Of a stretch of DNA of 64,000 nt, positions 1 to 64,000 are shown piece after piece. The stretch's first letter is position 1, and each line of letters opens with the position of its first letter. The translations under genes were made by a program, and so were the position numbers. The stretch spans positions 13,950,001 to 14,014,000 of the forward strand of contig OZ059896.1 in assembly GCA_964057225.1 (NCBI GenBank), written 5' to 3'. Source of the DNA: Auanema rhodensis. Taxonomy: Eukaryota > Animalia > Nematoda. The notes below the pieces were generated by a model. That model was not told the DNA's origin, did no database searches, and saw only the letters and a program-made list of their open reading frames with translations.

Positions 1-322
1 TACAAGATGAGTGTGATAGTATTCCAGATGTAGCGGTACATAAATAGCTTAATGGATAAACATAAGACTTGAGAAAGAAAGGTTTATTATGTCTACATGA
101 TTACAATAAGTTATAAAGGTCTGCATAAAGATATAAAGTGAAAGAGAGCTAAGAAAGGAAGACCAACCATCCATAGTCATTACATAAGGCAAAGCTGAAG
201 TCTGTGTTCCATATGAAGGGCGTGTCGTCCTCTCTCAGCCTCATGTTGTCTGATTCTAACCCGCCTGCTACGTATTGATTTCCGAATGGAACGCAAGGCG
301 GAGTCTTTTGATCTAAATCGTC

Positions 323-394
323 GGTTCCGTGGTGTAGCGGTTAGCACTCAGGACTTTGAATCCTGCGACCCGAGTTAAAATCTCGGCGGAACCT
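323..394 (+). pseudogene. tRNA-Gln(TTG) copy with C56A (GTTAAAA); also at 2176, 4859, 10723
   Basis: The invariant B-box/T-loop C56 is replaced by A. C56 is known to be critical for TFIIIC binding. Confidence 0.7.
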
Positions 395-629
395 ACTTTT
401 TCATTTTTATCAGTTGGTCAATTTGTTTCTTCTTGAACTTTCTTCTTGAAGAACATAGTCAAGGCGAAGTTTTTTGATCTAAATCGTCGGTTCCGTGGTG
501 TAGCGGTTAGCACTCAGGACTTTGAATCCTGCAACCCGAGTTCAAATCTCGGCGGAACCTACTTTTTCATTTTTATCAGTTGGTCAATTTGTTTCTTCTT
601 GAACTTTCTTCTTGAAGAACATAGTCAAG

Positions 630-966
630 CGTTCCGTTATGCTCTCACGTCGATCCTATAGACCAATAAAGCCTACAAGATGAGTGTGATAGTATTCCAG
701 ATGTAGCGGTACATAAATAGCTTAATGGATAAACATAAGACTTGAGAAAGAAAGGTTTATTATGTCTACATGATTACAATAAGTTATAAAAGTCTGCATA
801 AAGATATAAAGTGAAAGAGAGCTAAGAATGGAAGACCAACCATCCATAGTCATTCCATAAGGCAAAGCTGAAGTCTTTGTTCCATATGAAGGGCGTGTCG
901 TCCTCTCTCAGCCTCATGTTGTCTGATTCTAACCCGCCTGCTACGTATTGATTTCCGAATGGAACG
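630..966 (-). mobile_element. 337-bp solo LTR (third family member) with CAAG target-site duplication, representative copy
   Basis: Ends CGTTCC...GGAACG, flanked by CAAG (626..629 and 967..970), which is single in empty units. It shares colinear blocks with the LTR at 56470 (cgttcc-ttatgctc, agacca, gatagtattcca, tgtagcg, gagcataa, tttattat, tctaaccc). Full copies start at 630, 1303, 1810, 2483, 3156, 4493, 5166, 5839, 7674, 8513, 9518, 10357, 11030, 11589, 49781 and 50783; 1..293 is cut by the window edge. Confidence 0.9.
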
Positions 967-995
967 CAAGGCGGAGTCTTTTGATCTAAATCGTC

Positions 996-1067
996 GGTTC
1001 CGTGGTGTAGCGGTTAGCACTCAGGACTTTGAATCCTGCGACCCGAGTTCAAATCTCGGCGGAACCT
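996..1067 (+). tRNA. tRNA-Gln(TTG), representative intact copy
   Basis: Consensus cloverleaf with anticodon loop CT-TTG-AA. Confidence 0.97.
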
Positions 1068-1069
1068 AC

Positions 1070-1082
1070 TTTTTCATTTTTA
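1070..1082 (+). terminator. RNA polymerase III terminator (T5 plus backup T4-5), present in every unit
   Basis: ACCT-AC-TTTTT-CA-TTTT(T) directly after the discriminator base; representative copy given. Confidence 0.85.
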
Positions 1083-4000
1083 TCAGTTGGTCAACTTGTT
1101 TCTTCTTAAACTATCTACTTGAAGAACATAGTCAAGGCGAAGTTTTTTGATCTAAATCGTCGGTTCCGTGGTGTAGCGGTTAGCACTCAGGACTTTGAAT
1201 CCTGCGACCCGAGTTCAAATCTCGGCGGAACCTACTTTTTCATTTTTATCAGTTGGTCAATTTGTTTCTTCTTGAACTTTCTTCTTGAAGAACATAGTCA
1301 AGCGTTCCGTTATGCTCTCACGTCGATCCTATAGACCAATAAAGCCTACAAGATGAGTGTGATAGTATTCCAGATGTAGCGGTACATAAATAGCTTAATG
1401 GATAAACATAAGACTTGAGAAAGAAAGGTTTATTATGTCTACATGATTACAATAAGTTATAAAGGTCTGCATAAAGATATAAAGTGAAAGAGAGCTAAGA
1501 AAGGAAGACCAACCATCCATAGTCATTCCATAAGGCAAAGCTGAAGTCTGTGTTCCATATGAAGGGCGTGTCGTCCTCTCTCAGCCTCATGTTGTCTGAT
1601 TCTAACCCGCCTGCTACGTATTGATTCCCGAATGGAACGCAAGGCGGAGTCTTTTGATCTAAATCGTCGGTTCCGTGGTGTAGCGGTTAGCACTCAGGAC
1701 TTTGAATCCTGCGACCCGAGTTCAAATCTCGGCGGAACCTACTTTTTCATTTTTATCAGTTGGTCAATTTGTTTCTTCTTGAACTTTCTTCTTGAAGAAC
1801 ATAGTCAAGCGTTCCGTTATGCTCTCACGTCGATCCTATAGACCAATAAAGCCTACAAGATGAGTGTGATAGTATTCCAGATGTAGCGGTACATAAATAG
1901 CTTAATGGATAAACATAAGACTTGAGAAAGAAAGGTTTATTATGTCTACATGATTACAATAAGTTATAAAGGTCTGCATAAAGATATAAAGTGAAAGAGA
2001 GCTAAGAAAGGAAGACCAACCATCCATAGTCATTACATAAGGCAAAGCTGAAGTCTGTGTTCCATATGAAGGGCGTGTCGTCCTCTCTCAGCCTCATGTT
2101 GTCTGATTCTAACCCGCCTGCTACGTATTGATTTCCGAATGGAACGCAAGGCGGAGTCTTTTGATCTAAATCGTCGGTTCCGTGGTGTAGCGGTTAGCAC
2201 TCAGGACTTTGAATCCTGCGACCCGAGTTAAAATCTCGGCGGAACCTACTTTTTCATTTTTATCAGTTGGTCAATTTGTTTCTTCTTGAACTTTCTTCTT
2301 GAAGAACATAGTCAAGGCGAAGTTTTTTGATCTAAATCGTCGGTTCCGTGGTGTAGCGGTTAGCACTCAGGACTTTGAATCCTGCAACCCGAGTTCAAAT
2401 CTCGGCGGAACCTACTTTTTCATTTTTATCAGTTGGTCAATTTGTTTCTTCTTGAACTTTCTTCTTGAAGAACATAGTCAAGCGTTCCGTTATGCTCTCA
2501 CGTCGATCCTATAGACCAATAAAGCCTACAAGATGAGTGTGATAGTATTCCAGATGTAGCGGTACATAAATAGCTTAATGGATAAACATAAGACTTGAGA
2601 AAGAAAGGTTTATTATGTCTACATGATTACAATAAGTTATAAAAGTCTGCATAAAGATATAAAGTGAAAGAGAGCTAAGAATGGAAGACCAACCATCCAT
2701 AGTCATTCCATAAGGCAAAGCTGAAGTCTTTGTTCCATATGAAGGGCGTGTCGTCCTCTCTCAGCCTCATGTTGTCTGATTCTAACCCGCCTGCTACGTA
2801 TTGATTTCCGAATGGAACGCAAGGCGGAGTCTTTTGATCTAAATCGTCGGTTCCGTGGTGTAGCGGTTAGCACTCAGGACTTTGAATCCTGCGACCCGAG
2901 TTCAAATCTCGGCGGAACCTACTTTTTCATTTTTATCAGTTGGTCAACTTGTTTCTTCTTAAACTATCTACTTGAAGAACATAGTCAAGGCGAAGTTTTT
3001 TGATCTAAATCGTCGGTTCCGTGGTGTAGCGGTTAGCACTCAGGACTTTGAATCCTGCGACCCGAGTTCAAATCTCGGCGGAACCTACTTTTTCATTTTT
3101 ATCAGTTGGTCAATTTGTTTCTTCTTGAACTTTCTTCTTGAAGAACATAGTCAAGCGTTCCGTTATGCTCTCACGTCGATCCTATAGACCAATAAAGCCT
3201 ACAAGATGAGTGTGATAGTATTCCAGATGTAGCGGTACATAAATAGCTTAATGGATAAACATAAGACTTGAGAAAGAAAGGTTTATTATGTCTACATGAT
3301 TACAATAAGTTATAAAGGTCTGCATAAAGATATAAAGTGAAAGAGAGCTAAGAAAGGAAGACCAACCATCCATAGTCATTCCATAAGGCAAAGCTGAAGT
3401 CTGTGTTCCATATGAAGGGCGTGTCGTCCTCTCTCAGCCTCATGTTGTCTGATTCTAACCCGCCTGCTACGTATTGATTCCCGAATGGAACGCAAGGCGG
3501 AGTCTTTTGATCTAAATCGTCGGTTCCGTGGTGTAGCGGTTAGCACTCAGGACTTTGAATCCTGCGACCCGAGTTCAAATCTCGGCGGAACCTACTTTTT
3601 CATTTTTATCAGTTGGTCAATTTGTTTCTTCTTAAACTATCTACTTGAAGAACATAGTCAAGGCGGAGTTTTTTGATCTAAATCGTCGGTTCCGTGGTGT
3701 AGCGGTTAGCACTCAGGACTTTGAATCCTGCGACCCGAGTTCAAATCTCGGCGGAACCTACTTTTTCATTTTTATCAGTTGGTCAATTTGTTTCTTCTTG
3801 AACTTTCTTCTTGAAGAACATAGTCAAGGCGGAGTTTTTTGATCTAAATCGTCGGTTCCGTGGTGTAGCGGTTAGCACTCAGGACTTTGAATCCTGCGAC
3901 CCGAGTTCAAATCTCGGCGGAACCTACTTTTTCATTTTTATCAGTTGGTCAATTTGTTTCTTCTTGAACTTTCTTCTTGAAGAACATAGTCAAGGCGGAG

Positions 4001-7000
4001 TTTTTTGATCTAAATCGTCGGTTCCGTGGTGTAGCGGTTAGCACTCAGGACTTTGAATCCTGCGACCCGAGTTCAAATCTCGGCGGAACCTACTTTTTCA
4101 TTTTTATCAGTTGGTCAATTTGTTTCTTCTTGAACTTTCTTCTTGAAGAACATAGTCAAGGCGGAGTTTTTTGATCTAAATCGTCGGTTCCGTGGTGTAG
4201 CGGTTAGCACTCAGGACTTTGAATCCTGCGACCCGAGTTCAAATCTCGGCGGAACCTACTTTTTCATTTTTATCAGTTGGTCAATTTGTTTCTTCTTGAA
4301 CTTTCTTCTTGAAGAACATAGTCAAGGCGGAGTTTTTTGATCTAAATCGTCGGTTCCGTGGTGTAGCGGTTAGCACTCAGGACTTTGAATCCTGCGACCC
4401 GAGTTCAAATCTCGGCGGAACCTACTTTTTCATTTTTATCAGTTGGTCAATTTGTTTCTTCTTGAACTTTCTTCTTGAAGAACATAGTCAAGCGTTCCGT
4501 TATGCTCTCACGTCGATCCTATAGACCAATAAAGCCTACAAGATGAGTGTGATAGTATTCCAGATGTAGCGGTACATAAATAGCTTAATGGATAAACATA
4601 AGACTTGAGAAAGAAAGGTTTATTATGTCTACATGATTACAATAAGTTATAAAGGTCTGCATAAAGATATAAAGTGAAAGAGAGCTAAGAAAGGAAGACC
4701 AACCATCCATAGTCATTACATAAGGCAAAGCTGAAGTCTGTGTTCCATATGAAGGGCGTGTCGTCCTCTCTCAGCCTCATGTTGTCTGATTCTAACCCGC
4801 CTGCTACGTATTGATTTCCGAATGGAACGCAAGGCGGAGTCTTTTGATCTAAATCGTCGGTTCCGTGGTGTAGCGGTTAGCACTCAGGACTTTGAATCCT
4901 GCGACCCGAGTTAAAATCTCGGCGGAACCTACTTTTTCATTTTTATCAGTTGGTCAATTTGTTTCTTCTTGAACTTTCTTCTTGAAGAACATAGTCAAGG
5001 CGAAGTTTTTTGATCTAAATCGTCGGTTCCGTGGTGTAGCGGTTAGCACTCAGGACTTTGAATCCTGCAACCCGAGTTCAAATCTCGGCGGAACCTACTT
5101 TTTCATTTTTATCAGTTGGTCAATTTGTTTCTTCTTGAACTTTCTTCTTGAAGAACATAGTCAAGCGTTCCGTTATGCTCTCACGTCGATCCTATAGACC
5201 AATAAAGCCTACAAGATGAGTGTGATAGTATTCCAGATGTAGCGGTACATAAATAGCTTAATGGATAAACATAAGACTTGAGAAAGAAAGGTTTATTATG
5301 TCTACATGATTACAATAAGTTATAAAAGTCTGCATAAAGATATAAAGTGAAAGAGAGCTAAGAATGGAAGACCAACCATCCATAGTCATTCCATAAGGCA
5401 AAGCTGAAGTCTTTGTTCCATATGAAGGGCGTGTCGTCCTCTCTCAGCCTCATGTTGTCTGATTCTAACCCGCCTGCTACGTATTGATTTCCGAATGGAA
5501 CGCAAGGCGGAGTCTTTTGATCTAAATCGTCGGTTCCGTGGTGTAGCGGTTAGCACTCAGGACTTTGAATCCTGCGACCCGAGTTCAAATCTCGGCGGAA
5601 CCTACTTTTTCATTTTTATCAGTTGGTCAACTTGTTTCTTCTTAAACTATCTACTTGAAGAACATAGTCAAGGCGAAGTTTTTTGATCTAAATCGTCGGT
5701 TCCGTGGTGTAGCGGTTAGCACTCAGGACTTTGAATCCTGCGACCCGAGTTCAAATCTCGGCGGAACCTACTTTTTCATTTTTATCAGTTGGTCAATTTG
5801 TTTCTTCTTGAACTTTCTTCTTGAAGAACATAGTCAAGCGTTCCGTTATGCTCTCACGTCGATCCTATAGACCAATAAAGCCTACAAGATGAGTGTGATA
5901 GTATTCCAGATGTAGCGGTACATAAATAGCTTAATGGATAAACATAAGACTTGAGAAAGAAAGGTTTATTATGTCTACATGATTACAATAAGTTATAAAG
6001 GTCTGCATAAAGATATAAAGTGAAAGAGAGCTAAGAAAGGAAGACCAACCATCCATAGTCATTCCATAAGGCAAAGCTGAAGTCTGTGTTCCATATGAAG
6101 GGCGTGTCGTCCTCTCTCAGCCTCATGTTGTCTGATTCTAACCCGCCTGCTACGTATTGATTCCCGAATGGAACGCAAGGCGGAGTCTTTTGATCTAAAT
6201 CGTCGGTTCCGTGGTGTAGCGGTTAGCACTCAGGACTTTGAATCCTGCGACCCGAGTTCAAATCTCGGCGGAACCTACTTTTTCATTTTTATCAGTTGGT
6301 CAATTTGTTTCTTCTTAAACTATCTACTTGAAGAACATAGTCAAGGCGGAGTTTTTTGATCTAAATCGTCGGTTCCGTGGTGTAGCGGTTAGCACTCAGG
6401 ACTTTGAATCCTGCGACCCGAGTTCAAATCTCGGCGGAACCTACTTTTTCATTTTTATCAGTTGGTCAATTTGTTTCTTCTTGAACTTTCTTCTTGAAGA
6501 ACATAGTCAAGGCGGAGTTTTTTGATCTAAATCGTCGGTTCCGTGGTGTAGCGGTTAGCACTCAGGACTTTGAATCCTGCGACCCGAGTTCAAATCTCGG
6601 CGGAACCTACTTTTTCATTTTTATCAGTTGGTCAATTTGTTTCTTCTTGAACTTTCTTCTTGAAGAACATAGTCAAGGCGGAGTTTTTTGATCTAAATCG
6701 TCGGTTCCGTGGTGTAGCGGTTAGCACTCAGGACTTTGAATCCTGCGACCCGAGTTCAAATCTCGGCGGAACCTACTTTTTCATTTTTATCAGTTGGTCA
6801 ATTTGTTTCTTCTTGAACTTTCTTCTTGAAGAACATAGTCAAGGCGGAGTTTTTTGATCTAAATCGTCGGTTCCGTGGTGTAGCGGTTAGCACTCAGGAC
6901 TTTGAATCCTGCGACCCGAGTTCAAATCTCGGCGGAACCTACTTTTTCATTTTTATCAGTTGGTCAATTTGTTTCTTCTTGAACTTTCTTCTTGAAGAAC

Positions 7001-10000
7001 ATAGTCAAGGCGGAGTTTTTTGATCTAAATCGTCGGTTCCGTGGTGTAGCGGTTAGCACTCAGGACTTTGAATCCTGCGACCCGAGTTCAAATCTCGGCG
7101 GAACCTACTTTTTCATTTTTATCAGTTGGTCAATTTGTTTCTTCTTGAACTTTCTTCTTGAAGAACATAGTCAAGGCGGAGTTTTTTGATCTAAATCGTC
7201 GGTTCCGTGGTGTAGCGGTTAGCACTCAGGACTTTGAATCCTGCGACCCGAGTTCAAATCTCGGCGGAACCTACTTTTTCATTTTTATCAGTTGGTCAAT
7301 TTGTTTCTTCTTGAACTATCTACTTGAAGAACATAGTCAAGGCGGAGTTTTTTGATCTAAATCGTCGGTTCCGTGGTGTAGCGGTTAGCACTCAGGACTT
7401 TGAATCCTGCGACCCGAGTTCAAATCTCGGCGGAACCTACTTTTTCATTTTTATCAGTTGGTCAATTTGTTTCTTCTTGAACTTTCTTCTTGAAGAACAT
7501 AGTCAAGGCGGAGTTTTTTGATCTAAATCGTCGGTTCCGTGGTGTAGCGGTTAGCACTCAGGACTTTGAATCCTGCGACCCGAGTTCAAATCTCGGCGGA
7601 ACCTACTTTTTCATTTTTATCAGTTGGTCAATTTGTTTCTTCTTGAACTTTCTTCTTGAAGAACATAGTCAAGCGTTCCGTTATGCTCTCACGTCGATCC
7701 TATAGACCAATAAAGCCTACAAGATGAGTGTGATAGTATTCCAGATGTAGCGGTACATAAAGAGCTTAATGGATAAACATAAGACTTGAGAAAGAAAGGT
7801 TTATTATGTCTACATGATTACAATAAGTTATAAAGGTCTGCATAAAGATTTAAAGTGAAAGAGAGCTAAGAAAGGAAGACCAACCATCCATAGTCATTCC
7901 ATAAGGCAAAGCTGAAGTCTGTGTTCCATATGAAGGGCGTGTCGTCCTCTCTCAGCCTCATGTTGTCTGATTCTAACCCGCCTGCTACGTATTGATTTCC
8001 GAATGGAACGCAAGACGGAGTCTTTTGATCTAAATCGTCGGTTCCGTGGTGTAGCGGTTAGCACTCAGGACTTTGAATCCTGCGACCCGAGTTCAAATCT
8101 CGGCGGAACCTACTTTTTCATTTTTATCAGTTGGTCAATTTGTTTCTTTTTAAACTATCTACTTGAAGAACATAGTCAAGGCGGAGTTTTTTGATCTAAA
8201 TCGTCGGTTCCGTGGTGTAGCGGTTAGCACTCAGGACTTTGAATCCTGCGACCCGAGTTCAAATCTCGGCGGAACCTACTTTTTCATTTTTATCAGTTGG
8301 TCAATTTGTTTCTTCTTGAACTTTCTTCTTGAAGAACATAGTCAAGGCGGAGTTTTTTGATCTAAATCGTCGGTTCCGTGGTGTAGCGGTTAGCACTCAG
8401 GACTTTGAATCCTGCGACCCGAGTTCAAATCTCGGCGGAACCTACTTTTTCATTTTGATCAACTAGTCAATTTGTTTCTTCTTAAACTATCTTCTTGAAG
8501 AACATAGTCGAGCGTTCCGTTATGCTCTCACCTAGATCCTATAGACCAATAAAGCCTACAAGATGAGTGTGATAGTATTCCAGATGTAGCGGTACATAAA
8601 GAGCATAATGGATAAACATAAGACTTGAGAAAATAAGGTTTATTATGTCTACATGATTACAATAAGTTATAAAGGTCTGCATAAAGATATAAAGTGAAAG
8701 AGAGCTAAGAAAGGAAGACCAACCATCCATAGTCATTCCATAAGGCAAAGCTGAAATCTGTGTTCCATATGAAGGGCGTGTCGTCCTCTCTCAGCCTCAT
8801 GTTGTCTGATTCTAACACGCCTGCTACGTATTGATTTCCGAATGGAACGCAAGGCGGAGTCTTTTGATCTAAATCGTCGGTTCCGTGGTGTAGCGGTTAG
8901 CACTCAGGACTTTGAATCCTGCGACCCGAGTTCAAATCTCGGCGGAACCTACTTTTTCATTTTGATCAACTGGTCAATTTGTTTCTTCTTGAACTATTTT
9001 CTTGAAGAACATAGTCAAGGCGGAGTCTTTTGATCTAAATCGTCGGTTCCGTGGTGTAGCGGTTAGCACTCAGGACTTTGAATCCTGCGACCCGAGTTCA
9101 AATCTCGGCGGAACCTACTTTTTCATTTTGATCAACTGGTCAATTTGTTTCTTCTTGAACTATTTTCTTGAAGAACATAGTCAAGGCGGAGTCTTTTGAT
9201 CTAAATCGTCGGTTCCGTGGTGTAGCGGTTAGCACTCAGGACTTTGAATCCTGCGACCCGAGTTCAAATCTCGGCGGAACCTACTTTTTCATTTTGATCA
9301 ACTAGTCAATTTGTTTCTTCTTAAACTATCTACTTGAAGAACATAGTCAAGGCGGAGTCTTTTGATCTAAATCGTCGGTTCCGTGGTGTAGCGGTTAGCA
9401 CTCAGGACTTTGAATCCTGCGACCCGAGTTCAAATCTCGGCGGAACCTACTTTTTCATTTTGATCAACTAGTCAATTTGTTTCTTCTTGAGCTTTCTTCT
9501 TGAAGAACATAGTCAAGCGTTCCGTTATGCTCTCACGTCGATCCTATAGACCAATAAAGCCTACAAGATGAGTGTGATAGTATTCCAGATGTAGCGGTAC
9601 ATGAAGAGCATAATGGATAAACATAAGACTCGAGAAAGAAAGGTTTATTATGTCTACATGATTACAATAAGTTATAAAAGTCTGCATAAAGATATAAAGT
9701 GAAAGAGAGCTAAGAAAGGAAGACCAACCATACATAGTCATTCCATAAGGCAAAGCTGAAGTCTGTGTTCCATATGAAGGGCGTGTCGTCCTCTCTCAGC
9801 CTCATGTTGTCTGATTCTAACCCGCCTGCTACGTATTGATTTCCGAATGGAACGCAAGGCGGAGTCTTCTGATCTAAATCGTCGGTTCCGTGGTGTAGCG
9901 GTTAGCAGTCAGGACTTTGAATCCTGCGACCCGAGTTCAAATCTCGGCGGAACCTACTTTTTCATTTTGATCAACTAGTCAATTTGTTTCTTCTTAAACT

Positions 10001-12120
10001 ATCTACTTGAAGAACATAGTCAAGGCGGAGTCTTTTGATCTAAATCGTCGGTTCCGTGGTGTAGCGGTTAGCACTCAGGACTTTGAATCCTGCGACCCGA
10101 GTTCAAATCTCGGCGGAACCTACTTTTTCATTTTTATCAGTTGGTCAATTTGTTTCTTCTTGAACTTTCTTCTTGAAGAACATAGTCAAGGCGGAGTCTT
10201 CTGATCTAAATCGTCGGTTCCGTGGTGTAGCGGTTAGCACTCAGGACTTTGAATCCTGCGACCCGAGTTCAAATCTCGGCGGAACCTACTTTTTCATTTT
10301 TATCAGTTGGTCAATTTGTTTCTTCTTGAACTTTCTTCTTGAAGAACATAGTCAAGCGTTCCGTTATGCTCTCACGTCGATCCTATAGACCAATAAAGCC
10401 TACAAGATGAGTGTGATAGTATTCCAGATGTAGCGGTACATAAAGAGCATAATGGATAAACATAAGACTTGAGAAAGAAAGGTTTATTATGTCTACATGA
10501 TTACAATAAGTTATAAAGGTCTGCATAAAGATATAAAGTGAAAGAGAGCTAAGAAAGGAAGACCAACCATCCATAGTCATTCCATAAGGCAAAGCTGAAG
10601 TCTGTGTTCCATATGAAGGGCGTGTCGTCCTCTCTCAGCCTCATGTTGTCTGATTCTAACCCGCCTGCTACGTATTGATTCCCGAATGGAACGCAAGGCG
10701 GAGTCTTTTGATCTAAATCGTCGGTTCCGTGGTGTAGCGGTTAGCACTCAGGACTTTGAATCCTGCGACCCGAGTTAAAATCTCGGCGGAACCTACTTTT
10801 TCATTTTTATCAGTTGGTCAATTTGTTTCTTCTTGAACTTTCTTCTTGAAGAACATAGTCAAGGCGAAGTTTTTTGATCTAAATCGTCGGTTCCGTGGTG
10901 TAGCGGTTAGCACTCAGGACTTTGAATCCTGCAACCCGAGTTCAAATCTCGGCGGAACCTACTTTTTCATTTTTATCAGTTGGTCAATTTGTTTCTTCTT
11001 GAACTTTCTTCTTGAAGAACATAGTCAAGCGTTCCGTTATGCTCTCACGTCGATCCTATAGACCAATAAAGCCTACAAGATGAGTGTGATAGTATTCCAG
11101 ATGTAGCGGTACATAAATAGCTTAATGGATAAACATAAGACTTGAGAAAGAAAGGTTTATTATGTCTACATGATTACAATAAGTTATAAAGGTCTGCATA
11201 AAGATATAAAGTGAAAGAGAGCTAAGAAAGGAAGACCAACCATCCATAGTCATTCCATAAGGCAAAGCTGAAGTCTGTGTTCCATATGAAGGGCGTGTCG
11301 TCCTCTCTCAGCCTCATGTTGTCTGATTCTAACCCGCCTGCTACGTATTGATTCCCGAATGGAACGCAAGGCGGAGTCTTTTGATCTAAATCGTCGGTTC
11401 CGTGGTGTAGCGGTTAGCAAAGGCGGAGTCTTTTGATCTAAATCGTCGGTTCCGTGGTGTAGCGGTTAGCACTCAGGACTTTGAATCCTGCGACCCGAGT
11501 TCAAATCTCGGCGGAACCTACTTTTTCATTTTGATCAACTAGTCAATTTGTTTCTTCTTGAACTTTCTTCTTGAAGAACATAAACAAGCGTTCCGTTATG
11601 CTCGCACGTCGATCCTATAGACCAATAAAGCCTACAAGATGAGTGTGATAGTATTCCAGATGTAGCGGTACATAAATAGCTTAATGGATAAACATAAGAC
11701 TTGAGAAAGAAAGGTTTATTATGTCTACATGATTACAATAAGTTATAAAGGTCTGCATAAAGATATAAAGTGAAAGAGAGCTAAGAAAGGAAGACAAACC
11801 ATCCATAGTCATTCCATAAGGCAAAGCTGAAGTCTGTGTTCCATATGAAGGGCGTGTCGTCCTCTCTCAGCCTCATGTTGTCTGATTCTAACCCGCCTGC
11901 TACGTATTGATTTCCAAATGGAACGCAAGGCGGAGTCTTTTGATCTAAATAGTCGGTTCCGTGGTGTAGCGGTTAGCACTCAGGACTTTGAATCCTGCGA
12001 CCCGAGTTCAAATCTCGGCGGAACCTACTTTTTCATTTTGATCAACTGGTCAATTTGTTTCTTCTTGAACTATTTTCTTGAAGAACATAGTCAAGGCGGA
12101 GTCTTTTGATCTAAGTCGTC

Positions 12121-12192
12121 GGTTCCGTGGTGTAGCGGTTAGCACTCAGGACTCTGAATCCTGCGACCCGAGTTCAAATCTCGGCGGAACCT
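12121..12192 (+). tRNA. tRNA-Gln(CTG), first CTG copy in the window
   Basis: Identical body with anticodon loop CT-CTG-AA. Confidence 0.96.
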
Positions 12193-12784
12193 ACTTTTTC
12201 ATTTTGATCAACTAGTCAATTTGTTTCTTCTTAAACTATCTACTTGAAGAACATAGTCAAGGCGGAGTCTTTTGATCTAAATCGTCGGTTCCGTGGTGTA
12301 GCGGTTAGCACTCAGGACTCTGAATCCTGCGACCCGAGTTCAAATCTCGGCGGAACCTACTTTTTCATTTTGATCAACTAGTCAATTTGTTTCTTCTTAA
12401 ACTATCTACTTGAAGAACATAGTCAAGGCGGAGTCTTTTGATCTAAGTCGTCGGTTCCGTGGTGTAGCGGTTAGCACTCAGGACTTTGAATCCTGCGACC
12501 CGAGTTCAAATCTCGGCGGAACCTACTTTTTCATTTTGATCAACTAGTCAATTTGTTTCTTCTTAAACTATCTACTTGAAGAACATAGTCAAGGCGGAGT
12601 CTTTTGATCTAAGTCGTCGGTTCCGTGGTGTAGCGGTTAGCACTCAGGACTTTGAATCCTGCGACCCGAGTTCAAATCTCGGCGGAACCTACTTTTTCAT
12701 TTTGATCAACTGGTCAATTTGTTTCTTCTTGAACTATTTTCTTGAAGAACATAGTCAAGGCGGAGTCTTTTGATCTAAGTCATC

Positions 12785-12856
12785 GGTTTCGTGGTGTGGC
12801 GGTTAGCACTCACGACTCTGAATCCTGCGACCCGAGTTCAAATCTCGGCGGAACCT
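12785..12856 (+). pseudogene. Degenerate tRNA-Gln(CTG) copy; twin at 13449
   Basis: Three changes: GGTTTCG acceptor, A14G, and CACGA breaking the anticodon stem. Confidence 0.75.
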
Positions 12857-14748
12857 ACTTTTTCATTTTGATCAACTAGTCAATTTGTTTCTTCTTAAAC
12901 TATCTACTTGAAGAACATAGTCAAGGCGGAGTCTTTTGATCTAAGTCGTCGGTTCCGTGGTGTAGCGGTTAGCACTCAGGACTTTGAATCCTGCGACCCG
13001 AGTTCAAATCTCGGCGGAACCTACTTTTTCATTTTGATCAACTAGTCAATTTGTTTCTTCTTAAACTATCTACTTGAAGAACATAGTCAAGGCGGAGTCT
13101 TTTGATCTAAGTCGTCGGTTCCGTGGTGTAGCGGTTAGCACTCAGGACTTTGAATCCTGCGACCCGAGTTCAAATCTCGGCGGAACCTACTTTTTCATTT
13201 TGATCAACTAGTCAATTTGTTTCTTCTTAAACTATCTACTTGAAGAACATAGTCAAGGCGGAGTCTTTTGATCTAAGTCGTCGGTTCCGTGGTGTAGCGG
13301 TTAGCACTCAGGACTTTGAATCCTGCGACCCGAGTTCAAATCTCGGCGGAACCTACTTTTTCATTTTGATCAACTGGTCAATTTGTTTCTTCTTGAACTA
13401 TTTTCTTGAAGAACATAGTCAAGGCGGAGTCTTTTGATCTAAGTCATCGGTTTCGTGGTGTGGCGGTTAGCACTCACGACTCTGAATCCTGCGACCCGAG
13501 TTCAAATCTCGGCGGAACCTACTTTTTCATTTTGATCAACTAGTCAATTTGTTTCTTCTTAAACTATCTACTTGAAGAACATAGTCAAGGCGGAGTCTTT
13601 TGATCTAAGTCGTCGGTTCCGTGGTGTAGCGGTTAGCACTCAGGACTTTGAATCCTGCGACCCGAGTTCAAATCTCGGCGGAACCTACTTTTTCATTTTG
13701 ATCAACTAGTCAATTTGTTTCTTCTTAAACTATCTACTTGAAGAACATAGTCAAGGCGGAGTCTTTTGATCTAAGTCGTCGGTTCCGTGGTGTAGCGGTT
13801 AGCACTCAGGACTTTGAATCCTGCGACCCGAGTTCAAATCTCTGCGGAACCTACTTTTTCATTTTGATCAACTGGTCAATTTGTTTCTTCTTGAACTATT
13901 TTCTTGAAGAACATAGTCAAGGCGGAGTCTTTTGATCTAAGTCGTCGGTTCCGTGGTGTAGCGGTTAGCACTCAGGACTCTGAATCCTGCGACCCGAGTT
14001 CAAATCTCGGCGGAACCTACTTTTTCATTTTGATCAACTAGTCAATTTGTTTCTTCTTAAACTATCTACTTGAAGAACATAGTCAAGGCGGAGTCTTTTG
14101 ATCTAAGTCGTCGGTTCCGTGGTGTAGCGGTTAGCACTCAGGACTTTGAATCCTGCGACCCGAGTTCAAATCTCGGCGGAACCTACTTTTTCATTTTGAT
14201 CAACTAGTCAATTTGTTTCTTCTTAAACTATCTACTTGAAGAACATAGTCAAGGCGGAGTCTTTTGATCTAAATCGTCGGTTCCGTGGTGTAGCGGTTAG
14301 CACTCAGGACTCTGAATCCTGCGACCCGAGTTCAAATCTCGGCGGAACCTACTTTTTCATTTTGATCAACTGGTCAATTTGTTTCTTCTTGAACTATTTT
14401 CTTGAAGAACATAGTCAAGGCGGAGTCTTTTGATCTAAATCGTCGGTTCCGTGGTGTAGCGGTTAGCACTCAGGACTCTGAATCCTGCGACCCGAGTTCA
14501 AATCTCGGCGGAACCTACTTTTTCATTTTTATCAGTTGGTCAATTTGTTTCTTCTTGAACTATTTTCTTGAAGAACATAGTCAAGGTCGGTTCCGTGGTC
14601 TATCGTCGGTTCCGTGGTGTAGCGGTTAGCACTCAGGACTTTGAATCCTGCGACCCGAGTTCAAATCTCGGCGGAACCTACTTTTTCATTTTTATCAGTT
14701 GGTCAATTTGTTTCTTCTTGAACTTTCTTCTTGAAGAACATAAACAAG

Positions 14749-14897
14749 CGTTCCGTTATGCTCGCACGTCGATCCTATAGACCAATAAAGCCTACAAGAT
14801 GAGTGTGATAGTATTCCAGATGTAGCGGTGCATAAAGAGCATAATGGATAAACATAAGACTCGAGAAAGAAAGGTTTATTATGTCTACATGATTACA
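14749..14897 (-). mobile_element. Truncated solo LTR (149 bp) fused to the last 18 nt of a tRNA; repeated at 42451, 45663, 47390, 53291, 56011
   Basis: Identical junction GATTACA|CAAATCTCGGCGGAACCT in all six copies, consistent with one 271-bp deletion. Confidence 0.88.
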
Positions 14898-17800
14898 CAA
14901 ATCTCGGCGGAACCTACTTTTTCATTTTTATCAGTTGGTCAATTTGTTTCTTCTTGAACTATTTTCTTGAAGAACATAGTCAAGGCGGAGTCTTTTGATC
15001 TAAATCGTCGGTTCCGTGGTGTAGCGGTTAGCACTCAGGACTCTGAATCCTACGACCCGAGTTCAAATCTCGGCGGAACCTACTTTTTCATTTTGATCAA
15101 CTAGTCAATTTGTTTCTTCTTAAACTATCTACTTGGAGAACATAGTCAAGGCGGAGTCTTTTGATCTAAATCGTCGGTTCCGTGGTGTAGCGGTTAGCAC
15201 TCAGGACTCTGAATCCTGCGACCCGAGTTCAAATCTCGGCGGAACCTACTTTTTCATTTTGATCAACTGGTCAATTTGTTTGTTCTTGAACTATTTTCTT
15301 GAAGAACATAGTCAAGGCGGAGTCTTTTGATCTAAATCGTCGGTTCCGTGGTGTAGCGGTTAGCACTCAGGACTTTGAATCCTGCGACCCGAGTTCAAAT
15401 CTCGGCGGAACCTACTTTTTCATTTTGATCAACTGGTCAATTTGTTTCTTCTTGAACTATTTTCTTGAAGAACATAGTCAAGGCGGAGTCTTTTGATCTA
15501 AATCGTCGGTTCCGTGGTGTAGCGGTTAGCACTCAGGACTTTGAATCCTGCGACCCGAGTTCAAATCTCGGCGGAACCTACTTTTTCATTTTGATCAACT
15601 GGTCAATTTGTTTCTTCTTGAACTATTTTCTTGAAGAACATAGTCAAGGCGGAGTCTTTTGATCTAAATCGTCGGTTCCGCGGTGTAGCGGTTAGCACTC
15701 AGGACTTTGAATCCTGCGACCCGAGTTCAAATCTCGGCGGAACCTACTTTTTCATTTTGATCAACTGGTCAATTTGTTTCTTCTTGAACTATTTTCTTGA
15801 AGAACATAGTCAAGGCGGAGTCTTTTGATCTAAATCGTCGGTTCCGTGGTGTAGCGGTTAGCACTCCGGACTTTGAATCCTGCGACCCGAGTTCAAATCT
15901 CGGCGGAACCTACTTTTTCATTTTGATCAACTGGTCAATTTGTTTCTTCTTGAACTATTTTCTTGAAGAACATAGTCAAGGCGGAGTCTTTTGATCTAAA
16001 TCGTCGGTTCCGTGGTGTAGCGGTTAGCACTCCGGACTTTGAATCCTGCGACCCGAGTTCAAATCTCGGCGGAACCTACTTTTTCAGTTTGATCAACTGG
16101 TCAATTTGTTTCTTCTTGAACTATTTTCTTGAAGAACATAGTCAAGGCGGAGTCTTTTGATCTAAATCGTCGGTTCCGTGGTGTAGCGGTTAGCACTCAG
16201 GACTTTGAATCCTGCGACCCGAGTTCAAATCTCGGCGGAACCTACTTTTTCATTTTGATCAACTAGTCAATTTGTTTCTTCTTGAACTATTTTCTTGAAG
16301 AACATAGTCAAGGCGGAGTCTTTTGATCTAAATCGTCGGTTCCGTGGTGTAGCGGTTAGCACTCAGGACTCTGAATCCTGCGACCCGAGTTCAAATCTCG
16401 GCGGAACCTACTTTTTCATTTTGATCAGTTGGTGAATTTGTTTCTTCTTGAACTATTTTCTTGAAGAACATAGTCAAGGCGGAGTCTTTTGATCTAAATC
16501 GTCGGTTCCGTGGTGTAGCGGTTAGCACTCAGGATTTTGAATCCTGCGACCCGAGTTCAAATCTCGGCGGAACCTACTTTTTCATTTTGATCAACTAGTC
16601 AATTTGTTTCTTCTTAAACTATCTACTTGAAGAACATAGTCAAGGCGGAGTCTTTTGATCTAAATCGTCGGTTCCGTGGTGTAGCGGTTAGCACTCAGGA
16701 CTCTGAATCCTGCGACCCGAGTTCAAATCTCGGCGGAACCTACTTTTTCATTTTGATCAACTAGTCAATTTGTTTCTTCTTGAACTATTTTCTTGAAGAA
16801 CATAGTCAAGGCGGAGTCTTTTGATCTAAATCGTCGGTTCCGTGGTGTAGCGGTTAGCACTCAGGACTCTGAATCCTGCGACCCGAGTTCAAATCTCGGC
16901 GGAACCTACTTTTTCATTTTGATCAGTTGGTGAATTTGTTTCTTCTTGAACTATTTTCTTGAAGAACATAGTCAAGGCGGAGTCTTTTGATCTAAATCGT
17001 CGGTTCCGTGGTGTAGCGGTTAGCACTCAGGACTTTGAATCCTGCGACCCGAGTTCAAATCTCGGCGGAACCTACTTTTTCATTTTGATCAACTAGTCAA
17101 TTTGTTTCTTCTTAAACTATCTACTTGAAGAACATAGTCAAGGCGGAGTCTTTTGATCTAAATCGTCGGTTCCGTGGTGTAGCGGTTAGCACTCAGGACT
17201 CTGAATCCTGCGACCCTAGTTCAAATCTCGGCGGAACCTACTTTTTCATTTTGATCAACTGGTCAATTTGTTTCTTCTTAAACTATCTACTTGAAGAACA
17301 TAGTCAAGGCGGAGTCTTTTGATCTAAGTCGTCGGTTCCATGGTGTAGCGGTTAGCACTCAGGACTTTGAATCCTGCGACCCGAGTTCAAATCTCGGCGG
17401 AACCTACTTTTTCATTTTGATCAACTAGTCAATTTGTTTCTTCTTAAACTATCTACTTGAAGAACATAGTCAAGGCGGAGTCTTTTGATCTAAGTCGTCG
17501 GTTCCGTGGTGTAGCGGTTAGCACTCAGGACTTTGAATCCTGCGACCCGAGTTCAAATCTCGGCGGAACCTACTTTTTCATTTTGATCAACTAGTCAATT
17601 TGTTTCTTCTTAAACTATCTACTTGAAGAACATAGTCAAGGCGGAGTCTTTTGATCTAAATCGTCGGTTCCGTGGTGTAGCGGTTAGCACTCAGGACTCT
17701 GAATCCTGCGACCCGAGTTCAAATCTCGGCGGAACCTACTTTTTCATTTTGATCAACTAGTCAATTTGTTTCTTCTTAAACTATCTACTTGAAGAACATA

Positions 17801-20800
17801 GTCAAGGCGGAGTCTTTTGATCTAAGTCGTCGGTTCCGTGGTGTAGCGGTTAGCACTCAGGACTCTGAATCCTGCGACCCGAGTTCAAATCTCGGCGGAA
17901 CCTACTTTTTCATTTTGATCAACTAGTCAATTTGTTTCTTCTTAAACTATCTACTTGAAGAACATAGTCAAGGCGGAGTCTTTTGATCTAAGTCGTCGGT
18001 TCCGTGGTGTAGCGGTTAGCACTCAGGACTTTGAATCCTGCGACCCGAGTTCAAATCTCGGCGGAACCTACTTTTTCATTTTGATCAACTAGTCAATTTG
18101 TTTCTTCTTAAACTATCTACTTGAAGAACATAGTCAAGGCGGAGTCTTTTGATCTAAATCGTCGGTTCCGTGGTGTAGCGGTTAGCACTCAGGACTTTGA
18201 ATCCTGCGACCCGAGTTCAAATCTGGGCGGAACCTACTTTTTCATTTTGATCAACTGGTCAATTTGTTTCTTCTTGAACTATTTTCTTGAAGAACATAGT
18301 CAAGGCGGAGTCTTTTGATCTAAATCGTCGGTTCCGTGGTGTAGCGGTTAGCACTCAGGACTTTGAATCCTGCGACCCGAGTTCAAATCTCGGCGGAACC
18401 TATTTTTTCATTTTGATCAACTAGTCAATTTGTTTCTTCTTAAACTATCTACTTGAAGAACATAGTCAAGGCGGAGTCTTTTGATCTAAGTCGTCGGTTC
18501 CGTGGTGTAGCGGTTAGCACTCAGGACTTTGAATCCTGCGACCCGAGTTCAAATCTCGGCGGAACCTACTTTTTCATTTTGATCAACTAGTCAATTTGTT
18601 TCTTCTTAAACTATCTACTTGAAGAACATAGTCAAGGCGGAGTCTTTTGATCTAAGTCGTCGGTTCCGTGGTGTAGCGGTTAGCACTCAGGACTTTGAAT
18701 CCTGCGACCCGAGTTCAAATCTCGGCGGAACCTACTTTTTCATTTTGATCAACTAGTCAATTTGTTTCTTCTTAAACTATCTACTTGAAGAACATAGTCA
18801 AGGCGGAGTCTTTTGATCTAAATCGTCGGTTCCGTGGTGTAGCGGTTAGCACTCAGGACTTTGAATCCTGCGACCCGAGTTCAAATCTCGGCGGAACCTA
18901 CTTTTTCATTTTGATCAGTTGGTGAATTTGTTTCTTCTTGAACTATTTTCTTGAAGAACATAGTCAAGGCGGAGTCTTTTGATCTAAATCGTCGGTTCCG
19001 TGGTGTAGCGGTTAGCACTCAGGACTTTGAATCCTGCGACCCGAGTTCAAATCTCGGCGGAACCTACTTTTTCATTTTGATCAACTGGTCAATTTGTTTC
19101 TTCTTGAACTATTTTCTTGAAGAACATAGTCAAGGCGGAGTCTTTTGATCTAAATCGTCGGTTCCGTGGTGTAGCGGTTAGCACTCAGGACTTTGAATCC
19201 TGCGACCCGAGTTCAAATCTCGGCGGAACCTACTTTTTCATTTTGATCAACTGGTCAATTTGTTTCTTCTTGAACTATTTTCTTGAAGAACATAGTCAAG
19301 GCGGAGTCTTTTGATCTAAATCGTCGGTTCCGCGGTGTAGCGGTTAGCACTCAGGACTTTGAATCCTGCGACCCGAGTTCAAATCTCGGCGGAACCTACT
19401 TTTTCATTTTGATCAACTGGTCAATTTGTTTCTTCTTGAACTATTTTCTTGAAGAACATAGTCAAGGCGGAGTCTTTTGATCTAAATCGTCGGTTCCGTG
19501 GTGTAGCGGTTAGCACTCAGGACTTTGAATCCTGCGACCCGAGTTCAAATCTCGGCGGAACCTACTTTTTCATTTTGATCAACTGGTCAATTTGTTTCTT
19601 CTTGAACTATTTTCTTGAAGAACATAGTCAAGGCGGAGTCTTTTGATCTAAATCGTCGGTTCCGTGGTGTAGCGGTTAGCACTCAGGACTTTGAATCCTG
19701 CGACCCGAGTTCAAATCTCGGCGGAACCTACTTTTTCATTTTGATCAACTAGTCAATTTGTTTCTTCTTGAACTATTTTCTTGAAGAACATAGTCAAGGC
19801 GGAGTCTTTTGATCTAAATCGTCGGTTCCGTGGTGTAGCGGTTAGCACTCAGGACTCTGAATCCTGCGACCCGAGTTCAAATCTCGGCGGAACCTACTTT
19901 TTCATTTTGATCAGTTGGTGAATTTGTTTCTTCTTGAACTATTTTCTTGAAGAACATAGTCAAGGCGGAGTCTTTTGATCTAAATCGTCGGTTCCGTGGT
20001 GTAGCGGTTAGCACTCAGGACTTTGAATCCTGCGACCCGAGTTCAAATCTCGGCGGAACCTACTTTTTCATTTTGATCAACTAGTCAATTTGTTTCTTCT
20101 TAAACTATCTACTTGAAGAACATAGTCAAGGCGGAGTCTTTTGATCTAAATCGTAGGTTCCGTGGTGTAGCGGTTAGCACTCAGGACTCTGAATCCTGCG
20201 ACCCGAGTTCAAATCTCGGCGGAACCTACTTTTTCATTTAGATCAACTAGTCAATTTGTTTCTTCTTGAACTATTTTCTTGAAGAACATAGTCAAGGCGG
20301 AGTCTTTTGATCTAAATCGTCGGTTCCGTGGTGTAGCGGTTAGCACTCAGGACTCTGAATCCTGCGACCCCAGTTCAAATCTCGGCGGCACCTACTTTTT
20401 CATTTTGATCAGTTGGTGAATTTGTTTCTTCTTGAACTATTTTCTTGCAGAACATAGTCAAGGCGGAGTCTTTTGATCTAAATCGTCGGTTCCGTGGTGT
20501 AGCGGTTAGCACTCAGGACTTTGAATCCTGCGACCCGAGTTCAAATCTCGGCGGAACCTACTTTTTCATTTTGATCAACTAGTCAATTTGTTTCTTCTTA
20601 AACTATCTACTTGAAGAACATAGTCAAGGCGGAGTCTTTTGATCTAAATCGTCGGTTCCGTGGTGTAGCGGTTAGCACTCAGGACTCTGAATCCTGCGAC
20701 CCGAGTTCAAATCTCGGCGGAACCTACTTTTTCATTTTGATCAACTGGTCAATTTGTTTCTTCTTGAACTATTTTCTTGAAGAACATAGTCAAGGCGGAG

Positions 20801-23800
20801 TCTTTTGATCTAAATCGTCGGTTCCGTGGTGTAGCGGTTAGCACTCAGGACTTTGAATCCTGCGACCCGAGTTCAAATCTCGGCGGAACCTACTTTTTCA
20901 TTTTGATCAACTGGTCAATTTTTTTCTTCTTGAACTATTTTCTTGAAGAACATAGTCAAGGCGGAGTCTTTTGATCTAAATCGTCGGTTCCGTGGTGTAG
21001 CGGTTAGCACTCAGGACTTTGAATCCTGCGACCCGAGTTCAAATCTCGGCGGAACCTACTTTTTCATTTTGATCAACTGGTCAATTTGTTTCTTCTTGAA
21101 CTATTTTCTTGAAGAACATAGTCAAGGCGGAGTCTTTTGATCTAAATCATCGGTTCCGTGGTGTAGCGGTTAGCACTCAGGACTCTGAATCCTGCGACCC
21201 GAGTTCAAATCTCGGCGGAACCTACTTTTTCATTTTGATCAACTGGTCAATTTGTTTCTTCTTGAACTATTTTCTTGAAGAACATAGTCAAGGCGGAGTC
21301 TTTTGATCTAAATCGTCGGTTCCGTGGTGTAGCGGTTAGCACTCAGGACTCTGAATCCTGCGACCCGAGTTCAAATCTCGGCGGAACCTACTTTTTCATT
21401 TTGATCAACTGGTCAATTTGTTTCTTCTTGAACTATTTTCTTGAAGAACATAGTCAAGGCGGAGTCTTTTGATCTAAATCATCGGTTCCGTGGTGTAGCG
21501 GTTAGCACTCAGGACTCTGAATCCTGCGACCCGAGTTCAAATCTCGGCGGAACCTACTTTTTCATTTTGATCAACTGGTCAATTTGTTTCTTCTTGAACT
21601 ATTTTCTTGAAGAACATAGTCAAGGCGGAGTCTTTTGATCTAAATCGTCGGTTCCGTGGTGTAGCGGTTAGCACTCAGGACTCTGAATCCTGCGACCCGA
21701 GTTCAAATCTCGGCGGAACCTACTTTTTCATTTTGATCAACTGGTCAATTTGTTTCTTCTTGAACTATTTTCTTGAAGAACATAGTCAAGGCGGAGTCTT
21801 TTGATCTAAATCATCGGTTCCGTGGTGTAGCGGTTAGCACTCAGGACTCTGAATCCTGCGACCCGAGTTCAAATCTCGGCGGAACCTACTTTTTCATTTT
21901 GATCAACTGGTCAATTTGTTTCTTCTTGAACTATTTTCTTGAAGAACATAGTCAAGGCGGAGTCTTTTGATCTAAATCGTCGGTTCCGTGGTGTAGCGGT
22001 TAGCACTCAGGACTTTGAATCCTGCGACCCGAGTTCAAATCTCGGCGGAACCTACTTTTTCATTTTGATCAACTGGTCAATTTGTTTCTTCTTGAACTAT
22101 TTTCTTGAAGAACATAGTCAAGGCGGAGTCTTTTGATCTAAATCATCGGTTCCGTGGTGTAGCGGTTAGCACTCAGGACTTTGAATCCTGCGACCCGAGT
22201 TCAAATCTCGGCGGAACCTACTTTTTCATTTTGATCAACTAGTCAATTTGTTTCTTCTTGAACTATTTTCTTGAAGAACATAGTCAAGGCGGAGTCTTTT
22301 GATCTAAATCGTCGGTTCCGTGGTGTAGCGGTTAGCACTCAGGACTCTGAATCCTGCGACCCGAGTTCAAATCTCGGCGGAACCTACTTTTTCATTTTGA
22401 TCAGTTGGTGAATTTGTTTCTTCTTGAACTATTTTCTTGAAGAACATAGTCAAGGCGGAGTCTTTTGATCTAAATCGTCGGTTCCGTGGTGTAGCGGTTA
22501 GCACTCAGGACTTTGAATCCTGCGACCCGAGTTCAAATCTCGGCGGAACCTACTTTTTCATTTTGATCAACTAGTCAATTTGTTTCTTCTTAAACTATCT
22601 ACTTGAAGAACATAGTCAAGGCGGAGTCTTTTGATCTAAATCGTCGGTTCCGTGGTGTAGCGGTTAGCACTCAGGACTCTGAATCCTGCGACCCGAGTTC
22701 AAATCTCGGCGGAACCTACTTTTTCATTTTGATCAACTAGTCAATTTGTTTCTTCTTGAACTATTTTCTTGAAGAACATAGTCAAGGCGGAGTCTTTTGA
22801 TCTAAATCGTCGGTTCCGTGGTGTAGCGGTTAGCACTCAGGACTCTGAATCCTGCGACCCCAGTTCAAATCTCGGCGGCACCTACTTTTTCATTTTGATC
22901 AGTTGGTGAATTTGTTTCTTCTTGAACTATTTTCTTGCAGAACATAGTCAAGGCGGAGTCTTTTGATCTAAATCGTCGGTTCCGTGGTGTAGCGGTTAGC
23001 ACTCAGGACTTTGAATCCTGCGACCCGAGTTCAAATCTCGGCGGAACCTACTTTTTCATTTTGATCAACTAGTCAATTTGTTTCTTCTTAAACTATCTAC
23101 TTGAAGAACATAGTCAAGGCGGAGTCTTTTGATCTAAATCGTCGGTTCCGTGGTGTAGCGGTTAGCACTCAGGACTCTGAATCCTGCGACCCGAGTTCAA
23201 ATCTCGGCGGAACCTACTTTTTCATTTTGATCAACTGGTCAATTTGTTTCTTCTTGAACTATTTTCTTGAAGAACATAGTCAAGGCGGAGTCTTTTGATC
23301 TAAATCGTCGGTTCCGTGGTGTAGCGGTTAGCACTCAGGACTTTGAATCCTGCGACCCGAGTTCAAATCTCGGCGGAACCTACTTTTTCATTTTGATCAA
23401 CTGGTCAATTTTTTTCTTCTTGAACTATTTTCTTGAAGAACATAGTCAAGGCGGAGTCTTTTGATCTAAATCGTCGGTTCCGTGGTGTAGCGGTTAGCAC
23501 TCAGGACTTTGAATCCTGCGACCCGAGTTCAAATCTCGGCGGAACCTACTTTTTCATTTTGATCAACTGGTCAATTTGTTTCTTCTTGAACTATTTTCTT
23601 GAAGAACATAGTCAAGGCGGAGTCTTTTGATCTAAATCATCGGTTCCGTGGTGTAGCGGTTAGCACTCAGGACTCTGAATCCTGCGACCCGAGTTCAAAT
23701 CTCGGCGGAACCTACTTTTTCATTTTGATCAACTGGTCAATTTGTTTCTTCTTGAACTATTTTCTTGAAGAACATAGTCAAGGCGGAGTCTTTTGATCTA

Positions 23801-24441
23801 AATCGTCGGTTCCGTGGTGTAGCGGTTAGCACTCAGGACTCTGAATCCTGCGACCCGAGTTCAAATCTCGGCGGAACCTACTTTTTCATTTTGATCAACT
23901 GGTCAATTTGTTTCTTCTTGAACTATTTTCTTGAAGAACATAGTCAAGGCGGAGTCTTTTGATCTAAATCATCGGTTCCGTGGTGTAGCGGTTAGCACTC
24001 AGGACTCTGAATCCTGCGACCCGGGTTCAAATCTCGGCGGAACCTACTTTTTCATTTTGATCAACTGGTCAATTTGTTTCTTCTTGAACTATTTTCTTGA
24101 AGAACATAGTCAAGGCGGAGTCTTTTGATCTAAATCGTCGGTTCCGTGGTGTAGCGGTTAGCACTCAGGACTTTGAATCCTGCGACCCGAGTTCAAATCT
24201 CGGCGGAACCTACTTTTTCATTTTGATCAACTGGTCAATTTGTTTCTTCTTGAACTATTTTCTTGAAGAACATAGTCAAGGCGGAGTCTTTTGATCTAAA
24301 TCATCGGTTCCGTGGTGTAGCGGTTAGCACTCAGGACTTTGAATCCTGCGACCCGAGTTCAAATCTCGGCGGAACCTACTTTTTCATTTTGATCAACTAG
24401 TCAATTTGTTTCTTCTTAAACTATCTACTTGGAGAACATAG

Positions 24442-24807
24442 CGTTCCATTCGGAGACTCTATATATGTAACTGCAGGGTTAGAGCCAGACCGACTAGAGG
24501 AATGAGGAATGGCACCGCCTTCCCTCATGCCCCTATTCGGGAGTTCGCCCCTTTGCAAGCCCATGGACGGTTTGCATCTAACTTAGTTAATCTTATATAT
24601 TAGTCTTTGTCTTGTAAATGTAGTTTACTTTATCCTTGTGTTAATGTATTGTAATGATATTGTATTGTGTATAATAAACCTATATATTTCCTTATCTTAT
24701 GTAATCCTTATGCTCTGTTTCCATACCGCTACACTTATGGAATACTATACGCGTAGTTGAGCAGACTACAATGGTCTGTTCAATATACGTAGGAGCATAA
24801 TGGAACG
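24442..24807 (+). repeat. 5' LTR of element 1
   Basis: Direct repeat of 33456..33821 with no difference seen by eye; 9-bp terminal inverted repeat CGTTCCATT/AATGGAACG; AATAAA at 24673..24678. Confidence 0.97.
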
Positions 24808-24820
24808 TGGAGGTTCCACC
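24808..24820 (+). promoter_or_regulatory. Primer-binding site complementary to the tRNA-Gln 3' end
   Basis: TGGAGGTTCCACC abuts the LTR. The reverse complement of the array tRNA plus CCA is TGGAGGTTCCGCC (first 10 nt perfect, 12/13 overall). Confidence 0.92.
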
Positions 24821-25791
24821 TCGAACTCATTTTTGTCGCAAAAACTCGCATAAAAAGTCCATATTTTGATATCTAAATTAAAACTTCCTCCACGGTTAGC
24901 AACATAATGAGGGCGCCAACTTGTATAAGGTGCAGGTACAAGGGATCTCTCTTTTAGAGAGCTAGGACTACATAATTTTGAAATTTCACCCGCTGTCCCC
25001 ACTCATAAAACCGTCTGAGTGTCCACCCTTATAATACCGTATCCTGCACCGCTTCTCTTGCATTTTTTTTTGAGGACGTTTGGATCGAAATAGGGGACAA
25101 TTTCACCAAACGAAATTTTGATTACATTATTATTTGGCAACGAGGAGTTAGAATGAAATTTTGAAAGCGCACAAAGTTTAATATTTTATTGTGGTCAGGA
25201 CTAGAGATTTGAAAGTTAAATTCAGGCGTAAAAGAGCATGCTAACTAAATATTTTTGCGGGAGCCGTTATTCGGTTTTTATTTTTTTTTTGATTGTGAGA
25301 ATAGACCACACTAGTCCGAAAAATCCTGGCACAAATTTTATTGCCTGTCAGGTCATTTTGGCGAAAGCACATGGGCTACGGATGTTTTCTTCTCCGTAGA
25401 ATGTGTCACCTTCCTCAGCTCATTTTTTGTTGCTAACATCATAAGATATTCCCACACACCTACCGTAGTATTCATATTGTAATATTCTATAAATTAGTAG
25501 AATGGTTTAAAGAAAAAAATTGCGTTTTATAAACGAGCTTTGGTCTCAGTCCATTAGTAAAATGAGCAATCTTTTTAAATATTCTCGGAATCTCATTAGC
25601 ATGCCAAAATCATTCCGAAAAAGAATCGCCCACGGCTTTTAATAATAACGTGCACATGAGCCATTTTCCCAAGGCGCACGCACTCCTTCTTTATTAATAA
25701 GCTCGACCAAAGTTTGTGTTATGGAAAAAAAAAAAAAAGAGAGAGAGAACAAATGAGTGAAATTAAGTATTTATTATATATGAAACAATTG

Positions 25792-26325
25792 TTAAAAGCC
25801 CCATTTAAAATGCAACTGTCTCACAAATTCTATAGGCTGTGAGATGGGCTCATCGCTAGGCTCTAAATACTGCGAATACACCGAATCCGCAGAGGTCCTT
25901 AGCAATAAGCCCATAGGAGACTGTTCATAAAATAAATAAATTTTAAACAAAATTTTAGACATATAATCATAAAAATCATGAGACTTATGCTCATACCAAT
26001 TCCAAGGGGATGCGACCAGATTTGGGTTTTCATACCAATGCGCGCACAAGTCGGTGAGGCACCATCGCCGGATAGCTGCAACCTCATCCGCTATTTCCTG
26101 CATTAGGGAGAAGTTTACTAATCCCCTTCCCAGATAATGCATCTTTAAATCCTCAATAAACTAAAAATTCTTATTAAGATAACATGTTTCTTTGTTTTAA
26201 CCAACCATCTTAATTATGTCTGGGTGCGGCCTATAAGCTAACACTTCGTCTTGATCATACAAGACGAGGTCAGCGTACAGCTTCCTCAAGACAAAAGTCA
26301 TTCCCGATAGACCTTCATAAGCCAT
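25792..26325 (-). CDS. Predicted two-exon antisense accessory gene, 162 aa, unknown function (exons 26325..26206 and 26160..25792)
   Basis: A 40-codon ATG exon (MAYEGLSGMTFVLRKLYADLVLYDQDEVLAYRPHPDIIKM) is joined in phase 0, across a 45-nt AT-rich GTTGGT...TTTTAG intron (26161..26205), to FIEDLK plus the listed 116-aa ORF. Minus-strand AATAAA at 25770..25775 just after the stop. Confidence 0.6.
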
Positions 26326-26737
26326 TCTTTGATTTATTTTTTTTTTTCAGCTCTACAAATATAAAGATTCTTATGCATAAAAAGGGGACATAAAACGACT
26401 GAAAATCTCTCTCATACTTTCAAGAATTCAATTAGAGTAAAGTATTAAGATTGAGGCTAGAAAGAGCGAAGACCAAAAAAATTTATAATTGATGAACATC
26501 TGTGAAATAGAATAAAGAAAAGAGAATACGGTAGATAGGCGGAGCCAGATCTCAGGCCAAGATTTTAAAACTCTTTCTCATCTAATAACGATTCTCGGCG
26601 AAAGACGCCACGTCTCAATCTTCAAACGTTTCTTACTTTTCCTATAACCGACCCGAATTTCTTGTCACTCATTCAACGTCAACATCCCCCATATAACGAA
26701 ACACTCGCGGTTTTTCCGAACCAAGAGTGATTCCAAA

Positions 26738-29700
26738 GTGGCACGAAGATACTCTTCGGCCGTCCCTGCTCTATACCCTTCTGAGTCCAGTGACGACATC
26801 GCAGTCGCCAGTCGAACCAGAAGCCGCACTCGACTCCTCAGTGTTCAGATTGAAGAGCCTGAACAAGAGGTAAAACCCAAAGTCGAGAAAACCTTCATTC
26901 CTCGAGAAGGCACGTATTCACCTCCGGACAACACCGAGGAGGACCCTGATTTCTATATTCAGGACTACAATATTCAAACTTCAGCTTCAACTCCAAAGAT
27001 AATACCGCTTATAAAGGCCAGACGAGCTGTCAACCCTTCATATTCAATTATTGACTGGGTTTCAGCACATCCCGAGAAGTTTTATTTCTTCTTAAGAAGT
27101 CCCGTATCTGATAAATCCATACAACGTTTCCTTCAAACATACGAAATACACGACCCTGAGGAAGCAATACTTTATTTTCTTGCGCAAAAGGAACTGGCAG
27201 CAACCACTCGCGGCGCTATACGGTATTTAACCTCACAACAATTATTAGAACAGATAGGTGACAGATTAACAGCACACGAATTTGACGAAAAACTGCTAGA
27301 AAAAGACGGATCCTACCGTGAAAGAGCCGAAAGCATAGCGATGGAGTTAGCTTATACACCGGTAATATTTGAAAACAATCTGTCGGTACCATCAAGGCAA
27401 GAGGTTTTAAAATCCTTTGTGAACATGCCGCCGATCCGACCAACTCTAACAACTGACAATGCTGATGAGCGTATAGTACTTAGAAACACTCTTTACTTAT
27501 ACCATAACTTGATGACATTGCGAGTAATAAGGCCAAATAAAACAGCAGCAGCCGTAGATGATGAAAAGTTCCGACAATTAACAATCAATGTGCCAGATAC
27601 CAACAAATTATATCGAGATAAAGATTCTAACTACGGTATATCGATAGGGCCCCACCCTCGCATTCAAAACCCAAGCGCAGATACACGCCAGCTACTTATA
27701 AAAACATTTTTACCACTGTTAGAGGATATTGAAACACCGCCTTATCTGACTAGAAGACTGTCATTAACGACAACAACGGACAAACCCGCTTCACTAGTTC
27801 AGGAGACAACTAAAAGCCATACGACTCGGATTCCGACGACAACCACAGTTGAGACGACAACAGCCGCGATAACTACGACTCTCTCGCCAACAACATTAGC
27901 AACAGTCACTGACACGGCGTCACGAATCTTAAGGAAACAAAGAACATCATCTCCACCCGTAGAAACCAGAGAAATTCAGGCTCAGGCAACGTATACAGCG
28001 TCAAAAGTGAACAACGAAATACAATTCAACCTCAACGTATCTCGCAGAATAGCTCAAGATCATCTACAATATACAACAACACTCATACAAGAAGAGCTAC
28101 AGAAACATTTCATGGAATCTTATGAATCCATATGTGAGATTCAAAATAGATACCTCGAGCTATGGCGTTCTATTTTACACATAGAACCTACAATAGCAAT
28201 GAGGACTATTTTAGGAAGAGAGGATATTGCAGCCCGTTTCGTAGGCAGCGATATAGTTCATGTTCATATATGCCTACCTCTTCAACCTAAAGCTGTTTAT
28301 CATAATCATAAGATCAATGATACATGCTATTTGGAAACACCAGTAATAACAGAAGATGAGAGATTATATTTTGCTGCTCCAGGATCAAGAGACTTATTAA
28401 CACATGGAAAAGAGATAGATTGCGAACATGTACCCACAGATGTATACTATCAAAATGGAGAATGGATAAATATAAATGGATCGGTTGAAGTAAAACCAAT
28501 ATCACTCTTTGATAAAGCGCAATACCACCAATTAACACCTTTAAAGTTCACAGGCGCTAACTTATACACCAATTTATCATTGAGAGTTTACTCAATGTCA
28601 ACAGCTATTGCATATGGAGCAAGTTTAGCATCCATACGACAGAACCATGTTTTACATACTATTCACAACGATCCAAAAATTACGTCCGCCTTTAATCTTT
28701 TGAAAAAGGGCAGTGACTATATCTCTAAAGCAGCTGAGTTCACAACTTCCGCCTGGACTAGCGTAAAGCAATTTCTAATAGGATCAATTGAGAGAACACT
28801 CATCTTCATAGGATCAATGGTTACGATTGCCGCAGTATTAATAATTCTTTTCGTTGTTGCTAAATTTTGGTTCTTCAGAGCCACTCCACTAACCGTAATG
28901 CATGTCCACGAAATAGATAATGAGCCCCCAAGCTATGAAGAAACATTGGAACTTGTAAGCCGCCCAGACCAACAGATGCCAGATAACATCATGAAGCAAT
29001 ACTATCCTGCTTTAGTAACATTTATTCCAATCGCAATACCATTTGTTGCTTCTATTGTATCAGCGGAAACAAAGTTACCATTAATATATATATCAGTTGA
29101 AGATAAACTGATTTTAGCTTTATGGGATTCAGGCTCATCAGTGTCATATGTTAGGCTCTCCACCCTCAAATATCTGAACATGGCCGAAAATGTCAAGAAG
29201 AGACATTTAGTAGCGATGGCAGCCAACAAGTCCACTTTCACATTTTATGGAAAGATAAATCTTGTAATTGAAATTGCCGGTTACGAGATCGAACACACCT
29301 TTTTGGTCTCAAACGATCATGACTGTCCTGCTCCCGCTTTAATTGGACTAGATTTCATGAAAGCGCTTGACAGCGAAAACATCGACGTCAGCCTTAAACC
29401 ATCCAAGAAGAGGTTGGAGATTGGAAACAATGCCATCCCATTAATAGGAAACGAATCTATTAAGCATACGGAGATAACTGTGAATATCATTAATTTAAGA
29501 ACAAAAACATTAAAGCCTGATGAAGAGGCACCTATCCCAATAAAGACAGATAAACCACTAGAATCTAACGAAGTGGTTGTCTTAGGGGATAGTGGAAGCG
29601 CATTAAAATCATTATATCCAACTGCGTTTCGTGATACCAGTGGAGTATATGTTATGTTCCGTAACAATACCGATGAAACAATAGCTATGGAAGCTAATTC

Positions 29701-31726
29701 AGTCATCGGACAGGCAATAATTGGAGAAATTCCGGCTTGTGAACCCTTTAAGCATAAGCCAATTCTACCATATGTTCCGCCAGAGGCCGATTGGGAGAGT
29801 AAACTACCATATTTTCCAAGAGACTTCATAAAAGATCTTGATCTAGAGAATGCTGATCTCACGAAAGAAGAAAAACATGAGCTTACAAAAATAATTGAAA
29901 GCCATCGTGAGGCATTTCTTAACGAGGACAGGAAAATAGGCTTATTTAAAGGTCCTATAGAGCATACCATACCATTGAGAACAGATATGGATATGCCAAA
30001 GCCGAGAATAACACGTATTCCCTTAGGAAAACAGGAAGAAATTGAAAAACAAGTCAAAGAAATGCTTGAGCAAGGCATAATAGAGCCTTCTACATCTCTA
30101 TTTAATAGCCCTGTAGTACTAGTTAAGAAGAAAGATGACACGTATAGGTTTGTGACAGATTTTCGAGCTTTAAATAATGTCACACGCAAGCAAACTTATG
30201 TCATTCCAAGCATTTCTGACATAGTTGATTTGGCAGCAGGCGCCCAATTTTTCTCAAACTTCGATTTAGTGTCAGGATTTTTTCAAATATCCTTGAGAAA
30301 ATCAGATCGACCACTAACAGCATTTACGACCACATCCGGCACATACCAGTACAAACGGATGCCGATGGGCCTTTGTGGAGCCCCTCATACCTTTCAAACA
30401 GCAGTAAGGTATTTGCAAAGTAAATGTTCTTGTAAACTATTTGTTTATTTGGACGATCTATTAGTTATATCTGATACAAGAGAACAACATCTCAAAGATA
30501 TCGATGATTTACTGCAAGCAGTAGAAGAATTGGGAATGAAGATAAAGCTTAAGAAATGCGCTTTTGCTCAACCAGAAGTGAAATTTCTAGGACTTATTGT
30601 AGGACGTCAAGGTATAAAACCTGACCCTCAAAAAGTCGCCGCCATACAAGATTATCCGGCACCAAAGAATGCAACAGGTGTACGAGCATTCTTGGGAATG
30701 GTTGGATTCTTTCGCAAATTCATGAAAGATTTTGCACGTATCGCAAGCCCTTTATACGATCTGACAAAGGCAGATACTGAATTCAAATGGGAAAACAAAC
30801 ATCAAGAAGCTTTAGACCTCCTTAAAAGAAGTTTAATACAGGCACCCGTTTTAAGCCCACCTAAATCGGACCGCTTGTTTATAGTTGAAAGCGACGGTAG
30901 TAACATCGCCATAGGTGCTGTATTATTACAACCGGAAGATCCAAAACAACCTCTGAAAAATCTACACCCTATCGCATTTGCAAGCAGAAAACTAGTTAAA
31001 GCCGAACGTAACTACGCACCAATCGAGATAGAAGCATTAGGCCTTGTATATGCATTAAATCAATTCCGTACATACATTCTTGGAACTCATACTATATGTA
31101 TTACGGACCATCGACCTCTTACCAGCTTAATGACACGCAGAGACTTATTTGGTCGTCTTGCGAAGTTCCAGCTGGTCATCCAAGAATATGATATTGAAAT
31201 AAAATATCGCGCAGGCCAATTAAATAAAGTATGCGATGCTCTATCTCGATATATAGGTGAAGAAGCTAACGATGCTAAGCCGGAAACAAAGAAGAAGAAA
31301 ATGGAAGAAATTCACATTAACGCCATAAATACACCAACAATAAAGGAAATTCAACTAAGCACCCCTTGGATTAAACGGACGATAGCGGAGATTGAATATA
31401 GAGCACAAAAGAACATGACAGCTAATGACAGATATTGTGTCATAAATGACTTGCTCTATACAAAACCAACAGACAAAAAGCCACAACCCGCTATCGTAAT
31501 ACCACAAGAACACCCCATAATTGAGGAAATAATCAAAGTTTTTCATGAGGATCCTACAATTGCAGCACATCAAGGAATTATTAAAACAAAAGAAGCAATT
31601 CTAAGAAGATTCTATTGGACAAATATGCAGAACGACATTACTATATTCATCAAGAACTGCATTAAATGTGCTCAAAGAAAAAAAAGATCCACATTCCATG
31701 ACGGTACAACCAATAGGTCATTTTGA
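26738..31726 (+). CDS. pol: Element 1 polyprotein: short N-terminal segment + partial Env-like glycoprotein + aspartic protease + RT + RNase H + integrase HHCC finger
   Basis: gB-like CEIQN...LW...IAARFVG...C (28124..28282); TM (28799..28876); LWDSGS protease (29126); YLDD (30446); RNase H ESDGS/EIEAL/TDHRPL/DALSR; H-x7-H...CIKC. The listed start is GTG; the frame opens at 26648 and has no ATG until about codon 200. Confidence 0.93.
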   Translation: MARRYSSAVPALYPSESSDDIAVASRTRSRTRLLSVQIEEPEQEVKPKVEKTFIPREGTYSPPDNTEEDPDFYIQDYNIQTSASTPKIIPLIKARRAVNPSYSIIDWVSAHPEKFYFFLRSPVSDKSIQRFLQTYEIHDPEEAILYFLAQKELAATTRGAIRYLTSQQLLEQIGDRLTAHEFDEKLLEKDGSYRERAESIAMELAYTPVIFENNLSVPSRQEVLKSFVNMPPIRPTLTTDNADERIVLRNTLYLYHNLMTLRVIRPNKTAAAVDDEKFRQLTINVPDTNKLYRDKDSNYGISIGPHPRIQNPSADTRQLLIKTFLPLLEDIETPPYLTRRLSLTTTTDKPASLVQETTKSHTTRIPTTTTVETTTAAITTTLSPTTLATVTDTASRILRKQRTSSPPVETREIQAQATYTASKVNNEIQFNLNVSRRIAQDHLQYTTTLIQEELQKHFMESYESICEIQNRYLELWRSILHIEPTIAMRTILGREDIAARFVGSDIVHVHICLPLQPKAVYHNHKINDTCYLETPVITEDERLYFAAPGSRDLLTHGKEIDCEHVPTDVYYQNGEWININGSVEVKPISLFDKAQYHQLTPLKFTGANLYTNLSLRVYSMSTAIAYGASLASIRQNHVLHTIHNDPKITSAFNLLKKGSDYISKAAEFTTSAWTSVKQFLIGSIERTLIFIGSMVTIAAVLIILFVVAKFWFFRATPLTVMHVHEIDNEPPSYEETLELVSRPDQQMPDNIMKQYYPALVTFIPIAIPFVASIVSAETKLPLIYISVEDKLILALWDSGSSVSYVRLSTLKYLNMAENVKKRHLVAMAANKSTFTFYGKINLVIEIAGYEIEHTFLVSNDHDCPAPALIGLDFMKALDSENIDVSLKPSKKRLEIGNNAIPLIGNESIKHTEITVNIINLRTKTLKPDEEAPIPIKTDKPLESNEVVVLGDSGSALKSLYPTAFRDTSGVYVMFRNNTDETIAMEANSVIGQAIIGEIPACEPFKHKPILPYVPPEADWESKLPYFPRDFIKDLDLENADLTKEEKHELTKIIESHREAFLNEDRKIGLFKGPIEHTIPLRTDMDMPKPRITRIPLGKQEEIEKQVKEMLEQGIIEPSTSLFNSPVVLVKKKDDTYRFVTDFRALNNVTRKQTYVIPSISDIVDLAAGAQFFSNFDLVSGFFQISLRKSDRPLTAFTTTSGTYQYKRMPMGLCGAPHTFQTAVRYLQSKCSCKLFVYLDDLLVISDTREQHLKDIDDLLQAVEELGMKIKLKKCAFAQPEVKFLGLIVGRQGIKPDPQKVAAIQDYPAPKNATGVRAFLGMVGFFRKFMKDFARIASPLYDLTKADTEFKWENKHQEALDLLKRSLIQAPVLSPPKSDRLFIVESDGSNIAIGAVLLQPEDPKQPLKNLHPIAFASRKLVKAERNYAPIEIEALGLVYALNQFRTYILGTHTICITDHRPLTSLMTRRDLFGRLAKFQLVIQEYDIEIKYRAGQLNKVCDALSRYIGEEANDAKPETKKKKMEEIHINAINTPTIKEIQLSTPWIKRTIAEIEYRAQKNMTANDRYCVINDLLYTKPTDKKPQPAIVIPQEHPIIEEIIKVFHEDPTIAAHQGIIKTKEAILRRFYWTNMQNDITIFIKNCIKCAQRKKRSTFHDGTTNRSF

Positions 31727-32750
31727 GATACCAAGCAAGCCATTTGAACGAGTCCACATGGACGTAATGGGACCATTTCCCCCTTCAAAAAGAAACTGTA
31801 CCTACGTCATTACCATGCAAGACGCATTTACAAAATGGTCAACAACAATTGCTGTACCACAAATAACAACGGAAATCACAATTGATCGATTTCTAAGACA
31901 TTTCGTTTACATTTTTGGACCACCCCATCGCTTGATCACCGATAGAGGTTCAAACTTTGTATCTAAAAAGTTCGAAGAAATGTGTACTAAACTTGGAATC
32001 AAACATGAACCAACACTACCACACCAAAAGAACTCAAATGGACAAGTGGAAAGACTTCACCGAACCCTCGAAGAAGGATTAACCCACTACTTAAAAGAGG
32101 ACCTTAGTGACTGGGATACTGTATTACCAAAAATCACTTTTGCTATTAACAATATTCAGCACGCGACTACAGGGATTGCGCCATACATTGCATTATTCGG
32201 TAAAGAATGCAGAATGTCAATGGACGCTGAATTACCAGAAACGATCACCAAAATTCAAGAAATTTCTGAAGAATTACTCCAAAGAAGACCAGATATGGAC
32301 AAGAGAGACGAAATAATAAAGAACCGCATAGCTAAAAATCAAGAAAATGCGAAAAAGAAGAAAGATAGAACGCAAAGAGCACACCATAGAGACATTCAAC
32401 CGGGCGACATGGTGATGACGACTATAAAATCACACCAAATCGGCCAAAAGCTTCGGAAAAGCTATGATGGACCATGCGAAGTCATCAACGTAGAAGGATC
32501 AAAAGTTCAAATCAGAAATTCATCAGGAAAACTACAAGATATCCACAAAGATAACTTGAAAATCTTCTCTCCTGCTTCACAAAACATCTCTTACAACACT
32601 CGCGCAAGGTTTCGAGAAAGTCAAGCAGAAGAAGATAGCGACATCGAAATAATAGAAGTGATCAACAGGAACAACAAGGATAGCATAGATACAGAGCCAG
32701 AAGATGAAAATGAAGACGAAATATGGCTTCCGAGGAATGAAGAAGAATAA
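31668..32750 (+). CDS. Integrase catalytic core and C-terminus, displaced from the polyprotein by a frameshift
   Basis: HMDVMGP, ITDRGSNF and GQVERLH (D,D35E) plus a GPY/F-like YDGPC. This region is continuous with the HHCC finger in element 2; here there is an extra A in the A8 run at 31678..31685. Confidence 0.93.
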   Translation: MLKEKKDPHSMTVQPIGHFEIPSKPFERVHMDVMGPFPPSKRNCTYVITMQDAFTKWSTTIAVPQITTEITIDRFLRHFVYIFGPPHRLITDRGSNFVSKKFEEMCTKLGIKHEPTLPHQKNSNGQVERLHRTLEEGLTHYLKEDLSDWDTVLPKITFAINNIQHATTGIAPYIALFGKECRMSMDAELPETITKIQEISEELLQRRPDMDKRDEIIKNRIAKNQENAKKKKDRTQRAHHRDIQPGDMVMTTIKSHQIGQKLRKSYDGPCEVINVEGSKVQIRNSSGKLQDIHKDNLKIFSPASQNISYNTRARFRESQAEEDSDIEIIEVINRNNKDSIDTEPEDENEDEIWLPRNEEE

Positions 32751-32973
32751 CAACAAGATAATGCTACGTTATTTAAATTATTGTAACAAAATAACGATGA
32801 ATTAAAAAAAAAAAAAAAAAATTAATGCTAAATAACATTCAAAATAAAAATAGCATTTAATAGAGATTGAGAAAGGAAAAATAAGGCAAATTCTAAACGA
32901 GGAGATGTTATGACTAATGGTTCCAAGTTACCGTAATCCTATGCGGACTAGAGGACATTTTGACAACCATCCG

Positions 32974-33086
32974 AGCTCCATGTGCCTCTCCAAATAAGAT
33001 GAGATGAACACTGGTAGGCGTATCAACCACAATTTCATCTTAAGTGGTAGTCTCCATTAGTAATCAAGGATTCACTCTGGGAGACA
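32974..33086 (+). other. Conserved structured RNA element in the 3' UTR (homologue at 57157..57267, minus strand)
   Basis: A ~110-nt block is conserved between otherwise unalignable 3' UTRs, with nested stems and a compensatory change. Confidence 0.65.
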
Positions 33087-33444
33087 TATGGAGACACATT
33101 ATTAAATCATAATCTCGGTTCAATTTAGAAATGAGTACTTCTTGAGACCATTAGTCAAAATAATAACATATTCCCATTCATTACTAGCCCCTTTATTCTA
33201 CAATCTCTATTAGGAAATGCTTGAATATTAAGATAATTAATTTATGAAATTAATAATATTCTAATTCATCGTCCCTTCATATTATATTGAACCCTTCTTA
33301 TAAATTATTGTAATTTTGTTTGTATACTAACTAAAACTCTATCATACTATAGTTATTGTGAAGCTAAAACAATTGAACTCTAAAACTCAGTTACATATAA
33401 GCCCAAATTTTTGTTTAAAATATCGCGAGGTCGCGACAATCTTT

Positions 33445-33455
33445 GAAAAAGGGCA
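33445..33455 (+). promoter_or_regulatory. Polypurine tract of element 1
   Basis: GAAAAAGGG-CA immediately before the 3' LTR; identical in element 2. Confidence 0.85.
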
Positions 33456-33821
33456 CGTTCCATTCGGAGACTCTATATATGTAACTGCAGGGTTAGAGCC
33501 AGACCGACTAGAGGAATGAGGAATGGCACCGCCTTCCCTCATGCCCCTATTCGGGAGTTCGCCCCTTTGCAAGCCCATGGACGGTTTGCATCTAACTTAG
33601 TTAATCTTATATATTAGTCTTTGTCTTGTAAATGTAGTTTACTTTATCCTTGTGTTAATGTATTGTAATGATATTGTATTGTGTATAATAAACCTATATA
33701 TTTCCTTATCTTATGTAATCCTTATGCTCTGTTTCCATACCGCTACACTTATGGAATACTATACGCGTAGTTGAGCAGACTACAATGGTCTGTTCAATAT
33801 ACGTAGGAGCATAATGGAACG
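33456..33821 (+). repeat. 3' LTR of element 1
   Basis: Direct repeat of 24442..24807, followed by ATAG and resumption of the array spacer. Confidence 0.97.
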
Positions 33822-36179
33822 ATAGTCAAGGCGGAGTCTTTTGATCTAAATCGTCGGTTCCGTGGTGTAGCGGTTAGCACTCAGGACTTTGAATCCTGCG
33901 ACCCGAGTTCAAATCTCGGCGGAACCTACTTTTTCATTTTGATCAACTGGTCAATTTGTTTCTTCTTGAACTATTTTCTTGAAGAACATAGTCAAGGCGG
34001 AGTCTTTTGATCTAAATCGTCGGTTCCGCGGTGTAGCGGTTAGCACTCAGGACTTTGAATCCTGCGACCCGAGTTCAAATCTCGGCGGAACCTACTTTTT
34101 CATTTTGATCAACTGGTCAATTTGTTTCTTCTTGAACTATTTTCTTGAAGAACATAGTCAAGGCGGAGTCTTTTGATCTAAATCGTCGGTTCCGTGGTGT
34201 AGCGGTTAGCACTCAGGACTTTGAATCCTGCGACCCGAGTTCAAATCTCGGCGGAACCTACTTTTTCATTTTTATCAGTTGGTCAATTTGTTTCTTCTTG
34301 AACTATTTTCTTGAAGAACATTGTCAAGGCGGAGTCTTTTGATCTAAATCGTCGGTTCCGTGGTGTAGCGGTTAGCACTCAGGACTCTGAATCCTGCGAC
34401 CCGAGTTCAAATCTCGGCGGAACCTACTTTTTCATTTTGATCAACTGGTCAATTTGTTTCTTCTTGAACTATTTTCTTGAAGAACATAGTCAAGGCGGAG
34501 TCTTTTGATCTAAATCGTCGGTTCCGTGGTGTAGCGGTTAGCACTCAGGACTTTGAATCCTGCGACCCGAGTTCAAATCTCGGCGGAACCTACTTTTTCA
34601 TTTTGATCAACTGGTCAATTTGTTTCTTCTTGAACTATTTTCTTGAAGAACATAGTCAAGGCGGAGTCTTTTGATCTAAATCATCGGTTCCGTGGTGTAG
34701 CGGTTAGCACTCAGGACTCTGAATCCTGCGACCCGAGTTCAAATCTCGGCGGAACCTACTTTTTCATTTTGATCAACTGGTCAATTTGTTTCTTCTTGAA
34801 CTATTTTCTTGAAGAACATAGTCAAGGCGGAGTCTTTTGATCTAAATCGTCGGTTCCGTGGTGTAGCGGTTAGCACTCAGGACTCTGAATCCTGCGACCC
34901 GAGTTCAAATCTCGGCGGAACCTACTTTTTCATTTTGATCAACTGGTCAATTTGTTTCTTCTTGAACTATTTTCTTGAAGAACATAGTCAAGGCGGAGTC
35001 TTTTGATCTAAATCATCGGTTCCGTGGTGTAGCGGTTAGCACTCAGGACTCTGAATCCTGCGACCCGAGTTCAAATCTCGGCGGAACCTACTTTTTCATT
35101 TTGATCAACTGGTCAATTTGTTTCTTCTTGAACTATTTTCTTGAAGAACATAGTCAAGGCGGAGTCTTTTGATCTAAATCGTCGGTTCCGTGGTGTAGCG
35201 GTTAGCACTCAGGACTTTGAATCCTGCGACCCGAGTTCAAATCTCGGCGGAACCTACTTTTTCATTTTGATCAACTGGTCAATTTGTTTCTTCTTGAACT
35301 ATTTTCTTGAAGAACATAGTCAAGGCGGAGTCTTTTGATCTAAATCATCGGTTCCGTGGTGTAGCGGTTAGCACTCAGGACTTTGAATCCTGCGACCCGA
35401 GTTCAAATCTCGGCGGAACCTACTTTTTCATTTTGATCAACTAGTCAATTTGTTTCTTCTTAAACTATCTACTTGGAGAACATAGTCAAGGCGGAGTCTT
35501 TTGATCTAAATCGTCGGTTCCGTGGTGTAGAGGTTAGCACTCAGGACTTTGAATCCTGCGACCCGAGTTCAAATCTCGGCGGAACCTACTTTTTCATTTT
35601 GATCAACTGGTCAATTTGTTTCTTCTTGAACTATTTTCTTGAAGAACATAGTCAAGGCGGAGTCTTTTGATCTAAATCGTCGGTTCCGCGGTGTAGCGGT
35701 TAGCACTCAGGACTTTGAATCCTGCGACCCGAGTTCAAATCTCGGCGGAACCTACTTTTTCATTTTGATCAACTGGTCAATTTGTTTCTTCTTGAACTAT
35801 TTTCTTGAAGAACATAGTCAAGGCGGAGTCTTTTGATCTAAATCGTCGGTTCCGTGGTGTAGCGGTTAGCACTCAGGACTTTGAATCCTGCGACCCGAGT
35901 TCAAATCTCGGCGGAACCTACTTTTTCATTTTGATCAACTGGTCAATTTGTTTCTTCTTGAACTATTTTCTTGAAGAACATAGTCAAGGCGGAGTCTTTT
36001 GATCTAAATCGTCGGTTCCGTGGTGTAGCGGTTAGCACTCAGGACTTTGAATCCTGCGACCCGAGTTCAAATCTCGGCGGAACCTACTTTTTCATTTTGA
36101 TCAACTGGTCAATTTGTTTCTTCTTGAACTATTTTCTTGAAGAACATAGTCAAGGCGGAGTCTTTTGATCTAAATCGTC

Positions 36180-36251
36180 GGTTCCGTGGTGTAGCGGTTA
36201 GCACTCAGGACTCTAAATCCTGCGACCCGAATTCAAATCTCGGCGGAACCT
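36180..36251 (+). tRNA. tRNA-Gln-derived gene with CTA (amber) anticodon and G53A; possibly silent
   Basis: CAGGA-CT-CTA-AA-TCCTG (anticodon 36213..36215); T arm reads CCGAATTCAAAT instead of CCGAGTTCAAAT. Confidence 0.85.
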
Positions 36252-37839
36252 ACTTTTTCATTTTGATCAGTTGGTGAATTTGTTTCTTCTTGAACTATTT
36301 TCTTGAAGAACATAGTCAAGGCGGAGTCTTTTGATCTAAATCGTCGGTTCCGTGGTGTAGCGGTTAGCACTCAGGACTTTGAATCCTGCGACCCGAGTTC
36401 AAATCTCGGCGGAACCTACTTTTTCATTTTGATCAACTAGTCAATTTGTTTCTTCTTAAACTATCTACTTGAAGAACATAGTCAAGGCGGAGTCTTTTGA
36501 TCTAAATCGTCGGTTCCGTGGTGTAGCGGTTAGCACTCAGGACTCTGAATCCTGCGACCCGAGTTCAAATCTCGGCGGAACCTACTTTTTCATTTTTATC
36601 AGTTGGTCAATTTGTTTCTTCTTGAACTATTTTCTTGAAGAACATAGTCAAGGCGGAGTCTTTTGATCTAAATCGTCGGTTCCGTGGTGTAGCGGTTAGC
36701 ACTCAGGACTTTGAATCCTGCGACCCGAGTTCAAATCTCGGCGGAACCTACTTTTTCATTTTGATCAACTAGTCAATTTGTTTCTTCTTAAACTATCTAC
36801 TTGAAGAACATAGTCAAGGCGGAGTCTTTTGATCTAAATCGTCGGTTCCGTGGTGTAGCGGTTAGCACTCAGGACTTTGAATCCTGCGACCCGAGTTCAA
36901 ATCTCGGCGGAACCTACTTTTTCATTTTGATCAACTGGTCAATTTGTTTCTTCTTGAACTATTTTCTTGAAGAACATAGTCAAGGCGGAGTCTTTTGATC
37001 TAAATCGTCGGTTCCGTGGTGTAGCGGTTAGCACTCAGGACTTTGAATCCTGCGACCCGAGTTCAAATCTCGGCGGAACCTACTTTTTCATTTTGATCAA
37101 CTGGTCAATTTGTTTCTTCTTGAACTATTTTCTTGAAGAACATAGTCAAGGCGGAGTCTTTTGATCTAAATCGTCGGTTCCGTGGTGTAGCGGTTAGCAC
37201 TCAGGACTTTGAATCCTGCGACCCGAGTTCAAATCTCGGCGGAACCTACTTTTTCATTTTGATCAACTGGTCAATTTGTTTCTTCTTGAACTATTTTCTT
37301 GAAGAACATAGTCAAGGCGGAGTCTTTTGATCTAAATCGTCGGTTCCGCGGTGTAGCGGTTAGCACTCAGGACTTTGAATCCTGCGACCCGAGTTCAAAT
37401 CTCGGCGGAACCTACTTTTTCATTTTGATCAACTGGTCAATTTGTTTCTTCTTGAACTATTTTCTTGAAGAACATAGTCAAGGCGGAGTCTTTTGATCTA
37501 AATCGTCGGTTCCGTGGTGTAGCGGTTAGCACTCAGGACTTTGAATTCTGCGACCCGAGTTCAAATCTCGGCGGAACCTACTTTTTCATTTTGATCAACT
37601 GGTCAATTTGTTTCTTCTTGAACTATTTTCTTGAAGAACATAGTCAAGGCGGAGTCTTTTGATCTAAATCGTCGGTTCCGTGGTGTAGCGGTTAGCACTC
37701 AGGACTTTGAATCCTGCGACCCGAGTTCAAATCTCGGCGGAACCTACTTTTTCATTTTGATCAACTGGTCAATTTGTTTCTTCTTGAACTATTTTCTTGA
37801 AGAACATAGTCAAGGCGGAGTCTTTTGATCTAAATCGTC

Positions 37840-37911
37840 GGTTCCGTGGTGTAGCGGTTAGCACTCAGGACTCTAAATCCTGCGACCCGAATTCAAATCT
37901 CGGCGGAACCT
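37840..37911 (+). tRNA. CTA-anticodon / G53A copy 2
   Basis: Same two substitutions as the copy at 36180. Confidence 0.85.
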
Positions 37912-39001
37912 ACTTTTTCATTTTGATCAGTTGGTGAATTTGTTTCTTCTTGAACTATTTTCTTGAAGAACATAGTCAAGGCGGAGTCTTTTGATCTAAA
38001 TCGTCGGTTCCGTGGTGTAGCGGTTAGCACTCAGGACTTTGAATCCTGCGACCCGAGTTCAAATCTCGGCGGAACCTACTTTTTCATTTTGATCAACTAG
38101 TCAATTTGTTTCTTCTTAAACTATCTACTTGAAGAACATAGTCAAGGCGGAGTCTTTTGATCTAAATCGTCGGTTCCGTGGTGTAGCGGTTAGCACTCAG
38201 GACTCTGAATCCTGCGACCCGAGTTCAAATCTCGGCGGAACCTACTTTTTCATTTTTATCAGTTGGTGAATTTGTTTCTTCTTGAACTATTTTCTTGAAG
38301 AACATAGTCAAGGCGGAGTCTTTTGATCTAAATCGTCGGTTCCGTGGTGTAGCGGTTAGCACTCAGGACTTTGAATCCTGCGACCCGAGTTCAAATCTCG
38401 GCGGAACCTACTTTTTCATTTTGATCAACTAGTCAATTTGTTTCTTCTTAAACTATCTACTTGAAGAACATAGTCAAGGCGGAGTCTTTTGATCTAAATC
38501 GTCGGTTCCGTGGTGTAGCGGTTAGCACTCAGGACTCTGAATCCTGCGACCCGAGTTCAAATCTCGGCGGAACCTACTTTTTCATTTTTATCAGTTGGTG
38601 AATTTGTTTCTTCTTGAACTATTTTCTTGAAGAACATAGTCAAGGCGGAGTCTTTTGATCTAAATCGTCGGTTCCGTGGTGTAGCGGTTAGCACTCAGGA
38701 CTTTGAATCCTGCGACCCGAGTTCAAATCTCGGCGGAACCTACTTTTTCATTTTGATCAGTTGGTGAATTTGTTTCTTCTTGAACTATTTTCTTGAAGAA
38801 CATAGTCAAGGCGGAGTCTTTTGATATAAATCGTCGGTTCCGTGGTGTAGCGGTTAGCACTCAGGACTTTGAATCCTGCGACCCGAGTTCAAATCTCGGC
38901 GGAACCTACTTTTTCATTTTGATCAACTGGTCAATTTGTTTCTTCTTGAACTATTTTCTTGAAGAACATAGTCAAGGCGGAGTCTTTTGATCTAAATCGT
39001 C

Positions 39002-39073
39002 GGTTCCGTGGTGTAGCGGTTAGCACTCAGGACTCTAAATCCTGCGACCCGAATTCAAATCTCGGCGGAACCT
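39002..39073 (+). tRNA. CTA-anticodon / G53A copy 3
   Basis: Same two substitutions as the copy at 36180. Confidence 0.85.
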
Positions 39074-40449
39074 ACTTTTTCATTTTGATCAGTTGGTGAA
39101 TTTGTTTCTTCTTGAACTATTTTCTTGAAGAACATAGTCAAGGCGGAGTCTTTTGATCTAAATCGTCGGTTCCGTGGTGTAGCGGTTAGCACTCAGGACT
39201 TTGAATCCTGCGACCCGAGTTCAAATCTCGGCGGAACCTACTTTTTCATTTTGATCAACTAGTCAATTTGTTTCTTCTTAAACTATCTACTTGAAGAACA
39301 TAGTCAAGGCGGAGTCTTTTGATCTAAATCGTCGGTTCCGTGGTGTAGCGGTTAGCACTCAGGACTCTGAATCCTGCGACCCGAGTTCAAATCTCGGCGG
39401 AACCTACTTTTTCATTTTTATCAGTTGGTCAATTTGTTTCTTCTTGAACTATTTTCTTGAAGAACATAGTCAAGGCGGAGTCTTTTGATCTAAATCGTCG
39501 GTTCCGTGGTGTAGCGGTTAGCACTCAGGACTTTGAATCCTGCGACCCGAGTTCAAATCTCGGCGGAACCTACTTTTTCATTTTGATCAACTAGTCAATT
39601 TGTTTCTTCTTAAACTATCTACTTGAAGAACATAGTCAAGGCGGAGTCTTTTGATCTAAATCGTCGGTTCCGTGGTGTAGCGGTTAGCACTCAGGACTCT
39701 GAATCCTGCGACCCGAGTTCAAATCTCGGCGGAACCTACTTTTTCATTTTTATCAGTTGGTGAATTTGTTTCTTCTTGAACTATTTTCTTGAAGAACATA
39801 GTCAAGGCGGAGTCTTTTGATCTAAATCGTCGGTTCCGTGGTGTAGCGGTTAGCACTCAGGACTTTGAATCCTGCGACCCGAGTTCAAATCTCGGCGGAA
39901 CCTACTTTTTCATTTTGATCAACTAGTCAATTTGTTTCTTCTTAAACTATCTACTTGAAGAACATAGTCAAGGCGGAGTCTTTTGATATAAATCGTCGGT
40001 TCCGTGGTGTAGCGGTTAGCACTCAGGACTCTGAATCCTGCGACCCGAGTTCAAATCTCGGCGGAACCTACTTTTTCATTTTTATCAGTTGGTCAATTTG
40101 TTTCTTCTTGAACTATTTTCTTGAAGAACATAGTCAAGGTCGGTTCCGTGGTGTATCGTCGGTTCCGTGGTGTAGCGGTTAGCACTCAGGACTTTGAATC
40201 CTGCGACCCGAGTTCAAATCTCGGCGGAACCTACTTTTTCATTTTGATCAACTGGTCAATTTGTTTCTTCTTGAACTATTTTCTTGAAGAACATAGTCAA
40301 GGCGGAGTCTTTTGATCTAAATCGTCGGTTCCGTGGTGTAGCGGTTAGCACTCAGGACTTTGAATCCTGCGACCCGAGTTCAAATCTCGGCGGAACCTAC
40401 TTTTTCATTTTGATCAACTAGTCAATTTGTTTCTTCTTAAACTATCTAC

Positions 40450-43400
40450 TTGAAGAACATAGTCAAGGCGGAGTCTTTTGATCTAAATCGTCGGTTCCGT
40501 GGTGTAGCGGTTAGCACTCAGGACTCTGAATCCTGCGACCCGAGTTCAAATCTCGGCGGAACCTACTTTTTCATTTTTATCAGTTGGTCAATTTGTTTCT
40601 TCTTGAACTATTTTCTTGAAGAACATAGTCAAGGTCGGTTCCGTGGTGTATCGTCGGTTCCGTGGTGTAGCGGTTAGCACTCAGGACTTTGAATCCTGCG
40701 ACCCGAGTTCAAATCTCGGCGGAACCTACTTTTTCATTTTTATCAGTTGGTCAATTTGTTTCTTCTTGAACTATTTTCTTGAAGAACATAGTCAAGGTCG
40801 GTTCCGTGGTGTATCGTCGGTTCCGTGGTGTAGCGGTTAGCACTCAGGACTTTGAATCCTGCGACCCGAGTTCAAATCTCGGCGGAACCTACTTTTTCAT
40901 TTTGATCAACTGGTCAATTTGTTTCTTCTTGAACTATTTTCTTGAAGAACATAGTCAAGGCGGAGTCTTTTGATCTAAATCGTCGGTTCCGTGGTGTAGC
41001 GGTTAGCACTCAGGACTTTGAATCCTGCGACCCGAGTTCAAATCTCGGCGGAACCTACTTTTTCATTTTGATCAACTAGTCAATTTGTTTCTTCTTAAAC
41101 TATCTACTTGAAGAACATAGTCAAGGCGGAGTCTTTTGATCTAAATCGTCGGTTCCGTGGTGTAGCGGTTAGCACTCAGGACTCTGAATCCTGCGACCTG
41201 AGTTCAAATCTCGGCGGAACCTACTTTTTCATTTTGATCAACTAGTCAATTTGTTTCTTCTTGAACTATTTTCTTGAAGAACATAGTCAAGGCGGAGTCT
41301 TTTGATCTAAATCGTCGGTTCCGTGGTGTAGCGGTTAGCACTCAGGACTCTGAATCCTGCGACCCGAGTTCAAATCTCGGCGGAACCTACTTTTTCATTT
41401 TTATCAGTTGGTCAATTTGTTTCTTCTTGAACTATTTTCTTGAAGAACATAGTCAAGGTCGGTTCCGTGGTGTATCGTCGGTTCCGTGGTGTAGCGGTTA
41501 GCACTCAGGACTCTGAATCCTGCGACCTGAGTTCAAATCTCGGCGGAACCTACTTTTTCATTTTGATCAACTAGTCAATTTGTTTCTTCTTAAACTATCT
41601 ACTTGAAGAACATAGTCAAGGCGGAGTCTTTTGATCTAAATCGTCGGTTCCGTGGTGTAGCGGTTAGCACTCAGGACTCTGAATCCTGCGACCCGAGTTC
41701 AAATCTCGGCGGAACCTACTTTTTCATTTTTATCAGTTGGTCAATTTGTTTCTTCTTGAACTATTTTCTTGAAGAACATAGTCAAGGCGGAGTCTTTTGA
41801 TCTAAATCGTCGGTTCCGTGGTGTAGCGGTTAGCACTCAGGACTTTGAATCCTGCGACCCGAGTTCAAATCTCGGCGGAACCTACTTTTTCATTTTGATC
41901 AACTAGTCAATTTGTTTCTTCTTAAACTATCTACTTGAAGAACATAGTCAAGGCGGAGTCTTTTGATCTAAATCGTCGGTTCCGTGGTGTAGCGGTTAGC
42001 ACTCAGGACTCTGAATCCTGCGACCCGAGTTCAAATCTCGGCGGAACCTACTTTTTCATTTTGATCAACTGGTCAATTTGTTTCTTCTTGAACTATTTTC
42101 TTGAAGAACATAGTCAAGGCGGAGTCTTTTGATCTAAATCGTCGGTTCCGTGGTGTAGCGGTTAGCACTCAGGACTTTGAATCCTGCGACCCGAGTTCAA
42201 ATCTCGGCGGAACCTACTTTTTCATTTTGATCAACTAGTCAATTTGTTTCTTCTTAAACTATCTACTTGAAGAACATAGTCAAGGCGGAGTCTTTTGATA
42301 TAAATCGTCGGTTCCGTGGTGTAGCGGTTAGCACTCAGGACTCTGAATCCTGCGACCCGAGTTCAAATCTCGGCGGAACCTACTTTTTCATTTTTATCAG
42401 TTGGTCAATTTGTTTCTTCTTGAACTTTCTTCTTGAAGAACATAAACAAGCGTTCCGTTATGCTCGCATGTCGATCCTATAGACCAATAAAGCCTACAAG
42501 ATGAGTGTGATAGTATTCCAGATGTAGCGGTGCATAAAGAGCATAATGGATAAACATAAGACTCGAGAAAGAAAAGTTTATTATGTCTACATGATTACAC
42601 AAATCTCGGCGGAACCTACTTTTTCATTTTTATCAGTTGGTCAATTTGTTTCTTCTTGAACTATTTTCTTGAAGAACATAGTCAAGGTCGGTTCCGTGGT
42701 GTATCGTCGGTTCCGTGGTGTAGCGGTTAGCACTCAGGACTTTGAATCCTGCGACCCGAGTTCAAATCTCGGCGGAACCTACTTTTTCATTTTGATCAAC
42801 TGGTCAATTTGTTTCTTCTTGAACTATTTTCTTGAAGAACATAGTCAAGGCGGAGTCTTTTGATCTAAATCGTCGGTTCCGTGGTGTAGCGGTTAGCACT
42901 CAGGACTTTGAATCCTGCGACCCGAGTTCAAATCTCGGCGGAACCTACTTTTTCATTTTGATCAGTTGGTGAATTTGTTTCTTCTTAAACTATCTACTTG
43001 AAGAACATAGTCAAGGCGGAGTCTTTTGATCTAAATCGTCGGTTCCGTGGTGTAGCGGTTAGCACTCAGGACTCTGAATCCTGCGACCCGAGTTCAAATC
43101 TCGGCGGAACCTACTTTTTCATTTTTATCAGTTGGTCAATTTGTTTCTTCTTGAACTATTTTCTTGAAGAACATTGTCAAGGCGGAGTCTTTTGATCTAA
43201 ATCGTCGGTTCCGTGGTGTAGCGGTTAGCACTCAGGACTTTGAATCCTGCGACCCGAGTTCAAATCTCGGCGGAACCTACTTTTTCATTTTGATCAACTA
43301 GTCAATTTGTTTCTTCTTAAACTATCTACTTGAAGAACATAGTCAAGGCGGAGTCTTTTGATCTAAATCGTCGGTTCCGTGGTGTAGCGGTTAGCACTCA

Positions 43401-46030
43401 GGACTTTGAATCCTGCGACCCGAGTTCAAATCTCGGCGGAACCTACTTTTTCATTTTGATCAGTTGGTGAATTTGTTTCTTCTTGAACTATTTTCTTGAA
43501 GAACATAGTCAAGGCGGAGTCTTTTGATCTAAATCGTCGGTTCCGTGGTGTAGCGGTTAGCACTCAGGACTTTGAATCCTGCGACCCGAGTTCAAATCTC
43601 GGCGGAACCTACTTTTTCATTTTGATCAACTAGTCAATTTGTTTCTTCTTAAACTATCTACTTGAAGAACATAGTCAAGGCGGAGTCTTTTGATCTAAAT
43701 CGTCGGTTCCGTGGTGTAGCGGTTAGCACTCAGGACTCTGAATCCTGCGACCCGAGTTCAAATCTCGGCGGAACCTACTTTTTCATTTTTATCAGTTGGT
43801 CAATTTGTTTCTTCTTGAACTATTTTCTTGAAGAACATAGTCAAGGTCGGTTCCGTGGTGTATCGTCGGTTCCGTGGTGTAGCGGTTAGCACTCAGGACT
43901 TTGAATCCTGCGACCCGAGTTCAAATCTCGGCGGAACCTACTTTTTCATTTTTATCAGTTGGTCAATTTGTTTCTTCTTGAACTATTTTCTTGAAGAACA
44001 TAGTCAAGGTCGGTTCCGTGGTGTATCGTCGGTTCCGTGGTGTAGCGGTTAGCACTCAGGACTTTGAATCCTGCGACCCGAGTTCAAATCTCGGCGGAAC
44101 CTACTTTTTCATTTTGATCAACTGGTCAATTTGTTTCTTCTTGAACTATTTTCTTGAAGAACATAGTCAAGGCGGAGTCTTTTGATCTAAATCGTCGGTT
44201 CCGTGGTGTAGCGGTTAGCACTCAGGACTTTGAATCCTGCGACCCGAGTTCAAATCTCGGCGGAACCTACTTTTTCATTTTGATCAACTAGTCAATTTGT
44301 TTCTTCTTAAACTATCTACTTGAAGAACATAGTCAAGGCGGAGTCTTTTGATCTAAATCGTCGGTTCCGTGGTGTAGCGGTTAGCACTCAGGACTCTGAA
44401 TCCTGCGACCTGAGTTCAAATCTCGGCGGAACCTACTTTTTCATTTTGATCAACTAGTCAATTTGTTTCTTCTTGAACTATTTTCTTGAAGAACATAGTC
44501 AAGGCGGAGTCTTTTGATCTAAATCGTCGGTTCCGTGGTGTAGCGGTTAGCACTCAGGACTCTGAATCCTGCGACCCGAGTTCAAATCTCGGCGGAACCT
44601 ACTTTTTCATTTTTATCAGTTGGTCAATTTGTTTCTTCTTGAACTATTTTCTTGAAGAACATAGTCAAGGTCGGTTCCGTGGTGTATCGTCGGTTCCGTG
44701 GTGTAGCGGTTAGCACTCAGGACTCTGAATCCTGCGACCTGAGTTCAAATCTCGGCGGAACCTACTTTTTCATTTTGATCAACTAGTCAATTTGTTTCTT
44801 CTTAAACTATCTACTTGAAGAACATAGTCAAGGCGGAGTCTTTTGATCTAAATCGTCGGTTCCGTGGTGTAGCGGTTAGCACTCAGGACTCTGAATCCTG
44901 CGACCCGAGTTCAAATCTCGGCGGAACCTACTTTTTCATTTTTATCAGTTGGTCAATTTGTTTCTTCTTGAACTATTTTCTTGAAGAACATAGTCAAGGC
45001 GGAGTCTTTTGATCTAAATCGTCGGTTCCGTGGTGTAGCGGTTAGCACTCAGGACTTTGAATCCTGCGACCCGAGTTCAAATCTCGGCGGAACCTACTTT
45101 TTCATTTTGATCAACTAGTCAATTTGTTTCTTCTTAAACTATCTACTTGAAGAACATAGTCAAGGCGGAGTCTTTTGATCTAAATCGTCGGTTCCGTGGT
45201 GTAGCGGTTAGCACTCAGGACTCTGAATCCTGCGACCCGAGTTCAAATCTCGGCGGAACCTACTTTTTCATTTTGATCAACTGGTCAATTTGTTTCTTCT
45301 TGAACTATTTTCTTGAAGAACATAGTCAAGGCGGAGTCTTTTGATCTAAATCGTCGGTTCCGTGGTGTAGCGGTTAGCACTCAGGACTTTGAATCCTGCG
45401 ACCCGAGTTCAAATCTCGGCGGAACCTACTTTTTCATTTTGATCAACTAGTCAATTTGTTTCTTCTTAAACTATCTACTTGAAGAACATAGTCAAGGCGG
45501 AGTCTTTTGATATAAATCGTCGGTTCCGTGGTGTAGCGGTTAGCACTCAGGACTCTGAATCCTGCGACCCGAGTTCAAATCTCGGCGGAACCTACTTTTT
45601 CATTTTTATCAGTTGGTCAATTTGTTTCTTCTTGAACTTTCTTCTTGAAGAACATAAACAAGCGTTCCGTTATGCTCGCATGTCGATCCTATAGACCAAT
45701 AAAGCCTACAAGATGAGTGTGATAGTATTCCAGATGTAGCGGTGCATAAAGAGCATAATGGATAAACATAAGACTCGAGAAAGAAAAGTTTATTATGTCT
45801 ACATGATTACACAAATCTCGGCGGAACCTACTTTTTCATTTTTATCAGTTGGTCAATTTGTTTCTTCTTGAACTATTTTCTTGAAGAACATAGTCAAGGT
45901 CGGTTCCGTGGTGTATCGTCGGTTCCGTGGTGTAGCGGTTAGCACTCAGGACTTTGAATCCTGCGACCCGAGTTCAAATCTCGGCGGAACCTACTTTTTC
46001 ATTTTGATCAGTTGGTGAATTTGTTTCTTC
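40450..46030 (+). repeat. Higher-order duplication with 3212-bp period inside the array
   Basis: The same order of variant units recurs at +3212 (40450/43662, 41274/44486, 42451/45663). Boundaries are approximate. Confidence 0.8.
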
Positions 46031-48145
46031 TTAAACTATCTACTTGAAGAACATAGTCAAGGCGGAGTCTTTTGATCTAAATCGTCGGTTCCGTGGTGTA
46101 GCGGTTAGCACTTAGGACTCTGAATCCTGCGACCCGAGTTCAAATCTCGGCGGAACCTACTTTTTCATTTTTATCAGTTGGTCAATTTGTTTCTTCTTGA
46201 ACTATTTTCTTGAAGAACATAGTCAAGGCGGAGTCTTTTGATCTAAATCGTCGGTTCCGTGGTGTAGCGGTTAGCACTCAGGACTTTGAATCCTGCGACC
46301 CGAGTTCAAATCTCGGCGGAACCTACTTTTTCATTTTGATCAACTAGTCAATTTGTTTCTTCTTAAACTATCTACTTGAAGAACATAGTCAAGGCGGAGT
46401 CTTTTGATCTAAATCGTCGGTTCCGTGGTGTAGCGGTTAGCACTCAGGACTTTGAATCCTGCGACCCGAGTTCAAATCTCGGCGGAACCTACTTTTTCAT
46501 TTTGATCAGTTGGTGAATTTGTTTCTTCTTGAACTATTTTCTTGAAGAACATAGTCAAGGCGGAGTCTTTTGATCTAAATCGTCGGTTCCGTGGTGTAGC
46601 GGTTAGCACTCAGGACTTTGAATCCTGCGACCCGAGTTCAAATCTCGGCGGAACCTACTTTTTCATTTTGATCAACTAGTCAATTTGTTTCTTCTTGAAC
46701 TATTTTCTTGAAGAACATAGTCAAGGCGGAGTCTTTTGATCTAAATCGTCGGTTCCGTGGTGTAGCGGTTAGCACTCAGGACTCTGAATCCTGCGACCCG
46801 AGATCAAATCTCGGCGGAACCTACTTTTTCATTTTTATCAGTTGGTGAATTTGTTTCTTCTTGAACTATTTTCTTGAAGAACATAGTCAAGGCGGAGTCT
46901 TTTGATCTAAATCGTCGGTTCCGTGGTGTAGCGGTTAGCACTCAGGACTTTGAATCCTGCGACCCGAGTTCAAATCTCGGCGGAACCTACTTTTTCATTT
47001 TGATCAACTGGTCAATTTGTTTCTTCTTGAACTATATTCTTGAAGAACATAGTCAAGGCGGAGTCTTTTGATCTAAATCGTCGGTTCCGTGGTGTAGCGG
47101 TTAGCACTCAGGACTTTGAATCCTGCGACCCGAGTTCAAATCTCGGCGGAACCTACTTTTTCATTTTGATCAACTAGTCAATTTGTTTCTTCTTAAACTA
47201 TCTACTTGAAGAACATAGTCAAGGCGGAGTCTTTTGATATAAATCGTCGGTTCCGTGGTGTAGCGGTTAGCACTCAGGACTTTGAATCCTGCGACCCGAG
47301 TTCAAATCTCGGCGGAACCTACTTTTTCATTTTTATCAGTTGGTCAATTTGTTTCTTCTTGAACTTTCTTCTTGAAGAACATAAACAAGCGTTCCGTTAT
47401 GCTCGCACGTCGATCCTATAGACCAATAAAGCCTACAAGATGAGTGTGATAGTATTCCAGATGTAGCGGTGCATAAAGAGCATAATGGATAAACATAAGA
47501 CTCGAGAAAGAAAAGTTTATTATGTCTACATGATTACACAAATCTCGGCGGAACCTACTTTTTCATTTTTATCAGTTGGTCAATTTGTTTCTTCTTGAAC
47601 TATTTTCTTGAAGAACATAGTCAAGGTCGGTTCCGTGGTGTATCGTCGGTTCCGTGGTGTAGCGGTTAGCACTCAGGACTTTGAATCCTGCGACCCGAGT
47701 TCAAATCTCGGCGGAACCTACTTTTTCATTTTGATCAACTGGTCAATTTGTTTCTTCTTGAACTATTTTCTTGAAGAACATAGTCAAGGCGGAGTCTTTT
47801 GATCTAAATCGTCGGTTCCGTGGTGTAGCGGTTAGCACTCAGGACTTTGAATCCTGCGACCCGAGTTCAAATCTCGGCGGAACCTACTTTTTCATTTTGA
47901 TCAACTGGTCAATTTGTTTCTTCTTGAACTATTTTCTTGAAGAACATAGTCAAGGCGGAGTCTTTTGATCTAAATCGTCGGTTCCGTGGTGTAGCGGTTA
48001 GCACTCAGGACTTTGAATCCTGCGACCCGAGTTCAAATCTCGGCGGAACCTACTTTTTCATTTTGATCAACTAGTCAATTTGTTTCTTCTTGAACTATTT
48101 TCTTGAAGAACATAGTCAAGGCGGAGTCTTTTGATCTAAATCGTC

Positions 48146-48217
48146 GGTTCCGTGGTGTAGCGGTTAGCACTCAGGACTCTAAATCCTGCGACCCGAATTC
48201 AAATCTCGGCGGAACCT
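48146..48217 (+). tRNA. CTA-anticodon / G53A copy 4
   Basis: Same two substitutions as the copy at 36180. Confidence 0.85.
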
Positions 48218-51200
48218 ACTTTTTCATTTTGATCAGTTGGTGAATTTGTTTCTTCTTGAACTATTTTCTTGAAGAACATAGTCAAGGCGGAGTCTTTTGA
48301 TCTAAATCGTCGGTTCCGTGGTGTAGCGGTTAGCACTCAGGACTTTGAATCCTGCGACCCGAGTTCAAATCTCGGCGGAACCTACTTTTTCATTTTGATC
48401 AACTAGTCAATTTGTTTCTTCTTAAACTATCTACTTGAAGAACATAGTCAAGGCGGAGTCTTTTGATCTAAATCGTCGGTTCCGTGGTGTAGCGGTTAGC
48501 ACTCAGGACTCTGAATCCTGCGACCCGAGTTCAAATCTCGGCGGAACCTACTTTTTCATTTTTATCAGTTGGTCAATTTGTTTCTTCTTGAACTATTTTC
48601 TTGAAGAACATAGTCAAGGCGGAGTCTTTTGATCTAAATCGTCGGTTCCGTGGTGTAGCGGTTAGCACTCAGGACTTTGAATCCTGCGACCCGAGTTCAA
48701 ATCTCGGCGGAACCTACTTTTTCATTTTGATCAACTAGTCAATTTGTTTCTTCTTAAACTATCTACTTGAAGAACATAGTCAAGGCGGAGTCTTTTGATC
48801 TAAATCGTCGGTTCCGTGGTGTAGCGGTTAGCACTCAGGACTCTGAATCGTGCGACCCGAGTTCAAATCTCGGCGGAACCTACTTTTTCATTTTTATCAG
48901 TTGGTGAATTTGTTTCTTCTTGAACTATTTTCTTGAAGAACATAGTCAAGAAGGAGTCTTTTGATCTAAATCGTCGGTTCCGTGGTGTAGCGGTTAGCAC
49001 TCAGGACTTTGAATCCTGCGACCCGAGTTCAAATCTCGGCGGAACCTACTTTTTCATTTTGATCAGTTGGTGAATTTGTTTCTTCTTGAACTATTTTCTT
49101 GAAGAACATAGTCAAGGCGGAGTCTTTTGATCTAAATCGTCGGTTCCGTGGGGTAGCGGTTAGCACTCAGGACTTTGAATCCTGCGACCCGAGTTCAAAT
49201 CTCGGCGGAACCTACTTTTTCATTTTGATCAACTAGTCAATTTGTTTCTTCTTAAACTATCTACTTGAAGAACATAGTCAAGGCGGAGTCTTTTGATCTA
49301 AATCGTCGGTTCCGTGGTGTAGCGGTTAGCACTCAGGACTCTGAATCCTGCGACCCGAGTTCAAATCTCGGCGGAACCTACTTTTTCATTTTTATCAGTT
49401 GGTCAATTTGTTTCTTCTTGAACTATTTTCTTGAAGAACATAGTCAAGGCGGAGTCTTTTGATCTAAATCGTCGGTTCCGTGGTGTAGCGGTTAGCACTC
49501 AGGACTTTGAATCCTGCGACCCGAGTTCAAATCTCGGCGGAACCTACTTTTTCATTTTGATCAACTAGTCAATTTGTTTCTTCTTAAACTATCTACTTGA
49601 AGAACATAGTCAAGGCGGAGTCTTTTGATATAAATCGTCGGTTCCGTGGTGTAGCGGTTAGCACTCAGGACTTTGAATCCTGCGACCCGAGTTCAAATCT
49701 CGGCGGAACCTACTTTTTCATTTTTATCAGTTGGTCAATTTGTTTCTTCTTGAACTTTCTTCTTGAAGAACATAAACAAGCGTTCCGTTATGCTCGCACG
49801 TCGATCCTATAGACCAATAAAGCCTACAAGATGAGTGTGATAGTATTCCAGATGTAGCGGTGCATAAAGAGCATAATGGATAAACATAAGACTCGAGAAA
49901 GAAAGGTTTATTATGTCTACATGATTACAATAAGTTATAAAAGTCTGCATAAAGATATAAAGTGAAAGAGAGCTAAGAAAGGAAGACAAACCATCCATAG
50001 TCATTCCATAAGGCAAAGCTGAAGTCTGTGTTCCATATGAAGGGCGTGTCGTCCTCTCTCAGCCTCATGTTGTCTGATTCTAACCCGCCTGCTACGTATT
50101 GATTTCCAAATGGAACGCAAGGCGGAGTCTTTTGATCTAAATAGTCGGTTCCGTGGTGTAGCGGTTAGCACTCAGGACTTTGAATCCTGCGACCCGAGTT
50201 CAAATCTCGGCGGAACCTACTTTTTCATTTAGATCAACTGGTCAATTTGTTTCTTCTTGAACTATTTTCTTGAAGAACATAGTCAAGGCGGAGTCTTTTG
50301 ATCTAAATCGTCGGTTCCGTGGTGTAGCGGTTAGCACTCAGGACTCTGAATCCTGCGACCCGAGTTCAAATCTCGGCGGAACCTACTTTTTCATTTTTAT
50401 CAGTTGGTCAATTTGTTTCTTCTTGAACTATTTTCTTGAAGAACATAGTCAAGGCGGAGTCTTTTGATCTAAATCGTCGGTTCCGTGGTGTAGCGGTTAG
50501 CACTCAGGACTCTGAATCCTGCGACCCGAGTTCAAATCTCGGCGGAACCTACTTTTTCATTTTTATCAGTTGGTCAATTTGTTTCTTCTTGAACTATTTT
50601 CTTGAAGAACATAGTCAAGGTCGGTTCCGTGGTGTATCGTCGGTTCCGTGGTGTAGCGGTTAGCACTCAGGACTTTGAATCCTGCGACCCGAGTTCAAAT
50701 CTCGGCGGAACCTACTTTTTCATTTTTATCAGTTGGTCAATTTGTTTCTTCTTGAACTTTCTTCTTGAAGAACATAAACAAGCGTTCCGTTATGCTCGCA
50801 CGTCGATCCTATAGACCAATAAAGCCTACAAGATGAGTGTGATAGTATTCCAGATGTAGCGGTGCATAAAGAGCATAATGGATAAACATAAGACTCGAGA
50901 AAGAAAGGTTTATTATGTCTACATGATTACAATAAGTTATAAAAGTCTGCATAAAGATATAAAGTGAAAGAGAGCTAAGAAAGGAAGACAAACCATCCAT
51001 AGTCATTCCATAAGGCAAAGCTGAAGTCTGTGTTCCATATGAAGGGCGTGTCGTCCTCTCTCAGCCTCATGTTGTCTGATTCTAACCCGCCTGCTACGTA
51101 TTGATTTCCAAATGGAACGCAAGGCGGAGTCTTTTGATCTAAATAGTCGGTTCCGTGGTGTAGCGGTTAGCACTCAGGACTTTGAATCCTGCGACCCGAG

Positions 51201-52141
51201 TTCAAATCTCGGCGGAACCTACTTTTTCATTTAGATCAACTGGTCAATTTGTTTCTTCTTGAACTATTTTCTTGAAGAACATAGTCAAGGCGGAGTCTTT
51301 TGATCTAAATCGTCGGTTCCGTGGTGTAGCGGTTAGCACTCAGGACTCTGAATCCTGCGACCCGAGTTCAAATCTCGGCGGAACCTACTTTTTCATTTTT
51401 ATCAGTTGGTCAATTTGTTTCTTCTTGAACTATTTTCTTGAAGAACATAGTCAAGGCGGAGTCTTTTGATCTAAATCGTCGGTTCCGTGGTGTAGCGGTT
51501 AGCACTCAGGACTCTGAATCCTGCGACCCGAGTTCAAATCTCGGCGGAACCTACTTTTTCATTTTTATCAGTTGGTCAATTTGTTTCTTCTTGAACTATT
51601 TTCTTGAAGAACATAGTCAAGGTCGGTTCCGTGGTGTATCGTCGGTTCCGTGGTGTAGCGGTTAGCACTCAGGACTTTGAATCCTGCGACCCGAGTTCAA
51701 ATCTCGGCGGAACCTACTTTTTCATTTTTATCAGTTGGTCAATTTGTTTCTTCTTGAACTTTCTTCTTGAAGAACATAGTCAAGGCGGAGTTTTTAGAGA
51801 TAAATCGTCCGTTCCGTGGTGTAGCGGTTAGCACTCAGGACTTTGAATCCTGCGACCCGAGTTCAAATCTCGGCGGAACCTACTTTTTCATTTTGATCAA
51901 CTGGTCAATTTGTTTCTTCTTGAACTATTTTCTTGAAGAACATAGTCAAGGCGGAGTCTTTTGATCTAAATCGTCGGTTCCGTGGTGTAGCGGTTAGCAC
52001 TCAGGACTTTGAATCCTGCGACCCGAGTTCAAATCTCGGCGGAACCTACTTTTTCATTTTGATCAACTGGTCAATTTGTTTCTTCTTGAACTATTTTCTT
52101 GAAGAACATAGTCAAGGCGGCGTCTTTTGATCTAAATCGTC

Positions 52142-52213
52142 GGTTCCGTGGTGTAGCGGTTAGCACTCAGGACTCTAAATCCTGCGACCCGAATTCAAAT
52201 CTCGGCGGAACCT
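52142..52213 (+). tRNA. CTA-anticodon / G53A copy 5
   Basis: Same two substitutions as the copy at 36180. Confidence 0.85.
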
Positions 52214-52971
52214 ACTTTTTCATTTTGATCAGTTGGTGAATTTGTTTCTTCTTGAACTATTTTCTTGAAGAACATAGTCAAGGCGGAGTCTTTTGATCTA
52301 AATCGTCGGTTCCGTGGTGTAGCGGTTAGCACTCAGGACTTTGAATCCTGCGACCCGAGTTCAAATCTCGGCGGAACCTACTTTTTCATTTTGATCAACT
52401 AGTCAATTTGTTTCTTCTTAAACTATCTACTTGAAGAACATAGTCAAGGCGGAGTCTTTTGATCTAAATCGTCGGTTCCGTGGTGTAGCGGTTAGCACTC
52501 AGGACTCTGAATCCTGCGACCCGAGTTCAAATCTCGGCGGAACCTACTTTTTCATTTTTATCAGTTGGTCAATTTGTTTCTTCTTGAACTATTTTCTTGA
52601 AGAACATAGTCAAGGCGGAGTCTTTTGATCTAAATCGTCGGTTCCGTGGTGTAGCGGTTAGCACTCAGGACTTTGAATCCTGCGACCCGAGTTCAAATCT
52701 CGGCGGAACCTACTTTTTCATTTTGATCAACTAGTCAATTTGTTTCTTCTTAAACTATCTACTTGAAGAACATAGTCAAGGCGGAGTCTTTTGATCTAAA
52801 TCGTCGGTTCCGTGGTGTAGCGGTTAGCACTCAGGACTCTGAATCCTGCGACCCGAGTTCAAATCTCGGCGGAACCTACTTTTTCATTTTTATCAGTTGG
52901 TGAATTTGTTTCTTCTTGAACTATTTTCTTGAAGAACATAGTCAAGGCGGAGTCTTTTGATCTAAATCGTC

Positions 52972-53055
52972 GGTTCCGTGGTGTAGCGGTTAGCATAGCG
53001 GTTAGCACTCAGGACTTTGAATCCTGCGACCCGAGTTCAAATTTCGGCGGAACCT
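52972..53055 (+). pseudogene. tRNA-Gln(TTG) copy with 12-bp D-arm tandem duplication
   Basis: TAGCGGTTAGCA is duplicated, and there is also a TTCGG change in the T stem. Confidence 0.75.
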
Positions 53056-56000
53056 ACTTTTTCATTTTGATCAACTAGTCAATTTGTTTCTTCTTAAACT
53101 ATCTACTTGAAGAACATAGTCAAGGCGGAGTCTTTTGATATAAATCGTCGGTTCCGTGGTGTAGCGGTTAGCACTCAGGACTCTGAATCCTGCGACCCGA
53201 GTTCAAATCTCGGCGGAACCTACTTTTTCATTTTTATCAGTTGGTCAATTTGTTTCTTCTTGAACTTTCTTCTTGAAGAACATAAACAAGCGTTCCGTTA
53301 TGCTCGCATGTCGATCCTATAGACCAATAAAGCCTACAAGCTGAGTGTGATAGTATTCCAGATGTAGCGGTGCATAAAGAGCATAATGGATAAACATAAG
53401 ACTCGAGAAAGAAAAGTTTATTATGTCTACATGATTACACAAATCTCGGCGGAACCTACTTTTTCATTTTTATCAGTTGGTCAATTTGTTTCTTCTTGAA
53501 CTATTTTCTTGAAGAACATAGTCAAGGTCGGTTCCGTGGTGTATCGTCGGTTCCGTGGTGTAGCGGTTAGCACTCAGGACTTTGAATCCTGCGACCCGAG
53601 TTCAAATCTCGGCGGAACCTACTTTTTCATTTTGATCAACTGGTCAATTTGTTTCTTCTTGAACTATTTTCTTGAAGAACATAGTCAAGGCGGAGTCTTT
53701 TGATCTAAATCGTCGGTTCCGTGGTGTAGCGGTTAGCACTCAGGACTTTGAATCCTGCGACCCGAGTTCAAATCTCGGCGGAACCTACTTTTTCATTTTG
53801 ATCAACTAGTCAATTTGTTTCTTCTTAAACTATCTACTTGAAGAACATAGTCAAGGCGGAGTCTTTTGATCTAAATCGTCGGTTCCGTGGTGTAGCGGTT
53901 AGCACTCAGGACTCTGAATCCTGCGACCCGAGTTCAAATCTCGGCGGAACCTACTTTTTCATTTTGATCAACTAGTCAATTTGTTTCTTCTTGAACTATT
54001 TTCTTGAAGAACATAGTCAAGGCGGAGTCTTTTGATCTAAATCGTCGGTTCCGTGGTGTAGCGGTTAGCACTCAGGACTCTGAATCCTGCGACCCGAGTT
54101 CAAATCTCGGCGGAACCTACTTTTTCATTTTTATCAGTTGGTCAATTTGTTTCTTCTTGAACTATTTTCTTGAAGAACATAGTCAAGGTCGGTTCCGTGG
54201 TGTATCGTCGGTTCCGTGGTGTAGCGGTTAGCACTCAGGACTTTGAATCCTGCGACCCGAGTTCAAATCTCGGCGGAACCTACTTTTTCATTTTTATCAG
54301 TTGGTCAATTTGTTTCTTCTTGAACTATTTTCTTGAAGAACATAGTCAAGGCGGAGTCTTTTGATCTAAATCGTCGGTTCCGTGGTGTAGCGGTTAGCAC
54401 TCAGGACTTTGAATCCTGCGACCCGAGTTCAAATCTCGGCGGAACCTACTTTTTCATTTTGATCAACTGGTCAATTTGTTTCTTCTTGAACTATTTTCTT
54501 GAAGAACATAGTCAAGGCGGAGTCTTTTGATCTAAATCGTCGGTTCCGTGGTGTAGCGGTTAGCACTCAGGACTCTGAATCCTGCGACCCGAGTTCAAAT
54601 CTCGGCGGAACCTACTTTTTCATTTTTATCAGTTGGTCAATTTGTTTCTTCTTGAACTATTTTCTTGAAGAACATAGTCAAGGCGGAGTCTTTTGATCTA
54701 AATCGTCGGTTCCGTGGTGTAGCGGTTTGCACTCAGGACTTTGAATCCTGCGACCCGAGTTCAAATCTCGGCGGAACCTACTTTTTCATTTTGATCAACT
54801 AGTCAATTTGTTTCTTCTTAAACTATCTACTTGAAGAACATAGTCAAGACGGAGTCTTTTGATCTAAATCGTCGGTTCCGTGGTGTAGCGGTTAGCACTC
54901 AGGACTCTGAATCGTGCGACCCGAGTTCAAATCTCGGCGGAACCTACTTTTTCATTTTTATCAGTTGGTGAATTTGTTTCTTCTTGAACTATTTTCTTGA
55001 AGAACATAGTCAAGGAGGAGTCTTTTGATCTAAATCGTCGGTTCCGTGGTGTAGCGGTTAGCACTCAGGACTTTGAATCCTGCGACCCGAGTTCAAATCT
55101 CGGCGGAACCTACTTTTTCATTTTGATCAGTTGGTGAATTTGTTTCTTCTTGAACTATTTTCTTGAAGAACATAGTCAAGGCGGAGTCTTTTGATCTAAA
55201 TCGTCGGTTCCGTGGTGTAGTGGTTAGCACTCAGGACTTTGAATCCTGCGACCCGAGTTCAAATCTCGGCGGAACCTACTTTTTCATTTTGATCAACTAG
55301 TCAATTTGTTTCTTCTTAAACTATCTACTTGAAGAACATAGTCAAGGCGGAGTCTTTTGATCTAAATCGTCGGTTCCGTGGTGTAGCGGTTAGCACTCAG
55401 GACTCTGAATCCTGCGACCCGAGTTCAAATCTCGGCGGAACCTACTTTTTCATTTTTATCAGTTGGTGAATTTGTTTCTTCTTGAACTATTTTCTTGAAG
55501 AACATAGTCAAGGCGGAGTCTTTTGATCTAAATCGTCGGTTCCGTGGTGTAGCGGTTAGCACTCAGGACTTTGAATCCTGCGACCCGAGTTCAAATCTCG
55601 GCGGAACCTACTTTTTCATTTTGATCAACTGGTCAATTTGTTTCTTCTTGAACTATATTCTTGAAGAACATAGTCAAGGCGGAGTCTTTTGATCTAAATC
55701 GTCGGTTCCGTGGTGTAGCGGTTAGCACTCAGGACTTTGAATCCTGCGACCCGAGTTCAAATCTCGGCGGAACCTACTTTTTCATTTTGATCAACTAGTC
55801 AATTTGTTTCTTCTTAAACTATCTACTTGAAGAACATAGTCAAGGCGGAGTCTTTTGATATAAATCGTCGGTTCCGTGGTGTAGCGGTTAGCACTCAGGA
55901 CTTTGAATCCTGCGACCCGAGTTCAAATCTCGGCGGAACCTACTTTTTCATTTTTATCAGTTGGTCAATTTGTTTCTTCTTGAACTTTCTTCTTGAAGAA

Positions 56001-56434
56001 CATAAACAAGCGTTCCGTTATGCTCGCACGTCGATCCTATAGACCAATAAAGCCTACAAGATGAGTGTGATAGTATTCCAGATGTAGCGGTGCATAAAGA
56101 GCATAATGGATAAACATAAGACTCGAGAAAGAAAAGTTTATTATGTCTACATGATTACACAAATCTCGGCGGAACCTACTTTTTCATTTTTATCAGTTGG
56201 TCAATTTGTTTCTTCTTGAACTATTTTCTTGAAGAACATAGTCAAGGTCGGTTCCGTGGTGTATCGTCGGTTCCGTGGTGTAGCGGTTAGCACTCAGGAC
56301 TTTGAATCCTGCGACCCGAGTTCAAATCTCGGCGGAACCTACTTTTTCATTTTGATCAACTGGTCAATTTGTTTCTTCTTGAACTATTTTCTTGAAGAAC
56401 ATAGTCAAGGCGGAGTCTTTTGATCTAAATCGTC

Positions 56435-56469
56435 GGTTCCGTGGTGTAGCGGTTAGCACTCAGGACTTT
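56435..56469 (+). pseudogene. 5' 35 nt of a tRNA-Gln(TTG) interrupted in the anticodon by element 2
   Basis: ...CAGGACTTT is followed directly by the LTR end CGTTCCATTATG. Confidence 0.92.
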
Positions 56470-56834
56470 CGTTCCATTATGCTCCTGCGTATATTGAACA
56501 GACCATTGTAGTCTGCTCAACTACGCGGATAGTATTCCATAAGTGTAGCGTATGAAAACAGAGCATAAGGATATCATAAGATAAGGAAAAGGATAGATTT
56601 ATTATACACGATACAACAACATTACACTACAATAATACAAGAATGGAGTAGACTACATTTACAAGACAATGACTAATGTACAAGATAAACTAAACTAGAT
56701 ACAAACCGTCCATGGGCTTGCTAAGAGGCGAACTCCTGGTTAGAGAACCGAGGTAAGGCGGAGCTATTCCTCAGTCCTCTAGTCAGTCTAACTCTAACCC
56801 ACTAACTACATACACTAGGCGTCCGCATGGAACG
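56470..56834 (-). repeat. 3' LTR of element 2 (365 bp)
   Basis: Ends CGTTCCAT...ATGGAACG. The reverse complement aligns to the element 1 LTR, best in U5. Confidence 0.93.
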
Positions 56835-56845
56835 TGCCCTTTTTC
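56835..56845 (-). promoter_or_regulatory. Polypurine tract of element 2
   Basis: TGCCCTTTTTC is GAAAAAGGGCA on the minus strand. Confidence 0.85.
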
Positions 56846-57475
56846 AAAAGATTTTTCGCGTCCTCGCGAATTTTAACCAAAAAGTTTTTGAGTTGGTATG
56901 TAGTTGTGTTTTACAGTTTGGAGAGAAAAAAAAATTTTTAACACAATAATATGAAATACGTAATTTTTGGTAACGAAGAATTAGAATTTTTATATTTAGT
57001 TCATATGTTTGTTTCATATAGTCATCATAAGTAGAGATTTTTTTTTTTTTGTATATCGCTTTTGTATAGTTTGGTCATTGTACTAATACTTGCAACTGCT
57101 AACTCGTATACTAGCTGTGGTAGAGGTATTGATTTCTATTTTTCTCTGTCTCTACCTGTCTCCCAGAGCGAATCCTCGAGTACTAATGGCGGCTACCACT
57201 CAGTTGACATGTGGTCTATATGCCTGTCAGTGTTCGTCTCATCTATCATGGGGAGGCATGTAGAGCTTTTCATTTTATTGATTTATTTATTTATTATATT
57301 ATTTTTTTTTTCCACAAGTTTCAAATCTCTGTAATCAGCATAGTTTTACGGCTTTGGTCTTAGTATTAATTAATATCATCATAAGTTTATTATTTTTTTG
57401 AAATCTCTTCTTTTGATGCCTATTTCTAATGTCTTGCAAAGAAATTTCTAATTCATCGTTATCAATTATAATATT

Positions 57476-60400
57476 TTACTTTTTTATTCTCTGTCGGTTC
57501 GTATTAGTCGGTAACCATAGTTCGTTTCCATCCTCCATTTCTGATTCTGGTTCTGTTTCTGAGTCGCTTCCCTTGTTCCCTTTTATTACTTCGATGACCT
57601 CAATATCGCTGTCGTCTTCTTCCTCGGCTTGTTGTTTCCATTTGCTCGCTCTGGTATTGTAAGCGCTGTCTTGTTCCGAATTAGAGAATAATTTGAGGTT
57701 GTCTTTATGAATGTCTTGAATTTTTCCTGCTCCATTCCTTATTTGGACCTTAGATCCTTCGACATTGATGACTTCGAACGGTCCATCGTAGCTTTTTCGT
57801 AGTTTCTGACCAATTTGATGTGATTTTATAGTGGTCATGACCATATCTCCTGGTTGTATATTTCTGTCGCGCGTTCTTTGTGTTTGGTCCTTCTTTTTCT
57901 TTGCATTCTCTTGATTCTGCGCTATTCGGTCATGAATTATTTGGTTTCTTTTCATCATTTGTGGCTTTCTTGCTAGTAGTTCATCAGAAATTTCCTGTAT
58001 TCTCCGTATGGTGTCTGGTAATTCGGCATCGAGTATCATTCTGCCTTCTTTTCCGAATAGTGCTACATAAGGTGCAATTCCGGTTGTAGCGTGCTGAATA
58101 TTGTTGATCGCGAAAGTAATCTTGGGTAAAATGGTATCCCATTCGCTTAGGTCTTCTTTCATATAGTGTGTTAACCCTTCCTCTAACGTTCTATGTAGTC
58201 TTTCGACTTGACCGTTAGAGTTCTTTTGATGAGGAAGGGTAGGTTCATGTATTATTCCAACCATTTTACACATTTCTTCGAACTTTTTTGATACAAAATT
58301 GGATCCTCGGTCGGTGATCAGTCGCTGGGGTGGTCCATAAATGTATACAAAATTCCTTAGAAATCTGTCGATGGTAATTTCTGTTGTAATACACGGAACT
58401 GCTATTGTTGTCGCCCACTTAGTGAATGAGTCTTGTATGGTAATTACATGGGTGCAATTTCTTCGTGTGGGAGGGAATGGTCCCATAATATCCATGTGAA
58501 CCCGTTCGAATGGTTTACTTGGTATTTCAAATTGTCCGATTGGTTGAACTGTCATAGAATGGGGATCCTTCTTTCTTTGCGCACATTTTATGCAGTTTTT
58601 GATAAACATTGTGATGTCATTCTGCATGTTTGTCCAATAAAATCTTCTTAATATTGCTTCCTTTGTCTTATTTATTCCTTGATGTGCTGCTATGGTGGGA
58701 TCTTCGTGAAATAATTTGATAATTTCGTCCGTTATTGGATGGTCTTGTGGTATAACGATTGCAGGATGAGGCTTTTTGTCTGTTGGTCTTGTATAGAGCA
58801 AATCGTTTATAACGCAGTATCTATCGTTTGCTGTCATATTCTTTTGTGCTCTATATTCTATCTCCGCTATCGTTCTTTTAATCCAAGGGGTGTTTAGTTG
58901 AAGCTCCTTTATTGTTGGTGTATTTATGGCATTTATGTGAATTTCTTCCTTTTTCTTCTTCTTCTTCGTCTCAGGCCTTGCGTCGTTGGCTTCTTCTCCT
59001 ATGTATCGGGATAAAGCATCGCATACTTTGTTCAATTGACCTTCTCTATATCTTATCTCGATATCGTATTCTTGGATTACTAGCTGAAATTTCGCGAGTC
59101 GTCCAAATAAGTCTCTTCGCGTTAGTAAGCTAGTAAGAGGTCGATGGTCCGTAATGCATATTGTATGTGTTCCAAGAATATATGTTCGAACCTGATTTAG
59201 CGCGTACACTAGGCCTAGCGCTTCTATTTCTATAGGCGCATAATTCCTTTCTGCTTTTACTAATTTTCTGCTTGCAAATGCGATTGGATGTAGATTCTTT
59301 AGAGGTTGTCTTGGATCTTCTGGTTGTAGTAATACGGCACCTATGGCAATGTTACTCCCGTCGCTTTCAATGATGAATAAGCGATCTGATTTTGGTGGGC
59401 TTAACACGGGTGCCTGTATAAGACTTCTTTTTAGGAGATCTATAGCTTCTTGATGTTCTTTATTCCATATAAATTCAGTCTCTGCCTTTGTTAAGTCGTA
59501 TAAAGGACTTGCGATCCGTGCAAAATCTTTTATAAATTTTCGAAAGAATCCAACCATTCCTAAGAAAGCGCGTACTCCTGTTGCGTTCTTAGGTGCAGGA
59601 TAGTCCTGTATAGCCGCGACCTTTTGAGGATCTGGCTTCATTCCTTGTCGTCCAACTATTAGTCCTAAGAATTTCACTTCTGGTTGTGCAAAAGCGCATT
59701 TCTTGAGCTTTATTTTCATTCCTAATTTTTCTACTGCGTGCAATAATTCGTCGATGTCTTTGAGATGTTGTTCTCTTGTATCTGATATGACTAATAGATC
59801 GTCCAGGTAGACAAATAGTTTGCAAGAACATTTACTTTGCAAGTATCTTACAGCTGTTTGAAATGTATGTGGGGCTCCACAGAGACCCATAGGCATACGT
59901 TTGTATTGATACGTTCCTGATGTTGTAGTAAATGCTGTTAATCGTCGATCTGATTTCCGTAAAGATATTTGAAAGAATCCTGATACTAAGTCGAAGTTTG
60001 AGAAGAATTTAGCTCCCGCTGCCATGTCAACTATGTCCGAAATGCTTGGTATTACATATGTTTGCTTGCGTGTTACGTTATTTAAGGCTCGAAAATCTGT
60101 CACGAACCTATAAGTATCGTCTTTCTTCTTGACCAATACTACAGGGCTATTGAGCAAAGATGTAGATGGTTCAATAATGTCTTGTTCAAGCATTTCTAGG
60201 ATTTGTCTTTCTATTTCTTCTTGTTTTCCAAGTGGAATACGTGTTATTCTTGGTCTTGGCATATCCATGTCCGTTCTTAATGGAATAGTATGTTCGACGG
60301 GTCCTTTGAATAAGCCTATTTTTCTATCTTCATTTAGAAAAGCTTCCCTATGTTGTTCGATTATTTTTGTTAGTTCTTGTTTATCTTCCTTTGTTAGGTC

Positions 60401-63400
60401 AGCTTTCTCAAGGTTAAGGTCTTTCATGAAATCTCTGGGAAAGTGTGGTAATTTGTTTTCCCAGTCTGCCTCGGGTGGTATATAAGGCGTTGTTGGCTCG
60501 TTCTTGATGGACTGCCAGGACTGGATTTCTCCTATGTTTGCTTGCCCAATTACCGAGTTGGGTTCTATTTCTATCGTTTTATCTGTATTGTTTCTGAATA
60601 TAACATATACTCCACATGTATCACGAAACGCTGTTGGATAACTGGTGGCTAACGCGCTTCCGTTGTCTCCTAAGACTACCACTTCGTTTTGTTCGAGTGG
60701 CCTGTCTGTTTTGATTGGTATAGGAGCTTCTTCTTCAGGCTGTAGTATACGTCTTTTTAAATTGATGATGTTTACAGTTATTGATTTCTGTTTAATGACT
60801 TCTTGTTCAATCAAAGGAAGAGCGTGGTTACCAATCTCGAGCGTTTTTTTGGATGGTTTCAGGCTGACGTCGATGTTTTCGCTATCGAGCGTTTTCATGA
60901 AGTCGAGTCCAATTAACGCTGGGGCTGGGCAATCGTTATCGCTCGAGACCAAAAATGTGTGTTCGATTTCATAACCAGCAATTTCAATAATGAGTTCTAT
61001 TTTTCCATATAATGTGAATGTTGATTTATTAGCAGCCATTGCAACTAAACGTCTCTTTTTAATATGTTGAGCCATATTTAAATATTTTAGTGTCGATAGC
61101 CTAACATATGAGACTGATGAGCCTGAATCCCATAGTGCTAGTATCAGCTTGTCCTCTACTGATATGTATATCAAAGGTAACTTTGTTTCCGTTGCTCTAA
61201 TAGAAGAGATGAATGGCATTGCTAATGGAATAAATGTCACCAGACCTGGATAGTATTGTTTCATTATGCTTTCTGGCATTGGTTGATCTGCTCGACTAAC
61301 AAGTTCCAATGTTTCTTCATAGCCTGGGGGCTCATGATCCATGCCTTGAATGTGCATGATAGGTAACGGCATTGTTTTACAAAAGTATAGTTTAGCGATG
61401 ACGATAACAATAATGGTCAATGCGATAATTATGACCACGGATCCTATGAATATGAGTGTTTTTTCAATTGACCCTATCAAACTATCTATGACAATGTTCC
61501 AGGCTGTAGATGTAAATTCTTTAGCTTTCGAGATATAATCGCTGCCCCTTTTCAAAAGATTAAATGTCGATGTTATTTGAGGATCATTGTGAATGGTATG
61601 TAATACGTGATTTTGTCGTATTGATGCAAGACTAGCTCCGTATGCGATTGATGTAGTCATTGAGTATATTCGTGATGAAAGATTCGTATAAAGATGAGCT
61701 CCTGTAAATTTCAATGGTGTAATTTGATGATGGTGAGCACCATCAAGAAGAGAGATGGGGTTCACTTCTACCGACCCATTGACATTCATCCACTCGCCAT
61801 CTTTTGAATATACATCAGTTGGTACGTGATCGCAATTTATTTCTTTTCCATGTGTCAATAAATCTTTCGATCCTGGTGCAGCAAAATACAATTTATTCTC
61901 CTCTGTTGTTACTGGCGTCTCTAGATAGCAAGTTTCGTTGATCTTATGTGAATAATGAACAGTCTTAGGCTTCAGAGGTAGACATATGTGAACATGTACT
62001 ATCTCGCTGCCCACAAAACGCGCTGCAATATCGTCTCTACCTAGTATGGTCCTCATTGCAATTGTGGGCTCTATTTGTAAAATAGAACGCCATAATTCCA
62101 GGTATCTATTCTGGATTTCACATATGGATTCAAAAGATTCCACAAAATGTCGTTGTAGTTCTTCCTGCACAATTGTGGTAGCGTATTGCAGATGATCTTG
62201 TGCTATTTTTCGAGATGTATTTTGATTAGTTTGCATTTCATTGTTCACTTTTGATGCTATATAATTGCTCTGAGCCTGAATCGCTTTTGTTTCTATAGGA
62301 GGCGATGATGTTCTTTGTTTCCTTAAGGAGCGTAGCGTGGTTTCGGATATGGGTGTCATTGTTGAAGGTGTTTTCTCAGTGTACAAAGCATATAACATCG
62401 TGCTTGTTGCGTGTGTCGTGGTTGTCTCAGTAGTTTCATCAAATCTTGTTGTTTGCTGCACCAAGGTAGCGGTTTTTGTTACTGGCTGTGGTGCATAGGT
62501 CGTCTGACTTTTTGTAGGTTCTTTGTAAATTGTTTCCGGAGGCCCTGATAGTGGTGTCATTTGAGTGGTGGTAATAGGCAGTCTTCTACTCAAGTAAGGT
62601 GGTTTGCGTGTGTCTTCTAGCAAAGGTAGGAATGTCCGAATGAGCAATTCTCGCGTATCTTTGCTAGGATTCTGTATACGAGGATGTGGGCCCACCGGTA
62701 TACCAAAATTGTTCTCTATATCGTGGTATAATGTATGTATATCTGGTAGTTTGGTGGCAGGAACCGGCAGATGACGAAACCTTTCATCATCCTTGGCGGC
62801 TATCGTTCTATTTGGCCTAGCCACGCGTAGTTTGATTATGTTGTGATATAAGTCGAGAGTGTTTTCAAGTACTCTTCTCTCCTCCTCACTATCAGTCGTT
62901 AAACTGGGCCTCGTAGGCGGCATGTTCACAAAGGCTTTTAAAACTTCTTGTTTTGATGGTACCGACAAGTTGTTTTCAAATACTACGGGCGTAAATGCTA
63001 GTTCTAATGCTATGCTTTCTGCTCTTTCGCGGTATGATCCATCTTTCTTTAAGAGTTTTTCGTCAAATTCTTCCGCTGACAATCTGTCGCCGATCTGCTC
63101 TAATAGTTGTAGAGAAGTAAGGTACCGGATAGCGCCTCTTGTGGTTGCTGCCAGCTCTTTTTGTGCCAAAAAGAAGAGTATAGCCTCTTCAGGGTTACGC
63201 AGTTCGTAAATTTTGAAAAATCGTTGTATTGATTTATCTGAGACGGGATTTCGAAGAAAGAAATAGAATTTCTCAGGATGTGCGGAAATCCAGTCGACAA
63301 CAGAGTATGAAGGATCTGCTATTTGTCTGCTACGCATGAGTGGGATAATTTGGGAAATTCCCGGGTTGCTCATAACTGGTCGGAGAAATGGATATGGGCA

Positions 63401-64000
63401 GATGTTTAAAATTATTGTTTCAAAATCTTCCTGTTGTTGAATCCATTCTTTGTTCATTTCAACCTTGCATTCTGCAATGGCTCTTTTTGTCCTTTTTGGC
63501 GGTAATTTCTTGAATTCTCTTTCGATCAGTTCATGTATATTGATGTCGTTTGGGAACTTCGGGAAGAGAATATAATTTCCAGTTGTAGTGTGAAAAATTG
63601 GTTGTTGGAAACAAGATGATATTTCTTTCGGGACTTTTTTGTTCTCAATGACAAGTGCAGACTGCGTTGTTGGGATGAGAATGATGCTGTCTCCAATTAT
63701 AGCATCATATTCGCTCATGTCAATGTAATTACAACGATTCTCGTAAGGCTGTTTGTCCCAAATGATTATAGAAGTGTTAGACGCACATTCTCCGTGATGC
63801 GAAAGACAGCCTTCAGTATTCAAAATTAAATTCGATATTACAGTGTCATCTGGCATTCTTGTCATTACTCCTCGTTCTAGTACCAGTCGAGGTTTTTCTT
63901 CGCATTGTTCATTATTGAGCGATCGTCCGGGCGAAAATGTTGGCTCGTTTGTTGCATATGTAATGCTATCAAGTTTTTTCAATTCCTCAGAGCTCCATTT
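57476..64000 (-). CDS. pol: Element 2 polyprotein (5'-incomplete): Env-like glycoprotein-PR-RT-RH-IN, >2170 aa without interruption
   Basis: The frame stays open to the window edge (KWSSEELKKLDS..., so the listed start is an internal TTG). Cys-rich ectodomain with N-x-S/T sites; TM ~61380..61460; DSG 61121..61129; YLDD 59798..59809; intact HHCC, DDE and YDGPF. Confidence 0.95.
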   Translation of the reverse strand, partial: KWSSEELKKLDSITYATNEPTFSPGRSLNNEQCEEKPRLVLERGVMTRMPDDTVISNLILNTEGCLSHHGECASNTSIIIWDKQPYENRCNYIDMSEYDAIIGDSIILIPTTQSALVIENKKVPKEISSCFQQPIFHTTTGNYILFPKFPNDINIHELIEREFKKLPPKRTKRAIAECKVEMNKEWIQQQEDFETIILNICPYPFLRPVMSNPGISQIIPLMRSRQIADPSYSVVDWISAHPEKFYFFLRNPVSDKSIQRFFKIYELRNPEEAILFFLAQKELAATTRGAIRYLTSLQLLEQIGDRLSAEEFDEKLLKKDGSYRERAESIALELAFTPVVFENNLSVPSKQEVLKAFVNMPPTRPSLTTDSEEERRVLENTLDLYHNIIKLRVARPNRTIAAKDDERFRHLPVPATKLPDIHTLYHDIENNFGIPVGPHPRIQNPSKDTRELLIRTFLPLLEDTRKPPYLSRRLPITTTQMTPLSGPPETIYKEPTKSQTTYAPQPVTKTATLVQQTTRFDETTETTTTHATSTMLYALYTEKTPSTMTPISETTLRSLRKQRTSSPPIETKAIQAQSNYIASKVNNEMQTNQNTSRKIAQDHLQYATTIVQEELQRHFVESFESICEIQNRYLELWRSILQIEPTIAMRTILGRDDIAARFVGSEIVHVHICLPLKPKTVHYSHKINETCYLETPVTTEENKLYFAAPGSKDLLTHGKEINCDHVPTDVYSKDGEWMNVNGSVEVNPISLLDGAHHHQITPLKFTGAHLYTNLSSRIYSMTTSIAYGASLASIRQNHVLHTIHNDPQITSTFNLLKRGSDYISKAKEFTSTAWNIVIDSLIGSIEKTLIFIGSVVIIIALTIIVIVIAKLYFCKTMPLPIMHIQGMDHEPPGYEETLELVSRADQPMPESIMKQYYPGLVTFIPLAMPFISSIRATETKLPLIYISVEDKLILALWDSGSSVSYVRLSTLKYLNMAQHIKKRRLVAMAANKSTFTLYGKIELIIEIAGYEIEHTFLVSSDNDCPAPALIGLDFMKTLDSENIDVSLKPSKKTLEIGNHALPLIEQEVIKQKSITVNIINLKRRILQPEEEAPIPIKTDRPLEQNEVVVLGDNGSALATSYPTAFRDTCGVYVIFRNNTDKTIEIEPNSVIGQANIGEIQSWQSIKNEPTTPYIPPEADWENKLPHFPRDFMKDLNLEKADLTKEDKQELTKIIEQHREAFLNEDRKIGLFKGPVEHTIPLRTDMDMPRPRITRIPLGKQEEIERQILEMLEQDIIEPSTSLLNSPVVLVKKKDDTYRFVTDFRALNNVTRKQTYVIPSISDIVDMAAGAKFFSNFDLVSGFFQISLRKSDRRLTAFTTTSGTYQYKRMPMGLCGAPHTFQTAVRYLQSKCSCKLFVYLDDLLVISDTREQHLKDIDELLHAVEKLGMKIKLKKCAFAQPEVKFLGLIVGRQGMKPDPQKVAAIQDYPAPKNATGVRAFLGMVGFFRKFIKDFARIASPLYDLTKAETEFIWNKEHQEAIDLLKRSLIQAPVLSPPKSDRLFIIESDGSNIAIGAVLLQPEDPRQPLKNLHPIAFASRKLVKAERNYAPIEIEALGLVYALNQVRTYILGTHTICITDHRPLTSLLTRRDLFGRLAKFQLVIQEYDIEIRYREGQLNKVCDALSRYIGEEANDARPETKKKKKKEEIHINAINTPTIKELQLNTPWIKRTIAEIEYRAQKNMTANDRYCVINDLLYTRPTDKKPHPAIVIPQDHPITDEIIKLFHEDPTIAAHQGINKTKEAILRRFYWTNMQNDITMFIKNCIKCAQRKKDPHSMTVQPIGQFEIPSKPFERVHMDIMGPFPPTRRNCTHVITIQDSFTKWATTIAVPCITTEITIDRFLRNFVYIYGPPQRLITDRGSNFVSKKFEEMCKMVGIIHEPTLPHQKNSNGQVERLHRTLEEGLTHYMKEDLSEWDTILPKITFAINNIQHATTGIAPYVALFGKEGRMILDAELPDTIRRIQEISDELLARKPQMMKRNQIIHDRIAQNQENAKKKKDQTQRTRDRNIQPGDMVMTTIKSHQIGQKLRKSYDGPFEVINVEGSKVQIRNGAGKIQDIHKDNLKLFSNSEQDSAYNTRASKWKQQAEEEDDSDIEVIEVIKGNKGSDSETEPESEMEDGNELWLPTNTNRQRIKK

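Follow-up and report, generated by a model that had tools for sequence, protein, structure and literature searches.

Five genes in a very large tandem tRNA-Gln array carry the anticodon CTA together with a broken T stem, and their sequences suggest that they are probably tRNA pseudogenes, i.e. dead or nearly dead passengers without a role. What block duplication multiplied was a single damaged and probably inactive copy, which amounts to ordinary gene decay; most likely a single array unit decayed, with little import for stop-codon decoding. The case also illustrates neatly that, through copy number, a single mutational event in a tandem array can be mistaken for a recurrent association. The window analysed, meaning the whole 64,000-nt stretch of Auanema rhodensis DNA, contains the array in two parts together with two retroelements:

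323–24377, + strand: first part of the tRNA-Gln array, arranged head-to-tail, with TTG and CTG isoacceptors
24442–33821, + strand: LTR retroelement in an array spacer, with 366-bp LTRs that are 100% identical and an ATAG target duplication
33856–56469, + strand: second part of the tRNA-Gln array, holding all five CTA copies; a retroelement interrupts its last tRNA copy after nt 35
56470–64000, − strand: second, related retroelement, inside a tRNA-Gln copy and reaching the end of the window

ARAGORN identified 239 tRNA genes in the window, every one on the + strand. The array has a period of 166 bp, made up of a 72-nt gene and a 94-nt spacer that opens with a T5 Pol III terminator. With at least 240 tRNA-Gln genes in 56 kb, and with constrained bodies set against variable spacers, the array is of general interest in itself, and no description of a nematode array of this kind was found in the literature searched. 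The same interest attaches to the envelope-bearing LTR elements, which have inserted into it repeatedly. The element at 24442–33821 has gB-like ENV, PR, RT, RNase H and IN domains, with one change of reading frame in the integrase region, and the second element has an uninterrupted 2168-aa ORF at 57476–63982. The 341-bp inserts found in some spacers were considered as solo LTRs of the same element and rejected, as only termini of ~15 nt and the 4-bp target duplication agree and there is no internal blastn match; by sequence, these inserts appear to have related termini only.

The anticodon CTA was found in exactly five of the ~240 tandem tRNA-Gln genes in the window:

36180–36251, + strand: copy 1, tRNA-Gln-derived, anticodon CTA and G53A (ARAGORN, sequence comparison, Rfam, folding and pattern search)
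37840–37911, + strand: copy 2, identical, 10 units downstream of copy 1
39002–39073, + strand: copy 3, identical, 7 units downstream of copy 2
48146–48217, + strand: copy 4, identical
52142–52213, + strand: copy 5, identical

The five 72-nt genes show no differences among them and differ from the CTG-form tRNA-Gln of the array by two changes only, G36A and G53A. The former is the single base that separates CTG from CTA and makes the anticodon complementary to the stop codon UAG in a tRNA-Gln body; the latter is a G>A change at linear position 52 (standard position 53), the final base of the 5′ T-stem strand CCGAG. Exact-pattern search of the window returned GGACTYTAAATCCTG five times and ACCCGAATTCAAATC five times, both in the same five genes. 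ARAGORN and the exact patterns thus bear out an initial annotation, which had placed CTA genes at these five positions, always with G53A and a disrupted 53–61 pair, and the A53–C61 mismatch is real. The same annotation had seen neither change alone, and no single mutant, be it CTA with G53 or A53 with CTG or TTG, was found within the 64-kb window; nor was a TTA anticodon. Apart from G53 the B box is unchanged, as are the A box and the T5 terminator, and the anticodon loop, CUCUAAA, provides a context suitable for an amber suppressor. The tRNA-Pyl identity assigned by ARAGORN was rejected, being a label derived from the anticodon alone on a body that is the array tRNA-Gln bar two bases.

The surroundings of the five genes indicate how they arose. 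Two regions were compared:

35516–36511, + strand: six-unit block around copy 1, with a near-identical block around each of the five copies
19160–20155, + strand: wild-type paralogue of the CTA block, with a normal CTG tRNA at 19824–19895, the same downstream spacer and the same T8C variant at 19326

The blocks around the five CTA copies show 0–4 differences per 996 bp, and the paralogue is separated from the CTA block by five differences over 996 positions, with G36A and G53A among them. A T8C variant lies three units upstream of the CTA gene in copies 1 and 2, and is an older change, common to the wild-type paralogue block. CTG units with a downstream spacer identical to that of the CTA copies occur at 16338, 16836, 19824 and 22314. 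Sequence comparison therefore confirms the proposed descent of all five from one event, as a single double-mutant unit that was duplicated four times. Since the five copies share one origin, their statistical weight is that of one event, not five, and of the reported coupling of the two changes the linkage in all five genes stands while its apparent replication does not, a single ancestral haplotype having been block-duplicated. On the background of the paralogue, the computed chance of a second change in the same 72-nt gene is ~0.26, whereas that of a second change exactly at a universal B-box base is only ~0.05, so some non-random coupling of the two changes is possible. The copies owe their identity to very recent duplication and not to conservation.

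Long near-identical higher-order repeats are difficult to assemble, and the 166-bp array could have been mis-assembled, with one or two real copies inflated to five or the variant introduced by a consensus error. We regard such an artefact as very unlikely: the five blocks carry 1–4 private differences and have distinct outer flanks, and the same sequence context was read as wild type ~230 times.

G53 is, as initially annotated, a conserved B-box base, and it is a T-stem base as well. It is a B-box guanine contacted by TFIIIC (tauB) and is counted among the universal tRNA positions; in the yeast suppressor tRNA SUP4oc, G53–C61 is a stem pair that is not replaceable (PMC4117946). The A53–C61 mismatch reduces the predicted T stem to 4 bp, and the predicted MFE is −22.4 kcal/mol for CTA/A53 compared to −26.0 kcal/mol for the CTG parent, a difference of 3.6 kcal/mol. 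The Rfam tRNA score falls by 5.6 bits, from 65.8 in the CTG parent to 60.2 in CTA/A53. This covariance-model score is far over the Rfam gathering score of 29, and is thus not the low score that marks a pseudogene; the CTA copies have however lost a universally conserved nucleotide and are point-mutation derivatives of a wild-type paralogue (19160–20155), both of which are pseudogene hallmarks, and the broken universal G53–C61 pair leaves them without the intact cloverleaf of a functional suppressor. Some residual activity could nevertheless be retained, going by sequence.

In the preferred account, one CTG-type tRNA-Gln unit of the array would have acquired two G-to-A changes, G53A removing the conserved B-box guanine and breaking the universal G53–C61 pair, and G36A converting the anticodon to CUA. 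In the simplest order G53A would have come first, giving a dead copy in which the anticodon change was harmless, or both may have arisen in one mutational event. The unit would then have been carried passively in four duplications of blocks of at least ~8 array units, giving five identical copies that are presumably untranscribed or poorly transcribed and structurally defective. Decay is widespread in the array as a whole, and no tRNA-body variant exceeds five copies while 14 of 94 spacer sites vary commonly, which indicates that damaged copies do not spread far. Anticodon-changing variants are common among Caenorhabditis tRNA genes (PMC13010820).

The initial annotation had alternatively proposed that the genes are deliberately weak suppressors, a suggestion that gained no support. 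It would have the five copies provide a low level of UAG-to-Gln readthrough used by the organism, in keeping with the CUCUAAA loop, the intact terminator and A box, and the retention of five copies without further change. This is extremely doubtful, as the identity of the copies reflects the recency of their duplication, and damage of this type to the G53–C61 pair destroys suppressor function in yeast (PMC4117946). Array-type tRNA-Gln, including CTA versions with G or A at position 53, gave 0 matches in the metagenome, prokaryote-genome and viral contigs scanned, and UAG readthrough is not needed for the large ORFs of the neighbouring retroelements, whose stop codons are TGA or TAA. There is a correspondingly slim chance of the related scenario in which a few tRNA-Gln(CUA) genes persist in attenuated form within a giant expressed nematode array, with low, tolerated UAG-to-Gln readthrough; if true, G53A would be an attenuator making a natural suppressor compatible with viability. 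Reassignment of UAG was also considered, and nothing in the window suggests it, the long retroelement ORFs being open under standard stops.

Whether the two mutations could have had any consequence depends on the state of the array. If the whole array were a transcriptionally silent tRNA-derived satellite, both would be inconsequential and their spread a matter of neutral drift and unequal crossing-over. Body changes are indeed present in 47 of 240 copies (20%), forming 26 variant haplotypes of which three are multi-hit; there are truncated units and retroelement insertions, one within a tRNA; and the copy number is far out of proportion to the 570–774 tRNA genes, dispersed, of whole Caenorhabditis genomes (PMC13010820). 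However, common variants occupy 0 of 71 tRNA-body sites versus 14 of 94 spacer sites (p = 3e-4), and unit haplotypes with a variant body are at lower copy number than wild-type ones (p = 0.004). Both legitimate isoacceptors, promoter boxes and terminator are intact in 193 of 240 copies, although this could reflect past constraint. We therefore consider a silent satellite quite improbable. Independent support for the earlier proposal that the remaining units work, or did so in the recent past, comes from the body–spacer contrast: the array has probably been functional up to a recent time at least, with a constraint that could be past and not present. An excess of rare variants in the bodies (28 of 71 versus 18 of 94 sites, p = 0.005) was examined as a sign of transcription-associated mutagenesis but is given no weight here, as it shrinks to a trend once G/C and A/T sites are separated (p = 0.08 and 0.27).

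A functional array is also the setting of the other idea put forward at the outset, in which an active tRNA-Gln(CUA) is toxic and could, under selection, survive and multiply only as a haplotype with a crippled promoter, so that the coupling of the two changes comes from selection and not from chance. The idea is plausible by analogy because genomic amber suppressors in C. elegans carry a cost that depends on dose, sup-7 causing sterility at 15 °C, and lethality or sterility following when expression is ectopic or multicopy (PMC4999229). The constraint on tRNA bodies suggests that the array matters to the cell, and the sole lineage with a stop anticodon in the window also bears a further, disabling change, compared to multi-hit changes in 2 of the 24 other variant lineages. 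Against this, a single evolutionary event is at hand, with the chance of a same-gene second change given above, and lineages that keep a normal anticodon but have lost a universal or promoter base are found at equal copy number (T8C in five copies, C56A in four and T54A in one). Selection on a suppressor is moreover unnecessary if G53A came first. We consider a masked suppressor unlikely; it mostly overlaps with the decay of a passenger unit preferred here and differs only in its claim of causation. What is observed directly is the sequence of the five genes, their common descent and their wild-type paralogue.

Among known systems, a CUG>CUA change in a Gln tRNA body is the canonical route to reading UAG as Gln, as in E. 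coli supE, the yeast tRNA-Gln amber suppressor and the ciliate tRNA-Gln(CUA). The array copies have the same Gln body and the same anticodon change but have lost the G53–C61 pair, which to our knowledge the functional tRNA-Gln(CUA) examples keep. Ciliates have reassigned UAG, in contrast to the standard stops under which the retroelement ORFs are open here. The C. elegans suppressors sup-5, sup-7 and relatives (tRNA-Trp, CCA>CUA) are likewise nematode nuclear tRNA genes that read UAG after one base change, with a dose-dependent fitness cost (PMC4999229); they differ in being laboratory-selected tRNA-Trp genes with otherwise intact bodies and proven activity, whereas the genes described here are of tRNA-Gln origin, have a broken G53–C61 pair and are known from sequence. 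Variant copies in multicopy eukaryotic tRNA genes (tRNAscan-SE 'Sup' and pseudogene calls; Caenorhabditis anticodon variation, PMC13010820) are similar in that one gene of a large family has both a one-base anticodon change and the loss of a conserved body nucleotide, and in being rare in the family, which fits high mutation input and purifying selection. The Caenorhabditis tRNA genes are however dispersed, while the variant here sits in a homogeneous array of 166-bp period and was block-duplicated to five. The tRNA arrays of Entamoeba, zebrafish, frog and Arabidopsis (PMC2888827, PMC10701932) share with it the short head-to-tail tRNA-gene units, unequal exchange, and variant and pseudogene copies, from which the present array differs by its single isotype, Gln, its at least 240 copies with a 166-bp period, and its occurrence in a nematode.

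The window is for the most part a head-to-tail tRNA-Gln array, and the CTA anticodon that the initial annotation had reported for five of its copies, at 36180, 37840, 39002, 48146 and 52142, proved correct in every particular. These CTA copies are identical over all 72 nt. Two changes separate them from the CTG form: G36A, and a G-to-A change that ends the T stem's 5' strand (CCGAG to CCGAA); with a variable loop of 4 nt and this tRNA's D-loop layout, the second falls at standard position 53. As had also been claimed, the two changes always occur together: exact-pattern searches matched each pattern five times, in the five CTA genes, and returned no single mutant (CTA without A53, or A53 without CTA) in the window, where the anticodon TTA is likewise absent. 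ARAGORN named the CTA copies tRNA-Pyl, which reflects the anticodon only and was rejected. G53A also makes an EcoRI site, GAATTC (36229-36234 and four homologous sites), present only in the five CTA copies and usable as a simple physical marker for copy counting.

ARAGORN predicted 239 tRNA genes in the window, all on the plus strand, and a BLAST census gave 240 full or nearly full tRNA-Gln copies plus a few fragments. The basic unit of 166 bp comprises the 72-nt gene (the body) and a 94-nt spacer starting with ACTTTTTC, whose run of five T is consistent with a Pol III terminator. The consensus TTG body is found in 135 of the 240 copies and the CTG body in 58, while 47 carry at least one further body change; the initial 12 kb of the array is TTG only, and beyond it the TTG and CTG forms are mixed. 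Repeats of higher order are also visible, 7, 10 and about 19 units in length. A 9.4-kb LTR retroelement (element 1) breaks the array in two, and a related element (element 2) terminates it at 56470. The layout is as follows:

323-24377 and 33856-56469, plus strand: the two parts of the tRNA-Gln array, 166-bp period
24442-33821, plus strand: element 1, with 366-bp LTRs 100% identical and a 4-bp target duplication ATAG (24438-24441/33822-33825)
56470-64000, minus strand: element 2, with an uninterrupted 2168-aa ORF, within a tRNA copy after nucleotide 35 (nt 35/36, 56469/56470)
14898-14915, 42600-42617, 45812-45829, 47539-47556, 53440-53457 and 56160-56177: truncated units reduced to the 3'-terminal 18 nt of the tRNA, source of 399/402-bp spacings
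52996-53055: tRNA copy without nt 1-12
11396-11419: 24-nt 5' tRNA fragment

The deletions in the truncated units were multiplied along with their blocks.

That all five CTA copies descend from one event, as initially proposed, is borne out by near-identical blocks and a wild-type paralogue. In register, the blocks around the CTA copies show 0-4 mismatches per 996 bp (six units), with good matches spanning at least 8 units and, for some pairs, more than 20, and the spacings between CTA copies (10 units, 7 units and larger) together with the pattern of neighbouring anticodons indicate nested block duplications. The paralogue is:

19160-20155: wild-type version of the CTA block, in which the unit homologous to the CTA gene is a normal CTG gene at 19824

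Compared with 35516-36511, its six units show five differences, two of them being G36A and G53A within the unit that corresponds to the CTA gene, and an older T8C three units upstream is common to the wild-type block (19326) and CTA blocks (35682, 37342). Further CTG units with an identical downstream spacer lie at 16338, 16836 and 22314. Both changes thus arose in one CTG unit, after this older duplication and before the four recent ones. Mis-assembly may have inflated the CTA copy number; however, the five blocks carry private differences and distinct outer flanks. Since the five copies represent one event, the "always coupled" pattern has n = 1.

With the paralogue as background (five differences in 996 bp) and one change already placed in the gene, the remaining four have a probability of 1-(924/996)^4 = 0.26 of putting at least one more into those 72 nt, and of about 0.05 of hitting one of the approximately 12 body positions there that are universally conserved. 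Multi-hit haplotypes make up 3 of the 26 variant haplotypes across the array. Damage to promoter or universal bases does not need a stop anticodon, as T8C, C56A and T54A demonstrate in the following set of variants:

15674, 19326, 34022, 35682 and 37342: T8C (A box, universal U8), 5 copies, normal anticodons
323, 2176, 4859 and 10723: C56A (B box, universal C56), 4 copies, normal anticodons
one copy: T54A, normal anticodon
12785 and 13449: triple mutant
20322 and 22812: G51C+A69C double mutant

The T8C and C56A lineages were also amplified through block duplication. Five is the maximum copy number of any body variant, which places the CTA unit joint first among variant-body units and eighth among the 66 unit haplotypes overall. 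G-to-A changes account for 4 of 28 body variants over about 21 G sites, giving an expectation for G36A of roughly 0.1-0.2 in about 240 copies, and more in a longer array. The G36A/G53A coupling requires no special explanation, and there may be a modest non-random component.

G53, a B-box base, belongs to the universally conserved tRNA positions (bioRxiv 10.1101/2025.06.09.658696). When the yeast suppressor SUP4oc was put through a saturating screen, G53-C61 stood out from the other stem pairs, as its replacements were non-functional, pair-preserving ones included; of 140 non-canonical stem variants, just 8 had more than half activity (PMC4117946). The A53 mismatch is predicted to reduce the T stem to 4 bp at a cost of 3.6 kcal/mol, and with it the Rfam tRNA score drops to 60.2 bits, against 65.8 for the CTG form; the A box, remaining B box and terminator are unchanged in the CTA copies. 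We infer that the CTA gene would be poorly transcribed and its product an unstable or non-functional tRNA.

The best-supported account of the CTA copies is a decayed passenger: one unit would have been disabled by G53A and also gained a stop-reading anticodon, in either order or in a single event, and the disabled unit would have hitch-hiked on block duplications. The suggestion that a toxic suppressor could spread only on a promoter-crippled haplotype is compatible with this account and has a reasonable premise, given that one genomic amber suppressor can be enough to cause cold-sensitive sterility in C. elegans, where ectopic or multicopy expression is toxic (PMC4999229), so that five active CTA copies would probably be selected against; one lineage, however, cannot separate selection from chance or "dead first" as the origin of the coupling. 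Nothing favours a deliberately weak suppressor giving low-level UAG readthrough; that the five copies are the same is a sign of their recent origin and not of conservation.

Across the rest of the array, no body site except wobble position 34 has a variant in more than five copies, a level that 14 of 94 spacer sites exceed (Fisher p=3e-4). Variants in the body occur in fewer copies than those in the spacer (Mann-Whitney p=0.001), and variant-body units are rarer than wild-type-body units (p=0.004). The lack of common body variants and the lower copy numbers are the signature of constraint on the gene bodies, at least up to the recent expansions. Transcription-associated mutagenesis is reportedly expected to enrich gene bodies in rare variants; the apparent excess was only a trend after separating G/C from A/T sites and was set aside.

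Elements 1 and 2 are related Ty3/gypsy-type elements (LTRs 85% identical to each other), and their closest polyprotein relatives in the RT-IN region belong to rhabditid nematodes (identity of 61% for Auanema, 58% for Heterorhabditis and about 56% for Caenorhabditis). As judged from these mobile-element proteins, the host too is most likely a rhabditid. The identical LTRs of element 1 indicate a very recent insertion; its target duplication precedes a tRNA by ~30 nt, and its reading frame changes in the integrase region near 31668-31726. Inserts of 341 bp (e.g. 626-974) generate fifteen 507-bp units, having been co-amplified to 15 copies after insertion. Their termini (CGTTCC...GGAACG) share ~15 terminal nt with the LTRs, no internal similarity to the LTRs was found, and their 4-bp duplication (CAAG) is 4-5 bp from the site of element 1. 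Every retroelement-type insertion lies within the tRNA array, which could reflect Pol III-directed integration or merely a tolerated landing site. Both elements encode, in one reading frame, protease, RT, RNase H and integrase preceded on the N-terminal side by a herpesvirus-gB-type (class III) fusion-glycoprotein domain, the same GAG-ENV-POL arrangement as previously described in nematode errantivirus-like elements (PMC13524379).

A literature search found no published description of a tRNA-Gln array of at least 240 copies in nematodes, and no match to the CTA copies or any array-type tRNA-Gln turned up in the metagenome, prokaryote-genome and viral collections scanned. Whole Caenorhabditis genomes contain 570-774 dispersed tRNA genes, with a maximum of 36-60 per anticodon (PMC13010820), and against these genome-wide totals an array of at least 240 tRNA-Gln genes is remarkable. 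Anticodon-changing variants are reported to be frequent among natural Caenorhabditis tRNA genes (PMC13010820), and the CTA phenomenon is thus of an already known type.
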